Origin: Candidatus Kapaibacterium sp.
GTDB lineage: Bacteria > Bacteroidota > Ignavibacteria > Kapaibacteriales > UBA2268
Reading direction: 5' to 3'
Assembly: GCA_963664875.1 (NCBI GenBank)
Contig: OY761611.1
Coordinates: 3,008,001-3,072,000, forward strand
DNA length: 64,000 nt
This document shows positions 1-64,000 of the stretch, piece after piece. A model generated the notes under the pieces. The model saw only the letters and a program-made list of their open reading frames with translations, made no database searches and was not told the DNA's origin. A program made the translations under genes and the position numbers. Every line of letters begins with the position of its first letter. Position 1 is the first letter of the stretch.

Positions 1-1
1 T

Positions 2-1264
2 GGTAGCAGTAGGAGTGTGGAGTTTGAAAGCAAAATCTGCTTTGAAGCCCGGGGCTTTTGTAGTCAGTTTGAAAAGATTTTTGTCGGAATATTCGTTGTA
101 ATCCAGAGCTACAATATTAGCTTTCGCATCTGTCAGCACCAAATAGCCTCTCTTTTCACCGAAGCTTTCTTCTCTGATGAAGACAATAGTATTATCTTTT
201 TTGATGATTTCTTTTTGTGATTCATCACCAACCGGGCTAAATAAATCGATCATAGCTTCAAAATCTTTAGTTGCGGCATCTGTTTTGAGGTTGAAGCTCT
301 TGTTTATGTTTGCAAGGAAAATATCTGACTGTAAAAGACGATATAAGTCACTTGCATGGAAGTATTTCTTATCTTTTGCAATTACAAGAGTCATTTCAGT
401 GCTTTCTATTATAGTTTCATCTGATGAGTCCATAATAACTAAAGTGGCTTTGAATATTTGCGCAGAACATACTTTCGAGATAATTGGGCTGTTAATTGCT
501 TCAGTCTCGAATCTATGTTTATAATTTTGTTCTGTCATCGCTTGTATAGTTTTGCTGTCTTTTGCATTTAATTTGACAGAAGGCGGGCCAAATTCGTAGC
601 TATCTTCGCTCTTTTCTTTATCTGATTTTTCCAAACTACCCATAAAGATGTCAAGAAGTAATTTTGTAGCTTCTTCGGAGTTTAGCTTGACTGTTTCGTT
701 GCTGCCTTTTAACTCCGGTATTTCTTTATCCATTTTGCTACTGTAATCAATTTTAAGAACTTGACCATTTTTATCGCAACTTACTATGTATCCTTGTTTG
801 TCACCGAACCAGTTCTTTCTTACAAAATACCAAGTGTCCGACTCAGAGTAAAAGCCGGCAGGAGAATAATTTTTGTCAAAAGAAGAAAGCATCGTTTGGA
901 AAGTTAGAGCGTCATCGTCGGTTTTTAAAGTGAAATCTTTGCGAATAGATCCGATGAATTCCTGAGTTAGAGGAATTTGCTCGGGTATGGTATTAAGTTG
1001 TATAAACTTGTCGCCCTGTTTCATAAACAGAAAATATTTGGGGAATCCTCCATATTCGAGATTAGAGAGATTGTAATTGATACTGCTTTCCACAAAAATT
1101 CCTGAAGATACCTTTGCAAGGGTTGCATCGGCTATAACTGTTTCGGAATATTGCCGAATCGATTCGAGATATTTTATAATATCCTCGTTTTTTGTCTCTG
1201 CCATTATCGAAACAGCTAAAAACATCATTAATGAAGAGAACAGAATTAAAAACCTATGCTTCAT
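2..1264 (-). CDS. Secreted hypothetical protein with an internally duplicated ~210-aa domain (3' end runs off the window)
   Basis: Hand translation from ATG 1264: MKHRFLILFSSLMMFLAVSIMA-ETK (signal peptide). It appears open to the window edge and is absent from the ORF track, consistent with no stop inside the window. Repeat: FTLKTDDDALTFQTM...FVRKNWFGDKQGYIV vs FNLKTDAATKDFEAM...FIREESFGEKRGYLV. Confidence 0.8.
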   Translation of the reverse strand, partial: MKHRFLILFSSLMMFLAVSIMAETKNEDIIKYLESIRQYSETVIADATLAKVSSGIFVESSINYNLSNLEYGGFPKYFLFMKQGDKFIQLNTIPEQIPLTQEFIGSIRKDFTLKTDDDALTFQTMLSSFDKNYSPAGFYSESDTWYFVRKNWFGDKQGYIVSCDKNGQVLKIDYSSKMDKEIPELKGSNETVKLNSEEATKLLLDIFMGSLEKSDKEKSEDSYEFGPPSVKLNAKDSKTIQAMTEQNYKHRFETEAINSPIISKVCSAQIFKATLVIMDSSDETIIESTEMTLVIAKDKKYFHASDLYRLLQSDIFLANINKSFNLKTDAATKDFEAMIDLFSPVGDESQKEIIKKDNTIVFIREESFGEKRGYLVLTDAKANIVALDYNEYSDKNLFKLTTKAPGFKADFAFKLHTPTAT

Positions 1265-1434
1265 AGCAAACCATATATTGTTGATAGAAATATAAAATTC
1301 CATTTTGAGGGATACATTTTCTAAAATCGTAACCAACCGCTTAAACAATATAATAATATTTGATTATAAGATGATGATGATTTGTAATTGTTTTTGGTTA
1401 AATTCTTTGGCTTGCGGAAATAAGCGGAATAAGC

Positions 1435-1467
1435 AAAAAAAAAGAGGCAGTTTTTACTTTGCCTCTT
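1435..1467 (-). terminator. Intrinsic terminator after the 97-aa gene
   Basis: Inverted repeat aagaggca/tgcctctt flanked by a 9-A run (U-tract on the minus strand). Confidence 0.65.
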
Positions 1468-1477
1468 GCTGTCTATT

Positions 1478-1771
1478 TTAATAGCTTACTTCAAATTCAA
1501 AATCTTTTTCCTGCAAAGATTGTTCTGCCTCACTCTCGATGTAATCTCTTACTGCAGGTTTGATAAATATATTGTTGATTTCTAAGGCAGCTAAACCTTT
1601 GGCAATAACTGAAACTGCCCCTTCTACAGGAGTAGTTTTGTTAATCACAATCACCGGAGCGTCATTCACCATGCAGAGACCGCTGCGAAATTTGCCGTCT
1701 CCTTTTCTGATTTTAACTCCTAAATCTTTAGCAATCTCTGTAAGTTCTTTATATAGCTCTTTAGGCTTCAT
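1478..1771 (-). CDS. Hypothetical protein, resembling the N-terminal part of the ImmA/IrrE fold but without HExxH
   Basis: 97-aa ORF overlapping the stop of the upstream gene. Pattern: LTEIAKDLGVKIR...SGLCMV...VIVINK. Confidence 0.75.
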   Translation of the reverse strand: MKPKELYKELTEIAKDLGVKIRKGDGKFRSGLCMVNDAPVIVINKTTPVEGAVSVIAKGLAALEINNIFIKPAVRDYIESEAEQSLQEKDFEFEVSY

Positions 1772-2330
1772 CGCTGTAATTCTCCGATTTGTTGGAAAAT
1801 CTTTGGAGAGGCTTGTGTATTAGGCATATCGCTGCCGAAATGTTCGACAAAAACGAGAGAACCGTAAATACTTTAAGCCCGTTATCCTGAAAACGAATTA
1901 AAAAGTAATCTTTTATTTGAGTTGCATATATATCTTGAATATAATTGTCTTTGAAATCATTGATCAAACGCCAGTCTAAGTAATGATTATAAAGTTCGCC
2001 TGGTAAACCGAGTAGTAAGAAAAGAGAAGCCATCATCAGCCAGCCGTGGGTTTTGATTTTGCCACGATTGAAAAACAGAAGTAAGACTAAGCCTATAAAA
2101 AACAATCCATAGCCCAAATCAGGATAAAAAAACATCTCTGCGAACTGCCTCACTGCAAAATACAAATTTTCCGGTGAGATTGATTGATTGAGCGGCATAC
2201 CGTCTTCTAAAAGCAATAAATTATAAGCAAAATTTGAGCGTAGTATATTTGCTCCAAACCAAATAGAAAAGCCCATTAGGCTAATCAGTAATGACCATTT
2301 GCTCTTTTTGTCCAAATTCATGTTGTTCAC
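1761..2330 (-). CDS. Hypothetical integral membrane protein (~4 TM)
   Basis: 189-aa ORF with four hydrophobic segments, coupled to the downstream gene. Confidence 0.75.
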   Translation of the reverse strand: MNNMNLDKKSKWSLLISLMGFSIWFGANILRSNFAYNLLLLEDGMPLNQSISPENLYFAVRQFAEMFFYPDLGYGLFFIGLVLLLFFNRGKIKTHGWLMMASLFLLLGLPGELYNHYLDWRLINDFKDNYIQDIYATQIKDYFLIRFQDNGLKVFTVLSFLSNISAAICLIHKPLQRFSNKSENYSDEA

Positions 2331-2585
2331 TGCCTGAGCTGTTTATATATATAAGTATATTTGAAACCAACTTCTCAAAAATACAAAAGAATTATTTACA
2401 AAGCATATAAAGTATTCCACATATACCACCACTGCCAATCTATCTATCGGAGAAGCCTTAAAATGTGGCAAAACAAAGTCGAAATAAGATTTTTAATTCA
2501 TCTACTACCTATCACTTGACCAATAAGGAAAATTTTATGCTTGTGCAATACTTGTAACTACTTATTATTTAATGTAGTTAGAATT

Positions 2586-2624
2586 CCCCTCTTGAGGGGT
2601 GGCATGCGTAGCATGGCGGGGTGG
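2586..2624. repeat. GC-rich REP-like palindromic element
   Basis: cccctc-tt-gagggg hairpin, then catgc-gta-gcatg hairpin, then ggggtgg, inside an AT-rich intergenic region. Single copy in this window. Confidence 0.45.
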
Positions 2625-2780
2625 AAAAATACCACTATAACTAATAATTACCCAAGCATTGGATTTCAATGGTAAACTCTATTGCACTATTACCATATAT
2701 CTAAAAAAGCGAAATCAACTTTTCGGAAATTGTCTTAGTATTTGTTATCTTTGCCATTATTTTTATTTAGGTGTAAAATT

Positions 2781-3557
2781 TTGAATAAGTTGCCTTTGAG
2801 TGTTTCGATTATTTCATTCAATGAAGAAAAAAATATCGCACGCACACTCGATTCCGTAATTGATATCGCTTCGGAAATCATTATCGTCGATAGTCATTCG
2901 ACCGATAATACAAAAGCTATTGCCGAAGGCTATGGTGCAAAAGTTTTTGTGGAAGATTGGAAGGGGCATGTAGCTCAAAAAAATTCTGCTCTGGATAAAT
3001 GCTCCCAACCTTGGATTCTTATGCTCGATTGCGACGAAGTGCTAAGCGACGAGCTTCGCAATTCTATTATAAAGGCTATTGATAGCTCTGAGGCTCAGGC
3101 TTATTCTGTAAACCGTAAAACACATTACCTCGGCAAACTGCTGCACTATGCCTGGCAGCCGGATTGGAATCTCCGACTTGTACGAAGAGAGACTAAACCC
3201 TACTGGCAGGGATTAAATCCGCACGATGAGCTAAAATGCACAGCCGAGCCAAAACCACTCCAAGGCGAATTGGTTCATTACTCCTATAAAGACGTTCGTA
3301 ATCATTTCGATAAAACATTGGATTATGCACAAATTTCTGCAAAGTCCTACAAAGAGCGTGGCAGAAAGTTCTCTATGCTCAATCTTTTGCTCAATCCGGT
3401 TGTGGCTTTTGTGAGACTTTACATCATTCGTAAAGGCTTTTTAGACGGCAAGCACGGATTGATAGCCGGATTTTCTACATTTGTTTATACATTTCTGAAA
3501 TATATCTTTTTTTGGGAGCTTGAGCTACAGGAAAAGAGAGAAAAGAAACTCAAATAA
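2781..3557 (+). CDS. Glycosyltransferase family 2 (WaaE/KdtX-like beta-1,4-glucosyltransferase type)
   Basis: Motifs LSVSIISFNEEKNI, VDSHSTDNT and WILMLDCDE (DxD). Likely TTG start at 2781 after aggtg; the ORF track starts at 2742. Confidence 0.9.
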   Translation: MNKLPLSVSIISFNEEKNIARTLDSVIDIASEIIIVDSHSTDNTKAIAEGYGAKVFVEDWKGHVAQKNSALDKCSQPWILMLDCDEVLSDELRNSIIKAIDSSEAQAYSVNRKTHYLGKLLHYAWQPDWNLRLVRRETKPYWQGLNPHDELKCTAEPKPLQGELVHYSYKDVRNHFDKTLDYAQISAKSYKERGRKFSMLNLLLNPVVAFVRLYIIRKGFLDGKHGLIAGFSTFVYTFLKYIFFWELELQEKREKKLK

Positions 3558-3765
3558 TAGCCCCTCAACCTGACAGAAACCGCTCCGACCGGCAATAATG
3601 CCTGCGATTTCGCCACAAATGCCATTGGCGGCATTAGTATATATCTATATAGAGACATATATATAATAATCGCCACTGCGGAAAACACGTAATTTTCAAA
3701 AACAGAAAAAATAGCAAAAAATACTTACGCGAAGAGCGGTACTAATAAGTCCTTATAAAATAAGG

Positions 3766-3792
3766 TAAAGGTATAATTTAATCAGCCGATAA
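3766..3792 (+). promoter_or_regulatory. Sigma-28 (FliA/SigD)-type promoter, distal
   Basis: TAAA(3766-3769)-N15-GCCGATAA(3785-3792), an exact match to the sigma-28 consensus. Confidence 0.7.
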
Positions 3793-3832
3793 ATATATAT
3801 AGTTATAGCATATCAATCGGCGGAGAAGAAAA

Positions 3833-3848
3833 TTGGCACTTGAATTGT
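3833..3848 (+). promoter_or_regulatory. Sigma-54-like -24/-12 site
   Basis: TTGGCAC-TTGAA-TTGT. GG is correctly spaced 12 nt from the -12 element, which is GT instead of GC. Confidence 0.45.
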
Positions 3849-3990
3849 CAATAGTGTAAATAGGTAAAAAAATACAGGAAAACTATGTATATATGGCTAT
3901 TATTATACATAGCAGTGCCGATTATAGGCTTGCTTGACAATATTCAATCAAATAAATATTGTTAAGCACTAAAGAATTTTACACAAATGC

Positions 3991-4017
3991 TAAAGTTTGT
4001 GAAGATTTATCCGATAA
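3991..4017 (+). promoter_or_regulatory. Sigma-28-type promoter, proximal
   Basis: TAAAGTTT-N11-TCCGATAA, one mismatch to the extended consensus TAAAGTTT-N11-GCCGATAA. Confidence 0.7.
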
Positions 4018-4091
4018 CAGTGGATAAGTGCATAGGTACATAAAAATAGAATATTATTATACGCCAAGATAATAAGTCCAAAAAACAAAAG

Positions 4092-4135
4092 AAACCCACA
4101 GGAAGTGGTTTAAATGTCTAACTAATTATGGAGGA
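4092..4135 (+). promoter_or_regulatory. CsrA-type binding sites in the 5' leader
   Basis: Hairpin CCAC-AGGAA-GTGG (4096-4108) with GGA in the loop, followed by ATGGAGGA (4128-4135) overlapping a Shine-Dalgarno site. Confidence 0.55.
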
Positions 4136-4139
4136 TTCT

Positions 4140-4181
4140 ATGCAAGAGTCAATTCTGCCTGCGAACAAATCACCCGGCTGA
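4140..4181 (+). CDS. Putative leader peptide (uORF) MQESILPANKSPG
   Basis: GGAGG lies 5 nt before ATG 4140. TGA at 4179-4181 is followed by TAG. The stop lies in the GGCTGAT/ATCAGCC stem. Confidence 0.45.
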   Translation: MQESILPANKSPG

Positions 4182-4292
4182 TAGCAAATCAGCCTCGGAA
4201 AGATGATTAGGCACGCTAAGCGAAGGCAATAAAAAAGCTAAGCGCACGAAAACGACAAAAAATTATATTTTTTAATAAAGGGATATACTGTC

Positions 4293-7200
4293 ATGAAAAA
4301 GAATTTCAAACTTTTCAAAATAGGAATTTTCCTTGCTTTAATACTCGGCTTTGCGTTAGGGCAGGACGCATACGGGGAAACATTTACGTCAGTTCAAACT
4401 GGACCTTGGAATGATCCAGCGACATGGGGAGGAGCTCCTGTAGGAACTGATGTGGATGGTATTCCAGATGCAGATGACATAGTTAATATTGATGCTAACC
4501 ATACAGTTACTTTGACAGCTGATGCGATATGTCAATCTCTGGTATTCGCGGATCCAAATGCTGGTGGTAGTAATAGCCTTACAGCAAATACTACTGTGAA
4601 CTTAGTGGTTTTAGGTAATATTGACTTAGGAACGAATGGTGGTGGTAATACAGCAAGTATTACAAATGGTACAGGTGCTGTTAATTTGGTAATTGGTGAT
4701 ACTACAAATGCTTCATCTAGTACAGTTAGTGTGATTGATATAGAAAGTACTCATAGCATTACAGTAAATAATGTAACATTATATAATGCTGCGGTTACTT
4801 ATGATGTTGATGTTGCTGCTTCAGCAATTACTATTTTAGGGAATCTTGATTTACAAGGTACAAGTACATTAACACCAGGTGGAACAGCTGCAGTTACTAT
4901 TACCTTTGATGGCACAGGTAGCTCGGCAGCAAGTATAACTGTATCAGATGATTCTTACTTAGATTTTGAATCATTTGCAACAGCTAATAGTGCGGCAATT
5001 ACAACAACTGATGATATTACTTTTTCTGGTGATATTGATATTGCTTCCGGATCGTTTAATCAAACGGCTGGGACAAGCTATTTAGTTGGTAGTGCTGCAG
5101 CAGACCCAGAGATTACTGGCGGTTCAATAAGTTTTTATAACTTGAATGTAAATACAACTGCTGAGGCTGTGACATGTGATGCAACTGCATTGGTTGTTAA
5201 AGGTGATTTAACTAAAGTTGGTGCAAATGCCATGACACTTGCAGATGCTATTACCTTTACTAATACAAGTGCTAAAGAAATTGTAGCAAGTGGCGCAGGT
5301 GCTTTAGCTTTTGAGAATATTAATATATCTTCCAATTCAAGAATAACTACTAATAGTAGCTTCCGAATTGGAGATGGTACTAGTGGATCTACGTTTACAA
5401 TTGGAAATGGTGGTTCATTTAATGCTGCAACCGGAACTATCACTTTAGATGGGACAGGTGGTAATGTTGTTTTAGTTAATAGTGGAGGTCAAGATACATG
5501 TTTGACTTTTGCTAACATAACGTTCGTAACTGCAACAACAACTACTACTGCGACAGATCTAGTAATTACAGGATCTTTTGATGATGGTGGTGCAACATTT
5601 ACAGCGACTGCAGGCAAAGTAGTTTTTGATAATGCTGTAAGTAAATCAATAACTTCAACAGGAACAACAACTTTTTGTGTCTTGGAAGTGGCTGATGGCT
5701 CAAAAGTCACTTGTGCTTCGCCTATCGTGATAGCTGATGCTGGTGCTGATCAAGCTTCAGGTATAACAGTAGGTACTGATGGATCTTTAGTCTTTAGTAC
5801 TCCAAGTGTTGTAACCCTTAGCGATACAGATTCTGCTACTGATATGCTTATAAATAATGATGGCACGTTGACATTTTTTGGTTTAACAATTGCAGATAAT
5901 GTCGCTAATGATATAGTTACAACAGATGATTTCAATGTAACAGATACTTGGACTTTTGCTGGTGATGGTACTTTTGCAGCTAGCGGAACTAGTAATATCT
6001 CATTTACTGGAACAGGTGCTCAAAATATTACGGGAGCTGATGCACCATCTCAATTGATTTTAAATGATATGACAATTGAAACAGGTGCTTTGGTTACTTT
6101 AGCTGCTACCAATTTTTTGGAACTTACAGGTGATTTAACAATCAATGGAACTGGTACATTTACTCATGCAACAAATGTTGCAGGTACTGTGGAGTTTAAT
6201 GGTACCAGTCAACAAAAAATTAAAGGTTCAAGTGCTTCAGCTGTCGCAATGTCACAGTTAGTAGTTGATAAACTCAATGCTCCAAATGGTACTATTGGAA
6301 CTGAAGATGAAGTATTGATGGAATTGGATGTAACGGTACCGGCTGCTACTGGTGCTGTAACTATTACAAATGGTCGTTTAAATTTAGGGAGCAAAACATT
6401 AACTACAGGTGTTGCTCCGACCACTCCTGCAGGTTATATTGATGGTAACCTAGGTACTTTTGCTTCAAGTACTGCAGCAATAACAATTGATAATACGTTA
6501 TTTAGTGCTGATAATTCGTCAACTTCTGGTACACTTTATAATTTAGAAGTTGGAACTGGTGCAGTTGTTACTATTACAGCTACAAGCAAGTTGACAGTTA
6601 ATAAAGATTTGACACTTGACGATAACTTGACATTTACAAATTCAACCTTGCATTTGTTTGGTGAAGTAACTCTTGTTACTGGAGATGAAGAATTGGTATA
6701 TACTTCAGGTACTGCAGCTACTTCTTTAGTTATCTTTGATGGTACTAGAACGGTTCCGGTTCTTCAGAATTCGTTATTTAATGATGGTGCTGATAACGAA
6801 GTATCTTCAATTGAAATAAGAGCAAATGAAATACTTGCTGGCGACGTATCTATGGAAAAAGATGGGAATGGCGCTGTTCTTACAATGAATTCTAGTATCA
6901 ATAATCTCAATTTAGCTGGTAATACTTTAACTTTGGTTGCAGATGGATCTGTAAATATCGTGTCTGGTCAAATGTTAGCAAATGCTACAAGTTCTGCAGT
7001 TGATTTTGGTACAATTACACAAATCCCTGCGAACATGTTTGTTGATGATGAAATAGAAGATATTACAATAGCTGCAGATATTACTTTATTAGGCAATTTA
7101 ACTATAAACGGATTGTTAACTACCGCTCCGAATAGTATCTATACTGGTGATAATATATTAACATTTGGACCGGACTATACTCAAAGTAATCCATTTACTA

Positions 7201-8894
7201 CAGCGAAACACGTTATTGGACGTTTAAGAAAAACAGTAACAAATGGTGCTACACTTTTTGAATTGGGTGATGGAACAGCGACTACATATAGAGCTGCTGA
7301 AATTACTTTTTCAAATACTAATACATCTCAAGTTGTAGAAGTGTCTAGTGAGTTAGTAAATGCAACTGTAGATAGACAAGGTGATCCTGTAAAAGCATTA
7401 AATGCGGTTTGGACGATAACTCCTATAGGAACAGTATCAAATACATTTGATAGTGTCAATGTTAAATTCTATTGGGGAACTGAACACGATAACGGTTTGA
7501 CTTTTGCCGTACCAGGTGATGCTACTGATGAGACTACAGTTACTACTTTCCCTGTTAGATGGGATGGTTCTCAGTGGGAAGATTATTCTCAAAGTGTTGT
7601 ATTGGGTACTCCTTATGCAGCTGGACCTCCTAAGTCTTTAGATATGACTGGTTGGAATACATACCCATTGACTGCCACTGATTTTGGTGGTGTATGGTCT
7701 GTATTTGTTGATGCTCATCCTTATGACGATGCTCTTGAAGCAAGTACTGACGGGAATCTAGTATTTTCAAGTTTCCCGGAATATATTGAAAATGGTATTC
7801 CTTTTAATGCGACAGTTCAATACCAAGATCAATATGGAAATCCAATTACTGTAGGAAGTACTGATGGTGCATTCACAGTTGAAGTTAAGAAATTAGCTGG
7901 AGATGGTAATATTACTTTGTCTGGAACAACTGTTTCAGCTGTTATTCCAATTGGATCTTCTTCAGTCGCCATTAGCGGTTTGGTAATGGACGATGCTACT
8001 ATAGCGACATTTACTGATAGAAATAATATTCAACTTAAAGTACAAGCAGCTTCGCCAGGTAATTATACTGATGTAAGAACAGGTACAAGTGAGGTATTTA
8101 ATATGCTTGCTACAGAACCTGCTGCTCAAGCTAATAGCCTTACATTTGCTAATCTAGGTTATACTTCCATGACTGTTGGTTTTACCGGCAATGGTAGCGC
8201 GAGTGACAAAGCACTCATTATTGCAAAACCTGGTAGAAAAATGGATTCTGACGAATTCCCGGTTGATGGTACTTCTTATATTGGTAACAATGTATTTGGT
8301 GCCGGTTCTGTAATTGGTGATAGTGCTGTTGTTGTATATAATGGTCCTGCTAATGGTGCTGGTAATTATAGCTTTAGCTTAAGTGGTTTAGCTCCTGGGG
8401 AAACTTATTATTTCAGAGCTTTTGCGTATGCCGGTGCTAATGGTTCAGAGAACTATTTTTATAACCCTGGACCTCAATCAGCACTTAGCAAAACTACAAC
8501 TTCAGAAACTGACGACGACGTAGCATTTGGCTCTAACGATACAAGAGCTACTGCTAAACCAATCGGTTCAAACTCTGCAGTAAAAGGTACTATTGCTGAT
8601 GCAACTGACGAAGACTGGTTCTCATTTATGGTAACAAGCGCAGCTTCTAACATTAGAGTAAAACTCACAGGCGTGCCTGCTAACTATAACTTAGAACTTT
8701 ACAATGCAGATAATAGAAGAGTTCGCCGTGCTACATTAAGTGGTATAGAAAGCGAATATGTTGTAATAAATAATCTTGACGCCGGAACTTATTCTATTAG
8801 AATCTATGGCGTTGATGGCGCTTATGATAATACTCTTACTTACACTGTAGAAGTGCAGACAAGAGATACAGAAATCTTTAGCGTCACTCAATAA
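4293..8894 (+). CDS. Giant secreted surface/adhesin-like protein: G8-like N-terminus, long beta-solenoid, Ig-like, FN3 and C-terminal PPC-like domain
   Basis: 1533 aa with a Sec signal peptide. Motifs: TSVQTGPWNDPATW, Thr/Gly/Asn-rich beta-strand repeats, VQYQDQYGN (Ig-like), LSGLAPGETYYFRAFAY (FN3), DEDWFSF...YNLELY...LDAGTYSIRIYG (PPC). Confidence 0.85.
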   Translation: MKKNFKLFKIGIFLALILGFALGQDAYGETFTSVQTGPWNDPATWGGAPVGTDVDGIPDADDIVNIDANHTVTLTADAICQSLVFADPNAGGSNSLTANTTVNLVVLGNIDLGTNGGGNTASITNGTGAVNLVIGDTTNASSSTVSVIDIESTHSITVNNVTLYNAAVTYDVDVAASAITILGNLDLQGTSTLTPGGTAAVTITFDGTGSSAASITVSDDSYLDFESFATANSAAITTTDDITFSGDIDIASGSFNQTAGTSYLVGSAAADPEITGGSISFYNLNVNTTAEAVTCDATALVVKGDLTKVGANAMTLADAITFTNTSAKEIVASGAGALAFENINISSNSRITTNSSFRIGDGTSGSTFTIGNGGSFNAATGTITLDGTGGNVVLVNSGGQDTCLTFANITFVTATTTTTATDLVITGSFDDGGATFTATAGKVVFDNAVSKSITSTGTTTFCVLEVADGSKVTCASPIVIADAGADQASGITVGTDGSLVFSTPSVVTLSDTDSATDMLINNDGTLTFFGLTIADNVANDIVTTDDFNVTDTWTFAGDGTFAASGTSNISFTGTGAQNITGADAPSQLILNDMTIETGALVTLAATNFLELTGDLTINGTGTFTHATNVAGTVEFNGTSQQKIKGSSASAVAMSQLVVDKLNAPNGTIGTEDEVLMELDVTVPAATGAVTITNGRLNLGSKTLTTGVAPTTPAGYIDGNLGTFASSTAAITIDNTLFSADNSSTSGTLYNLEVGTGAVVTITATSKLTVNKDLTLDDNLTFTNSTLHLFGEVTLVTGDEELVYTSGTAATSLVIFDGTRTVPVLQNSLFNDGADNEVSSIEIRANEILAGDVSMEKDGNGAVLTMNSSINNLNLAGNTLTLVADGSVNIVSGQMLANATSSAVDFGTITQIPANMFVDDEIEDITIAADITLLGNLTINGLLTTAPNSIYTGDNILTFGPDYTQSNPFTTAKHVIGRLRKTVTNGATLFELGDGTATTYRAAEITFSNTNTSQVVEVSSELVNATVDRQGDPVKALNAVWTITPIGTVSNTFDSVNVKFYWGTEHDNGLTFAVPGDATDETTVTTFPVRWDGSQWEDYSQSVVLGTPYAAGPPKSLDMTGWNTYPLTATDFGGVWSVFVDAHPYDDALEASTDGNLVFSSFPEYIENGIPFNATVQYQDQYGNPITVGSTDGAFTVEVKKLAGDGNITLSGTTVSAVIPIGSSSVAISGLVMDDATIATFTDRNNIQLKVQAASPGNYTDVRTGTSEVFNMLATEPAAQANSLTFANLGYTSMTVGFTGNGSASDKALIIAKPGRKMDSDEFPVDGTSYIGNNVFGAGSVIGDSAVVVYNGPANGAGNYSFSLSGLAPGETYYFRAFAYAGANGSENYFYNPGPQSALSKTTTSETDDDVAFGSNDTRATAKPIGSNSAVKGTIADATDEDWFSFMVTSAASNIRVKLTGVPANYNLELYNADNRRVRRATLSGIESEYVVINNLDAGTYSIRIYGVDGAYDNTLTYTVEVQTRDTEIFSVTQ

Positions 8895-8940
8895 GATAAA
8901 TTAAGTAAATAAATTTTAGTAATAATAAAGGATTTATGCT

Positions 8941-11900
8941 ATGACAAGCAAAATTAAAAATCCCGCGAGACATGGAAGTAAATTGTCATGGGGAAGTTTA
9001 GTATGGTTTGCTGCGGCGCTCTTCCTTTTCGCCATAGAAGGTTTCGCACAAGATTACGAACTTTCCATGAAGCCTCGCCGCTTGGGCAACCAGCTTGGGG
9101 TTGAGATTTGGATGAAATCTCTAAACTCGAATACCGCTGCCCTTGGCAACGCTTCTATCTATATCGAGTATAACAATGCAAAGTTAAAACCAGCAGATTT
9201 GGGTGCAACTAACCCATCTTCTACTTCAGACTCGATTAATGTAGATATAGATAATGATGGTACTCCATACGAATCATTGACATCTGCCTATGCGAGCGGT
9301 GACTACAAAGCACTATCAGCACAAGCAGTAACAGCTACCCAAGGTGGAGTAACAGTTAATGTATTTGGTTTGGATGTAAATTATAACATCAACGGTACGG
9401 GTGTAGGTGTAGTTCCATCTACAGACGGTCGCGGTTCATTTATCGGTATGTTACGCTTTGATATCAACTGGAACGGTCCTGATGGTAATCCAAGCACAGC
9501 TGATGATATTACATTGACAGATACAGATCTTGCAATGTTCGATTGGAACAGTGCAACATTTGCCGGCGACATTACATTGCAAGATGTAAATGGTAACAAT
9601 ATCGAACCAAATGTAACTTTGGTAACTCCTGATGATTTCACAATTCGCGGTATCGAAATCTTTACAGCAGATGGTGGAAATAATCAAGTAGTAAACAGAT
9701 ACCCAACTACAGAATATCCTGTGTTTGATACACAAAATAATTTAGGCTATCCAATTTATTTCGAACGTTCAGGTTTGACTGATGATGCTGCTGACTATGG
9801 TCATGCAGATGGTAAAATAGCCTATGTATTAGAATATTCATTGGATGGTGGTACAACTTGGACAGAAACAGCAAGATTTGCTGAAACAACACAAGGACAT
9901 GCTGCACTTACAGGAGCCGGAACAGTTGCACAATTTGCAGATGGTTTCGTTGACTATCCTGCAGCCGGTACAGACTACTATGTTACAGATGCAGATGGTA
10001 CTGTAATGGATGGTTCTGATCAGGACATCTTAAGAACAATCTGGAAAGCAGACGATAACTTCCCATACAGATCAGAAAATGCAAAAATCAGATTAACACA
10101 GTTGCAAAATACAAGCGGTGTTGCAATCGACGGACGTACTAAATTGACAGGCACAACTCAAATGAATGCAAGTGATGACACATTTGTATTAGGCAGATTG
10201 TTCTTTGCTCAATTAGATGGTTCTTCTACTTATTTCAAAACACGCTGGCCATATAGCAATGCTTCACAGCTTACTGTAATGGCTTGGGTAAACTTGAACG
10301 GTGTATCTGCGACTCCTGGAGCAGAACCTGGTATTATCGCATGCTCTGAAGGTTCAAAATCTGACGAAGAAGGTGCATGGATACTTTACTTGGAAGATGG
10401 CAACAGACCAGCTTTCCGTGCAAGAGAAAAAGAAGGTCGTGGCACTAACGGGTACTTAGGTTCAGTAGTAGCTCCTACAGTTGATGCTCTATCAACTACA
10501 AGCTCTGCAGTTCCTATCACTGATGCACATGGCGATAACTGGATGCACATTGCTGCAACAGTAGCTAATGGCGTAACTACACTTTATGTAAATGGTGAAA
10601 TCGTAGCTCAGGACATCAATACTACAGTTGTAGATCCACGTTTGGCAAACTTTAACCAGACAATCTGGGTAGGTGTTAACCCTAACGATGGCATCACTGC
10701 AACTGACTATTTGAATGCCGGTATCAAAGAAGTGAGTGTATGGCGTATAGCTTTATCTCAAGATGTTTTGAGATCTTACATTCCTGGCGTGTATGATCCA
10801 AGTGGAGAAGTACTCGGTAACGAATTGGAAGAAGCAAACGTTGATTACAGAACAGGCTTGGAACTTTACTATCCATTGCAAGGTTCACGTCTTGATTTGG
10901 CTGATGACAACATTCAGTTCTCAGACAACAACTTAAACTATTACACTGATTCAAATATCGATGCTGTTGCAACTAACAGCTCTATAAACTACAGACCTGA
11001 CCGCTCACACATCCGCTTGACAGCACCTTTGGGTGGCGAAGGCGTAAGTAATTTGATTGATAAAACATTCGAAGTACGTTGGGCAGCTTATGGTCTTGGT
11101 TCAACAACAACATTGTCAGAAGATTTGCAGATTATGATTAGCCGCGATGGTGGCACAACATGGTTTGATGCAATCGACAATGCTGCACCTGCAATGCCTT
11201 TGGATAATGTAGAGGTTGAAGCAGGTAAAGCAACATGGGAACCATATAACAATATTACAATTTCCGGTTCTGATGATGACTTACAAGGTGTAATCGATAT
11301 CGAAGCTAACTGGTCTAAATCAGTTAAACTTAGAATATCCGGTACAGATGACAGAGCTCAGAGCTCAATCTATGATGAATCAGGTAACTTTTTGGTAGCT
11401 CCTTGGTTTGCAATGCAAAACACAGGCGATTCAAAAATCGAAGTACCTTCCAACACAGAATTGAACTTGAATGCCGGTGCGCAAATGATTGAAGCATGGG
11501 TCCGTCCTTATCGCTTCCCAACTGCTGACGAAGCTTATTTCCCAATTATGGCGAAAAAAGCAGCAGATGGTTCTGAAACACACTATGCATTTAGATTATT
11601 ACAATCAGGACAATTACAATTAGTACTTGAATCTTCTACCGGCGACGCTTTGAGAACAGCTACTTCTGATGCAGCTTTACCATTGGTAAAACCATCAGTA
11701 GAAACTAAAGACTCATTGTGGTACCACGTAGCAGTATATTTCAATTTGGCAAGTGGTAGCCAGTCAAGTGTATATTTCTTTATTGATGGTACAATCCAAG
11801 ATGCAGCTGCAATTACAGAACAACTTGGTACAAACATCACTATTGATAATTTGAATACACTTCCTGCATATATTGCTTCTGAACCAACAAGTGCTACAGA

Positions 11901-14900
11901 AACTAAAAACTTTATCGGTCAGATAAAAGAAGTTAGATTCTGGAATGGTAATCCTGCAGGTTTGACTAGTTTAGCGACAATCACACAATTTGTACAAGGT
12001 GCAGCAACTGTAAGAGCAGATGAATTGATATCATTTGGTGGTATTGACTACTCAGAAAACTTAGCTGCTGCTTTCATATTGAACGGTGGAAGTTTTGTTA
12101 ATAATGGTATGGTTCGTACTGTTGCAGCTTACCCTGCTTCTTCAGGCCTTTATGCAAATATTACAGATGCAGATGGCGAAGGTGACGGTAATGTTACATA
12201 CAACTTTACTAAACCAACACTAAAACTTATTGAACCTATTTATAAACAAGCAATTCCAAACAGCAAAACCGATCTTAGAGTTCGTTGGACTGGCTTTGAC
12301 TATAACAGAAATGATATAGCTGAAAAGTTTTACCCTGGCGATGCTGTTATGAACGAATCTGACTTAGGTTTTGGTACAGTAGGTGGCGGTGGTGCTGAGA
12401 TACTTTATTACGAGCCAACTGCCTCAAAGAAAGACAATCCGACATTTACAAATGCAATGACCTTGACTGAAATTAATCCTCAGTTTGAGTTTCAGGGTTC
12501 GTTCCCTCACAAATCTCAGTATGCAGCATCATTAAATGTATCAATCACTGATCCTGATGCAAATGATGATGGTACTTCAGATGACCAAGGACCTATGGGC
12601 GCAGCTATGACAAACGGACGTTTGAAATTATCTGGTCGCTCTAATGTCAATGGCTATGTAGTAAAATGGGATAACGATGCTGATGGTATGATGCACTCTC
12701 TATTTGCAGAGTCTCAATACTTCAATATTACTCCTCCTTCTAACTTTACTGTAAGAGTAATTCCTGAAGGGTATTATACTCCTAATACAGTTGCAGCCGG
12801 AGATGGTGCAATTGATGTAACAGGTAGTACTAATAATGATTTAGGTACTACTTATGATCAAGGTGGTTTGAAAATTTCACTTTATAGTGATAATGCAGGC
12901 ACTCCGGGTACATTAGTGGCTACAAATGTATCGACAGAAGGTTACTTGAATGCAACTTCGTTCTCTTTAGCGAATAGAAATCAAGGTACTAATGATTTTG
13001 CAAACGTACCTTACGTATTTACTGATATCGAAGATGGTGACTATTGGGTAGTCGTTGAACATATCAATCACTTACCTGTAATGTCAAGGTACCCTGCACA
13101 TTTCAAATTCTCAGGCGACGATGGAGATACTTGGACTCTTGAATCAGGTTGGGATTTTACAAGTTGGACTGGTGGTAATACTACTGCCGATGTAATGACT
13201 CCAGCAGAAGCGGCAACAGATCCAACTACTTTTGGCTCTAAATACTCTGCTTACGGCAATAATGAGACGACTGAAAGTAATGAAAAATATTCTAATACAG
13301 GTTTACACTATAAACGTGGTAGAATATTGGATGCTAATATTGATGATAAGATTCCTTTGATTGTTGCCGGTGATGTCGTGAAGGACTACCAAATCAATGG
13401 TCTTGACAGAACTGCAATAAGAACTCAAACGATGAATGCAGCTACTACAGCACAATACGATGTAACCGGTGACGGTCAGAATAATGCTGAAGATCGTACT
13501 TTAGTTGATATCAATAACGGTAAAGTGTCATCTTTGACAGATGTTTCTACAATTAGTCTTACAGCTCCAAAAATTAACTTAGGAGATGTAATTGATAATG
13601 ACATGGTTGCATATTTGGATAAAGCTGCAAAAGAATACAATCCTGACAAGATATCAAAACAGATTTCTAAAACTGATTTGATTTTATCTGGGTTAGCATA
13701 TACTGTGTTTGCAGAAACATCAATAAACAACGATATGGTAGAAGTTTCTATGTTCATTGAAAACAATGGTGGTCAATGGGCAATGGGTAATGCTTCGTTT
13801 GTTCTTGATTATAATCAGGTTAATCTACAGTTTGTAGAACTTGTAAATAATGAAGAAGTTATTTTTGCAAACAGACAAGACTTGGGTTATTCTTCTAACT
13901 ATGCGGCTCCTCAGCCAAATGTTAAAAACCCTATGGCAGGTGTAAAATCAATCGAAATCGATTATGATGCTTATACTCGCAAAGCAGGTCAAATTGTTCC
14001 TAATTCTAAAACATATCTTGGTACTTTGAAATTTAAAGTTATCAAAGCTACTGATGTTTATGCTTTTGATTGGCATCCTGCAACTGCTGTCTTAGCTACA
14101 AACGGTTTAAACATGAATAAATACGGTGACTTCCGTGTGATTAAACCAGTAATCGTACAAAGAGATGCGGCTATCTTAACTCCTAACGGTGGTGAAGATT
14201 GGGATGCAGGTGCTCTTTACACTATCACTTGGACAAAACCTAACACTAACAGCCAGGTTAACGTAGAATACACTACTGATAACGGTAACACTTGGAATAG
14301 AATTTCAGCTGCTGCTCTTGACGTAGTTTCAGGTTCTTATAACTGGAAAACTCCTGCTGTTAACTCTGACGAATGCTTAGTTAGATTGGTAGATGCTAAA
14401 ACTTCTATTGAAATTGACAGAAGTGATGCTCCGTTCTCTATTATCTCTGCTCCTGCAGAAATCGTTCGCCCAACTTCTACAGATCCTATCTACAGAGGTG
14501 GTGCTAATGACTTCATTCGCTGGTCAGTAAACGAACCGAGCAAAGTACGTTTCGAATTCTCTTCTAATGGTGTAGATAGCTGGCAGTCTGTTTCTGCAAC
14601 TGTTAACTCTACTCTTGGTCAAGTAGAATGGATCGTTCCTTCAGTTAACTCTAAACAAGCTGTTGTTAGAATGATTGAAACTGAAACTAGCGAAGTATTA
14701 GCTGTCTCTAAACCATTTAAAGTATTGGCTGGTGCTGTTACTTTGGCTAACCCTACAGGCGTTAAAGAAAACAAACCAACTGATGTTAAATGGTCTGCTG
14801 ACAACGTAAGTAAGTTCGACTTACAACTTTCTATCGATGGTGGTAAAACTTGGGGCGTAGTTGCTACTAATGTTGCTGCTTTGAAAAAAGTTTACACTTG

Positions 14901-15303
14901 GACTCCTAACTTGTCAACTGATAACAAACCAACAGCTGTATTACGTGCAGTTTACAACAATGATAATGAACTTGAATATGACAGAACTGACTTGTTTGCT
15001 ATCGAAGCTAATACATCTGTAGCCGGTTTCGAAGCTCAAGGTTACTTGTTCAATCAACCTATGCCAAATCCGTTTAGAGAAGAAGCAAAACTTACATTTA
15101 CTCTTCCTGCTACAGAATCAGTTACAATGACTGTTTACAATGCAGTAGGTAATAAAGTTGCTACTCTTATCAATGGTGATTTGATCTCTGCTGGTGACCA
15201 TGAAGTAACATTGTCCGGTCATGACTTACCTCAAGGTGTATATGTTGTACGCTTGACAGCTGGTTCATTCTCAATGCTTAGAGAAGTTGTATTAGTAAAA
15301 TAG
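8941..15303 (+). CDS. Giant T9SS substrate: cohesin-like, 2x LamG, dockerin-like, cohesin-like, Ig-like repeats, type A CTD
   Basis: 2120 aa. Signal peptide ends GFA-Q. LamG motifs: LTVMAWVN...WMHIAAT...LYVNG and IEAWVRP...WYHVAV. Paired Ca-loop motifs: GDVVKDYQINGLD / YDVTGDGQNNAED. TPNGGE Ig-like units. C-terminal PNPF...VYNAVGNKVA...LPQGVYVVRL. Own RBS aagga. Confidence 0.9.
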   Translation: MTSKIKNPARHGSKLSWGSLVWFAAALFLFAIEGFAQDYELSMKPRRLGNQLGVEIWMKSLNSNTAALGNASIYIEYNNAKLKPADLGATNPSSTSDSINVDIDNDGTPYESLTSAYASGDYKALSAQAVTATQGGVTVNVFGLDVNYNINGTGVGVVPSTDGRGSFIGMLRFDINWNGPDGNPSTADDITLTDTDLAMFDWNSATFAGDITLQDVNGNNIEPNVTLVTPDDFTIRGIEIFTADGGNNQVVNRYPTTEYPVFDTQNNLGYPIYFERSGLTDDAADYGHADGKIAYVLEYSLDGGTTWTETARFAETTQGHAALTGAGTVAQFADGFVDYPAAGTDYYVTDADGTVMDGSDQDILRTIWKADDNFPYRSENAKIRLTQLQNTSGVAIDGRTKLTGTTQMNASDDTFVLGRLFFAQLDGSSTYFKTRWPYSNASQLTVMAWVNLNGVSATPGAEPGIIACSEGSKSDEEGAWILYLEDGNRPAFRAREKEGRGTNGYLGSVVAPTVDALSTTSSAVPITDAHGDNWMHIAATVANGVTTLYVNGEIVAQDINTTVVDPRLANFNQTIWVGVNPNDGITATDYLNAGIKEVSVWRIALSQDVLRSYIPGVYDPSGEVLGNELEEANVDYRTGLELYYPLQGSRLDLADDNIQFSDNNLNYYTDSNIDAVATNSSINYRPDRSHIRLTAPLGGEGVSNLIDKTFEVRWAAYGLGSTTTLSEDLQIMISRDGGTTWFDAIDNAAPAMPLDNVEVEAGKATWEPYNNITISGSDDDLQGVIDIEANWSKSVKLRISGTDDRAQSSIYDESGNFLVAPWFAMQNTGDSKIEVPSNTELNLNAGAQMIEAWVRPYRFPTADEAYFPIMAKKAADGSETHYAFRLLQSGQLQLVLESSTGDALRTATSDAALPLVKPSVETKDSLWYHVAVYFNLASGSQSSVYFFIDGTIQDAAAITEQLGTNITIDNLNTLPAYIASEPTSATETKNFIGQIKEVRFWNGNPAGLTSLATITQFVQGAATVRADELISFGGIDYSENLAAAFILNGGSFVNNGMVRTVAAYPASSGLYANITDADGEGDGNVTYNFTKPTLKLIEPIYKQAIPNSKTDLRVRWTGFDYNRNDIAEKFYPGDAVMNESDLGFGTVGGGGAEILYYEPTASKKDNPTFTNAMTLTEINPQFEFQGSFPHKSQYAASLNVSITDPDANDDGTSDDQGPMGAAMTNGRLKLSGRSNVNGYVVKWDNDADGMMHSLFAESQYFNITPPSNFTVRVIPEGYYTPNTVAAGDGAIDVTGSTNNDLGTTYDQGGLKISLYSDNAGTPGTLVATNVSTEGYLNATSFSLANRNQGTNDFANVPYVFTDIEDGDYWVVVEHINHLPVMSRYPAHFKFSGDDGDTWTLESGWDFTSWTGGNTTADVMTPAEAATDPTTFGSKYSAYGNNETTESNEKYSNTGLHYKRGRILDANIDDKIPLIVAGDVVKDYQINGLDRTAIRTQTMNAATTAQYDVTGDGQNNAEDRTLVDINNGKVSSLTDVSTISLTAPKINLGDVIDNDMVAYLDKAAKEYNPDKISKQISKTDLILSGLAYTVFAETSINNDMVEVSMFIENNGGQWAMGNASFVLDYNQVNLQFVELVNNEEVIFANRQDLGYSSNYAAPQPNVKNPMAGVKSIEIDYDAYTRKAGQIVPNSKTYLGTLKFKVIKATDVYAFDWHPATAVLATNGLNMNKYGDFRVIKPVIVQRDAAILTPNGGEDWDAGALYTITWTKPNTNSQVNVEYTTDNGNTWNRISAAALDVVSGSYNWKTPAVNSDECLVRLVDAKTSIEIDRSDAPFSIISAPAEIVRPTSTDPIYRGGANDFIRWSVNEPSKVRFEFSSNGVDSWQSVSATVNSTLGQVEWIVPSVNSKQAVVRMIETETSEVLAVSKPFKVLAGAVTLANPTGVKENKPTDVKWSADNVSKFDLQLSIDGGKTWGVVATNVAALKKVYTWTPNLSTDNKPTAVLRAVYNNDNELEYDRTDLFAIEANTSVAGFEAQGYLFNQPMPNPFREEAKLTFTLPATESVTMTVYNAVGNKVATLINGDLISAGDHEVTLSGHDLPQGVYVVRLTAGSFSMLREVVLVK

Positions 15304-15330
15304 TATGACATGACATATATCTTTATTAAA

Positions 15331-15364
15331 AAAAGCTGCCTCCGCAAGGGGGCGGCTTTTTTTT
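15331..15364 (+). terminator. Strong intrinsic terminator of the giant-protein operon
   Basis: aaaagctgcctcc-gcaa-gggggcggctttt followed by more Ts. Confidence 0.9.
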
Positions 15365-15538
15365 AGAGCCATACGTAATGAAAGATATACTGTACAAAAG
15401 AAGTAGAAAGAAAAGAATGGATGTGATAAAATTGTCTCTTCCACATTCTGCCTCTGCCTTAATCATGTAACTAATTGCTTTTTTATATTCGTGTTCTTTA
15501 GGTATTTTTGCTTTCTTTGAATTCTAAAATGGGAATAT

Positions 15539-16435
15539 ATGGAAAAGCAATCTATAGAGTCTTTTATTATACTTTTTGTCCTAAGTCTAATCTGGGGGAG
15601 CTCATTTATTCTTATGAAGCTCGGCTTGCAAAGTTTCGCTCCTGAGCAGGTGGGTGCATTGCGTATATTGTTTTCAGCCTTTGTATTTCTTCCTGTATTT
15701 ATACGCAATCTTAAGAAATATAGTTTTAAAGAATATAGGGTACTATTTGTTTATGGAGCCTTAGGTGTTGGTTTCCCGCCTTTTTTATATACATTTGCTC
15801 AAACGCATATTGATAGTTCAACTGCAGGGATTTTAAACTCCTTAGTTCCTCTGTGGACTCTTATAACAGGGATATTTGCTTTCTCTCAAAAGTTTGAAAT
15901 AAAGAAAATGCTTGGTGTTTCTATTGGACTTGCAGGTGCTTTAATACTGACATTTGCCAGAGCCGGGGAAAACGGTTTAGCATTCGATTTTTCTAATGCC
16001 TGGGGACTTTTGGTTGTAGTGGCTACGCTCTGTTACGGATTGGCGGACAATCTACTTAAAGCAAAACTACAAGACTATAGGAGTGCGGAGTTGGCAGCGT
16101 TTGCATTTGGCTTGATGAGTGTTCCTGCTTTAATAATTTTACTCTCTACAGATTTGAGTAGTATTGATATTGGGGCTGCTGAGGTTCAGAAATCTTTAAT
16201 TGCAATTCTGATCCTTTCTATAGTTGGCTCTGCTTTGGCTCAATATCTGTTTGCAAAATTGATACAAAAATCTAATCCTTTATTTGCGTCGTTTGTTACT
16301 TACCTGATACCGATTATTGCTTTGATGTGGGGTGCTATTGATGGTGAAAGTATAGGGATATTGCACTTTGTTGGGTTGATAGTAATATTATCATCTATAT
16401 ATTTTATTAATTCAAAAAATACAGCAGGGCATTAG
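15539..16435 (+). CDS. DMT/EamA family transporter
   Basis: LIWGSSF motif, ~10 TM helices, two EamA halves. Confidence 0.9.
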   Translation: MEKQSIESFIILFVLSLIWGSSFILMKLGLQSFAPEQVGALRILFSAFVFLPVFIRNLKKYSFKEYRVLFVYGALGVGFPPFLYTFAQTHIDSSTAGILNSLVPLWTLITGIFAFSQKFEIKKMLGVSIGLAGALILTFARAGENGLAFDFSNAWGLLVVVATLCYGLADNLLKAKLQDYRSAELAAFAFGLMSVPALIILLSTDLSSIDIGAAEVQKSLIAILILSIVGSALAQYLFAKLIQKSNPLFASFVTYLIPIIALMWGAIDGESIGILHFVGLIVILSSIYFINSKNTAGH

Positions 16436-16516
16436 TGAACTTTTTTATCAGGTGCTGAATTTGTTTAGTTGCTACAAAAAATTAGAACGCTAATAACAGA
16501 TTTGGAAAATATATAT

Positions 16517-16560
16517 AAAAAAAGCAGAGACTATACATATAGTTGTAGCTCTGCTTTTTT
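16517..16560. terminator. Bidirectional terminator
   Basis: aaaaaagcagag...ctctgctttttt between convergent genes. Confidence 0.8.
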
Positions 16561-16580
16561 GTTTGAAAGATTGTGTCTTG

Positions 16581-17033
16581 TTACTTGGGATATTTCCCAA
16601 AGAGCTTGTTGATTCCTCTATGGAATCTATGCACTCCTGAGACAGGCTCTAAATACATCAGAATACATTCTTTGCATATAATGTTTTTTTCTGAATTAGC
16701 TGACTTTTGAATAATATTATCAGTCTCTGATGACTGCTGAATCCAAATATTATCGAAGTTACCTTCTTTAGCAGCTTCAAAGAGCTCTTCAGACTTTTGT
16801 TTGCCGGTTACAATAATTATGCTTTTACAAGATTTAGGCAAATCCTGCAAATTATGATAACATTGTTGTCCTTCAAATTCTTCCATGTGAGGATTGATAG
16901 GGATTACATTCTTACCTTGCTTTTTCAGCTCTTTAAATATAATGCTACCAAATTTTTTGTCATCTCTTGAGACTCCGGCAACAGCGATGCTTTCAGATTC
17001 TAAGAACTTTTTTATAGACGAAAGATTCACCAT
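16581..17033 (-). CDS. CoA-binding protein (YccU-like)
   Basis: Motifs IAVAGVSRDDKKFG, VIPINP, IWIQQ, ECILMY. Confidence 0.9.
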   Translation of the reverse strand: MVNLSSIKKFLESESIAVAGVSRDDKKFGSIIFKELKKQGKNVIPINPHMEEFEGQQCYHNLQDLPKSCKSIIIVTGKQKSEELFEAAKEGNFDNIWIQQSSETDNIIQKSANSEKNIICKECILMYLEPVSGVHRFHRGINKLFGKYPK

Positions 17034-17061
17034 GAGCTTCGCTCCTTTAAGTCAGTTATAA

Positions 17062-17808
17062 CTAAAATCGGAATGACACACCCATTCTAAAAGCAAGTAT
17101 ATCTGTTTTGGACTTAGCCGTTTCGTAAATAGATTGACCATTTTCTATGTCTTTAGAATTTGGAACTATATAATCGGCTGTGCCACCAAAAAGGTATTCA
17201 ACATTCAAGTCTATTAGGAATTCCCAATACCTTCTGACAGGTTCATCTGTGATACCTCTATATACATTAAAAGCAATGCCGCCACCAAATCCGTAATTAT
17301 AAGTCCAGTCGGATTTATCGTTAGAAGATGCTATATCGTCATATTCATCGTTTTTATTAATATCTTCTACCGTGGTTGTTGTCGATAGATTGTTGAAACC
17401 TGCCATAGCTTCTATGTATGGTCGGATTGGGCCAAATTCAGGCATCACTCTAACTGCCAAATCCATATTGTACATTTTATAGTCGGTAGTTACATCTACT
17501 TTCACATCAGGGATAGTCATGCTCCAAGGTCTTTGTTCCGTTGTAGAAGCAAAGTTCATCCACCCAAATTTTAATCCAAGATGGATAGGGGAGTTTTCGA
17601 TATTATAGAATAGATTTAGTCCGATACCCAATCCTGTCTTATTGTTATGGTCTTCAAAGTCCTTTTGAGGCAAGCCTGCGAGGAAGCTGGCATTAAAGGA
17701 AATTGGGTAGTATTGACTTGTGTCTTTTGTTGTGGCTGTTTCTTTTTGTGAAAAAAGCTGCAAAGTGCCCAAAACTAAAAGAGCTAATAAAATGAGTAGA
17801 TTTTTCAT
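17062..17808 (-). CDS. Outer-membrane beta-barrel protein
   Basis: Start reassigned to ATG 17808 (aagga RBS, signal peptide ending LFS-Q). Amphipathic strands and C-terminal GVSFRF beta-signal. Confidence 0.85.
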   Translation of the reverse strand: MKNLLILLALLVLGTLQLFSQKETATTKDTSQYYPISFNASFLAGLPQKDFEDHNNKTGLGIGLNLFYNIENSPIHLGLKFGWMNFASTTEQRPWSMTIPDVKVDVTTDYKMYNMDLAVRVMPEFGPIRPYIEAMAGFNNLSTTTTVEDINKNDEYDDIASSNDKSDWTYNYGFGGGIAFNVYRGITDEPVRRYWEFLIDLNVEYLFGGTADYIVPNSKDIENGQSIYETAKSKTDILAFRMGVSFRF

Positions 17809-17952
17809 ATAGATTCCTTGAGTATAGAAAACAATACAGATACGGGAAAAAGTTAGGCATGTTACAAAAAATATCAAAATCTGTTCGATAAAAGTTTTTT
17901 GCTTGCTCTAATGCAAATTTTATTATTATTGTATATTGCTTGATTTAATAAA

Positions 17953-18083
17953 CGGAGTGAGCTATTGTATCGTGTACCAACATTCTGCAAGTCAATCTGC
18001 TAAGTTTGTGGTGCGAATAAGCCTCTCAGATTGGATTGTTAAGTTTTTGGTACGCTTATTGTACAGATACTAAAAACTCACCG
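17953..18083 (+). ncRNA. Candidate structured RNA (long interrupted hairpin), family unknown
   Basis: Nested pairings: cgg-gtgag/ctcac-cg, gtatc/gatac, gtgtaccaa/ttggtacgc, caatctg/cagattg, gtttgt/ataagc. G-U pairs favour the + strand. Confidence 0.5.
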
Positions 18084-18170
18084 CCATACGTCCCTGCGTT
18101 TGTGAAATGGGATATGTACGGAGATAAGACTTAGATTTGAAAAAAATATCGCTTCAGGAGCGGAATAAAT

Positions 18171-19091
18171 ATGATGGAAAAAATTGCTTTTTTTGAGTCA
18201 TCCGGCAAACAGGATGCTATAATTTGGGCAGAAAAAGCTTTCGAAATACTTCAAAATCATAAAGTACAAGTCATTGCTGACGAATCTTTGGCTGAGCGTA
18301 TGAGAGATGATATAAGGGAAAGACTGAAGGTTGTACCTTTAAAAGACTTTGAAAAACATGCTGACATGGTTATCTCATTTGGAGGCGATGGCACAATGCT
18401 CGCTGCAGCGAGGATTTTGATAGAATCCGGCATTCCTATTATGGGTGTAAATGTCGGTAAACTTGGCTTTCTTGCTGAATACCCGACAGGCAAATTGGAA
18501 CAAGCCATTGCTGAAGTATTAGCCGGAAAATTTAGAGTTGTGGATAGAACTGTTTTGGAAACTGAAGTAGAAGATGGCGGTACTACATTCGCTTTGAACG
18601 ATTTTGTGATTGAGAAAAAAGATTCTTCACGAATGATTACGCTCGAAGCATACAGCAATGATCACTATATCGGAGATTACAGAGCTGATGGGCTTATTGT
18701 AACTACGCCAACAGGTTCTTCGGCATATTCGCTATCTTGTGGCGGGCCTATAATTGCTCCAACTACAGAAGTGATTTGTCTCACACCAATTTCTCCCCAC
18801 ACTTTGACTTTGAGGCCTCTTGTTATCCCTGATTCTAACGAATTGCGTTTAAAAGTTTATTCTCCAACCGGAAAAGCTGCTTTGGTTGCTGACGGACAAG
18901 TGGAAAAAACTCTAAAGAACAACGAGACTATTGTTATCAGAAAATCCGAATCTAAGATTAAGTTGATTAAGCCTTTGGATTCTTCGTATTTTAGTGTGCT
19001 GCGGAGGAAATTGCTTTGGGCTGCAAATACTTTAGAAAACGAAAATAATAACTGCCCTTGTAAGGATAAAGAGAAGGAAGAGAATGTTTGA
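18171..19091 (+). CDS. nadK: NAD kinase
   Basis: Motifs GGDGTML, NVGKLGFL, ALND, ADGLIVTTPTGSSAYSLSCGGP. Confidence 0.97.
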   Translation: MMEKIAFFESSGKQDAIIWAEKAFEILQNHKVQVIADESLAERMRDDIRERLKVVPLKDFEKHADMVISFGGDGTMLAAARILIESGIPIMGVNVGKLGFLAEYPTGKLEQAIAEVLAGKFRVVDRTVLETEVEDGGTTFALNDFVIEKKDSSRMITLEAYSNDHYIGDYRADGLIVTTPTGSSAYSLSCGGPIIAPTTEVICLTPISPHTLTLRPLVIPDSNELRLKVYSPTGKAALVADGQVEKTLKNNETIVIRKSESKIKLIKPLDSSYFSVLRRKLLWAANTLENENNNCPCKDKEKEENV

Positions 19092-19878
19092 TTATCTGAT
19101 TAATTTGATTGCTGCCATTACTTGGAATGTTGACCCGACAATTTTCAAAATATGGCATATTCAACCGAGATGGTATGGATTACTATTTGCTTTAAGCTTT
19201 GTAGCCGGCTATCATATCATGCAAAAAATATTTTTGAAAGAAGGAAAAACTATAAAACAGCTTGAATCTCTTACTTATACTATGATAGCTTCTACAGTAA
19301 TAGGTGCAAGATTGGGGCATTGTTTGTTTTATGATCCTGTTTACTATTTAAGCAATCCATTAGAAATCCTGATGGTGTGGGAGGGAGGTCTTGCCTCTCA
19401 TGGTGCTGCCGTAGGTATTATCTTGGGATTATGGCTTTATATCAGAAAACAAAAAGATATGAGTTTACTCTGGATTTTAGACAGGATTGTGATTGTTGTT
19501 GCTCTTTCTGGTTTGTTTATTCGTTTAGGTAATTTCTTTAATTCCGAAATACTTGGCAGAGCAGCTGATGTTCCGTGGGCGGTGATATTTCCGAGAGTAG
19601 ATGATATACCTCGTCATCCGGCTCAGTTATATGAAGCATTTTCATATTTTGGTATTTTTATTTATCTATATATGCTTTACTTGCGCTCCGGAACTGAGCT
19701 AAAACAGGGCAAGCTATTTGGCTTATTTTTGATTTTGGTATTTGGAGCAAGATTCATTATAGAATTTTTCAAAGAGGTGCAGTCTGCATTTGAAATTGGC
19801 TTACCGTTGGATATGGGGCAAATATTAAGCATTCCGTTTGTTTTAGCAGGCTTGTATTTCGTTTTTCGTAAGAAATAA
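19084..19878 (+). CDS. lgt: Prolipoprotein diacylglyceryl transferase
   Basis: Motifs RWYGLL, GARLGH, GGLASHG, RLGNFFNSE, RHPAQLYEA. Confidence 0.97.
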   Translation: MFDYLINLIAAITWNVDPTIFKIWHIQPRWYGLLFALSFVAGYHIMQKIFLKEGKTIKQLESLTYTMIASTVIGARLGHCLFYDPVYYLSNPLEILMVWEGGLASHGAAVGIILGLWLYIRKQKDMSLLWILDRIVIVVALSGLFIRLGNFFNSEILGRAADVPWAVIFPRVDDIPRHPAQLYEAFSYFGIFIYLYMLYLRSGTELKQGKLFGLFLILVFGARFIIEFFKEVQSAFEIGLPLDMGQILSIPFVLAGLYFVFRKK

Positions 19879-19933
19879 AAAAACAGTGTTGCTAAAGTGA
19901 AAGTTGACAAATGTTTTGAAATTTGGTATATAT

Positions 19934-19965
19934 AAAAAAACCGCAGAGCTTCTGCGGTTTTTTTT
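19934..19965. terminator. Bidirectional terminator
   Basis: A7-ccgcag-agctt-ctgcgg-T8. Confidence 0.9.
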
Positions 19966-19972
19966 GTAAGAA

Positions 19973-20119
19973 CTATTTTCTTTTATGACCGGGACTTGTT
20001 TTGAAGCCGGTTTTGTGTTTTTTCTTTTCTTCGTGAGCCTCTTTTTTTATGCTTTTAAGCAATTTTTGAGCAATAAAAGCAATCAGAACTAACATCACGA
20101 GTAGTATCAATACTTCCAT
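19973..20119 (-). CDS. Small single-pass membrane protein (48 aa), not in the ORF track
   Basis: GGAGG RBS. Translation: MEVLILLVMLVLIAFIAQKLLKSIKKEAHEEKKKHKTGFKTSPGHKRK*. Ends just before the terminator. Confidence 0.65.
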   Translation of the reverse strand: MEVLILLVMLVLIAFIAQKLLKSIKKEAHEEKKKHKTGFKTSPGHKRK

Positions 20120-20206
20120 ATATCCTCCCTAAATAACAGAAATGCATAATTATTAAGCTATTTGCATTATACACTATTATTGTTAAATATCAAAGGATAT
20201 TTTCAT

Positions 20207-21433
20207 CTAACTTTTATTTTTGTCGAATTTCTCTAATAATTCTTTGACTGCGTCTTTGTGGATTAGGAAATTCATCATTTTCAATTTAACATAATCTTCA
20301 TGGTAGAAATAGTATCCTTTATTTGCACCATTGCGAGCTCCACTGCCGGAATCTTTAATCAAAAACCAAGTTACACCGTCTTTTTCGGTATATCCGACAA
20401 GATGAATTGCGTGATCATCTCCTGTAGTTCCATTAGACCATCTCAGCTGTCTTGCATTTTCGTCAATATACTCTGAAGGTATGTCGTAGCTTGGGATGAC
20501 TGCTACATCTGCAAAAGAGTAATAGCCGGTGGAGGATACATCACCACCTATCATCATAGTATAGCCTGATCTGATAGCTTTTTTTATTGCAGTCATAAAA
20601 TCATCTAAAGGTACGTTCTTGTATTTATCACAGTTCCACCAATTATCTGCTGCAGGATAGACTACTTCATCCCAATAGCCCTGTTGCAGCAAAGACATAA
20701 TATCTACATAATCATTTTTATTGAATTTTGTTACTTCATCGCGGAAACTGATAGGAGTGTATTTTTTACCTTTGTAAGTAAATTCAGTTGGAGGTGTCCC
20801 GATGTAATGATCTAATATGGCTTTTACTGTTTTGACTGCGAAGTCCGGATCCCAAGCATTATTTGCTTTTAGAGATTTCATAAACTTTTCGATTTCTTCA
20901 AACATAAGATTATGTCCGTGAAATTCTTGTCCTGATTGCAATCCGGTAAACGCTTCAGCAGGAACGCAGCCGTATTTGTCCCATACTCTCAAAACTGCAT
21001 TGCCTTGAGAGCCTTCGCCAAGTGTAGAATTTCCGCGAGTCCTAACGAATTCTTCAACTTTTTGCAGGTATTCGTAATAGACTGTATGTAGCTCAGAAAT
21101 TTTGACTTCAGTTCCGGTTCTTCGTTTGATATCAGATTCGAGCATTGATGTAGTTGAAAAACACCAGCACATACCTGACCAGCCCTGAGAAATAGGGGAG
21201 TTATGCCACTGAGATTTGAATTCAGAACTTGATTTCGGCAAGTTCCAACCTTCCAAATCGACTTTAAATTCTTTTTTGACATCAGCCTTAGGATTTTGAC
21301 TTGTTGTTACACTTTCTTTGATAGAGTCCCAGTATGGGTTGTTATATTCTATCATTTTTCCTTTGTGATGCTGAGCTGAAAGTGAGCTTGAGAGCAATAT
21401 TGAAGTGCCCAGTACTAAAAGATATTTTTTCAT
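20207..21433 (-). CDS. Secreted C1 family cysteine peptidase (aminopeptidase C/bleomycin hydrolase-like)
   Basis: Signal peptide. SQGWSGMCWCFS (oxyanion Q, catalytic C), DDHAIHLVG (H), WFLIKDSG. Confidence 0.9.
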   Translation of the reverse strand: MKKYLLVLGTSILLSSSLSAQHHKGKMIEYNNPYWDSIKESVTTSQNPKADVKKEFKVDLEGWNLPKSSSEFKSQWHNSPISQGWSGMCWCFSTTSMLESDIKRRTGTEVKISELHTVYYEYLQKVEEFVRTRGNSTLGEGSQGNAVLRVWDKYGCVPAEAFTGLQSGQEFHGHNLMFEEIEKFMKSLKANNAWDPDFAVKTVKAILDHYIGTPPTEFTYKGKKYTPISFRDEVTKFNKNDYVDIMSLLQQGYWDEVVYPAADNWWNCDKYKNVPLDDFMTAIKKAIRSGYTMMIGGDVSSTGYYSFADVAVIPSYDIPSEYIDENARQLRWSNGTTGDDHAIHLVGYTEKDGVTWFLIKDSGSGARNGANKGYYFYHEDYVKLKMMNFLIHKDAVKELLEKFDKNKS

Positions 21434-21544
21434 ATTTTGTCACCGAATTATTGAAATTTTGTAGAGGCTAAAAATAAACAAAATGGCTTACCCAAGCAAA
21501 ATAATTATAACTTGGATATGCCATTGCTTGTTTTTTATTTTTGA

Positions 21545-22768
21545 TTATGCGGGAAGGAATAGTATAAACTTACTACCTTTGTTGAGTTCTGATTCGATTC
21601 TTATGTTCCCGCCGTGTTTTAATGCAAAATCTTTGCAAAGAATGAGACCAAGTCCTGTACCTTTTTCGTTGTCAGTTCCCGGTAGTGATTGGTTATGTTC
21701 AATTTGGAAAAGTTTATTTTTAGTTTTTTCATCCATACCTACTCCATCGTCGGAGACACAAATTTCGACGCCACTCTCAACGGATTTAGCAGAGATAATG
21801 ACATTGCCGTTGACTTTTGTGTATTTGATTGCGTTCGAAACGAAATTGCGAAGTATTGTCATAAGCATATTTTCGTCAGCATTGATTGTAAGTTCGGGAT
21901 GGACATTTATATCTAAGTTTATCTGTTTTTTAATTGCGTTGTTCTTATATTGGAGTTCGATATTTTTGAAAATCGGAGCAAGGGTAACTGTCTCCGGGCA
22001 AAACTGAATTCTTCCTGTCTGGGTGCGTGCCCATTCAAGCAAGTTCTCAAGGAAAGTACGCATTTGAGTCAGACCGTCAAAAATATGACAAAGATATGTT
22101 TCTCGGTCATTATCCGAGATGTTGCTTCCAAATCTGGTGAGCAACTCTGCCAGACCCAAAACTCCGGAAAATTGACTTTTTAAATCATGCCCGATGATAG
22201 AAAAGAATTTGTCTTTAGTTCTATTAAGTTCCTGCAAATTTGCTTCAGATTCTGCTAAACTGTTATTTAGCTCTACAATTTTTAATGCATCTTGGTAGAT
22301 GCTTTTTTGACTTTGCTTCAGTATCTCGTTTTGCTCTGCTATTATGTCCTGAGATATTTTCACAAGTAGAAGATTCTTTATTCTTGCTAAAATCTCTTCT
22401 GCCTTGAATGGTTTAGAAACAAAATCAGCTCCGCCGGATTGGAAGCCTTTTACAAGATCAGTAATGTCATTTTTCGCAGTAAGAAAAATAATAGGAATGT
22501 CTGAGGTAGAGGGATTTGCTTTGATTTTTTCACAAGCTTCATAGCCATCCATTTCGGGCATCATTACATCCATTAATATAAGATCAGGTTTCTTTTCCGT
22601 GGCAAATTGAATAGCTTTTTCTCCTGAATTTGCCATCGCTAAGCGGTAACCCAAAGGCTTTAAAATGCTGGCAACCATTTTTAGGTTCATAGGATTATCA
22701 TCAACGACTAATATTGAGAGATCTTCAGTTTTCTCGAGTCTTTCTAAAATTTGTTTGTTGTTTGTCAT
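21545..22768 (-). CDS. Hybrid REC-HisKA-HATPase kinase
   Basis: REC motifs ILVVDD, LMDVMMP, SKPF. H-box IIGHDLK, NFVSNAIKY, GTGLGL. Confidence 0.93.
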   Translation of the reverse strand: MTNNKQILERLEKTEDLSILVVDDNPMNLKMVASILKPLGYRLAMANSGEKAIQFATEKKPDLILMDVMMPEMDGYEACEKIKANPSTSDIPIIFLTAKNDITDLVKGFQSGGADFVSKPFKAEEILARIKNLLLVKISQDIIAEQNEILKQSQKSIYQDALKIVELNNSLAESEANLQELNRTKDKFFSIIGHDLKSQFSGVLGLAELLTRFGSNISDNDRETYLCHIFDGLTQMRTFLENLLEWARTQTGRIQFCPETVTLAPIFKNIELQYKNNAIKKQINLDINVHPELTINADENMLMTILRNFVSNAIKYTKVNGNVIISAKSVESGVEICVSDDGVGMDEKTKNKLFQIEHNQSLPGTDNEKGTGLGLILCKDFALKHGGNIRIESELNKGSKFILFLPA

Positions 22769-25700
22769 AACGAACCTATTTGTTTTTTTAATTTATCTAT
22801 CAAATCACCGAACTTATAAAGAAGTAGCTCTATCTGCTCGAAATCTATTTCTGAAACTACTTTACTGAGCTGTTCGGAATATTTGTTCAAGAGAAGTAAT
22901 TCAAATTGGTTGCTCAGGTTGCTTATATTATATGCAAATTTTTCAACTTTGTCTAATTCCATGAAGGAACTGTCGTCTTCAAAATGAGAAGCAAATAACT
23001 TTTCCAATGTATCAATAATATAAGGAAGTTTACTAAGTAAATCTACCGATATTGGGATTTCTTTTTCGTCTTCGATCATCTCTACAGAATTTTCTAAAGC
23101 ACTTACATCTTTTTCTATCGGAGTAAAGAATTTAGCTATAGAGGAAACAAGCTCTAATTTTGTAACCGGTTTTCTGAGGAAGTCATCAAACAGTCCATCA
23201 ATCCTGTCTTGATCTGCTTTCATAGAGGAAGCCGTTAGAGCAATAATTTTAGTACTAAAGTCAGGGAAAGTTGTTTTGATTGTTTCTGTTGCTGCATAGC
23301 CATCTAAAACAGGCATCCTAATATCCATAAACACTAGGTCATAGTCACCTGTTGCAATCATATCTACAGCTTGGCTGCCGTTTTCTGCCTCGTCGATAAT
23401 AACTGAATTGCCGGAAAGGTATGATTTTACCAAATTTCTGTTATCCGTAATATCATCAACTACGAGAATTTTCAAATTTTCGAAATAAAGATTGATGTTT
23501 TTGTTTTTCTCTTGAGCAAATGACAATTGATTTTCGGCTACTTCTACATTTGGTATGGTAATAATAAATGTACTGCCTTCGCCCGGAATGCTTTCCACAT
23601 CAATTCTTCCATTCATCATTTCTACTAACTTTTGCGTAATCGCAAGCCCAAGCCCGGTGCCTCCATATTTTCGTGTGGATTGTCCGCTTTGTTGTCTGAA
23701 AGATTCAAAAATTACATCTTTTTGGTCTTCAGGGATGCCAATTCCGGAATCCTGTACTTTTAGCTGTAGTGTAAATTTATTGGGAGAAGTCAACTCTGTT
23801 GCTTCTGCAGAAACTTTTACAAAACCGGAATCTGTAAACTTGATGGCGTTGCCCACAATATTGAAAAGTAACTGTCTAACTCTAATTTCGTCTATAATAA
23901 TTTGATTTGGAATTTTGATGTCAACCGAACTCATATAGTTCAACTCTTTAGATCGAACTTTCTGAGAAAATACCTGCTGTATTTCGCTTAATATCATTTT
24001 TAGATCAACAGGTTCCAGATTAAGTTCTAATTTTCCTGATTCAATTTTTGACAAGTCAAGAATATCATTTATAAGTGAGAGTAAGGTATTTCCGGAATTT
24101 AAAATTGTTTCGAGATAGCCTTTATGTTTTTGATCCGGAATTTCATGGAGCAATATCTCGCTAAACCCAAGGATAGCATTCATAGGTGTTCTTATTTCAT
24201 GGCTCATGTTCGCTAAAAATTCACTTTTCGCCCTATTTGCATCTTCTGCAACCTGTTTAGCGAGTAGTAATTGAGTTTCAGCTTTTTTTCTGTCGGTGAT
24301 GTCTGTGGCTACTTCAAATCTCACAATTCTCCCGTCAACCCAGTGTATAGCTCTATCGTGAACTTCGTACCATCTCTGTGTCAAATCATTATAGACCTCC
24401 CAGACCAAGGCTTCGCCGGGTTTCCCGTCTTTGTCGAGCAGCTTGCTATTGGTGCAGAATTCACAAGGACCGAGCTTGTTTTTATGAAGAACCTGCCAGC
24501 AAATTCTTCCATTGATGTCGCCGAGCAATTCCTGTGTATATTTGTTTGTAAAAAGCACTTCATACGACTGGATATCTGATACGTAAATCACGGCATCGAT
24601 ACTATTTAGCACAGTAGTGAATCGTTCGTGCGACATCCGAAGCCGCTCTTCTGCATTTTTTCTTTCAGTAATGTCTAAGACAGTGCCGACTGTTCTTAAA
24701 GGTAGTCCTTTTGAGTTTCGTTCTACAACTTTACCTTTGGCAAGTACCCATTTTTGAATACCATTTATTGAAGAAGTTCTGTACTCGACTTCAAATTGTG
24801 GAGAAAGATTCCTGAAATGAATTTTCATCTTAGTTTTGAATTTCCTTCTGTCTTCTTCTGATATGCTGTGCATCCAGTCTGTAAAATTCAAATCTGAAAT
24901 TAGTATGTCGTGTTGCATAATCTCTAAAAATCTGTCATTTGCAGTGAAAGTTTTTTTACCCAAATCCCAATCCCAAAGCCCCAAGTCTGCTCCAAGAAGC
25001 GAGAGTTCCAAACGCTGTTCGCTTTCTTTCAGCTTTTCTCTTGCGGATTCGAGGTCGGAAATGTCAATAAATGTTTCAAGGATTGCATCTTTATCTAAGT
25101 ATTCTATCTCGATAGCTGTTTTCAATATAGTGATAGGATCGCCAAAATTTCTGAAGAGTTTGCCCTTTACATTGCTTATTTCTTCATTTTTATCAATTAT
25201 TGGGCATACGGCAGTATCTTTACAGCTGGGGTTACCGGCACCGGGTATAGTATTGTAGCAGGCTTTGCCTGTGATTTGACTTTTGTCACTTATGCCAAGC
25301 AGCTCAAGTGCGGTGTTATTTAAATCAAGAATTTCTTTTTTTCTATTACTGAAAATCATACCAACCGGCATAAAGTCTATAATCTTTTGTAGAGATTCGC
25401 TGATTTTTTTTGCTCTGTTTTGAGCTTTTTTTCTTTGACTAAGCATCAGAGCGAATAAAACTATCAGCAATACTAAAATCAGGACGTAATATATAGAAAT
25501 ACTGATTGTATTAGATTCTAAGCTGCTGAAAAGAGTGGATCTGTCCACAGAAAAAATGATTCCAAACATCTGATCCGAAAGTCTGACAGGATAATATGCT
25601 GAAAGTACTCTATAATCTGCGCCGCCAAGCTGTATTTCATGGGACAGATTTCCTTCATATTCCATCCATAAGTCATTGATTATAAGGTCTTTTTTGTCAG

Positions 25701-26358
25701 AAGCAAATTCTTCCGGCTGAATTTTGTATTCAGAATAATTTACGCTTCTGAGATTGCCCTTACCATCAATAATCCAATGCCAGGAATTTTTACCAATATA
25801 AAAATTATCGAAATGACTTTCTATAAACCTTTTTATGTCGAGTTCGAACTTAACATTATATTTTACTTTGCCTTTATCGTCTAGAATAGGCAAAACATAT
25901 ATGAATCCGTTGTCTGTGTCGGTGGTGTTTTTTTTAGTCAGTTCGATGGTTTTAGGATGATTCAAAATAGCTGACTGTTCGTAGTAATTTTTATCTTTAC
26001 GAGTAATATCTCTGTACGAAGAGTTGCTTGTTACTCTGATTCTGCTTATTATGTCTTGATGTTTAGCATAAAAGCGGTTTAAATATTTATTATCAGTTAC
26101 AGTAATATCTTTGTCCAGATATTGAGCAAAGTCAAAAGTACTTACCATAAACTTCAACTCAGTTTCAAATTCTAAGAAACTGCTTTCTATCGATATGCCG
26201 CATAGCTTCGTTTGCTTTAGTATAATGTTTGACTGTTTATCACTTTCTGTGTTAATAAGTTCCATATAGTCATTAACAGCAAAATAGGAAAGCAGAACTA
26301 TCATCAGAGCGATAATAGGCATATAAATATTTTGAAGGTATGGTAAGTTTTTGCGCAT
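22765..26358 (-). CDS. Membrane hybrid sensor histidine kinase (periplasmic sensor, PAS domains, HisKA, HATPase, REC)
   Basis: Two TM segments, PAS/PAC ends (DITERK, DITDRK), MSHEIRTPMN, GGTGLGL, FMDIRMP. Confidence 0.95.
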   Translation of the reverse strand: MRKNLPYLQNIYMPIIALMIVLLSYFAVNDYMELINTESDKQSNIILKQTKLCGISIESSFLEFETELKFMVSTFDFAQYLDKDITVTDNKYLNRFYAKHQDIISRIRVTSNSSYRDITRKDKNYYEQSAILNHPKTIELTKKNTTDTDNGFIYVLPILDDKGKVKYNVKFELDIKRFIESHFDNFYIGKNSWHWIIDGKGNLRSVNYSEYKIQPEEFASDKKDLIINDLWMEYEGNLSHEIQLGGADYRVLSAYYPVRLSDQMFGIIFSVDRSTLFSSLESNTISISIYYVLILVLLIVLFALMLSQRKKAQNRAKKISESLQKIIDFMPVGMIFSNRKKEILDLNNTALELLGISDKSQITGKACYNTIPGAGNPSCKDTAVCPIIDKNEEISNVKGKLFRNFGDPITILKTAIEIEYLDKDAILETFIDISDLESAREKLKESEQRLELSLLGADLGLWDWDLGKKTFTANDRFLEIMQHDILISDLNFTDWMHSISEEDRRKFKTKMKIHFRNLSPQFEVEYRTSSINGIQKWVLAKGKVVERNSKGLPLRTVGTVLDITERKNAEERLRMSHERFTTVLNSIDAVIYVSDIQSYEVLFTNKYTQELLGDINGRICWQVLHKNKLGPCEFCTNSKLLDKDGKPGEALVWEVYNDLTQRWYEVHDRAIHWVDGRIVRFEVATDITDRKKAETQLLLAKQVAEDANRAKSEFLANMSHEIRTPMNAILGFSEILLHEIPDQKHKGYLETILNSGNTLLSLINDILDLSKIESGKLELNLEPVDLKMILSEIQQVFSQKVRSKELNYMSSVDIKIPNQIIIDEIRVRQLLFNIVGNAIKFTDSGFVKVSAEATELTSPNKFTLQLKVQDSGIGIPEDQKDVIFESFRQQSGQSTRKYGGTGLGLAITQKLVEMMNGRIDVESIPGEGSTFIITIPNVEVAENQLSFAQEKNKNINLYFENLKILVVDDITDNRNLVKSYLSGNSVIIDEAENGSQAVDMIATGDYDLVFMDIRMPVLDGYAATETIKTTFPDFSTKIIALTASSMKADQDRIDGLFDDFLRKPVTKLELVSSIAKFFTPIEKDVSALENSVEMIEDEKEIPISVDLLSKLPYIIDTLEKLFASHFEDDSSFMELDKVEKFAYNISNLSNQFELLLLNKYSEQLSKVVSEIDFEQIELLLYKFGDLIDKLKKQIGSL

Positions 26359-27363
26359 TTATTTTATTTCCTCGAAAGCGATTATAGTCCAGGATAACTC
26401 ATCTATTGATTTGGCAACTGCTATATATTCACTGTTTTTAGTCACGAGCTTTACTTCCCGTTCGCCTTTTTCCAAAATTGATTTTGCCATCTCCCTTACG
26501 TTTTTTTCTTTGCTTTTAAGCAGATTGTAGTTGTCTCTTCTGTAAGTATCCATCTTAATAGTCTCGATATATCTGTGATCTTTCAGAGGAGGTAGAGAAA
26601 GTAAGTTAATCGAGAAGTCTTTTGCAGTAACTATTACACTGTGCTTATCTACAATCACAATGTTTTGATCGCTTTCATCGAGGAACTGCTCAGTCAATGT
26701 GTTAGTAGTGATATCAATACCGGGTACTCCGACGAACTTATCATCAACATATACGGGAGCGATAGCACTAACCATCCAGCCTCTTCCGGCAGGATCTACG
26801 TATGCCTCTTTGACCCAAACAGCTTCTTTTTTGGGATTATGCTCAGCGTCTGCCATATAATAAAAATTAAATTCGGAGATATTAAGAGCAGGTTCGTACT
26901 GAGCTAAAACATCCATGAAAGGATAAATCCTGTTATAGTTATTACAATCATTATAATAGACCTGCGAAACAGCGTCGTAGTGATTAGTTATGCGTTTAAG
27001 TTCGCTGTCAATAGGTTCGGTAAAGTAAACAATTTGCTTTACTTCACTGTTTTCTTTTTTTGCAGCTGATACATAGACAGCAGCCCCACCATTATCTTTA
27101 GGTCGGTAAAAAACACCGGTATTAGCAAGCATATATTGGGATTTGTCGATAGTCGGCAAAATACTGTCTTTTTTGAGGTATAGATTTTGAATTATGGTTG
27201 CCAAATTTTTTACTTCCAATCGAATCTGTTGAAGCTCGTTATTTATTTTTTGAGCTTTGACATCAATTTTATTTTTAGTCGGAGTCAGATCAGGCATTTT
27301 GTTTTCTTCATTGCATGCAATAAGGAAGGCAAAAACTGTGAAGAAGAGGATTGATTTTAGCAT
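26359..27363 (-). CDS. Stand-alone dCache-domain lipoprotein
   Basis: Lipobox LIA-C. Cache signature FYY...AVWVKEAYVDPAGRGWMVSAIAPVY...GVPGIDI. No TM or cytoplasmic output domain. Confidence 0.8.
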   Translation of the reverse strand: MLKSILFFTVFAFLIACNEENKMPDLTPTKNKIDVKAQKINNELQQIRLEVKNLATIIQNLYLKKDSILPTIDKSQYMLANTGVFYRPKDNGGAAVYVSAAKKENSEVKQIVYFTEPIDSELKRITNHYDAVSQVYYNDCNNYNRIYPFMDVLAQYEPALNISEFNFYYMADAEHNPKKEAVWVKEAYVDPAGRGWMVSAIAPVYVDDKFVGVPGIDITTNTLTEQFLDESDQNIVIVDKHSVIVTAKDFSINLLSLPPLKDHRYIETIKMDTYRRDNYNLLKSKEKNVREMAKSILEKGEREVKLVTKNSEYIAVAKSIDELSWTIIAFEEIK

Positions 27364-27563
27364 TGAGTCAGCCTTTAAAATATTATAAAAATCCTATATA
27401 TGTAAAAGCAAAAACAAAGGATTTATTTTATATAAATAAGTAGAACTTTTCAATATTTTCAATAATAGGATAGGTATTGCGTGTTAGAAATATTATTTTT
27501 GCATTGTAGATAGAGTGCGATTAATTGTTTAGCTTATATAAATAAATAGTAAGGATTTTCGAA

Positions 27564-28967
27564 ATGAATAATCACTCTTGCGACGTAGTAGTATTGGGAG
27601 CCGGCCCTGGCGGGTATGTGGCTGCTATCAGAGCATCACAGCTTGGACTAAAAACTATCTGCGTAGAAAAAGCAGACCTTGGTGGAGTTTGTCTTAACTG
27701 GGGTTGCATACCGACAAAAGCATTACTGAAAAATGCGGAATATATGCACTTTTTAAATCATTCATCAGATTTTGGCTTTACAGTGTCTAACGTAGAAGTT
27801 GATTTCTCTAAAGTTATCAAAAGAAGCCGCGACGTTTCAGGTCAGATGTCAAAAGGTGTAGGATTTTTGCTTAAAAAATATAACGTAGAGCATGTAAAGG
27901 GGCATGGTACAATCAAGCCCGGTAAAAAAATAGAAATTACAAATAAGGACGGCGAAGTTACTGATGTAATTGAAGCTAAAAACATTATCATTGCTACAGG
28001 AGCTCGCCCTCGCATGTTCCCCGGCATTGAAGTTGACCACAAAAAAATCATTACCAGCAAAGAAGCTCTTATACAGCCAAAAGCTCCAAAATCTATGATT
28101 ATTATGGGTGCTGGTGCTATTGGTGTAGAATTTGCTTATTTCTTCAACGCATTTGGTGCGGAAGTTACTATCATAGAAATGCAGGACAGATTGCTTCCGG
28201 TCGAAGATAAAGACGTCTCAAAAGAGCTTGAAAGACATTACAGAAAAGATAAAATCAAAATTATGACTTCTACCCGAGTTTTGTCTGCTAAACCTACAGC
28301 GGACGGTGTAGAAATTATAGTAGAGAACAAAAAAGGCGAAAAAGAAACTCTTACTGCAGAAATCGCATTAAATGCAATTGGAATTCAAGCCAATATTGAA
28401 AATATCGGATTGGAAAATGCAGGCATTGAATTGGATAGAGGCTTTATCAAAATCAATGAAAAAATGCAGACTAATATAGAAGGTATTTATGCAATCGGCG
28501 ATGTGGCAGGTCCTCCTTGGTTGGCTCACAAAGCTTCTGCTGAAGGCATAGCTACGGCTGAGATAATAGCAGGCGAAAGAGACCACGGTATCGACTATGG
28601 CAACATACCGGGCTGTACATATTGCAATCCGCAGGTAGCTTCAGTTGGTTTGACTGAAGAACAGGCAAAAGAGAAGGGATATGAAGTCAAAGTTGGCAAA
28701 TTCCCATTCACTGCAAGTGGCAAAGCACACGGCATTGGCGAAGCAAAAGGCTTTGTGAAGATGGTGTTTGATGCAAAATACGGCGAAGTGCTTGGTGCTC
28801 ACATGATTGGCCCTGATGTAACTGAGATGATAGGGGAAATCGGCTTGGCACGCTCACTTGATGCTACTGCTGAGACAATCTATCACACAATCCATGCCCA
28901 TCCTACATTGAGCGAAGCAATAATGGAAGCAGCTGCACAGGCTTATGGTGAAGCTGTTAATATTTAA
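27564..28967 (+). CDS. lpdA: Dihydrolipoyl dehydrogenase
   Basis: Motifs GAGPGGYVAA, GGVCLNWGCIPTK (redox disulfide), GAGAIGVE, HAHPTLSE. Confidence 0.97.
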   Translation: MNNHSCDVVVLGAGPGGYVAAIRASQLGLKTICVEKADLGGVCLNWGCIPTKALLKNAEYMHFLNHSSDFGFTVSNVEVDFSKVIKRSRDVSGQMSKGVGFLLKKYNVEHVKGHGTIKPGKKIEITNKDGEVTDVIEAKNIIIATGARPRMFPGIEVDHKKIITSKEALIQPKAPKSMIIMGAGAIGVEFAYFFNAFGAEVTIIEMQDRLLPVEDKDVSKELERHYRKDKIKIMTSTRVLSAKPTADGVEIIVENKKGEKETLTAEIALNAIGIQANIENIGLENAGIELDRGFIKINEKMQTNIEGIYAIGDVAGPPWLAHKASAEGIATAEIIAGERDHGIDYGNIPGCTYCNPQVASVGLTEEQAKEKGYEVKVGKFPFTASGKAHGIGEAKGFVKMVFDAKYGEVLGAHMIGPDVTEMIGEIGLARSLDATAETIYHTIHAHPTLSEAIMEAAAQAYGEAVNI

Positions 28968-28999
28968 TATTTCGCAATTGTTTGATGTATAAAGAAATT

Positions 29000-29033
29000 A
29001 AAGTGCTGCATAGTTGCTATGTGGCACTTTTTT
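29000..29033 (+). terminator. Intrinsic terminator after lpdA
   Basis: aaagtgctgcatag-ttg-ctatgtggcacttt followed by a T-run. Confidence 0.8.
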
Positions 29034-29184
29034 AAAAATTATATTTGCATTTGTTATAGAAAACTACTTATATTTGTAACTCTTTTTAAAAGCATCAGAT
29101 GCTATGTGAGTTGCACTACAAGCAGACTCATAAAAGAGAAAACAAAAAAAAATCAAGAGTTCTTAAAAAAGGTATGTTTTTTGC

Positions 29185-29215
29185 TTGCATAAATCGAGAA
29201 AAAAACTTATTTTTG
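29185..29215 (+). promoter_or_regulatory. Housekeeping promoter of the first tRNA-Gly
   Basis: TTGCAT-N17-TATTTT(TG). The same architecture precedes the second tRNA. Confidence 0.6.
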
Positions 29216-29243
29216 AATTGTTCTTTTGAGGGCAAAACTAAAT

Positions 29244-29316
29244 GCGAGAATAGCTCAGTTGGTAGAGCACAACCTTGCCAAGGTTGGGGTCGCGAGTTCG
29301 AGTCTCGTTTCTCGCT
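29244..29316 (+). tRNA. tRNA-Gly (GCC)
   Basis: Cloverleaf GCGAGAA...TTCTCGC-T, anticodon loop TT-GCC-AA, T-loop TTCGAGT. CCA not encoded. Confidence 0.97.
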
Positions 29317-29350
29317 CTGAAAAAATCTTTTTGCAAAAGTAAAATTTTGC

Positions 29351-29380
29351 TTGCAGGTTTTAAAAGTTTTTTGTAATTTG
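29351..29380 (+). promoter_or_regulatory. Housekeeping promoter of the second tRNA-Gly
   Basis: TTGCAG-N17-TAATTT(G). Confidence 0.6.
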
Positions 29381-29408
29381 AATATACTTCTTTAATAAAG
29401 AAAGTAAT

Positions 29409-29481
29409 GCGAGAATAGCTCAGTTGGTAGAGCACAACCTTGCCAAGGTTGGGGTCGCGAGTTCGAGTCTCGTTTCTCGCT
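29409..29481 (+). tRNA. tRNA-Gly (GCC), identical second copy
   Basis: Identical 73-nt sequence to 29244-29316. Confidence 0.97.
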
Positions 29482-29516
29482 CGACGACGTAAGTCGTTTC
29501 TTCCTCTTTATGCTGC

Positions 29517-29558
29517 ATGCCTTGCCGACATTCCCCCCGTTGGTAGGGCATTTTTTTT
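29517..29558 (+). terminator. Terminator after the tRNA pair
   Basis: tgccttgccgac/gttggtagggca 12-bp stem followed by T8. Confidence 0.85.
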
Positions 29559-29736
29559 GTCTTGTCTTATAAATCAGGTTGTTACAAGGTCTTAACGATG
29601 AGTTTTACTAATTGGATAGCTCATATTTGTTTATCCATACTCTTAAAAAGATAAATGATTAGAATTGAAGCTAGAAAATTGTATTTGAATTTTGTAAATT
29701 ATTAAACATTTGCATATATTGAGTTGTGTCATTTTC

Positions 29737-30609
29737 ATGGAGCATGATTTGAAACAACTATTTGATGAAACGATACATAATATTCTTGATAAAAGATTAT
29801 TAGAACTCGAAGACCATTTCGATTCTGACGTATTATTCTATTATGGTGAGATATACTCTTCTCTTGAAAAAGAGTTCCGCAATTTGATAGAACAATTAAA
29901 AAAAGACTCAAATATTAGGAAGCGGCTGACAATTATTCTCAATACTCCGGGTGGTAGTGCTGAAACTGTTGAAAAATTGGTTAATGTAATTCGTTTCCAC
30001 TACGAAGAGATTTATTTTATTGTCCCTGATTATGCAATGTCTGCCGGAACAATTTTTTGCATGGCAGGCGATAAAATTTTCATGGATTATACTTCCTCTC
30101 TTGGTCCAATTGATCCACAAATTTTCAATGGTAAGAGTTGGGTTCCAGCATTAGGTTATTTAGATCAAGTAAATAAACTTATTAAGAAATCTGCTGACGG
30201 AGTATTAACTGAAGCAGAGTTTCTTATCCTTAGAGAAATAGATTTAGCTGAATTAAGAAGTTTTGAAATGGCACGTGATTTAACCGTAACGCTACTAAAG
30301 GACTGGTTAGTTAAGTATAAGTTTAAGAATTGGACTAAACATAGGAGTAATAAAAAACCGGTAACTGATAAAGAGAAACAAGACAGAGCTGAAGAAATTG
30401 CGAAGAAATTAGGTGATAATACTATTTGGCAATCACATGGTAGAACAATCAATATAGATACTTTGAAAAATTTTCTTAAATTAGAAATTGAAGATTATTC
30501 AAATGATGCAAACAGAACAAATTTAATCCGACAATATAACGACCTAATAACGGAATATATCTTACGTCATAGATTTAGTGCTTTCAAACATACAAGAAAA
30601 TACTTTTAG
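29737..30609 (+). CDS. SDH-family ClpP-fold serine proteinase
   Basis: Motifs LNTPGGS, YAMSAGT (Ser), LGPIDPQ (Asp), SHGR (His). ATG 29737 preferred. Confidence 0.85.
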   Translation: MEHDLKQLFDETIHNILDKRLLELEDHFDSDVLFYYGEIYSSLEKEFRNLIEQLKKDSNIRKRLTIILNTPGGSAETVEKLVNVIRFHYEEIYFIVPDYAMSAGTIFCMAGDKIFMDYTSSLGPIDPQIFNGKSWVPALGYLDQVNKLIKKSADGVLTEAEFLILREIDLAELRSFEMARDLTVTLLKDWLVKYKFKNWTKHRSNKKPVTDKEKQDRAEEIAKKLGDNTIWQSHGRTINIDTLKNFLKLEIEDYSNDANRTNLIRQYNDLITEYILRHRFSAFKHTRKYF

Positions 30610-30629
30610 TCAATGAAGGACTATCAAAA

Positions 30630-30824
30630 ATGCAAGAAACCAAAAATATAGAAGCAATACTAGCAAAGGAATCAAAGACTTTTCAGCATGGAAGACTTAT
30701 TAATAGTGAGTTTATCAAAAAGATAAGTAAAATGAAACTATCTCCAAAAAAATCAAACTACAGTTTGCCTTTGAAAGATACAATTGGTCGCAATCACTAC
30801 GATAATACTGCTACTGCAAAATAG
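30630..30824 (+). CDS. Small basic hypothetical protein (64 aa)
   Basis: aagga RBS, 20 nt after the protease stop, followed by a terminator. Confidence 0.6.
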   Translation: MQETKNIEAILAKESKTFQHGRLINSEFIKKISKMKLSPKKSNYSLPLKDTIGRNHYDNTATAK

Positions 30825-30832
30825 ATTTTTAG

Positions 30833-30865
30833 AGAGCCAAAGCAAAATGTTTTGGCTTTTTTTTT
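30833..30865 (+). terminator. Terminator closing the protease cassette
   Basis: agagccaaagca-aaa-tgttttggcttt followed by a T-run. Confidence 0.75.
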
Positions 30866-30931
30866 CTCTCCTACCCTATTTCTTTCCTTTATACGTAAAT
30901 TTGTATCATTGCAAATTTGAAATATCAAGAT

Positions 30932-32464
30932 ATGAAATACAAAAAAATACAGATAAAAGTGCCGACTGATTATACAAAAGAGCAGTTGGAAAAGAAAATC
31001 AGACAGGAAGTTAAAACTTCTGAGTTTGAGTATAGCATTGACAAAAAAAGCTTAGATGCCCGAAATAAGAGAAGTATTCACTGGCAGATGACTGTACTTG
31101 TAAAGTCTGATGCTATTAAAGATGGAGAGCTCTACGAAGAGCAACATTTAGAAATTCCTAAGCTAAATACTCAGAAGAAGGTTCTTGTTGTAGGTAGCGG
31201 ACCGGCAGGATTTTTTGCGGGCTATGTGCTCCAAAAAGCAGGCTTTGAGGTTACTCTTATCGAACAAGGCAAGAAAGTTCGGGACAGGCATAAAGATATT
31301 TTGAGTTTTGAGAAAACGGGTGAGCTTGTTGAGAACAGCAATTATGGTTTTGGTGAAGGTGGTGCAGGAACTTTTTCTGATGGTAAACTGACGTCAAGAA
31401 CTAAGTCTATTTCTTTAGAGAAGCAGTTTGTTTTTGATGAATATGTAAAAGCAGGAGCTCCCGAAGAAATTAAGTTTTTGGCTCATCCACATATCGGAAG
31501 TGATATTTTAAGAACGGTAGTTACAAATCTCCGCAAGCAGTTTGAAGAAGATGGCGGCAAGATATTATTTTCGACAAAGTTGCTGAATATTGAAAAAGCA
31601 GGTCGTGATATTATCAAAGCGGAAACGAGTGCCGGAACTATAGATGCTGATTATTTCGTTATTGCGCCGGGGCACTCCTCTTACGAAACTTATAAAATGC
31701 TTATTCGCAACGGTGTTCTTTTTAGGACTAAGGGCTTTGCTATTGGCGCGAGAGCTGAGCATAGGCAAGAGCTTATAAATACCTCTCAGTGGGGCTTTAA
31801 ACAGCTTCAGGGCGTAAAAGCAGCAGAGTACAGACTGACTTCTAAAAGCAAAGAAGGTTCTGCCTTTACATTTTGTATGTGTCCGGGCGGAATGGTTGTT
31901 CCGGCGGCGACACATGAAGGCATGAATATAGTAAACGGTATGAGCAATTATAAAAGGAACTCCCCTTATGCAAATGCTGCTGTAGTGGCAAGTCTTAACT
32001 TTAATGAGATTGAAGGCAGAGAAGTCGAGGCTCTGGAAGCTATTGAGATGCTTTCATCTTTAGAAAATTCGTTCTATGATTTTTCTAAAGGGTATGCGGC
32101 TCCATCTATTCTAATCTCTGACTTTATCAAAGGCAAGTCGAGTGGAAAGCTAAATGACACCTCATACCCACTTGGCTTGAAAGCAGCTCCTTTGTATGAT
32201 ATGCTACCAAAAATTGTGGCGGAAAACATGAAAGCCGGTTTGCAGGATTTTGCCAGAAAAATCCGAGGCTACGAAGAAGGAATGCTTATTGGTTTAGAAA
32301 GCAAGACCTCTTCGCCTATTCAGGTTATTAAAGATGACAAGGGCAATGTTGCAGGTATTGATAATTTGTACTTATGTGGAGAAGGGAGCGGCTTTGCCGG
32401 TGGTATTATGAGTTCTGCAGCTGATGGAATTAAAACTGCAATGCGAATAATAGCTAATCTTTAA
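30932..32464 (+). CDS. FAD-dependent oxidoreductase (uncharacterised COG2509-type)
   Basis: Motifs VVGSGPAGFFA, FGEGGAGTFSDGKL, HPHIGSD, TFCMCPGG, GEGSGFAGGIMSSA. Confidence 0.9.
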   Translation: MKYKKIQIKVPTDYTKEQLEKKIRQEVKTSEFEYSIDKKSLDARNKRSIHWQMTVLVKSDAIKDGELYEEQHLEIPKLNTQKKVLVVGSGPAGFFAGYVLQKAGFEVTLIEQGKKVRDRHKDILSFEKTGELVENSNYGFGEGGAGTFSDGKLTSRTKSISLEKQFVFDEYVKAGAPEEIKFLAHPHIGSDILRTVVTNLRKQFEEDGGKILFSTKLLNIEKAGRDIIKAETSAGTIDADYFVIAPGHSSYETYKMLIRNGVLFRTKGFAIGARAEHRQELINTSQWGFKQLQGVKAAEYRLTSKSKEGSAFTFCMCPGGMVVPAATHEGMNIVNGMSNYKRNSPYANAAVVASLNFNEIEGREVEALEAIEMLSSLENSFYDFSKGYAAPSILISDFIKGKSSGKLNDTSYPLGLKAAPLYDMLPKIVAENMKAGLQDFARKIRGYEEGMLIGLESKTSSPIQVIKDDKGNVAGIDNLYLCGEGSGFAGGIMSSAADGIKTAMRIIANL

Positions 32465-32572
32465 CAAGTCCGAGACCTAAGTATTATTACCTGTTTTTAT
32501 AAAGATTTGCTAATAATTTTGAGATACTCCCGTTTACAGTGGATATTACATTCACTAATGGAGATTTCGCAA

Positions 32573-33430
32573 ATGTATAAGTATATTTTACTTATTCTTT
32601 TGATGCCTATTATTGCTTTTGCACAAAAAGAGACTGAGGAAAAAGACCCTGATTTGGGTAAATGGATTCCTAAAGGGGTGGCAGGTTTAAATATTGCCCA
32701 AATGGCTTTTAGTAATTGGTCTCAGGGAGGCGACAACTCGATGACTTACTCTTTATCGGGTAATTTTAGTTTGAACTATAAAGATGAGTCGCTTGCATTT
32801 ACTAATAGTTTGAAACTTGCCTACGGCCAGACAAAGCTTGGCGATGATGATTTCAGAACAAATGACAATGAGTTTTATCTTGAAAATGTTTTAGCCAAAA
32901 GAGTAGGCTGGGCAGTTGATCCTTACTTCTCTAATACAGTTCGTTCTACTGTAGCACCCGGTTATAAATTTAATAAAGATACCAAAGAGTATGATCAAAT
33001 CTCGGATTTCTTTGATCCCGGATACATCTCACAATCTCTCGGTTTTACTTATAATAAGCTAAAATCTGTGCAAACAAGGCTTGGGGTTGGTTTGCAGGAG
33101 ACATTTGCTTCTACTTATTTGAATTATACTGACGACCCTGAAACCGCTGATAAAGAAGAAGACTTTAAGTTTGAGACAGGTATAGAGTCAGTTACAGACG
33201 TGGAATATTCTTTTATGGATAATATGCTTTATAAAAGCAAGCTCAGATTATTTACCCGATTTGATCAGCTTGATGTATGGGATGTCCGTTTCGATAATAC
33301 TATCAGTGCACAGGTAAATAAGTATATTGTTGTCAATCTTAATGTCCTTGTTGTTTATGAAAAAAGCCAATCTTTAAGAACTCAGGTTAAAGAAGCTTTG
33401 CAGCTTGGAGTAACACTTAATTTATTTTAG
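32573..33430 (+). CDS. DUF3078-type outer-membrane protein
   Basis: Signal peptide from ATG 32573. Motifs FSNWSQGG, LKLAYGQTK, ISDFFDPGY. C-terminal F. Confidence 0.8.
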   Translation: MYKYILLILLMPIIAFAQKETEEKDPDLGKWIPKGVAGLNIAQMAFSNWSQGGDNSMTYSLSGNFSLNYKDESLAFTNSLKLAYGQTKLGDDDFRTNDNEFYLENVLAKRVGWAVDPYFSNTVRSTVAPGYKFNKDTKEYDQISDFFDPGYISQSLGFTYNKLKSVQTRLGVGLQETFASTYLNYTDDPETADKEEDFKFETGIESVTDVEYSFMDNMLYKSKLRLFTRFDQLDVWDVRFDNTISAQVNKYIVVNLNVLVVYEKSQSLRTQVKEALQLGVTLNLF

Positions 33431-33433
33431 GAG

Positions 33434-34249
33434 ATGAAAATGGAAAATTATATTGACATATTGATGGGATATGTATATTCCTATGGTCCTAAGCTAATAT
33501 TAGCTATTTTAACTTTGTGGATAGGTTTCAAAGTAATTCGAAAGATGACTATACTTTTAGAACTTGCTATAGAGCGTAAAGAAGTGGATTTGTCTTTGAG
33601 AAAGTTCCTATCTTCACTGTTCAACATTCTAATGAAAACGCTTCTAATTCTAAGCGTTATATCCATAGTCGGTGTTGATACTACTTCGTTTGTAGCGATA
33701 CTTGCTTCTGCCGGTTTTGCTATTGGTATGGCACTTCAGGGCAGTTTGGGTAACTTTGCGGGTGGTGTGTTGATTCTTTTCTTCAAGCCTTTTAAAGTTG
33801 GTGATGTGATTGAAGCACAGGGTTTTATCGGTGCAGTTAATTCAATACAGGTTTTCAACACAGTACTTAAAACTCCGGACAATAAAACAATCATAATTCC
33901 TAATGGCCCGCTTGCAGGTGGTCCGATAACAAATTATACTCTCGAAAAAACACGTAGGGTTGATTTTACTTTCGGAATTGGCTATGGCGATGATATTAAG
34001 AAAGCAAGAGATGTTATCAAGTCTATCATCGAAGCTGACGAAAGGATACTAAAAGATCCAACATACATGATAGCTGTTGGTGCTTTGGCGGATAGTTCGG
34101 TAAATTTGACCGTCAGAGTCTGGACCAAAACTGAAGACTATTGGGATGTATTTTTTGATATGACTGAAAGTGTTAAAGTGAAATTTGACGAAAACAGTAT
34201 TTCGATTCCATTCCCACAAACAGATATTCATATTCATAATACCAAATAA
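33434..34249 (+). CDS. mscS: Small-conductance mechanosensitive channel
   Basis: Motifs AIGMALQGSLGNFAGG, KPFKVGD, IIPNG, RRVD, IPFPQ. Confidence 0.95.
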   Translation: MKMENYIDILMGYVYSYGPKLILAILTLWIGFKVIRKMTILLELAIERKEVDLSLRKFLSSLFNILMKTLLILSVISIVGVDTTSFVAILASAGFAIGMALQGSLGNFAGGVLILFFKPFKVGDVIEAQGFIGAVNSIQVFNTVLKTPDNKTIIIPNGPLAGGPITNYTLEKTRRVDFTFGIGYGDDIKKARDVIKSIIEADERILKDPTYMIAVGALADSSVNLTVRVWTKTEDYWDVFFDMTESVKVKFDENSISIPFPQTDIHIHNTK

Positions 34250-34309
34250 GTGCGACATGTACTGTTTTAGTATTATGGAGATAGTGCTTTTGTGTAAATA
34301 ATTCTTTAT

Positions 34310-34329
34310 GGGGTTTCTATGGAAACCCC
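34310..34329. terminator. Hairpin between convergent mscS and the flagellar operon
   Basis: ggggtttc-tatg-gaaacccc. Confidence 0.5.
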
Positions 34330-34392
34330 TGAATTATTTATATCTGAATTTGTCTAAGTTTGTTTTAGAAAAATCAAGCAGACCGTAAACGG

Positions 34393-34430
34393 AAAAAGCA
34401 TAAAACAAATAATAAAGAATGTTTTATGCC
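34393..34430 (-). terminator. Terminator of the motB-fliW-csrA-RR operon
   Basis: gcataaaaca/tgttttatgc stem with A5 on the left (U-tract on minus). Confidence 0.6.
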
Positions 34431-34456
34431 TATTAGTAAGCGTCTGTATCTATAAG

Positions 34457-35092
34457 CTATTTACGGTTTTTGAGCAGCATCTTTTTGATAGATTCTATAC
34501 TGCGTTTTTCATCTTCTTTGTATGATTTTAAAAGCCCCTTGTTGTCCTGAGTGTCTTTTGCCTCAGCTTCTCCGGTGCCCAAATCCAAATTGATTCCTTC
34601 TTTGTACGACTCAGAAGTATCATCCAAAATTTCTTTATCAGCTAAATCTTCGTATTGTTCATCGAACATATTCATATCGTCAATAGGTTCGCCTTTGGCA
34701 ATTTTGTCCAACTTACGTTTACCAAATACATCGACCAATTTATCATAAACAGTAGATCTGGTAAAAGGTTTGGATATAAAGCCCGCAGTGCCGCTTTTAA
34801 CTGCTCTTCCGAGATTTTCAACATCGGATAGGGCAGAGACGATAATGACAGGAACGTCTCTTGTTAGTTTGATATGTTTCAATATTTTAAGAGTAATAAG
34901 TCCTGTTAGTTCGGGCATCATGATGTCGAGCACAATTAGAGTTGGCTGATGCTCGACCGCCAAAGCAATGCCGTCGAAACCGTTCGAGGCAAGATAAGTT
35001 TTGACAAATCCGTAATTCTGCAAAGTTTTTGAGAGAATTCTTTGCATCCAGATATCATCATCAATAATCAAAACAGAATACTCTTGCATCAT
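34457..35092 (-). CDS. Response regulator: REC domain plus acidic C-terminal tail
   Basis: Motifs VLIIDDD, LDIMMP, VSA, SKPF. About 85-aa D/E-rich tail with no HTH. Confidence 0.88.
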   Translation of the reverse strand: MMQEYSVLIIDDDIWMQRILSKTLQNYGFVKTYLASNGFDGIALAVEHQPTLIVLDIMMPELTGLITLKILKHIKLTRDVPVIIVSALSDVENLGRAVKSGTAGFISKPFTRSTVYDKLVDVFGKRKLDKIAKGEPIDDMNMFDEQYEDLADKEILDDTSESYKEGINLDLGTGEAEAKDTQDNKGLLKSYKEDEKRSIESIKKMLLKNRK

Positions 35093-35096
35093 ATCC

Positions 35097-35393
35097 CTAT
35101 TTTTTTATTTGAGCAAACAAAATATCGGCAGATTTTCGGTTTTTGCCGTTATTGTCTTCGGAAAAAATCATATTGCCGCCGGTGAGAGCGTGTTTCAAAG
35201 CAGCAAACTCTGTTTTAGATGCTTCTTTATTCATTTTTACGATTTTGTCGTGAATTTCTTTTCTATGTACTGGAATAGTTTTAGGTGCTTCGATGCCAAG
35301 TCTGACAACGCCACGGTCAAAACTTAGGACTGTAATTTTAACCGAATTGCCTATCGTAACTACTTCCCCGATCTTCCTTGATAGTACTAACAT
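35097..35393 (-). CDS. csrA: Carbon storage regulator CsrA (long, FliW-partner type)
   Basis: MLVLSRKIGE...VRLGIEAPKTIPVHRKEI, plus a C-terminal extension with N-x-x-A (MNKEA). Confidence 0.95.
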   Translation of the reverse strand: MLVLSRKIGEVVTIGNSVKITVLSFDRGVVRLGIEAPKTIPVHRKEIHDKIVKMNKEASKTEFAALKHALTGGNMIFSEDNNGKNRKSADILFAQIKK

Positions 35394-35436
35394 AATTTAT
35401 CCTCTCTCTCTGTAATTTTTTCAAGTGTTTTTATAA

Positions 35437-35862
35437 CTACTTATCTTCTTTATTTGGAAACAAGTAATTAGTGGAATACTTATCGGAACGCAAAATCCTC
35501 TGTTCTCCGGTTTGTTTTTCGACATCTAAAATGATGGGTGCCTTCATGTTTGCACTCATTTGCCCTTTGGAGCTGTCAAGAGTAACAACCACAAAGAGAA
35601 CAACTTTATCAGTGTCAATTTCTCTTCCGGGACTATAAGTGAGGTCGATATGCCATGGACTGAGTAAAGGGAAGCCTATTTCAGGCTCATCCAAACTGAT
35701 AAGCCACTTGAAAGGGACAGTCTCTTCATCGCTGATAAGGACATATTGTTTCAAATTTTCAAAGCCCAACATGCCGTCTTTGAAAGTAAAAATATGTTTT
35801 TCTTCTACGTTGATTTCACCGAAATGAAGAGTCTTAATCGATTTTGTTGCAGTGGTATCCAT
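35437..35862 (-). CDS. fliW: Flagellar assembly factor FliW
   Basis: Motifs TLHFGEI, FKDGMLGFE, PFKWLISLDEPEIGF, SANMKAPIIL. Adjacent to csrA. Start is ATG 35862 or GTG 35868. Confidence 0.93.
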   Translation of the reverse strand: MDTTATKSIKTLHFGEINVEEKHIFTFKDGMLGFENLKQYVLISDEETVPFKWLISLDEPEIGFPLLSPWHIDLTYSPGREIDTDKVVLFVVVTLDSSKGQMSANMKAPIILDVEKQTGEQRILRSDKYSTNYLFPNKEDK

Positions 35863-35865
35863 AGT

Positions 35866-35897
35866 CACATCCTTGTGTTTGTCAATCCTAAGTATTG
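35866..35897 (-). promoter_or_regulatory. CsrA binding sites over the fliW ribosome-binding site
   Basis: Minus strand CAC-AAGGAT-GTG (ACAAGGAUGU, matching the CsrA core consensus ACARGGAUGU), plus upstream CAAT-ACTTAGG-ATTG. Confidence 0.65.
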
Positions 35898-35944
35898 AAA
35901 TTATATGTACTCTAACAAAAGGTCAAAGCACAAAAATATTGTTA

Positions 35945-36691
35945 TTAATAACCGCTAACCGCAGGAGCAGAAGAATTTAATTCAGATATAGTAATCTCTA
36001 CTCTTCTGTTTATTGCCTTGCCTTCAGGTTTTGCATTAGAGGCTATCGGCCTTTGAGCTCCAAATCCTCTGTAACTAAGATTTACTTCCGGCACTCCTCT
36101 TTGGGTAAGAGCGTAAAGGACATTCAAAGCTCTTACGCCTGAAAGATGCCAGTTAGACGGGAATTTCGGTGTATTTATCGGATCGGAATCCGTATGCCCA
36201 TCCACAGTAATCTGGTACTTTGGACTATTCAATATTCGTGCCAAAGTGTCTAATGCTATCATGCCGTCGGCAAGCACGTCAGCTTTTGCAGATTCGAATA
36301 ACAATTTCTCGGATAAGTTGATAATAATCTCTGTGCCTGTTTGTGTTATTTCTATTGTACCCTCGTCGATATAGCTTTTCAACGATTCTTTTGTTTGCTG
36401 TGCTATATCTTCCAAACTCTTTCTACCGGCTGCCGGAGGCAGTATTGGTTCCGGAAGTCCTTCGCGGCTGCCTTCGAGCACTCCACTGGAGCCTTCCAAA
36501 ACAGATCCGGGCTTGAAAATATCCGCAAAAGCAGTGCTTATCTGCTTATACTTTTCTTCGTCAACGCTCGAGGTCGAATACAATATCACAAATAACCCAA
36601 GCAGCAGAGTAATCAAATCTGCATAAGTTATCAAATAACGATCGCCGGAATTTTCTGTTTTCCGGTGCTTTATTTTTTTTATTTTAGGCAC
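35945..36691 (-). CDS. motB: Flagellar motor stator protein MotB
   Basis: ITYADLITLLLGLFVILYS (conserved Asp). OmpA-like domain: GHTD, SNWHLSGVRA, NRRVEI. Confidence 0.92.
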   Translation of the reverse strand: MPKIKKIKHRKTENSGDRYLITYADLITLLLGLFVILYSTSSVDEEKYKQISTAFADIFKPGSVLEGSSGVLEGSREGLPEPILPPAAGRKSLEDIAQQTKESLKSYIDEGTIEITQTGTEIIINLSEKLLFESAKADVLADGMIALDTLARILNSPKYQITVDGHTDSDPINTPKFPSNWHLSGVRALNVLYALTQRGVPEVNLSYRGFGAQRPIASNAKPEGKAINRRVEITISELNSSAPAVSGY

Positions 36692-36723
36692 GCGTCATCC
36701 TTATACTTTTGCCTATGAGACAT

Positions 36724-36750
36724 ATATCGGCAGTTTTTTCAAAAAGATTA
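36724..36750 (-). promoter_or_regulatory. Sigma-28-type promoter of the motB operon
   Basis: Minus strand TAAT-N15-GCCGATAT, about 30 nt before the motB start. Confidence 0.65.
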
Positions 36751-36947
36751 CTTGTTTTGCGAATTTTTTTTGTTTCGCTTACTTTCTAGCTCCCAGCCCT
36801 TTATAAAACGAATATATAGAAAAAATACTACATATAGAATATATTTAATCTACGCAATATTTAATTTAAAGTTTTTTTTGTGTAACTTTTTATGCTTATG
36901 TTTGTCGTTTATATATATAATGAATTTCCATATTATTAGAGGTTAAA

Positions 36948-39416
36948 ATGAGTAAGATTGGATTACTAATTATTGCACTTATGCTTTTGTCTCTGCAGTC
37001 CAAAGCACAAGATTTGCTTGAGAACAGTCTTAAAGAACAGCTCACAAGACAAATGAAGTTAGGTAATTACCAGACCGGTACAAAGTATATCATTGCTATA
37101 CCGCCTAACGAGACTGCAGCTTACGGTTGGTCGGATTCGGCTATTGAAATTTATATAGCCAGTGCTTTTGATGTTTCGCTTGAGCTCGATATCATGGGTA
37201 CAAAAAAGACTATAATGCTCAAAGGGGGTGATGTTTTTACCATAAATGACAGTGAGGATCTTTCATATACAGCTGCAGAATGTAGGGAGCCTAATACTGC
37301 TACTACAAAAACAATCACAATAGAAGCATCTAAGCCGGTTTCAGTCTATGTTTTGAATTCCAAGAATACCACAACAGATGGCTATATGGCGATCCCGGTT
37401 GAGCATTGGGGGAACGAATATCTGCACTGCTCATACTATGACAATTACGAATCTACCCAAAGCACTTTTTCTGGTGGCTTTTTGATACTTGGATCAGAAG
37501 ACAATACTAAAGTTCAAGTGAATCTCCGTGGCATAGGTGATAAAAATATTGCTACTTTACGAAAAGATGATACGAAGTCTATCGGGAATACATTTTCTGT
37601 AAAGATAAATGAAGGAGAAGTTTATCAAATCGAATCTGACGGACTTACCCGTGGTCAATTTGACTTGTCAGGCACTTTAATTAAATCAGACAAACCTATC
37701 GGAGTTGTGTCTTATCATCAAAGAACAGTTGTGCCAATTCTTGCAAGTTCAAGCCGCGATCACTTGTCATCTATGATGCAACCGCTAACAGCTCTAAGCA
37801 AGAAATATGCAGCCTTAGCTCTTAGCAGAAGCGGCTCGACTAAAGGTGATTTGTTTAGGATTATGGCAGTCGAAGAAAACACTTCTTATTCTGTCAAATG
37901 GTACGATTTGAATACCAAACAGCAATTGGGCAATTTGGATGGTGTTTTGCAAAATGCAGGAGACTTTGCAGAAATATCTGATGTGCTAAATGCCGATCCT
38001 ACAGCCAAGTCAATAACAGGTAGCTCTGTATTCGAAGCTGACAAACCTATAATGCTTATGCAATATTCTTACTCCTCCGCATGGGATGGTGCGGATTACG
38101 ATCCTTTTATGTGGAATGTAACAGGGGAGGAGCAATACCTTACTCAAACAATATTGCAGGCACCTCCTAATAAGTCTTTTGGGGAGAACCATCTTAACAT
38201 AATAGCAAAAGATATTTCCGGTGACCCGTCGCTACCAGGATTAAAAAGTTTAGAGTTTGACGGAACAAAAATCGTGGATAAAATGCCGTCTTTCTTATCA
38301 AACAAAATACCCGGAACAGATTTGTACTGGGCTCGATTCAAAATTGCACCGGGTGTTCATGAGATAAGCAGTAGCGGAGATGCAAAATTTGGAGCCTATA
38401 TATATGGATTTAAGTCAGTTGATAGCTACGGTTGGCCTGCGGCTATGGCGAGTGCAAACTTGGACCAAACAGATACAGTTCCTCCCGGAGTTGCAATAGG
38501 AGACTACCAAGGTAACGGGAAATGGACGATAAATGTAACAGAACAGGTAAATGGAATGTCAGATGCAGGAGCAAAAGCACAAGTGGACAGTAAAGTATGG
38601 ACTGAACCTGCTATGCTGATAAAAGATATTTCAGGTTATACTTCATATAACTTTAAGGAGCCATACACAGATACTGAATGGAAATATTCTGCTCATGACA
38701 ATTATTCTTTTAATCTCGAAGTAGAAAATAGGTACGAAGATGCAATTGCTTTCTTTGCAGTATATGATTATGTAGGTAATATCAGAATAGATTCAATCAG
38801 ATATCATGCAGATATGCTAACCTTACTTAGTGCCGCTGAAATGGACTTTGGGACAATCAAAGAAAATACAGAAAAGATAAATACTCTTGTTATTAAAAAC
38901 AGTGGTGGGACTGAGGCAGTGATAAATAAGCTATACTTACAGGACAATCTTGAGTTTACTATTCTTTCCGGAGACACTCCTTTACCATTCACTTTGCAGC
39001 CTCAGGAAGAACATGAGTTAAGAATCAAATATTATCCTACAAAAGTAAGTGACTTAGATGTAGATACATTGTTTGTTGAAACAAATGAACTGACATTCAC
39101 TTGGGGACTAAAAGGAACGGCAGATGATGGCACAGGCATAAATGATGATGAATATAACGAAAATCTGACAATAACACCAAATCCGATTGGTGCAGAGGAC
39201 TCAGAAATAGCATATATCTTACCGGAAGCAGGCAGCGTAGATATACGCCTTTATGATATGCAGGGTAAATTTATACAATCTATTTACTCAGGATATGCTA
39301 ATGCCGGAAAAAATACTGTTTCTTTCTCAAACTCAGGACTCAATTCGGGCAGCTATCTGCTTGTGTTGAAACAGGGAGATTACCTTGTGAAAATGACAGT
39401 AGTTGTCAATAAATAA
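36948..39416 (+). CDS. T9SS substrate with an IgGFc-binding N-terminal domain and an Ig-like (choice-of-anchor D-like) domain
   Basis: Signal peptide. Motifs TTDGYMAIPVEHWGNEY, DLSGTLIKSDKPIGV, AYIYGF...SYGWPA, MDFGTI. CTD: ITPNP...LYDMQG...LNSGSYLL. Confidence 0.85.
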   Translation: MSKIGLLIIALMLLSLQSKAQDLLENSLKEQLTRQMKLGNYQTGTKYIIAIPPNETAAYGWSDSAIEIYIASAFDVSLELDIMGTKKTIMLKGGDVFTINDSEDLSYTAAECREPNTATTKTITIEASKPVSVYVLNSKNTTTDGYMAIPVEHWGNEYLHCSYYDNYESTQSTFSGGFLILGSEDNTKVQVNLRGIGDKNIATLRKDDTKSIGNTFSVKINEGEVYQIESDGLTRGQFDLSGTLIKSDKPIGVVSYHQRTVVPILASSSRDHLSSMMQPLTALSKKYAALALSRSGSTKGDLFRIMAVEENTSYSVKWYDLNTKQQLGNLDGVLQNAGDFAEISDVLNADPTAKSITGSSVFEADKPIMLMQYSYSSAWDGADYDPFMWNVTGEEQYLTQTILQAPPNKSFGENHLNIIAKDISGDPSLPGLKSLEFDGTKIVDKMPSFLSNKIPGTDLYWARFKIAPGVHEISSSGDAKFGAYIYGFKSVDSYGWPAAMASANLDQTDTVPPGVAIGDYQGNGKWTINVTEQVNGMSDAGAKAQVDSKVWTEPAMLIKDISGYTSYNFKEPYTDTEWKYSAHDNYSFNLEVENRYEDAIAFFAVYDYVGNIRIDSIRYHADMLTLLSAAEMDFGTIKENTEKINTLVIKNSGGTEAVINKLYLQDNLEFTILSGDTPLPFTLQPQEEHELRIKYYPTKVSDLDVDTLFVETNELTFTWGLKGTADDGTGINDDEYNENLTITPNPIGAEDSEIAYILPEAGSVDIRLYDMQGKFIQSIYSGYANAGKNTVSFSNSGLNSGSYLLVLKQGDYLVKMTVVVNK

Positions 39417-39617
39417 AAAAAACGTGCTTGTTAAATCCAAATCGACAGAGAAGGCCACTGTTAAAATTATTTATCAGCGGTCTTTCTTGCATTTAGAGGA
39501 GATTTTGCTTATCATTCGCATCATTTTAAAACAAAAGATTATCATTTTTTTTATTAGTTTTGTTATAGGCATTTATGTTATACAGTCAGCACTTCCTGCG
39601 ATTTTCTCCGGAGTATA

Positions 39618-40832
39618 ATGAAATACTACAACAAAATAGCCTTAAAGTACATATTTTCGAGGAGCACATATCACTTTATTTCGATTATCACTAAAATATC
39701 GATGATTGGGATAACTGTTGGAGTCGCTGCCCTTATATGTGTAATGGCAATCATGGACGGATTCCAGGAATTAACAATAGAACAGATAGTAGGATTTGAC
39801 CCCCATGTAAGAGTTAGCGGAAGTGAGGAAGAGCTTTTAGAGCTTGAAAGTAATCTCAAAAGTGATAAACAGATAAACTCTATGGTGCTCAATAAAACAG
39901 GTAGAGTGGTTGCGGTTGGAAAAGATAAGTTGAATGTCTTCGAGATAGCAGCATTTCGTAGCGATAGTTCAGACTATTTTTATGGTATCAAAAATAATTT
40001 GAATTACGGCACATTTAGCTTCTACTCACGCGATGATTTGCCGGGCATAGTAATAGGTGTGGCTCTTGCTGATAAGATGAAAGTGCTCCCTGGCGATACT
40101 CTTTCGCTGTTTTCACCTGAGATAATAGAAAAGTCACTACTCAGTTACAGCAACCTAAAAGGTAAAAAATTCAGAGTAAGTGGCATTTTCCAAACAAATA
40201 TTAAAGACTATGATAGCCAGCTCGCCTTTACTTCATTCGATGGATTCGCAGGGCTTTACGGTAAGAAGTCGAACACTGTGTCGCTTGATATAAAATTATA
40301 CGACTTTAAACAGGCTACAGATAAGAAAACTCAGTGGCTACAGCAATATCCGAATCATTCGATTAAGACTTGGATTGACCTCAATAAAGCATTGTATGAT
40401 GTGATGAAGTTTGAGAAAGCGGCATCATTCCTTGTAATAGGTCTGATAATAATAATTGCAATATTTAATATATTGGCTTCTCTAACTATGTCTGTCATAG
40501 AAAAGCGTAAAGATATAGCAGTGCTTATGGCTATGGGGGCGGATGCAGGAGATATAAGAAAAATATTTCGGAATACAGGAATATTTATAGGAATTATTAG
40601 CTCAGTTGCAGGCAGTCTGCTTGGCATCGGATTGTGCATAGCCCAAGAGAAATTCAAATTATTTACAGTAAATTCAGGTCTATATTTTATAGACGCAATT
40701 CCGGTTTCTTTGAATTATTGGGATGTATTAGTCACTCTTATATTTACACTTTTGCTCTCGGCACTCGCTACTTATTTCCCTGCTCAAAGAGCCGCCACTA
40801 CTGATGTTGTTTCATCTTTTAGATCAGAGTAA
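39618..40832 (+). CDS. LolC/E-type ABC transporter permease
   Basis: Motifs IGITVGVAALICVMAIMDGF, VIEKRKDIAVLMAMGA, YFPAQRAA. Confidence 0.9.
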   Translation: MKYYNKIALKYIFSRSTYHFISIITKISMIGITVGVAALICVMAIMDGFQELTIEQIVGFDPHVRVSGSEEELLELESNLKSDKQINSMVLNKTGRVVAVGKDKLNVFEIAAFRSDSSDYFYGIKNNLNYGTFSFYSRDDLPGIVIGVALADKMKVLPGDTLSLFSPEIIEKSLLSYSNLKGKKFRVSGIFQTNIKDYDSQLAFTSFDGFAGLYGKKSNTVSLDIKLYDFKQATDKKTQWLQQYPNHSIKTWIDLNKALYDVMKFEKAASFLVIGLIIIIAIFNILASLTMSVIEKRKDIAVLMAMGADAGDIRKIFRNTGIFIGIISSVAGSLLGIGLCIAQEKFKLFTVNSGLYFIDAIPVSLNYWDVLVTLIFTLLLSALATYFPAQRAATTDVVSSFRSE

Positions 40833-40837
40833 TCTAT

Positions 40838-41698
40838 ATGCAACGTAATGTGAAAGTTTTGATATGGTCGTCCATACTTATCAATGCAGTTTTATTTGCA
40901 TTTAAGTACTTTGCCGGGATTATGGACAATTCCGTAGCGATAATCGCAGATGCTTGGCACTCTCTTTCTGATACGATGACTTCTGTAATAGTCTTGGTAG
41001 GCTTCAAAGTTGCTGCTATGCCACCTGACAAAGAACATCCTTTCGGACATGGAAGAGCTGAGTCAATTGCTGCAATTATGGTTGGTTCTGTATTAGGCAT
41101 GGTGGGGCTAAATTTTGCAATCGAATCCGGTTTGCGTTTGATGACCCAAGAGGTAACATATTACGGCAAGTTTAGTCTGTATGTCATATCGGCGAGTATA
41201 ATCATCAAAGAAGTGTTGGCACAGATTACCATTCGCATGGGTAAAAAGCTGAACTCACAGTCTCTTATTGCAGACGGCTGGCACCACAGGACAGATTCGA
41301 TTTCCTCCGCAATAATTCTTATAGGTGTAATTTTCGGTGGCATCGCTTGGTGGTTCGACGGCGTTGCAGGTTTAGGAGTCAGTATCATGATAATCTATGC
41401 TGCTTATGAAATTATAAAAGATACTATCGGCGGACTTTTAGGAGAAAAAGCTGATGCAAAAATGCTAACCGAAATTATCGAAATATCTGCAGGGATAGAT
41501 GTTAGAATCAGTTCTATCCACAACCTAAAGCTGCACAGTTATGGTGACCACAAGGAATTGAATTTAGACATCAGGCTTCCTGAATCAATGACTGTATTGG
41601 AAGCTCATAATATTGCGGATTCATTAGAGAGAGCAATTCATGACAAATATACTATGAAAGCTACAGTACATATCGAGCCGGGAATTATAAGAGAGTAA
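40838..41698 (+). CDS. Cation diffusion facilitator (FieF-like)
   Basis: Motifs ADAWHSLSD, PPDKEHPFGHGRAE, ADGWHHRTD, VHIEP. Confidence 0.93.
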   Translation: MQRNVKVLIWSSILINAVLFAFKYFAGIMDNSVAIIADAWHSLSDTMTSVIVLVGFKVAAMPPDKEHPFGHGRAESIAAIMVGSVLGMVGLNFAIESGLRLMTQEVTYYGKFSLYVISASIIIKEVLAQITIRMGKKLNSQSLIADGWHHRTDSISSAIILIGVIFGGIAWWFDGVAGLGVSIMIIYAAYEIIKDTIGGLLGEKADAKMLTEIIEISAGIDVRISSIHNLKLHSYGDHKELNLDIRLPESMTVLEAHNIADSLERAIHDKYTMKATVHIEPGIIRE

Positions 41699-41903
41699 TT
41701 CCTTTTAAAAAATTGTGATTAAAATAATACTATAACAATGCAAACTTTCCCAAAGCTTCAGATTTATAAATATGAAAGAAAAATCTCATACGATGCCGCT
41801 TAGCAATGTCCTCAGGTAACACTAAAATAATTTTACAAGTTTATGATTATAATTAAGTTGCATATTGTTCGTGTAATGAGCGAAATATTCTTTTTGGAGA
41901 GAA

Positions 41904-42725
41904 ATGGAAAAACTCATTCGCATAGCCCGCGAAAATGCTGAGCCAATCAATTTTCATGTTAGAAGCGGCAAAAAAGATAAAATGCCTTTGGTGATAGTGT
42001 CGCATGGATTCAAAGGATTTAAAGAGTGGGGATTTTTGCCGTATTTGTCAGAGCAGCTTGCCAAAGCAGGTGCTTTGGTATTTACTCAGGATTTTTCCTT
42101 AAACGGCATACTTGACCCGGTAACACGCACTTACGACATAGAAAAATTTTCAAAAAATACTATCTCCGTTGCACTTACAGATTTGCAATGCCTGATTGAA
42201 TATGCAAAACAACATTATAAAGACATATTTTCAGGTGAGGTTTATCTATTTGGTCATTCACTTGGTGGTGGCATTTCTATAGTCGCCGGCAGTAATTTCC
42301 CGGAAGTAACCAAGGTGGCAGTTTGGGGATCTATTTCAATATTCGATCGCTACTCACAACGCCAAAAAGAGATTTGGAAAAAACGTGGTGTGATGGAATT
42401 TAACGACCAAACGACAGGTGAAACATTTAAGATAGATATTTGTTATCTAAATGACTTAGAGGAACACGACACGGAATATGATATTCTGTCATGCATTGAA
42501 AAACTGGGGAAACCTTTGCTAATCCTGCATGGCACGACTGATGTAACAGTCCGGGCAGCAGAGGCAGAAAGAATGTACAATGCTTCAAATAAAAAATTGA
42601 CTAATTTAGTATTACAAGAAAAAACAAATCATACTTTTGGAGTTGTTCATCCGTTTACAGTAACAAATGAGCAGCTCGAAAAAGCAATCAAAATAACTTT
42701 GCAGTTTTTGGGATTAGATGAATAA
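41904..42725 (+). CDS. Alpha/beta hydrolase
   Basis: Motifs HGFKGFKEWG, GHSLGG (Ser), ILHGTTD (Asp), NHTF (His). Confidence 0.9.
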   Translation: MEKLIRIARENAEPINFHVRSGKKDKMPLVIVSHGFKGFKEWGFLPYLSEQLAKAGALVFTQDFSLNGILDPVTRTYDIEKFSKNTISVALTDLQCLIEYAKQHYKDIFSGEVYLFGHSLGGGISIVAGSNFPEVTKVAVWGSISIFDRYSQRQKEIWKKRGVMEFNDQTTGETFKIDICYLNDLEEHDTEYDILSCIEKLGKPLLILHGTTDVTVRAAEAERMYNASNKKLTNLVLQEKTNHTFGVVHPFTVTNEQLEKAIKITLQFLGLDE

Positions 42726-43128
42726 AATATTTGTCATATTTACAGTGCTTCTTATTTCCGGTTGCGAAGTATTTGTAATCGGAGCAAAAGAACAAAAGAG
42801 AGAGGTTATTGATTACAATCAAAAAACACCTCTTGGTGCTGTTTATCTATTTAAAACAGAGCTGGACAGCAATAATATCCCTGCAGCAACTCAGATTCTT
42901 GCCAATCCGAAAGGAGAAAAGTATCTCGCCATAGAGCAATATGAGATGTATGACGAGATTGCAAGAATCAACAGACTGATTGCACTGAAGCCTATTACTT
43001 CATACAAGCTCGATACATTGCCTGATAACCAGATGCGAATAAATATCGAACTTGACTACCTGAAGTACATGGGATTTACCACCCGCAAAATAGACGATTA
43101 TTGGTATATTGTCGGGTATATTGAATAA
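42718..43128 (+). CDS. Hypothetical lipoprotein
   Basis: Lipobox LISG-C. Overlaps the previous stop. Confidence 0.75.
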   Translation: MNKIFVIFTVLLISGCEVFVIGAKEQKREVIDYNQKTPLGAVYLFKTELDSNNIPAATQILANPKGEKYLAIEQYEMYDEIARINRLIALKPITSYKLDTLPDNQMRINIELDYLKYMGFTTRKIDDYWYIVGYIE

Positions 43129-43157
43129 TTTGCACAGAAACAAGTGAAAGGAAAAGC

Positions 43158-43472
43158 ATGGAAAAAATAAAGAAAGATTTTTTGATTTATACTGCCTTTT
43201 TACTATCTCGAGGCATCATTGTTGCCGGGAAAGTATTGGAAGCCTACAGCGAAGGCGACGTAATCATTTCGCGCGAAGATTTGCACAGGATAAAACAAAT
43301 TGTAGCTTCAGACACTAACTTTGCCGAAGCAGGAGAAAATTTTGTAAAATACCTGAAACATCTGATGGCAAATGAGACAGACCATCTGAAAAGGCACGAT
43401 CTAAAGCTGATGTACGACTTGATTTCAAACTTAAAATCAAACGTAAACTTTTCGCCTATTTCGATGAACTAA
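43158..43472 (+). CDS. Hypothetical protein (104 aa)
   Basis: aagga RBS, operonic position. Confidence 0.7.
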   Translation: MEKIKKDFLIYTAFLLSRGIIVAGKVLEAYSEGDVIISREDLHRIKQIVASDTNFAEAGENFVKYLKHLMANETDHLKRHDLKLMYDLISNLKSNVNFSPISMN

Positions 43473-43561
43473 AAAAATCTTACAACTTTGTTTGAACCAT
43501 ATCTTGTGCGATGTGTATAAGATATTGAAAGTGCAAAGCAAACCTTGAATAGAAAACATGG

Positions 43562-43606
43562 AAAGACTACCCACGGGTTAAACAGAACCGGGTAGTCTTT
43601 TTTTTT
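43562..43606 (+). terminator. Intrinsic terminator
   Basis: aaagactaccc...gggtagtcttt followed by a T-run. Confidence 0.8.
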
Positions 43607-43837
43607 AAGTAGATTCGAAATTATTTACCTCTTCGTATATGAATGCATTTGTTTGATACAAATTAGTAAAACATCTCTTTTCATAAAATTCTATTATAAA
43701 AAATAATCACTATATTATAAAATATGGGAAGATAATATTTGATAATTTTATATTATTATTTTATATTGTAGAAAATATTAAATCATTTTATTAAACAGGA
43801 TGTAAATTGACATCTATTGACTTCTTGGAGTGTTTTT

Positions 43838-44395
43838 ATGAAATTCATGATCTCTTTAGTTCTTATTATTCTTGTTGTGTTTAAGTTAGCAAATGCTCAG
43901 GACAATCGACAATCTCCAGCCGGAAACGATGATATCCTAGCTGTCCAGATGCTTATCAAAGATGACGTGGATAGAAATTATTTTGAAATCGTTCGCCTTG
44001 CAAGTAACTTAACTCCTGCACAAAAATCATTTATTTTTATGCAATACGAAAAATCCGGGGGTGTGCCATTTGTTCTTAATCTATTGGTAGGTTTAGGTAT
44101 TGGATCTTGGGTACAAGGTGATGTTGGTGGTGGACTGCTCGGCACCATAGGTGGATTAGGCGGATTTGCATTGATGCAGTCTGATGGTAGTACTGTGCAA
44201 CTGGGAGCATTGATATTTTTGAGTTCTTATGTTATAGATTTGATTCTACCATGGACTTACTCTTCAAGATACAATTCGAAACTTAGAAATGCACTGTCTC
44301 GCTCTTACTATGGTTCTATTAATTTTGCCCCAAGTTTTGGAGTAACCTCAACAAACAATGCTTTTGCAGGAGTCTCTGTTTCTTTGAGTTTCTAA
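43838..44395 (+). CDS. Borrelia P13-family porin-like protein
   Basis: Signal peptide ending ANA-Q. VPFVLNLLVGLGIGSWVQGDVGGG resembles the P13 core PFLLNLFLGFGIGSFAQGD (recalled). Also ILPWTY...YNSKL. Confidence 0.7.
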   Translation: MKFMISLVLIILVVFKLANAQDNRQSPAGNDDILAVQMLIKDDVDRNYFEIVRLASNLTPAQKSFIFMQYEKSGGVPFVLNLLVGLGIGSWVQGDVGGGLLGTIGGLGGFALMQSDGSTVQLGALIFLSSYVIDLILPWTYSSRYNSKLRNALSRSYYGSINFAPSFGVTSTNNAFAGVSVSLSF

Positions 44396-44478
44396 TTTTG
44401 CGAATAAGTCCTCGAAAAAAAAACATGTCAATGTAGAGTGTAAGTGTTTTTGATGGCTTTTCAAAAATAAAATATACC

Positions 44479-44521
44479 AAAAAAAACTCCCGGCAGCTAC
44501 TTCAGAACTACCGGGAGTTTT
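44479..44521. terminator. Terminator after ccoP (probably bidirectional)
   Basis: aaaactcccgg...ccgggagtttt. Confidence 0.8.
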
Positions 44522-44543
44522 ACTTATCTAATAACCTATTTTT

Positions 44544-45119
44544 TTAGTAATCGAATTTTTCACCTTGTGGTGCTTTAGGATTTGCAGGGTTTGTGCCGTG
44601 CAATGTTAGTATATAGCTTGCAACCTGCTCTATTTCTTCTTTTGACATCAAAGTTTTCCAAGAAATCATACCTTTGGAAGGTACACCCTGATGAATAACT
44701 TTAACTACATCAACCATTCTGTTGCCGTGTATCCAATAATCATCAGTAAGGTTAGGTCCTACCATACCTTCACCAGCCTGCCCATGGCAAGCAGCACATT
44801 TTTCGATAAATATTTTTTTGCCGCTACCTAAGCTGGCATCATCTGCAAGAGCTAACATATTTTCCTCAAACTCAGGGCCTTTGCCTGCATTAGCCGCAAG
44901 TAACTCAGCCTGCTTTTGTTCGAACTCTTTGTATTCCAATGCAAGCTCTTCTGACTGTGAAGCACCGATACCTGCAACATGGTAATACATCAGGTATGCA
45001 CCGGACCAGATAACACAAATAATAAAAAGAGCTACCCACCAAGGCGGTAGGGGATTGTCATATTCCAATATACCATCATAATTATGATCTAACAGCTTAT
45101 CTTCAGGTTCTTTAGCCAT
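44544..45119 (-). CDS. ccoP: cbb3-type oxidase subunit III (monoheme)
   Basis: Motifs DHNYDGILEYDNPLPPWW, CAACH, GPNLTD. Confidence 0.93.
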   Translation of the reverse strand: MAKEPEDKLLDHNYDGILEYDNPLPPWWVALFIICVIWSGAYLMYYHVAGIGASQSEELALEYKEFEQKQAELLAANAGKGPEFEENMLALADDASLGSGKKIFIEKCAACHGQAGEGMVGPNLTDDYWIHGNRMVDVVKVIHQGVPSKGMISWKTLMSKEEIEQVASYILTLHGTNPANPKAPQGEKFDY

Positions 45120-45312
45120 TTTGCTCTCCGTTATTAGTTAATACGGCATATTCTGATTTCTCCAAAGGAAGGTTTGCAACCTCATTAATATACTTTTTGT
45201 CCAATTTTACTACTATCCATGTTAGCCCAACAAAGAAAGCTACAAATAGAATCAGTGTAAAAATCGGAAAAAGATGTATATACTGCACATTGTCTAATAA
45301 ATGCTTAAACAT
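45112..45312 (-). CDS. ccoQ: cbb3-type oxidase subunit CcoQ
   Basis: Single TM, ANLPLE motif, lies between ccoNO and ccoP. Confidence 0.85.
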   Translation of the reverse strand: MFKHLLDNVQYIHLFPIFTLILFVAFFVGLTWIVVKLDKKYINEVANLPLEKSEYAVLTNNGEQNG

Positions 45313-45319
45313 AGTTCTG

Positions 45320-47467
45320 TTACTCCTTCACTTTGATATCAGTACCTAATCTCTGCAGGTAAGCGATAAGAGCCACTAACTGCTTATCTTTATCAATATT
45401 GATATTTGATTGTTTAAGTTCATCTACTATTTGCTGAGCTTGTTTCATCAAATCTTCGTTTGCTATCTTATCATAGTCTTTCGGATACGGTACACCAAGA
45501 GCAATCATAGCACCGATTTTGTTATCCGTCATGTCAAGGTCTATAGATTTTTCGGCTAACCAAGGATAGCGCGGCATCAATGACCCCGGAGACATTTTAG
45601 ATGGTTCAATCATGTGATAATAATGCCATGAGTGAGGGTATTTGCCGCCGACCCTGTGCAAATCAGGGCCTGTACGTTTAGAGCCCCATTGGAAAGGTCT
45701 GTCATAGATAAATTCTCCGGCTTTAGAATACTCTCCGTACCTCTCGACTTCGGAGCGGAAAGGACGCACCAACTGGGAGTGACAAGTATAGCAACCTTCG
45801 CTCACATAAATATCTCTGCCGTGTAGTTCCAGTGGAGTGTATGGCTTAACATTTGTGATTGTAGGAACGTTTGATTCAATCAAATACATAGGGACAATCT
45901 CGAATGCACCACCTACAAAAATCACGACAAATGTAGCTATGAACATAGGTACAGGTTTTCTTTCGAGCCATCTGTGTTTAAGCCCGCTTTTACTTTTGTA
46001 TTCAGCGGCAAGCGGAGCGGCTTTTGCTTCTGTATTAGCTTCGAAGCTGCCTGATTTAACTGTTTTGTAGATGTTAACACCCATCAAAACAACACCAAAT
46101 AAGTACAAAGCTCCGCCGAGTGAACGCATAACATACATTGGCACAAGCTGAAGCACTGTTTCAAGGAAGTTTGGATATTGCAACATACCGTCTGCTGTGA
46201 ATTGTTTCCACATTAGACCTTGAGTTACGCCAGCCCAATAAAGCGGTGCAGCATAAAGTATGATACCCATAAATCCAATCCAGAAGTGTGCGTTTGCTAA
46301 CTTCTTAGACCATAAATCTGTTTTATAAAGTTTAGGGATTAACCAATATAAAATACCGAATGTCAAAAATCCATTCCAACCCAAAGCACCTACGTGTACG
46401 TGTGAGATAGTCCAGTCGGTAAAGTGGGAAAGTGCATTTATAGACTTGATAGAAAGCATTGGTCCTTCAAATGTAGCCATACCATAAGCAGTAATTGCTA
46501 CAACCATAAATTTTAGGATAGGATCCTCTCTTACTTTATCCCAGGCACCTCTCAAAGTCAATAGTCCATTAAGCATACCACCCCAGGAAGGAGCAATAAG
46601 CATCACGGAGAAGACAGTACCGAGCGATTGAGCCCAATCCGGCAACGAAGAATAAAGAAGATGGTGAGGTCCTGCCCAAATATATAGGAATATCAGAGAC
46701 CAAAAGTGAATAATCGAAAGTTTATAAGAGTAAACCGGTCTGTCAGCAGCTTTTGGCAAATAATAGTACATAAGTCCCAGATAAGGAGTCGTAAGGAAAA
46801 ACGCAACAGCATTGTGTCCATACCACCATTGCACCAAGGCATCCTGTACACCTGCATAAACCGGATAAGAATGGAACCAGTCATAAGGCAATTCGAGCGA
46901 GTTGAATACGTGGAGTACCGTTACAGTAATCCATGATGCAATGTAGAACCAAATAGCCACATACATATGTCTTTCGCGTCGTTTGATTAGCGTCATCAAT
47001 AAGTTGATACCAAATACAACCCACACAACAGCTATTGCTAGGTCGATTGGCCATTCCAACTCGGCATATTCTTTGGATTGAGTGATGCCAAGAGGAAGAG
47101 TAATTGCCGCAGCGACAATGATACTTTGCCAGCCCCAAAAATGGAACCAGCTCATAAAGTCGTTATACATACGGGCTTTGGTAAGCCTTTGTAGTGAATG
47201 ATATACGCCCATAAAGATACAGTTACCTACAAAAGCAAAGATAACCGCATTAGTATGAAGTGGACGCAATCTGCTGAAAGTAATATACTCGATACCTAAA
47301 TCGAGAGAAGGAAAATACGCAGGAACGTATAACTGGAATGCGATAATGAGACCGACAAGCATGCCCACCAAGCCCCACAAGATAGTAGCCCAACCAAATG
47401 CTCTGACTATCCTATTATCGTAGTAAAACGTTTCCAGGTTTTGTGTTTGAGTAACATTTTCACTCAT
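45320..47467 (-). CDS. ccoN: cbb3-type oxidase fused subunits I/II (CcoN-CcoO)
   Basis: Motifs RLRPLHTNAVIFAF, QWWYGHNAVAF, WAGPHHL. CcoO part: EGCYTCHSQ, WGSKRTGPDL. Confidence 0.97.
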   Translation of the reverse strand: MSENVTQTQNLETFYYDNRIVRAFGWATILWGLVGMLVGLIIAFQLYVPAYFPSLDLGIEYITFSRLRPLHTNAVIFAFVGNCIFMGVYHSLQRLTKARMYNDFMSWFHFWGWQSIIVAAAITLPLGITQSKEYAELEWPIDLAIAVVWVVFGINLLMTLIKRRERHMYVAIWFYIASWITVTVLHVFNSLELPYDWFHSYPVYAGVQDALVQWWYGHNAVAFFLTTPYLGLMYYYLPKAADRPVYSYKLSIIHFWSLIFLYIWAGPHHLLYSSLPDWAQSLGTVFSVMLIAPSWGGMLNGLLTLRGAWDKVREDPILKFMVVAITAYGMATFEGPMLSIKSINALSHFTDWTISHVHVGALGWNGFLTFGILYWLIPKLYKTDLWSKKLANAHFWIGFMGIILYAAPLYWAGVTQGLMWKQFTADGMLQYPNFLETVLQLVPMYVMRSLGGALYLFGVVLMGVNIYKTVKSGSFEANTEAKAAPLAAEYKSKSGLKHRWLERKPVPMFIATFVVIFVGGAFEIVPMYLIESNVPTITNVKPYTPLELHGRDIYVSEGCYTCHSQLVRPFRSEVERYGEYSKAGEFIYDRPFQWGSKRTGPDLHRVGGKYPHSWHYYHMIEPSKMSPGSLMPRYPWLAEKSIDLDMTDNKIGAMIALGVPYPKDYDKIANEDLMKQAQQIVDELKQSNINIDKDKQLVALIAYLQRLGTDIKVKE

Positions 47468-47500
47468 AAAAACAACCCTAATTTTATATTTAATATGTAT

Positions 47501-47650
47501 CTATTTCTCGTCTCTTTCTTCGTTGAGTATTCTCAAAGAAGGAGTAAAAGTATCTTCAAACTGCCCAGATTTGGAAGCCCATATAAAAGCAGCCAAAAAC
47601 GAAACAGCTATGGCGATACTGACCAATATGAGAACAATAATAACTGACAT
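47501..47650 (-). CDS. ccoS: cbb3 oxidase maturation protein CcoS (not in the ORF track)
   Basis: Hand translation MSVIIVLILVSIAIAVSFLAAFIWASKSGQFEDTFTPSLRILNEERDEK*, with the FIWA..SGQFED signature. Confidence 0.9.
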   Translation of the reverse strand: MSVIIVLILVSIAIAVSFLAAFIWASKSGQFEDTFTPSLRILNEERDEK

Positions 47651-48185
47651 ATTTATATTTAAGCCTTGCTAATCTATAAAATTTATATAATAGAGAAAAT
47701 TATTTTAGATGCCAATTGCCTAAGAATTTTAGTCTAAGAAATTGACAAAATTTACAATCACACACATTCATTGCTAACTCAGAAGCATAAACTCTTATAT
47801 TGTGCAATTTGAAACATTAACTTCAATTTTTGCGTAATGTAGTTAGAAATAAGCTTTATAATCCAAACATCGCATAAAGTCCTATTTATATTCACTACTT
47901 TATAGATTACAATCACAACTATGCTTATTTATAGTAGTTATGGAATCTTTTGGAATAGATAAATATTCTATTCCCGGAATACTTTTTATGCTCAAGGGCA
48001 ATTGAGTAAAACACGCTGATTTTACTTGTTTGTCCTCAAAACTAATGTTTTATTGTAAAGCTCTGAATTTTGTGAGAACAGGTAATTTAATACTTTGCTC
48101 TTGCTTGTTAATTTCCTCTTACTTCAATTTTTTAATAGACTACAAAAGCCTATTTTTCTTGTTAAGAAATTATAATCTTAATAAA

Positions 48186-50630
48186 TTATAATTTTAATCT
48201 CTTTGCGTCGAAGATACTTTTACCTACAGTAAAAGCAACTACTGAAACAGAGCTAACAGGCATAAGTATAGCTGCTACAACCGGGCTTAGGTTAGCCGAC
48301 AAGGCAAATGACAAACCTACGATGTTATATAGTATTGATATACCATAACTTAGATAAACTGTTTTCAAACTTTTTCGAGACAATTCATAAAATTTATCAA
48401 GTTTTTCCAAATTATCTGCGTTGAGTATCGCATCTGATTCGGGAGTAAATGAAGATGTGTTTTCCGTAACGGCTATGCCTAAATCAGCAATTTTTAAAGC
48501 ACCGGCATCGTTAAGTCCATCTCCAATCATGATTACTTTTTTGTTACTCTGTTTGAGAGAATCTATATAATTGTACTTGTCATCGGGAAGGTAATTGAAG
48601 AGCATTTCTGATTTTGGAGGCAAAATTCTTTCTAATCTTTCTCTGTCTTTGTCATTATCTCCGGAGACAACGCTAATATCTAATTTCTCAGAAAAATTAG
48701 AAAGTGATTTGGCTATACCCTCTCTGTATTCCGGCACTACAGCAAAGTAGCCGGCAATTTTGCTGTTAAGCGAAATATACACTTGAGTTTCGTTAGAAAT
48801 ATCACTATGTTCATAGCTATATTGATTTCGATTAGTTGCAGTTTTAAACAGCCACGAAAGTTTCCCGATTTTAATGGTATTACCCATATACTCAGCTTCT
48901 ATACCTAATCCGGGTATTTCTTCATAGTTCTGTATTTCAAGGTTTTCTACTTCTTTTAGCTTCATATTTATCATTCTTGAAAGAGGATGGGTTGAGCTTT
49001 TAGTGGCAGCTTTGATAAGTTCCAAATCAGTCTTTGAAAGATTATCTCCATAAAATACTATATCTCCGCCTTCCAGCTTCGTTAGTGTACCCGTTTTGTC
49101 TAATACAAGATGGTTCCCATAGGCAAGCTTCTCAACGATTTTGTCATTTTTCAAAAAGAAGCCGTGTCTGCCAAATATTCTCATTATTGTGCCATAGGTA
49201 AATGGTATCGTAAGAGCTAGTGCACAAGGACAAGCTATAATTAGAACGGCAGTCAATACATCAAGTGCATGAGGCAAACTAAACGGCAACCAACCCAAAA
49301 AGCCTACACTTGCTATAATCACAATCAGAATAGTAAAGTATTTGCCTGCCCAATCTGAAATTGACGAGATGTATCTGTCATTATCATGTTTCGATATCTT
49401 ATTATTCCAAAGTTCAGTGAGGTAACTCTGCTTAAATTCTTTAGTAACTGCTACTTTTATCGCAGCACCTTTTTGTTTGCCACCAGCATAAATTTTATCA
49501 CCGGCAGCCATTCTTACCGGAGTTGATTCTCCGGTAACGAAGCTATAATCTATCATCGCTTCGCCATCTAAAAGTACACTGTCCGCCGGAATAATTTCGT
49601 TGTTTCTTATAAGTAATAAATCACCTTCAACCACATTTTTGACAGGAATATGCTCCTCTCTGTCTGCATTAATTCGTACAACAGAGAGAGGGAAATATGA
49701 TTTAAAGTCTCTATTGAAAGAGAGGGAGTGGTAAGTTTTCTGTTGAAAAACTTTGCCTATCAAAAGAAAAAACACAAGTCCGCTCATGGAATCAAAGAAT
49801 CCCGAACCGGTGTCGGTAAGTATTTCGATTAGAGATCTGATAAATAGTACAAGAATGCCGAGGCTGATAGGCACATCTATGTTCAGATTCCTTAGTTTCA
49901 CACTGTTATATGCAGATTTGAAATAATCAGTAGCTGCGTACAAAACAGGAATACCAAGAGCAATATTTAGCCAACCGATAAAGTTTTTGATATTTAACTC
50001 GAAATACCCACCGGAAAAGTATTCCGGGAAAGACAGCAGCATGATATTGCCAAAGCTAAAGCCTGCCACAGCAAGTTTGATAAATAATGACTTGTTATGA
50101 TTTTGCTGTTTAGGGGCATCTATATCAGCCAAATTGAGCTGAGGTCTATAGCCGATTGATGTTAGAAGCTCAACAATTTTTCTGATTGATGTAGCTTCCT
50201 GAGAAAAGACTATAGAGATTTCTTTTTTGAGGAAATTGACTTTAGATTCGATAATTCCTTTGTCTAATCGGAACAGATTTTCTAAAATCCAAATGCAGGC
50301 ACTGCAATAAACTTCAGGAACATAAAGGATTATTTTTCCGTTGCCGTTGATGGAATATTTGAGAAGTTTCTCTATTATTTCAGGATCATCTAAAAACTCA
50401 AATTCGTTTTTGCCAACTACTTTTGGAGTTATGCCCTGCTCTTTTGACATATCATAAAAGTCCTGCATCCCATTTTCATGCAACAAATCATAAACGAAAA
50501 GGCAACCGGTGCAGCAAAAATAGTTTCCGTTTTTTTCAACTGTATCATCTGGGCAAATTTCGCCGCAATGAGCACAAATCAGCTCTTCCTTTGTGTTGTT
50601 CTCCAAGCCTTCTGCTTTGCCGGTGTCCAT
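48186..50630 (-). CDS. ccoI: P1B-type heavy-metal (Cu) ATPase CcoI/FixI
   Basis: N-terminal CAHCG/FCCTGC, YCSAC, TGES, ACPCAL, DKTGT, GDGLND. Upstream of ccoS-ccoNO. Confidence 0.92.
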   Translation of the reverse strand: MDTGKAEGLENNTKEELICAHCGEICPDDTVEKNGNYFCCTGCLFVYDLLHENGMQDFYDMSKEQGITPKVVGKNEFEFLDDPEIIEKLLKYSINGNGKIILYVPEVYCSACIWILENLFRLDKGIIESKVNFLKKEISIVFSQEATSIRKIVELLTSIGYRPQLNLADIDAPKQQNHNKSLFIKLAVAGFSFGNIMLLSFPEYFSGGYFELNIKNFIGWLNIALGIPVLYAATDYFKSAYNSVKLRNLNIDVPISLGILVLFIRSLIEILTDTGSGFFDSMSGLVFFLLIGKVFQQKTYHSLSFNRDFKSYFPLSVVRINADREEHIPVKNVVEGDLLLIRNNEIIPADSVLLDGEAMIDYSFVTGESTPVRMAAGDKIYAGGKQKGAAIKVAVTKEFKQSYLTELWNNKISKHDNDRYISSISDWAGKYFTILIVIIASVGFLGWLPFSLPHALDVLTAVLIIACPCALALTIPFTYGTIMRIFGRHGFFLKNDKIVEKLAYGNHLVLDKTGTLTKLEGGDIVFYGDNLSKTDLELIKAATKSSTHPLSRMINMKLKEVENLEIQNYEEIPGLGIEAEYMGNTIKIGKLSWLFKTATNRNQYSYEHSDISNETQVYISLNSKIAGYFAVVPEYREGIAKSLSNFSEKLDISVVSGDNDKDRERLERILPPKSEMLFNYLPDDKYNYIDSLKQSNKKVIMIGDGLNDAGALKIADLGIAVTENTSSFTPESDAILNADNLEKLDKFYELSRKSLKTVYLSYGISILYNIVGLSFALSANLSPVVAAILMPVSSVSVVAFTVGKSIFDAKRLKL

Positions 50631-50672
50631 AAAAAAAGTCCCATAAAAGTATTATATGCAGTTATGGGACTT
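50631..50672 (-). terminator. Terminator-like hairpin after glmM, abutting the ccoI start
   Basis: aagtcccataa/ttatgggactt stem with a U-tract on the minus strand ending at the ccoI ATG. Confidence 0.6.
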
Positions 50673-50692
50673 CGGACGAATAATATATGTAT

Positions 50693-52051
50693 TTATTCAA
50701 AGATATTTAACACTTTTTCAGCTAATTCTTTAGCATAATCCATGTTTTCGGCTTCACTAATAACTCTTATAATTGGCTCTGTATTAGAAGCACGCACCTG
50801 TACCCAAGCATTATCGAGAATGATTTTTAAGCCGTCTTCTCTTATTATTTCCTTACCTGCGAAGAGCTCTTCGACTTTAGGCAAGTAATCATTTACATCA
50901 CCTGAAAAAGACTTTTTAAATTTAAGCATTTTATAATCAGGGAATTCAGCAGCAAGCTCACTTAGCGTTTTATTAGTTTCAGCCATCAAAGCAAGTATTA
51001 GTGCTATTCCTACCAAAGAGTCTCTACCGTAGTGTGCTGATGGCAGAATCACACCTCCGCTACCTTCGCCGCCAATTACAGCACCAACCTCTTTCATTTT
51101 CTTTACAACATTGATTTCGCCAACAGCACTCCGTTTGACTTTAGCACCGAACTTTTTGGCTATAAAGTCAGTAAACATAGACGTCGAATGATTGACTACC
51201 ACTTTCTGATTTTTTTTGTCCAAAGTTAGAAGTACTGCATAAGTTGCAAGAGCTATAGTTTTTTCTTCGCCGATTGCTTTGCCGTTTTCATCTATCAGCA
51301 CTAATCTGTCAGCGTCCGGGTCAACAGCAATACCAAGGTCTGCTTCGTTTTCGGGTACTGCTTCTGCCAAATCCACAAGATTTTCGGTAAGCGGTTCTGG
51401 AACGTGAGGAAAAACTCCGCTTGCATCAGCGTACAATTCAATTACTTCGCAAAACATATTATTTAATAGCTGCGGAATAATTATAGAGCCGGATGCATTG
51501 ACCGCATCTAAAACAACTCTAAAGTTTTTTGAGCGAATAGACTCAATCAGTTCATTATCTTTAAGCAATTTATTTTCTAAAATCGCATTTATATGATTTG
51601 AGTTAGCGTCTTCATCTGCTTCAATCAAATTTTCAGTAAAATTGGCAGAGTAAGCAAAGCCTTTGTTTTCAATTGCTTCCCACAATAAGCGGTTTTCGTC
51701 AGCATCTAAAAATACGCCTTCTGAATTAAGGAATTTTAGACCGTTCCATTGTTCGGGATTGTGTGAGGCAGTAATCGCAATACCGCCCGCTGCGTTGCTT
51801 TTTTCGACTTCTAACTGCACAGTAGGAGTAGGTACCATACCCAAAACTCTTACTTTTCTGCCTGCAGCAGCCAAAACGCCCGCAACAATTTGTTCTATCC
51901 AGATACCCGACGGTCTTCCGTCCCTTCCTACTACAATTTCTCCTTCGGGCATAACTTTTGCGAATGCAGAAACGTAATCTATGATTATATTTGGAAGAAG
52001 AGAGTCTCCGATTGTTGCTCTCAAGCCGGAAATCGATCTGATAAGTGGCAT
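50693..52051 (-). CDS. glmM: Phosphoglucosamine mutase / phosphohexomutase
   Basis: Motifs SISGLRA, GRDGR, ITASHNP, DPDADR, GGEGSGG, VRASNTEP. Confidence 0.85.
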   Translation of the reverse strand: MPLIRSISGLRATIGDSLLPNIIIDYVSAFAKVMPEGEIVVGRDGRPSGIWIEQIVAGVLAAAGRKVRVLGMVPTPTVQLEVEKSNAAGGIAITASHNPEQWNGLKFLNSEGVFLDADENRLLWEAIENKGFAYSANFTENLIEADEDANSNHINAILENKLLKDNELIESIRSKNFRVVLDAVNASGSIIIPQLLNNMFCEVIELYADASGVFPHVPEPLTENLVDLAEAVPENEADLGIAVDPDADRLVLIDENGKAIGEEKTIALATYAVLLTLDKKNQKVVVNHSTSMFTDFIAKKFGAKVKRSAVGEINVVKKMKEVGAVIGGEGSGGVILPSAHYGRDSLVGIALILALMAETNKTLSELAAEFPDYKMLKFKKSFSGDVNDYLPKVEELFAGKEIIREDGLKIILDNAWVQVRASNTEPIIRVISEAENMDYAKELAEKVLNIFE

Positions 52052-52152
52052 ATTGATTTTTATATTTTTATTTACAAAGTTTTTTAATTTACTTTGTAAA
52101 TATAAGTAAATAACTTAAGTCTCAAAAGGAATAAGATAAAAAGGAACAAAAA

Positions 52153-52617
52153 ATGAAGAATATTTTGAATAGCGATATATTGCAGTTTGCTCTCAGGTTT
52201 ATTATTGGAATGCTTTTTATAGCTGTTTCTGTTGGCAAAGTAGGCAATCCCGGACTTTTTGCAAATGAAATAGGCAACTATCAGTTGCTTCCTGAATTTT
52301 CATTAAATCTTTTAGCTTTATCTATGGCATGGATAGAGCTGTTTGTGGGAATAATGCTCGTGGCAGGTGTTCGAGTAAAAGCAAATGCTCTATTAGTCAG
52401 CATATTGATGATTGTTTTTAATGTCCTTGTTTTATCTGCGATGATAAGAGGGCTCGATATAAATTGTGGATGTTATTCCAATATCGGCGCTCAAAAAGTA
52501 GGCTGGACAAAAATCATGGAAAATACTGCCACCTTTGCTTTAGCTGCTGTTCTCTATTTTACAAAATCAAATAAATATTCTATGGAATGTTTAGCTCTAA
52601 ATGAGACAAAAGCTTAG
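52153..52617 (+). CDS. MauE/DoxX family membrane protein
   Basis: Motifs NYQLLP, WIELFVG, RGLDINCGC. Confidence 0.88.
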   Translation: MKNILNSDILQFALRFIIGMLFIAVSVGKVGNPGLFANEIGNYQLLPEFSLNLLALSMAWIELFVGIMLVAGVRVKANALLVSILMIVFNVLVLSAMIRGLDINCGCYSNIGAQKVGWTKIMENTATFALAAVLYFTKSNKYSMECLALNETKA

Positions 52618-53323
52618 CCATATACTGCATAGACTTATAAACGGAGCTGAATCTATAATTGCTCCGAGGTATTGCCTTGTGTGTGAGTCTTATATAAGTG
52701 AAGATGCTAAATACAAATATATCTGCAATAAATGCTTAGATGCCTTGCCTTACGCACCTGTGAGTGAGTATCTCAGCAATCGGCTATTGGAAAACTTAAC
52801 TTCAAAGGATATTGCCATCAGCAATGCGTTTGCTTTGTTCCTTTTAGAAGACGAAACCAACTATGCTCGGCTCATTTATAATTTAAAATATTTTGGGATT
52901 GCACAAATTGGTGAAGAGCTCGGCTTACTCCTTGCAAGGAAAATTGAAATTGAATCTGTAAACAGATACGACTTTGTTGTACCTGTTCCTATACACAATG
53001 CCAGGAAACGGGAAAGAGGATACAACCAATCTGACCTTATTGCACAATCAGTGGCATTGCATATCGAATCAGTTTATGCTCCTGATTTGCTGTCAAGAGT
53101 AATCAACACAAGCACTCAGACCAAGTTGAAAGCAGCAGAAAGAAGCAAAAATATCAGCGAAGCACTTTATTTTGACGGCAAATATGATATCGTCGGCAAA
53201 AAGATACTTATAGTTGATGACGTGCTCACTACCGGTTCTACCTTAAACGAATGTGCCCTCCTTTTGCTAAATAACCAAGCACGGTTAGTAGATGTTGCTG
53301 CTCTGGCAAGAAGACAGAAATAA
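52601..53323 (+). CDS. comF: ComF family amidophosphoribosyltransferase-like protein
   Basis: Zn ribbon CLVC/CNKC, VPVPIH...RERGYNQS, LIVDDVLTTGST. Confidence 0.9.
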   Translation: MRQKLSHILHRLINGAESIIAPRYCLVCESYISEDAKYKYICNKCLDALPYAPVSEYLSNRLLENLTSKDIAISNAFALFLLEDETNYARLIYNLKYFGIAQIGEELGLLLARKIEIESVNRYDFVVPVPIHNARKRERGYNQSDLIAQSVALHIESVYAPDLLSRVINTSTQTKLKAAERSKNISEALYFDGKYDIVGKKILIVDDVLTTGSTLNECALLLLNNQARLVDVAALARRQK

Positions 53324-53409
53324 TCAGGGCACAGTTTTGTGCAATTGACATATTAATCCAATTCATCATTCTAATCTTGAATTCGGATGCATGTTTCATG
53401 TCATTTTAT

Positions 53410-55872
53410 CTAATAAGTTTCATACGAAAAATTACATAATACTGATTTGAATGGATTGAACTCTATATCTTCCGGTTCCTGCTCAAATGGTCCAAGTTCA
53501 AATTCAAAACTTTTGCCCTGCATGAGTACTTTTTGCATATAGAAAAGCTCTTTGTCAAATTCAACCTTTATCGGAATTATCATTTTAAAGCTTTCCGGTA
53601 CATCTTCCTGCCTAATTCGACATTTAACTATATACTTTCCGTTTTCAGTTTTTGTAACTGCTGATGCAAATTTATAACTTGGAATATCTGTCCCGTCTAT
53701 CCATTGATCAAAGAACCACTTAAGTGAGTAACCGCAATGCTTCTCCAATAAGACACGCAAATCTTCAGTGGAATACTTTTTATCGCGGAATTGCTTATAG
53801 TAATCTCTTAGTATGCTTTGCAACAAATCTTCATTCATGCCTTTTGTATAGTCTATAAACATATTCCTCAGCATGTGAAAAACGTAAACCGATTTCATCC
53901 CGTTTAGTCTTACCATGCCGTATTTGTATAGATTATCAGCTCGGTAACCTAAAGTGAGTGCTCCCAAATCAGAATAGTTTCTGCCGACTCCGTCTTTGTA
54001 TTTTATTATCTCACTTTCAATCTCGGTAAGTAGTCTGAAAAAACTGCTTTTGTCCTTGAAATAGGTGTGATAATAGACCATGCCGAGATACATTGGCAAT
54101 CCTGTTTCTATCCAGCTGTCTCTGTAGCTTTTTACTCTCATTGAATACATCCACATACTGCTGAGTCTTGCTATATATTCTGAAGTTATTGCCGGGCTTT
54201 TGCGAGTGAAATAGTAGGGAGGAAGTACAAGCATATTTGGGTAGTCAGACGCCAACATAAGCATCCGGTTTGCATCTTCAGCAAATTTTGCCTGTTTATA
54301 CATAGTGTTTCTGTGGATATACTGCAATCGCTCTTCTACCAACTGCATTCTTTCCATTGGATTTGGAACCTGAGTGTAAGGCTTTGCACCTGTAAGTATC
54401 CAATCTCCGGAATTTACAGATTCGTCCGAATCATTTAGCAAACCGGCTAAGGAATCAAGAGCAATGTAATACTGAAGTTCGTATAGTTTAGCAGAGTTAG
54501 AGTTCAAATCTCCCAAAACACGGTTTAAAAAAGCACTTCCATTTTCAAAATTTTCTATAACCTCATCTACAAAATTTACATTCTTATGGTTTATGACTAC
54601 TTCCTTAGGATTGTTTTCCAATGAGAGTACTTTTTCTTTATAATTCCATAGCATAATACCAATAGCATTCAATGGTGCCGGATATTCCCATTTTGTTGTT
54701 CTTTTAGAGAGTAACCTGTCCTCGGTTTGCTCCGATAGCTCTCCGAATGCGTGCAGTTCCTTTGTCAAATCTGCAGACGCAGTCAAACTAAAATTTAACA
54801 ATTCATCTTTTGAATAAATCGGATAAAGATTATAGCCTGAGATAAAAGATCTGTTTCTCATTGCTGCGTTGATTTTGACAGTAATACTTTTTGTATCACC
54901 TTTACGTAGTTTATCGTCAAATCTAAGCCAGAAAACCTTGCGGAAAGGGTAGTCTGTATAGTAAAACTGCATAGGATTGCCATTTTCGTCCTTAACATAT
55001 TCAATATCTACAAAATCGAATAACTCGAGTCTAAGCCAGTGAAGGTCTTGCACTACTTCAAAAGTATATGTGCTTGTAGAGCTGTAGCTTGTGGTCGAAG
55101 TCATTTCAAAGTTAATATCATACGATAGTCCCTTTATAATCTGAGATTTCTTTTCAGCTCGAATATCCGAATCCAAAAGCAGATCCGCTGAGCTTTCAAA
55201 TTCCAAAAAACTTGTGATTCTGTCGAAATCGTCAGACATCCCCTCTTCTGCTATAAAGAGTTTGTTTTCTTCCATGGAGTATGGGTCGTATATCCAAACA
55301 AAGTGGTTCTTATTTTGTCTGAAAAATTGGGCATAGAAAAAACCACTTGTGTCATCTTCTAGTAAACTGTAAGCTATTCCTTCGTAGATTTCTTTTGTCT
55401 TATTGTGCATAAAATGCTTATATGTGTCATAATAGATTCTATCTATACTACTTATCTCTGAGTAATGACTAACTTTAGAGCCGCTCTGTGATACAAAGTC
55501 ATAAAAATCGTCATCGAATACAAAGGAGGCTTCTTTGAAAGAAGATTGGAGCGTATCTGTATCATAAGAGCGACGAAGATTTTGAATCTCCGGAGCAATA
55601 GTCGGAGTAAACCTGAAATACCCAATGCCTATAAAGATTGCGAAATGCTTTTTACCACCAAAATCATTAAGAAAACATACATATCCGCTATCAAGATACA
55701 TTTCTCCTGCATCTTTAGTATATTCCAGATTGTTAACATAATACACTTCTGAGGAGTTAGGGGTCAGCTCTTGAATACTCTGATAAAACTGTCCGTAATC
55801 CTTGAATGAATTAGCTGTCAAACCACTAAAACTTATCAGAACAAAGGCAACAATAAGAATAAATCTAAACAT
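53410..55872 (-). CDS. Secreted M1 aminopeptidase-like protein lacking the zinc ligands
   Basis: M1 C-terminal motifs KSVYVFHMLR, LRDYYKQF, STEDLR..LEK, LKWFFDQW. The HExxH position reads ARLSS and WLxEG reads WIETG. Confidence 0.75.
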   Translation of the reverse strand: MFRFILIVAFVLISFSGLTANSFKDYGQFYQSIQELTPNSSEVYYVNNLEYTKDAGEMYLDSGYVCFLNDFGGKKHFAIFIGIGYFRFTPTIAPEIQNLRRSYDTDTLQSSFKEASFVFDDDFYDFVSQSGSKVSHYSEISSIDRIYYDTYKHFMHNKTKEIYEGIAYSLLEDDTSGFFYAQFFRQNKNHFVWIYDPYSMEENKLFIAEEGMSDDFDRITSFLEFESSADLLLDSDIRAEKKSQIIKGLSYDINFEMTSTTSYSSTSTYTFEVVQDLHWLRLELFDFVDIEYVKDENGNPMQFYYTDYPFRKVFWLRFDDKLRKGDTKSITVKINAAMRNRSFISGYNLYPIYSKDELLNFSLTASADLTKELHAFGELSEQTEDRLLSKRTTKWEYPAPLNAIGIMLWNYKEKVLSLENNPKEVVINHKNVNFVDEVIENFENGSAFLNRVLGDLNSNSAKLYELQYYIALDSLAGLLNDSDESVNSGDWILTGAKPYTQVPNPMERMQLVEERLQYIHRNTMYKQAKFAEDANRMLMLASDYPNMLVLPPYYFTRKSPAITSEYIARLSSMWMYSMRVKSYRDSWIETGLPMYLGMVYYHTYFKDKSSFFRLLTEIESEIIKYKDGVGRNYSDLGALTLGYRADNLYKYGMVRLNGMKSVYVFHMLRNMFIDYTKGMNEDLLQSILRDYYKQFRDKKYSTEDLRVLLEKHCGYSLKWFFDQWIDGTDIPSYKFASAVTKTENGKYIVKCRIRQEDVPESFKMIIPIKVEFDKELFYMQKVLMQGKSFEFELGPFEQEPEDIEFNPFKSVLCNFSYETY

Positions 55873-55946
55873 TTCAATCCACCTTCCGAAAAATTCCTGA
55901 CTTCTATATAGTAATGAATAATTAGGCTGTTAATTGTAAAACTTTT

Positions 55947-56774
55947 TTATCGACAGACTACTATTTGGCAGGTCTGCCTATTTTTTTTGCCCTCGAACAA
56001 AATAAACAAAATGCCGTTTGGCAGCCTACTTATGTCAATATTGTTTGGAGAGTCATAACTAAAGATATAATTTTCTTCTTTTAGACATTCTCCATTTGGA
56101 GTATAAAACGAAATTCTTGTAGTCTCCAAATTGGTATTGTCTATATTCGTAAAGATACTTAATTGTTCTCCTGCAGCATCCATTGCAATCCGAATATTTG
56201 AAACAAATTCTTCTTTTACTCTAACTGATTTATCAAACCAAAAAGTGTAATATTCTTTTGGAGCAACCAAAGGGTTGTAAATAGTCATTTCTTTTCCCCC
56301 AAACTCATTTACTACAGACATCTTCCCTTCCAGAAAGTATTCGTAAGCATCATTTATGTCTAAATCTAAGACATCATAAACTAACTCATAATAATTAGAG
56401 TGGATATTAGGAAGTTTTGTTGAAGAAAAACTACGATCACCTTTTTTTCGGAAGTATAATACAATCTTTATTTCTTCCAATTGCTGACTTGTTATCAAAG
56501 TTGCTCCAAAAACTATAGTACCTTCGTACTTAATCTCACCCTGATAATTTTTATGGACTATATTCAATGGATAAAGCTGGATATTTGCACTGAAAGATAT
56601 TGATATTTCATCGTCTGAAATTGCTGTTTCAGTCAGGCAGACACTGTTTTGAAATGTAGCATTGAAGCAGGAATTTTCATCTTGCAAAATATGATAATCT
56701 AAAGTTTCTGCATTGATTAGTGAAATTACAATAAAAAATAGTGGAATCAGGATTGCAAAATGGGAAAATTTCAT
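55947..56774 (-). CDS. Secreted hypothetical protein with a degenerate T9SS-CTD-like tail
   Basis: Signal peptide from ATG 56774. C-terminal FYTPNGE...IDISRLPNGILFI. Confidence 0.7.
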   Translation of the reverse strand: MKFSHFAILIPLFFIVISLINAETLDYHILQDENSCFNATFQNSVCLTETAISDDEISISFSANIQLYPLNIVHKNYQGEIKYEGTIVFGATLITSQQLEEIKIVLYFRKKGDRSFSSTKLPNIHSNYYELVYDVLDLDINDAYEYFLEGKMSVVNEFGGKEMTIYNPLVAPKEYYTFWFDKSVRVKEEFVSNIRIAMDAAGEQLSIFTNIDNTNLETTRISFYTPNGECLKEENYIFSYDSPNNIDISRLPNGILFILFEGKKNRQTCQIVVCR

Positions 56775-57017
56775 ATTATAGCCCCAAATTATGAATTGTA
56801 CCTTCCTATAAGTAATACAAATCACACTGTAAATGGTTACATTATTTTTGTTTTTTTATTGAGAAGAATTATTTTCAAGGCTTGAATCATGCTTCATTAT
56901 TGAGTGTGTGGCTTTTTCTGCTCATTGTTTTGGGAATTAATCAGTAGCACGAGAAACAAAAACCGTCATTATTTCGTATTTTGAATATGTAAACAATAAC
57001 AAAATGGAAAAACTTAT

Positions 57018-57812
57018 ATGAGTTTAGGAAAAAAAGCCGGGTTCATTGCTGTTCTATTTCTTCTATTTATCTGGTATCCATCTGAAGCAGGAAGAAATTC
57101 CGAGATATTTGTTGCTGATGCATATTATGAATACGAGGTTTCCTTTTTCGGATTGCCACTTGGTAGCATAAAAATTACCACAGGAGGTATTGAGCAGAAA
57201 AACGGAAAAGAAGCATTGTACGCCAAAGCACAAATGGATAGCTACTCCGGAATTCCCTATGTAGATTTGCATGCTACATTCGAAAGTTGGATGGCTCCAA
57301 ATGCAACACATTCTTATATGTTTAACGGCAATATGAAAATGGAAGACGATAAATGGCAATATAATAATATCATCTTTGACCACGATAAAAATGAAATTCG
57401 CTCAACTATCTGGGAAAATAAACTATTAGTAAGCAGAGATACCTTCTCTACGACTAAAAAATTTAGCGATGGTGCTTCTTTGCTATATCTCTCCCGCTCT
57501 TTCCTTGAATTAGGCAAAACAGCTCATGTACCTACTTTTATAAACAATCAGCTTGTGAATACAAAAATCAATTTTCAGAAGAAACAGGAAAAAATTGAGC
57601 TTGATGCTGTCAAAGGTGAAGTTAAAGCCTTGTACCTTGACGGAAAAGCTGATTGGGAAGGTGTTTATGGGCTATCCGGTTCTTTCGAAGGCTGGTTTTC
57701 TGATGACGAAGCACATATCCCACTTAAGGCATATATGAAAGTCTATGTCGGAAAAGTAAAAATCGAATTAGTCAAATGGAAAAGACCCGGCTGGAATCCA
57801 CCGAAAGCATAG
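57018..57812 (+). CDS. DUF3108 domain protein
   Basis: Motifs YEVSFFGLPLG and GWFSDDEAHIPLKAYMKVYVGKVKIEL. Confidence 0.8.
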   Translation: MSLGKKAGFIAVLFLLFIWYPSEAGRNSEIFVADAYYEYEVSFFGLPLGSIKITTGGIEQKNGKEALYAKAQMDSYSGIPYVDLHATFESWMAPNATHSYMFNGNMKMEDDKWQYNNIIFDHDKNEIRSTIWENKLLVSRDTFSTTKKFSDGASLLYLSRSFLELGKTAHVPTFINNQLVNTKINFQKKQEKIELDAVKGEVKALYLDGKADWEGVYGLSGSFEGWFSDDEAHIPLKAYMKVYVGKVKIELVKWKRPGWNPPKA

Positions 57813-57883
57813 TTAGATATTGTTATTAGCTATGATAACTTATATGTCAATATCCGCTATCTTTTTCAAAAAAAGATTCGTAT

Positions 57884-57931
57884 AAAAAAGTAGTAGCCTG
57901 TAATTAAACAATATTTACAGGCTACCTTTTT
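57884..57931. terminator. Bidirectional terminator
   Basis: gtagcctgtaa/ttacaggctac between convergent genes, flanked by A and T runs. Confidence 0.75.
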
Positions 57932-57957
57932 ATGTGCATACCAAACCCAACTTAGGA

Positions 57958-59742
57958 TTAGTATCTGTTACGCTTGCGATAATGTGTGTGCAGTAGCTTG
58001 TGAGATTTGTGTCCCAGAGGGCCACTTGTAAGATACTCGTTATATAGCTGAGCTATCTCAGGATTCTCATGTGATTTTCTGAGTTCTAAGCCTTCATCTT
58101 CTTTGTAAATAGCTTCCATACGTTTTTTTCTTATTTCATCATTTGTAGGTATAGGCTGACCGCCACCACCGATACAGCCGCCCGGGCAAGCCATGATTTC
58201 TATGAAATGGTAAGGAGATTTACCCTCTGCTATCTGATCCATGATGATTCTTGCATTTGTCAGACCGTGAGCAACCGCCACTTTCAAAGTTACACCTTCG
58301 AGGAAAGACCAATCGGGCAGCACATTTTCGAACTTAATATCTGCTTCTTTGATACCTTCCAAACCGCGTACAGGAGTTATATTTAGTTTTTCAAAAGGCA
58401 CTTCTCTACCGGTAATTATTTCATAAGCAGTACGCAATGCTGCTTCCATAACACCACCCGATGCTCCAAATATAGCACCCGCACCTGTGGATTTACCCAT
58501 AATACTGTCGAAGCTCGAATTTGGCAGTTCTGTAAATTCTACACCTGCTTGCTTGATCATGTGAGCAAGTTCGCGTGTAGTCAAGCCTGCATCTATATCT
58601 CTAAAGCCGCTCGAGTTCATCTCAGGTCGATTAGCTTCATATTTCTTTGCAGCACATGGCATAATAGAAACGCTGACTATATCCTCAGGTTTTACATCTA
58701 TCTTTTCTGCATAGTAAGTTTTTGATAAAGCACCAAACATCTGCTGAGGAGATTTGCAGGTAGAAAGATGTTCCAGATGGTTAGGATACATATGTTCTAT
58801 GAACTTTACCCACCCTGGCGAACAAGATGTTATCATTGGTAAAGTAGTCTCTTCTTTGGTCTGAAGTGCCTTTCTCAGCCTGCTTAGTAGTTCGTGACCT
58901 TCCTCGATTATAGTAAGATCTGCTGTAAAGTCAGTATCAAGTACAGAATCGAAACCAATTTTTTTGAGAGCTGCAGCCATTTTGCCTGTAACAATTTCAC
59001 CCGGTTCGAAGCCTAACATTTCGCCAAGAGCTACACGGACTGATGGAGCAGTATTAACTACAACGTGTTTAGTATCGTCGCCGATTGCTTCCCAAATGTC
59101 ATCGAAGTAGCGTCTTTCCGTCAATGCACCGGTAGGGCAGTGAGTGATACATTGACCACAATTTACACACACCACTTCGTTTAATGGGAGCTCCATAAAT
59201 GTGGTGATTTTCATATCTTTGCCCTTATGAGCTACACATACTGCATTGACATGTTGCAGCTCAGCACAAGTCCTTACGCAACGTTGGCAACGGACACATT
59301 TACTGTCATCTTTTTCAATTGACCAGCTGGATTTATCTATTTCACTTTTTTTGCAGATATTGAGATATGTATCATTATCCACATTATATTCCGAAGCCAA
59401 ATCCTGCAATTCACAATTTGTAGAGCGATAGCAGGTAGTGCATTGTGTATTATGCTCTGAAACGAGCAGCGCTATAAGGTCTTTTCTTGCAGTTCTAACC
59501 TTAGGAGTGTTAGTTTTGATTATCATTCCTTGTTCGCATGGAGTAGCACAAGACGCTACTAAGTTTCTGTATCCATCTACTTCTACCACACAAACTCGGC
59601 AGTTACCGGCTATGCAAAGGTCTTCGTGATAGCAAAGAGTAGGAATTCTGACGTTTACCTTCTTTGCTGCTTCCAATATAGAAGTACCTTTTTTGACACT
59701 TACATCTATGCCATTTATCTTAACACTGATAATTTGTTCCAT
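57958..59742 (-). CDS. hydA: [FeFe] hydrogenase group A catalytic subunit
   Basis: H-cluster motifs TSCSPGW, MPCAAKKYE, EIMACPGGCIGGGGQP. N-terminal 2Fe-2S, His-ligated and 2x4Fe-4S motifs. Confidence 0.95.
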   Translation of the reverse strand: MEQIISVKINGIDVSVKKGTSILEAAKKVNVRIPTLCYHEDLCIAGNCRVCVVEVDGYRNLVASCATPCEQGMIIKTNTPKVRTARKDLIALLVSEHNTQCTTCYRSTNCELQDLASEYNVDNDTYLNICKKSEIDKSSWSIEKDDSKCVRCQRCVRTCAELQHVNAVCVAHKGKDMKITTFMELPLNEVVCVNCGQCITHCPTGALTERRYFDDIWEAIGDDTKHVVVNTAPSVRVALGEMLGFEPGEIVTGKMAAALKKIGFDSVLDTDFTADLTIIEEGHELLSRLRKALQTKEETTLPMITSCSPGWVKFIEHMYPNHLEHLSTCKSPQQMFGALSKTYYAEKIDVKPEDIVSVSIMPCAAKKYEANRPEMNSSGFRDIDAGLTTRELAHMIKQAGVEFTELPNSSFDSIMGKSTGAGAIFGASGGVMEAALRTAYEIITGREVPFEKLNITPVRGLEGIKEADIKFENVLPDWSFLEGVTLKVAVAHGLTNARIIMDQIAEGKSPYHFIEIMACPGGCIGGGGQPIPTNDEIRKKRMEAIYKEDEGLELRKSHENPEIAQLYNEYLTSGPLGHKSHKLLHTHYRKRNRY

Positions 59743-59772
59743 ATTTTTTATTTCGCAGAATAATTTGACAAA

Positions 59773-60957
59773 TTAGTAAATCATTTCTTCTCTGAAATTG
59801 ATAACAATCGAAGAGAAAGAATTCGCGACTGATTGTCCAAGTCCACATTTAGCAGTAATTTTCATAGTTTCGCTCAACTTTAGGAGTTGTTCTAAGTACT
59901 GAGGTGGGCGTTCTCCTTTTTTAACTGCAGATATGCCTTCTTTAAGCTGCTGGCAACCTATTCTGCAAGGAGTACACTGTCCGCAGGATTCTTCCTCGAA
60001 GAAATCGAGATAGTTTTCCAATACTCTATACATAGACCTTGTACTATTGAATAGCATCATAGAACCTCCGGTCGGAAGCGAATCACCTGATAGACCTCCC
60101 GGGAAGCCGATAGTAGTAGATGCAAACTTTTTGCGAGGTACGCAAAAACCGGATGCACCACCTACCTGCACAGCTTTAGTGTCCCCGTCGCCAAATTCTC
60201 GCACGAAATCAGATAATGACATACCAAATTCTATATCATAAATGCCGGGTCTCGGAGTATCTCCGGAAACAGAAAATAATTTTGATCCGTGAGAATCCTG
60301 AATGCCAAGCTTTTTAAATTCTTCAGGACCGATTTTTGCAACCATCAAAGCCGAAACTAATGTCTCAACATTGTTGATTACAGTTGGGCATCCATTATAC
60401 CCATTGTTAGTTGGGAAAGGTGGCTTGTTGCGTGGTTCTCCTCTTCTACCTTCTAAAGAGTTCAAAAGAGCTGTTTCCTCGCCACAAACATAGGCACCAC
60501 TTCCGAGGAATATTTCTACATTAAAATCCAATCCAAGTATTTCGGCATGGACATGAAATTCGTCAACTTCTTTTTGTAGCTGTGGAACTAAATATTTGTA
60601 TTCTCCGCGAAGATAAATGAATCCTTTCTTAGCACCAATTACTTTAGCACAGATACCCATACCACCGAGCACTCTTCGTGCTACTTTTGTAAGAATCTCT
60701 CTGTCTTTGAATGTGCCCGGTTCGCCTTCGTCAGCGTTGCAGATAACGTATTTTTCTTCGCCTTCCGCTTGGGCTGCAAATTTCCATTTCAATCCTGTCA
60801 GGAATCCGGCTCCGCCTCTGCCTTTCAGTCCTGAATCTAATAAGTCCTGAATAATCTGTTGGTTAGGGCGTTTCATACATAGCCCTAAAGTTTTGTATTT
60901 ATTGGAATCGTTATAATTTCCCAAAATCACATCAACTCTTTTAAGTCTATCTTTCAT
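59773..60957 (-). CDS. hydB: NuoF-like diaphorase subunit (short HydB)
   Basis: Motifs GRGGAGF, CNADEGEPGTFKDR, GAYVCGEETAL, ESCGQCTPCR. No C-terminal ferredoxin domain. Confidence 0.9.
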   Translation of the reverse strand: MKDRLKRVDVILGNYNDSNKYKTLGLCMKRPNQQIIQDLLDSGLKGRGGAGFLTGLKWKFAAQAEGEEKYVICNADEGEPGTFKDREILTKVARRVLGGMGICAKVIGAKKGFIYLRGEYKYLVPQLQKEVDEFHVHAEILGLDFNVEIFLGSGAYVCGEETALLNSLEGRRGEPRNKPPFPTNNGYNGCPTVINNVETLVSALMVAKIGPEEFKKLGIQDSHGSKLFSVSGDTPRPGIYDIEFGMSLSDFVREFGDGDTKAVQVGGASGFCVPRKKFASTTIGFPGGLSGDSLPTGGSMMLFNSTRSMYRVLENYLDFFEEESCGQCTPCRIGCQQLKEGISAVKKGERPPQYLEQLLKLSETMKITAKCGLGQSVANSFSSIVINFREEMIY

Positions 60958-60969
60958 TATAAAAACTCC

Positions 60970-61434
60970 CTATCTGTTTCTGTATTCAGCAATGATTTTT
61001 TCTACTTTTTCCGGAGTAAGCTCTGTGTAAATCTCATCGTTTATCAGCATTGCAGGTCCTTTATGGCACCATCCAAGGCAGTTGGTATAAAGCAGAGAAA
61101 ACTTTCTGTTGAGAGTTGTTTCGCCAACTTTGATTTTTAGCAGGTTTTCTAAAGTTTTTACGATCGCTTCCTTTTCCTTCATTTCGCAGACTATTGTTTT
61201 GCATAGTCTGATTACATATTCGCCGCGCGGAACTGTGTCCAAAAAGTGATAAAAAGTAGCCTTGCCATAAACTTCTGCTGAAGAAATGTCAAGTTGTTTT
61301 GCAATCTCAACCATAGCCTCATCTGAAACATAGTGGTCATTGTCATAGACCCCTTGCAAGATAGGTAAAAGGCTTGAACGCTCGCGTCCGTACTTTTTCA
61401 CTAATGATTGTACTGTCATTGAAGTATTGCTCAT
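60970..61434 (-). CDS. hydC: NuoE-like 2Fe-2S subunit (HydC)
   Basis: Motifs VYGKATFYHF, CKTIVC, CLGWC..GP. GGAGG favours the start at 61434; the track gives 61449. Confidence 0.9.
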   Translation of the reverse strand: MSNTSMTVQSLVKKYGRERSSLLPILQGVYDNDHYVSDEAMVEIAKQLDISSAEVYGKATFYHFLDTVPRGEYVIRLCKTIVCEMKEKEAIVKTLENLLKIKVGETTLNRKFSLLYTNCLGWCHKGPAMLINDEIYTELTPEKVEKIIAEYRNR

Positions 61435-61757
61435 AGTAGCCTCCGGCATACTGTGTATAATGAATATTGTAGCTAAATATATTTGAGTTGTGATGTATTC
61501 GATTAAAACAAGAAATAAGACATTTAATAAAATGCAAAAATGAGATATAAAAATTTTAACATAATTCTAAGTAAAAACAAAATACTATTTTCTCTAAATG
61601 ATTTATGTAATCAATGTGTTGCCTCTTAGCAGATACGGTTTAGCTCTGATATTTGACAATCAAACGGCTAATATTACACCTCGTCAGAAAGAGAATAACT
61701 ATAGGAAATGCGTGGCGTAATTTGCATTAAATTGTTTGTACAAAAAGGAGTTATCGT

Positions 61758-64000
61758 ATGAAAAATGGAACTGCAATATTAGTTTTCTTTGTTTTGATGT
61801 GCTTTGTAAGTAATGCTCAGGAACTAAGAAGCATAAAAGGATATGTTTTTGATAAGGAAACACTAAAACCTCTACCAGGTGCTACTATAATTTTAGAAGA
61901 CACAAAACTTGGTGCAAAGTCAAAAAATGACGGAAAATTTGAAATTCCGAAACTCACTCCGGGTAGGTATAATATTCTTGTCAAATATATTGGCTACAAA
62001 TCCGAGCTTAGACAAAATCTCATACTTTCTTCTTCGAGGGACTTGTTAATCGAAATAGGACTTGAAGAATCTGTCAGTAGGACTGAAAAGGTTTTCGTAA
62101 CTGCCGAGAAAGACAAATCAAAAGCCATAAACGAATCTTCACTTGTTAGCAGCAAAACCTTCACTGTCGAGGAAACAGGCAGATATGCAGGTGCTATGAT
62201 GGATCCGGCTCGAATGGTAACAAATTTTGCAGGAGTGAGTGCTGTAAATGATGATAGGAACGATATAATCATTCGTGGTAATTCTCCCTTAGGTGTTTTG
62301 TGGAGATTAGAAGGAATATCCATACCCAATCCTAATCACTTTTCCGCTTATGGCAACACCGGCGGTCCGATTAGTATTCTAAATAACAATAATCTAGCAA
62401 ATTCAGATTTTATGACAGGTGCATTCCCTGCAGAATTTGGCAATGCTACTGCCGGAGCTTTTGATTTGAAACTCAAAAAAGGGAACAGCGAAGATTTTGA
62501 AATAATGACTCAGTTAGGGCTTACAGGTATCGAACTGGGGGTAGAATCACCACTATTTGCTGAGCAGTCCTCTATAATTTTCAATTACAGATATTCTACA
62601 TTGGGATTATTAGACAAGGTTTCTGATGTTGTAGCAGATTTGCCGAGCATACCCAAGTATCAGGATTTAACTTTCAAAATTGCATTTCCTAATACAGACT
62701 TCGGAAGCTGGGAGATTTTTGGTTTAGGAGGTATGTCCGAATCAGATTTCCTATATAATGCTAAAGATGATGATGACGAGTTTAATATATATGATGAGAA
62801 TCTCAACAAAAATATTTACAGTCGCAATAAGTTAGGAGTAATTGGTATCTCAAATACGATGTTACTTGGTGAGTCATCATTTTTAAAATCAACTGTAGCT
62901 GTAACCGCTACGGAAAACAAATCGCAAACAGATACACTTTATAATCAAATCTCTATGCTAAAATTGAATAATGCAGAGGAAATTACTTTGCAATGGGCAG
63001 AGCAATATAGTTATAAATATGACAAAAAGAATGTATTTTCGGCTGGATTTACTGCTAAATACATGGATTTCAAACTTGCTGACAGCTCGCATAACGGAAC
63101 TGATTTTGATATCAATACAGAAATAACTGACAATGCTTTGCTGGCGGAAGCTTATGTGCAACTTGAACATAAGTTTTCAGACAAAACCAAAATGAATGTT
63201 GGATTGCATGGTACTTATTTTGATTTGAATCAAACCGGAGTCTTCGAACCGAGATTAGGTTTTAGCACAGAGTTGAGCGAAAAACACAATATTTCATTAG
63301 GCTTGGGGCTTCATAGTCAAATCCAACCATTGCCATATTATTTTTATCAGGATGAAAATGGCAGAAAAGGAAATCAAAACTTGGAGCTTACAAAAAGTTT
63401 CCACTCTGTACTTTCTCACCGATGGACATTGGCAAATAATTTATATATTAAAACAGAAGCGTATTATCAATATTTGTATGATATTCCTGTCGATAGCTAT
63501 CCGTCAACTTTTGCGATGGTGAATGCCGGAGCTGATTTTCAGTTAGATGCAAAAACTAATTTGGTAAATGATGGCACAGGGGAAAATTACGGGATAGAGC
63601 TAACATTAGAAAGATTCTTTGCTGATGGGTTTTATATGTTACTCACAGGTTCTGTATTTGACAGCAAATACAAAGCAAGCGACGACAAGCAAAGGAACAC
63701 GGCTTTCAACGGTAATTATATGTTGGCAGCCTTAGGAGGATTAGAGTTTGAAATGTTCGACGGATTCGATTTTATTTTGGATTCTAAACTCACTTTCGGA
63801 GGTGGGAGAAGGTATATTCCAATAGATTTGGCAGCGTCTGTGGTAGAAGGACAAACAGAATTCGATGAGAGTAAAGCATTTGAAAGTAGATATAAAGATT
63901 ATTTCCGTTGGGATATTAAAATCGGATATAGAATGAATCTTATGAGTAGCTCACATTATCTACTTTTAGATTTTATGAATGTACTAAATACTAAAAACGA
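61758..64000 (+). CDS. TonB-dependent receptor (3' end beyond the window)
   Basis: aaggag RBS, signal peptide, IKGYVFDKETLKPLPGATI (CarboxypepD_reg-like), plug motifs RNDIIIRGNSP, PNPNHF, GAFPAEFGNA. Confidence 0.9.
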   Translation, partial: MKNGTAILVFFVLMCFVSNAQELRSIKGYVFDKETLKPLPGATIILEDTKLGAKSKNDGKFEIPKLTPGRYNILVKYIGYKSELRQNLILSSSRDLLIEIGLEESVSRTEKVFVTAEKDKSKAINESSLVSSKTFTVEETGRYAGAMMDPARMVTNFAGVSAVNDDRNDIIIRGNSPLGVLWRLEGISIPNPNHFSAYGNTGGPISILNNNNLANSDFMTGAFPAEFGNATAGAFDLKLKKGNSEDFEIMTQLGLTGIELGVESPLFAEQSSIIFNYRYSTLGLLDKVSDVVADLPSIPKYQDLTFKIAFPNTDFGSWEIFGLGGMSESDFLYNAKDDDDEFNIYDENLNKNIYSRNKLGVIGISNTMLLGESSFLKSTVAVTATENKSQTDTLYNQISMLKLNNAEEITLQWAEQYSYKYDKKNVFSAGFTAKYMDFKLADSSHNGTDFDINTEITDNALLAEAYVQLEHKFSDKTKMNVGLHGTYFDLNQTGVFEPRLGFSTELSEKHNISLGLGLHSQIQPLPYYFYQDENGRKGNQNLELTKSFHSVLSHRWTLANNLYIKTEAYYQYLYDIPVDSYPSTFAMVNAGADFQLDAKTNLVNDGTGENYGIELTLERFFADGFYMLLTGSVFDSKYKASDDKQRNTAFNGNYMLAALGGLEFEMFDGFDFILDSKLTFGGGRRYIPIDLAASVVEGQTEFDESKAFESRYKDYFRWDIKIGYRMNLMSSSHYLLLDFMNVLNTKN

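Follow-up and report, generated by a model that had tools for sequence, protein, structure and literature searches.

The flagellar dependence of frhA, a giant adhesin gene of Vibrio cholerae, is said to go back to Syed et al. 2009, as traced by a citing paper. The accessible part of one account places the gene in class 4, dependent on FlrA, FlrBC and FliA (PMC6890996). The leader of Campylobacter jejuni flaA is reported to contain two CsrA-binding ANGGA stem-loops 21 nt apart (PMC4894983), and at Escherichia coli idlP-iraD and evgL-evgA, CsrA is described as acting through short leader ORFs (PMC11210196). The locus compared with these systems here lies in a 64,000-nt stretch of a Candidatus Kapaibacterium genome (the whole stretch analysed, hereafter the window), with the following features.

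3665..3676, + strand: AATAATCGCCAC block, start of upstream conservation, invariant in 5/5 congeners
3766..3792, + strand: distal sigma-28-like box TAAAGGTA-N11-GCCGATAA, also read as TAAA-N15-GCCGATAA, read directly
3834..3848, + strand: sigma-54-like site TGGCAC-N5-TTGT, read directly
3991..4017, + strand: proximal sigma-28 promoter TAAAGTTT-N11-TCCGATAA, read directly in the sequence
4025..4292, + strand: predicted 5' leader of ~270 nt, from congener conservation and RNA contigs
4096..4108, + strand: hairpin CCAC-AGGAA-GTGG with GGA in the loop, candidate CsrA site 1, read directly and from folding
4128..4135, + strand: ATGGAGGA, strong leader-ORF Shine-Dalgarno, candidate CsrA site 2, read directly
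4140..4181, + strand: 13-codon leader ORF, MQESILPANKSPG, stop TGA (4179-4181), shared by 10 genomes from 6 genera
4176..4194, + strand: hairpin GGCTGAT-AGCAA-ATCAGCC around the leader-ORF stop codon, predicted fold
4277..4283, + strand: AAAGGGA, weak Shine-Dalgarno of gene 1 and possible third GGA site, read directly
4293..8894, + strand: gene 1, 1533 aa, with Sec signal peptide, long beta-helix and C-terminal fn3 and PPC domains, ORF call
8941..15303, + strand: gene 2, 2120 aa, with two LamG-type domains, Ig-like repeats and a T9SS type A sorting tail, domain matches
15334..15364, + strand: intrinsic terminator (10-pair stem, GCAA loop, 8-T run), found by eye and absent from the pattern-scan list

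The five upstream motifs named in a preliminary description of this DNA were confirmed in place and judged beyond chance. Its remark that no example was described proved too strong, because frhA has been reported as a FliA-dependent class 4 flagellar gene (PMC6890996). FrhA resembles the present case as a very large secreted adhesin-type protein under flagellar regulators including FliA. It differs in its type I export, in control reportedly exerted through a diguanylate cyclase and in belonging to another phylum, and the accessible text mentions neither a direct sigma-28 box nor a CsrA leader or a leader ORF (PMC6890996).

In silico support for sigma-28 control of the operon is good. When both strands of the 3.83-Mb genome were scanned with a weighted consensus, the proximal box scored 23.0 of 23.5 and was joint second-best, equalled by one flagellin promoter and beaten by one site. 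Scoring against the genome background, as had been proposed, used a matrix from 16 flagellin promoters, all from relatives' genomes; the box ranked 9th of 7,655,564 positions and 4th when intergenic sites alone were ranked, and the same matrix put G000's own flagellins at ranks 1 and 2. A box scoring 20.5–23.5 lies 117–153 nt 5' of the leader-ORF Shine-Dalgarno in 10/10 leader-bearing genomes, including G023 and G098, which entered the set without any sigma-28 criterion. Transcription from the proximal box is predicted to start at ~4025, and the operon would depend on FliA. RNA-library (metatranscriptome) contigs from three studies cover 4041-4377 and join the leader to gene 1, the furthest-upstream one beginning at 4041 and none from these studies lying 5' of it. 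With contigs that do not resolve 5' ends and with DNA carry-over possible, this coverage is a weak hint in favour of the promoter placement.

The presumed trans-acting partners are encoded in the same window.

35097..36750, − strand: motB-fliW-csrA operon, preceded by a sigma-28-like box of its own (36750-36724)
35097-35393, − strand: csrA (TIGR00202, 78.6 bits)
35437-35868, − strand: fliW
35945-36691, − strand: motB
36750-36724, − strand: TAATCTTT-N11-GCCGATAT box before motB

CsrA, FliW and the sigma-28-type promoter before motB were all present as first described, and a check of the genome for fliA, rpoN and flagellin found fliA (205.6 bits), rpoN and five Flagellin_N genes. The genome's own flagellins share GCTAAAGT...GCCGATAA boxes (form GCTAAAGT-N-GCCGA[TA]A) and AGGAU-loop GGA hairpins. 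Adjacent fliW-csrA pairs occur in 5/5 leader-bearing genomes of other genera. FliA exceeds its cut-off in 98/130 family genomes while the leader occurs in 10, so their co-occurrence is uninformative. The genome also has a second orphan sigma-28 box, without an ORF behind it.

The opening of the leader resembles those of Bacillus subtilis hag and C. jejuni flaA, which in the accessible accounts share a sigma-28/sigma-D promoter and a loop GGA plus Shine-Dalgarno GGA within reach of one CsrA dimer (PMC6529632, PMC4894983); here too csrA adjoins fliW. The GGA-loop hairpin folds in 10/10 leaders, with the core CAC-AGGA[AU]-GTG in nine and a stem rebuilt as CCC-AAGGGAA-GGG in G018. Its AGGAA loop, not ANGGA as in hag/flaA, is an inexact match to the published ANGGA or CANGGANG forms. 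Candidate site 2 lies 29–32 nt past site 1, and ATTA[TG]GGAGGATTC is identical across the 10 leaders, bar one base in G023; the genome has just 308 occurrences of GGAGG-N3-9-ATG, counting both strands. A conservation check upstream of the orthologous giant genes, one of the checks proposed earlier, found the proximal box, hairpin and GGAGGA Shine-Dalgarno, always in this order, in 10 genomes from 6 genera. Leader nucleotide identity among congeners is 83–92%, versus 76–77% in a housekeeping stretch; the stability of the whole-leader fold is not unusual (z -1.74), and no Rfam family was found for the leader.

The departure from hag and flaA lies in what the regulated Shine-Dalgarno serves, namely a 13-codon leader ORF and not the structural gene. 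The preliminary description had assigned this GGA site to the giant gene, but ATGGAGGA instead lies 4 nt 5' of the leader-ORF ATG (4140), while the giant ORF (ATG 4293) has its own weaker AAAGGGA site, separate from ATGGAGGA; AGGA or AGGGA stands 8–12 nt 5' of the giant gene's ATG in 10/10 genomes. The hag-type mechanism is therefore not directly applicable to the giant gene. The leader is also longer, ~270 nt versus the 45 nt reported for flaA (PMC4894983), and the operon's cargo is two non-flagellar secreted proteins.

Searched for alone, a leader-ORF pattern was found once each in 10/254 genomes of the order, belonging to 6 genera, and a reversed control gave 0 matches; a metagenome scan found no further examples. 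The peptides fit M-x8-[KR]-S-P-G. The stop directly follows S-P-G in 8/10 genomes, and the ORF continues past it in the other two. The Ser, Pro and Gly codons differ at their third positions but never at positions 1-2, and the Arg codon is CGC, CGG or AGA. With changes at wobble positions but none in the residues, the leader ORF is probably translated. Among congeners the loop of the stop-codon hairpin is variable, and its stem has changed yet been kept (CTGA/TCAG plus CCC/GGG in G002 and G003).

From the leader-ORF end to the giant gene's ATG there are 109–130 nt in 9/10 genomes and 364 nt in G012. In idlP-iraD and evgL-evgA, where CsrA is reported to shut down a small upstream ORF and with it the next gene, as it may at this locus, the accessible account has the stop overlapping the main start (PMC11210196). 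Given a gap of 109–130 nt instead of an overlap, translational coupling as in evgL and idlP cannot apply and another link is needed; E. coli, moreover, lacks FliW. The spacer is A-rich and not C-rich, so a Rho-loading model gains no support. RAPP-like arrest peptides (ApcA RAPG, ApdA/ApdP RAPP, SecM RAGP) are similarly encoded by a short ORF before a regulated gene and conserve a C-terminal core of basic-small-Pro-Gly type. In the leader peptide this core reads [KR]-S-P-G, with Lys in the studied genus where the arrest motifs have Arg, and arrest is putative. The leader peptide further differs in having 13 residues, without a signal or membrane segment, and in not preceding Sec or YidC genes.

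Of the two sigma-28 sites originally proposed, the proximal one is kept in 10 genomes, whereas the distal one, consensus-grade here alone, did not turn up in five other genera. In the consensus scan the distal box reaches 22.0 of 23.5, and by matrix it ranks 122nd of 7,655,564 positions. The window has two copies of TAAA-N15-KCCGATAA for an expectation of 0.03 (at least two in 0/100 shuffles), and these are two of the seven copies on both strands of the whole genome. Position and spacing are kept in four congeners, there as TAAAGTAA-N11-GTCGATAT, and no box scoring at least 18.5 was found at the corresponding position in G018, G067, G012 or G023. The distal box is restricted to one genus. The sigma-54-like site is kept in 5/5 congeners, G098 and G012 (7/10 leader-bearing genomes). 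TGGCA[CT]-N5-TTG[CTA] has 20 intergenic matches in the genome, mostly TTGT or TTGA, one of them preceding a flagellar rod-gene cluster, and this form occurs in 3/28 flagellin upstreams of relatives; the site fits the clade's own TTGT/TTGA form. As in the tandem sigma-54/sigma-28 flagellin control of Campylobacterota and Vibrio, both promoter types occur at the clade's flagellin genes, and both precede the operon in 7/10 genomes. The operon differs in its -12 element (TTGT or TTGA, not TTGC) and in a sigma-54-like site ~440 nt before the gene, for which no activator or enhancer site was found. The AATAATCGCCAC block, 5' of which the DNA is not alignable among congeners, is possibly an activator site.

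The products were first described as T9SS/Sec surface proteins. The T9SS part holds for gene 2, which has the sorting tail (TIGR04183, 27.8 bits, cut-off 23) and a Laminin_G_3 match of 82.4 bits, whereas no such tail was recognised in gene 1. No whole-protein family was found for gene 1, whose C-terminal fn3 and PPC domains score 28.4 and 29.3 bits. An AlphaFold2 model of residues 1-461 (pLDDT 84, pTM 0.83) has an autotransporter passenger beta-helix as its top structural match (Z 19.2, rmsd 4.2 A over 361 residues), and the N-terminal part is predicted to be a right-handed beta-helix. Gene 2 adjoins gene 1 in G001-G004, G018 and G008. No indication was found for the suggested role as flagellar sheath or filament decoration.

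The conserved leader could be read otherwise. It might encode a CsrA-independent arrest or attenuation sensor of a metabolite, tRNA charging or translation-factor status, with sigma-28 setting the timing and the GGA motifs being merely a strong ribosome-binding site and a stabilising 5' hairpin. The [KR]-S-P-G end does resemble the RAPG, RAGP and RSPP arrest cores (PMC12992588), the stop codon sits within a hairpin, and GGAGG is a plain anti-Shine-Dalgarno complement. Yet the loop keeps its GGA even with the rebuilt stem of G018, at a constant distance to the Shine-Dalgarno, and the two-site GGA layout recurs in the genome's flagellin leaders. ApcA RAPG, moreover, reportedly tolerated no substitution when tested (PMC12992588, accessible part), and a 13-residue peptide cannot emerge from the ribosome tunnel, making the known secretion-monitor mode impossible. 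We consider such a sensor unlikely.

It is quite unlikely that, behind a real sigma-28 promoter, the leader serves mainly as a decoy RNA titrating CsrA, with the giant genes controlled by transcription alone. The two GGA sites, one in a hairpin and the other in a Shine-Dalgarno at a distance of 29–32 nt, would suit this role, the flaA leader has been reported as an mRNA-derived CsrA antagonist (PMC4894983), and the orphan sigma-28 box hints at sigma-28-driven small RNAs. A decoy, however, does not need the amino-acid-level conservation seen in the leader ORF, the pattern scan predicted no terminator in 4181-4293, and the RNA contigs run on into gene 1. Least probable is that the conservation reflects recombination, with leader plus signal peptide and gene 2 anchoring swaps of a hypervariable gene 1 cassette for surface-antigen variation and the sigma-28-like box incidental. 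Identity does fall from 98–100% in the signal-peptide DNA and 83–92% in the leader to ~50% in the mature gene 1 protein, against 80–82% in gene 2 among congeners, and the gene upstream of the operon is not syntenic. But the leader has diverged across genera while box, hairpin, Shine-Dalgarno and peptide persist at fixed spacing, which argues for selection on function and not recent exchange, and the box is among the genome's top sigma-28 sites. Cassette swapping of gene 1 could occur in addition to regulation.

Taken as a whole, the locus is best explained, at a probability of roughly 60%, as an accessory member of the late flagellar regulon (operon 4293-15303) switched by CsrA and the leader ORF. 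Transcription would come mainly from the proximal FliA (sigma-28) promoter at ~4025, with additional input in the studied genus from the sigma-54-type site and the weaker second sigma-28-type box. One CsrA dimer could bridge the flagellin-like GGA hairpin and GGAGGA Shine-Dalgarno. While flagellin builds up in the cytoplasm, FliW would be occupied and free CsrA would block the leader ORF, perhaps also the gene 1 AGGA Shine-Dalgarno. Once flagellin is exported, FliW would capture CsrA and the leader ORF would be translated; ribosomes pausing at S-P-G may then reshape the stop-codon hairpin and allow operon expression. The products would be a Sec-exported beta-helix adhesin-like protein and a T9SS-exported LamG protein, most likely both cell-surface proteins of motile cells. 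With frhA, flagellar control of a non-flagellar adhesin already has a precedent; the present arrangement suggests that the giant proteins are made solely while the flagellum nears completion.

The 3.83-Mb genome (G000) is a single contig with 36% G+C. All five motifs listed for the control region in the preliminary description were found by direct reading upstream of two giant genes, gene 1 and gene 2, which are separated by 46 nt. A 13-codon leader ORF lies between promoter and gene 1.

Features of the locus (window positions, strand)
3766-3792 (+), distal sigma-28-like box, TAAA-N15-GCCGATAA, read directly
3834-3848 (+), sigma-54-like site, TGGCAC-N5-TTGT, read directly
3991-4017 (+), proximal sigma-28 box, TAAAGTTT-N11-TCCGATAA, read directly
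4096-4108 (+), GGA-loop hairpin, CCAC-AGGAA-GTGG, read directly
4128-4135 (+), Shine-Dalgarno of the leader ORF, ATGGAGGA, with GGAGGA at 4130-4135, read directly
4140-4181 (+), leader ORF, 13 codons, ATG at 4140, TGA at 4179-4181
4176-4194 (+), predicted hairpin enclosing the leader-ORF stop codon
4293-8894 (+), gene 1 ORF, 1533 aa
8941-15303 (+), gene 2 ORF, 2120 aa
15334-15364 (+), strong stem-loop and T-run, read by eye and missed by a pattern scan
35097-36691 (-), motB, fliW and csrA, behind a TAATCTTT-N11-GCCGATAT box

The last entry agrees with the earlier statement that CsrA, FliW and a sigma-28-type box before motB occur in the same window. Divergent from that operon, across an A/T-rich spacer of 256 nt, a gene at 36948-39416 (+) encodes a protein with a type IX secretion system (T9SS) tail and an IgGFc_binding-type domain (168 bits). 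Two tRNA genes of the window, 29244-29316 (+) and 29409-29481 (+), lie 165 nt apart and are probably duplicates, since their Rfam scores are identical (69.4 bits).

Promoters recognized by sigma-28 (FliA) carry TAAA(GTTT) at -35 and GCCGATAA, with a CGA core, at -10, the two 8-mers being separated by an 11-nt spacer. The proximal box matches 15 of 16 positions of this consensus, known from E. coli and B. subtilis, and has the 11-nt spacer. A search for fliA, rpoN and flagellin genes found all of them (FliA, TIGR02479, 205.6 bits; RpoN; five Flagellin_N proteins). Two of the flagellin genes are preceded by a GCTAAAGT-N-GCCGA[TA]A box, then an AGGAU-loop hairpin, then a GGAGG Shine-Dalgarno, and a third by TGGCAT-N5-TTGT. 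The generic sigma-28 pattern occurs seven times in the whole genome, twice at this locus; the two occurrences in the window compare with 0.03 expected, and none of 100 shuffles reached two, so the concern that similar scores are common in random DNA was not borne out. A weighted consensus scan covering both strands (maximum 23.5) gave 539 positions with a score of at least 19, of which 72 were intergenic. The three highest belong to an orphan site at 72392, to a flagellin promoter and, with 23.0 and a tie for second place, to the proximal box; the distal box reached 22.0.

To make the ranking independent of that consensus, a matrix was built from relatives’ flagellins. From 28 flagellin upstream regions in 17 other genomes of the order, 16 were used (best box at least 19, 11-nt spacer), and 12 with weaker boxes or different spacing were left out. 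Applied to G000, this matrix ranked the genome’s own two sigma-28-type flagellin promoters first and second and the orphan site third. The proximal box came 9th of 7,655,564 positions, fourth among intergenic sites; the distal box was 122nd. The -10 variants GACGATAA and GTCGATAA of the leader set, the ten genomes that carry this leader, are present at relatives’ flagellin promoters too. Of the two sigma-28 boxes originally proposed, the proximal one is conserved throughout the leader set; the distal one is consensus-grade in G000 only, its congeners having TAAAGTAA-N11-GTCGATAT at the same spot, and nothing comparable was found at its position in the other genera of the set.

The scans also returned sites away from the operon. 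The orphan site (G000:C1:72392-72620, locus L090, outside the window) fits the consensus better than any other in the genome (TAAAGTTT-N11-GCCGATAA). No ORF follows it, and about 200 nt downstream are a stem-loop and T-run followed by a convergent gene; it may represent a sigma-28-driven small RNA. Four identical sigma-28-like strings, CTAAAGTG-N11-GCCGAAAA, at G000:C1:1419928, 1425315, 2514058 and 2519442, are paired about 5.4 kb apart; they probably belong to repeated operons, perhaps rRNA, and a promoter role is unlikely. Pfam returned no match for three small ORFs that follow other sigma-28-like boxes; one of these ORFs looks FlgM-like by eye.

Sigma-54 promoters are recognized by GG at -24 and GC at -12, TGGCAC-N5-TTGC. 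The site at 3834-3848 has a perfect -24 half and TTGT as its -12 half. Its position is kept in 5/5 congeners. Two leader-bearing genomes of other genera have a site of this form too, 274 nt ahead of the Shine-Dalgarno in G098 and 568 nt ahead of it in G012; the form was not found upstream of the leader in G018, G067 or G023. Across G000, TGGCA[CT]-N5-TTG[CTA] has 62 matches. One of them stands 30 nt ahead of an ORF that is followed directly by a Flg_bb_rod gene in a rod-gene cluster. Twenty matches fall in the intergenic portion (11% of the genome as called) and comprise 10 TTGT, 8 TTGA and 2 TTGC. Since these intergenic sites and relatives’ flagellins (3 of 28 upstream regions with the TTGT or TTGA form) carry it, the TTGT variant looks like the normal -12 element of this clade.

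The leader resembles those of flagellin genes in its GGA sites. A hairpin with GGA in its loop folds in all ten leaders; its core is CAC-AGGA[AU]-GTG in nine, and in G018 the stem is rebuilt, as CCC-AAGGGAA-GGG, with GGA still in the loop. Both CsrA and FliW are encoded in G000, and an adjacent fliW-csrA pair occurs in 5/5 other-genus leader genomes. The hairpin loop is not an exact match to the published CsrA motif, and the sites are best regarded as candidates. The distance from the GGA of the hairpin to those of the Shine-Dalgarno is 29–32 nt, close enough for the two sites to be bridged. By comparison, the C. jejuni flaA leader is reported to have two ANGGA stem-loops 21 nt apart, with 18 nt cited as optimal per dimer (PMC4894983). 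When the whole genome was screened for GGA-loop hairpins with at least 4 stem pairs before GGAGG-ATG sites, nine matches came up, with this leader among them and the flagellins absent; the screen defines no regulon because the flagellins, with 3-pair stems, were missed.

In B. subtilis, CsrA is described as covering the Shine-Dalgarno of hag until flagellin export frees FliW, which then captures CsrA (PMC6529632). The preliminary description placed a GGA site over a Shine-Dalgarno here as well. That site exists (GGAGGA, 4130-4135), but unlike in hag and flaA, where the occluded Shine-Dalgarno is that of the structural gene itself, it serves the leader ORF; gene 1 starts at an ATG at 4293 with its own AAAGGGA site. 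The leader-ORF ribosome-binding site is unusually strong, since GGAGG-N3-9-ATG is rare in G000 (308 sites on both strands). An AGGA or AGGGA stands 8–12 nt before the giant-gene ATG in 10/10 genomes.

Leader peptides in the ten genomes
This genus: MQESILPANKSPG or MLESILPANKSPG
G018: MRRLTQNSIRSPG
G067: MERNILPTNRSPG
G023: MKELKLPDIRSPG
G012: MANFKLPDIRSPG plus 11 residues
G098: MNDLRMPEIRSPG plus 8 residues

In the alignment, the Ser, Pro and Gly codons of the leader ORF are invariant at positions 1 and 2 and vary at position 3 (Ser TCA/TCT/TCC/TCG, Pro CCC/CCG/CCA, Gly GGC/GGA/GGG), and Arg is CGC, CGG or AGA. This period-3 pattern argues for translation of the leader ORF and for selection on its [KR]-S-P-G end. 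Among congeners, the loop of the stop-codon hairpin (4176-4194) varies and its stem is altered yet kept. The end of the leader ORF lies 109–130 nt from the gene 1 ATG, except in G012, where an inserted tandem array extends the gap to 364 nt. That array (L035/L079) consists of about 14 copies of an 18-nt A/T-rich unit, AATTTAATATAGAATTGA, taking the spacer from about 115 to 364 nt; the G012 leader ORF also has no stop after S-P-G. The leader matches no Rfam family at gathering scores (at E up to 1, a sub-threshold miRNA match only), and its whole-leader folding energy is not exceptional (z -1.74).

RAPP-like arrest peptides stall at a C-terminal R-[AG]-P-[PG] or RAGP core and are reported upstream of protein-localisation genes (PMC12992588). 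The [KR]-S-P-G end resembles the arrest cores RAPG, RAGP and RSPP from that work, whereas the leader peptide lacks a signal or membrane segment and its downstream gene is not a Sec, YidC or localisation component. With a [KR]-S-P-G core, Lys in this genus and a length of 13 residues, it falls outside that class as defined. Coupling through overlapping stop and start codons, reported for CsrA control through the leader ORFs of evgL-evgA and idlP-iraD (PMC11210196), is inapplicable because of the 109–130 nt gap here. A Rho-loading site after the leader ORF was likewise unsupported, the spacer being A-rich with C no higher than G. With its fixed length and [KR]-S-P-G end across six genera, the leader ORF is a small and experimentally tractable candidate: it may encode a nascent peptide with a new regulatory role.

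Conservation was followed outward from the genus. Gene 1 orthologues share 49–51% protein identity in four congeners and 36% in G018; for gene 2 the values are 80–82% and 49%. Against a baseline of 76–77% nucleotide identity in a housekeeping stretch among congeners, the proximal promoter stands at 88–98%, the leader at 83–92% and the signal-peptide codons (84 nt) at 98–100%; upstream of about 3660 the congeners’ DNA is not alignable and the flanking gene differs. A combined pattern (CCGATAA, 95–125 nt, TTATGGAGGATTC) was found in 8 of 130 family genomes, once each, with none in a reversed control. Because this pattern demands the -10 element, the Shine-Dalgarno and mini-ORF were also searched alone, which gave 10 of 254 genomes of the order, once each and all in one family (six genera; control 0). 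The two genomes so added carry a sigma-28 box at the expected place, perfect in G023 (TAAAGTTT-N11-GCCGATAA) and TAAAGTTT-N11-GACGATAT in G098. All ten leader genomes have a box scoring 20.5–23.5 at 117–153 nt before the Shine-Dalgarno; promoter and GGA sites are conserved before the orthologues. The leader is single-copy in G000. A metagenome scan with TAAAG-N15-CCGATAA-N95-125-ATGGAGGATT returned six loci, none related. A genome-collection scan returned 23; 16 of these had neither a TAAA -35 element nor a leader ORF, and a pattern with 20 fixed bases would give roughly that many by chance. Co-occurrence of leader and fliA is uninformative because FliA is over cut-off in 98/130 family genomes.

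The signal-peptide stretch (4293-4376) is 98–100% identical in nucleotides across five species, whereas after the cleavage site (4377-8894) protein identity is about 50%. This contrast suggests either RNA-level constraint reaching into the ORF or a cassette-like swap of the mature part. A near-invariant leader and signal peptide on a fast-evolving beta-helix body also point to diversifying pressure on gene 1 as a surface protein. Paralogues occur elsewhere. One of gene 1 (G000:C1:1238095-1245126, locus L032; 1797 aa, 40% identity) has its Shine-Dalgarno enclosed by a hairpin, GAGAA-AGGA-TTCTC, that immediately precedes the ATG, and a CCGATAT element about 100 nt upstream; the counterpart of that element at L031 in G004, a congener, is TCAAGTTA-N11-TCCGATAT. 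This paralogue may share part of the same control. A gene 2 paralogue (G018 contig 4, 14608-21537, locus L075; 2343 aa, 39–43% identity) lies directly upstream of the G018 leader, giving the order gene 2 paralogue, leader, gene 1, gene 2; in congeners it is located elsewhere (about 14 kb upstream in G003).

The operon had been described as encoding T9SS/Sec surface proteins. For gene 2 this stands: its product combines two LamG-type domains with a type A sorting tail (TIGR04183, 27.8 bits, cut-off 23; TIGR04183 or PF18962 marks T9SS cargo), and G000 encodes the translocon (SprA, 786 bits). Gene 1 has a Sec signal peptide and C-terminal fn3 (28.4 bits) and PPC (29.3 bits) domains, but its Por_Secre_tail match falls short (12.6 bits, E 0.17) and lies over the PPC domain; a divergent tail is possible. 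No whole-protein family was found for gene 1, NCBIfam included, sequence searches of solved structures returned nothing for either protein, and a protein atlas gave only a lead at 0.76. An AlphaFold2 model of gene 1 residues 1–461, built with nine orthologues, is all-beta (pLDDT 84, pTM 0.83). Foldseek against the PDB gave no match at E up to 0.001; a wide alignment-based structure search placed right-handed beta-helices on top, led by the Vag8 passenger (Z 19.2, rmsd 4.2 Å, 361 residues), with a serine-rich-repeat adhesin (Z 16.6), tailspikes, pertactin and HMW1 among further matches. On this model an adhesin or a polysaccharide-active enzyme are both possible, as the shared fold gives no function. 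The domain content suggests no flagellar structural role, which speaks against the flagellar sheath or filament decoration raised earlier; the FlgD_ig matches are sub-threshold and overlap the sorting tail.

The leader is represented in metatranscriptome assemblies from three studies by contigs at 4041-4280, 4070-4347, 4071-4374 and 4173-4377, the last running on into a divergent gene body. No RNA-library contig lies upstream of 4041. The contigs fit transcription that begins near 4025 and carries on from the leader into gene 1, and we count them as a weak hint because they show neither ends nor strand and may derive from DNA.

A top-ranked conserved sigma-28 box, a conserved GGA pair, a conserved and apparently translated leader ORF, a stop-codon hairpin and the partner genes make up the in silico support. 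Sigma-28 control of the operon is well supported in this way, and CsrA control through the leader ORF is a proposal. FliA would transcribe the operon late in flagellar assembly, while free CsrA would block the leader ORF and possibly also the gene 1 AGGA site. On flagellin export, FliW would relieve this block, and translation of the leader ORF, perhaps with pausing at S-P-G, would then open the way to gene 1. The fullest form of this reading is that the Kapabacteria FliW-CsrA checkpoint has a second conserved output, in which the leader ORF reads CsrA occupancy and pausing over the stop-codon hairpin switches on the 11-kb beta-helix/T9SS operon, so that completion of the flagellum licenses an adhesin; we hold this tentatively, at a probability of roughly 0.3.

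Non-flagellar genes are known in sigma-28 regulons. The preliminary description’s claim of no described example is too strong, since frhA, a giant adhesin gene of V. cholerae, is already reported as a class 4 flagellar gene (PMC6890996). What looks new is a flagellin-type sigma-28 and CsrA leader conserved before a T9SS-linked surface-protein operon, a leader peptide inserted between CsrA sites and cargo, and a tandem sigma-54 and sigma-28 arrangement outside flagellar genes. Literature searches on Kapabacteria flagella and on type IX secretion with FliA gave, at title and abstract level, nothing relevant. The FliW-CsrA switch is understood mainly as a flagellin homeostat. If our reading is true, the operon would be the first conserved non-flagellin partner-switch target outside the known models, and its leader peptide, gated by CsrA, would be of a new kind. 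With a conserved non-flagellar target controlled by way of a leader peptide, the checkpoint would be seen to set the timing of further cell-surface functions, and the building of the flagellum would be tied to surface proteins exported by the T9SS in a lineage equipped with both machines.
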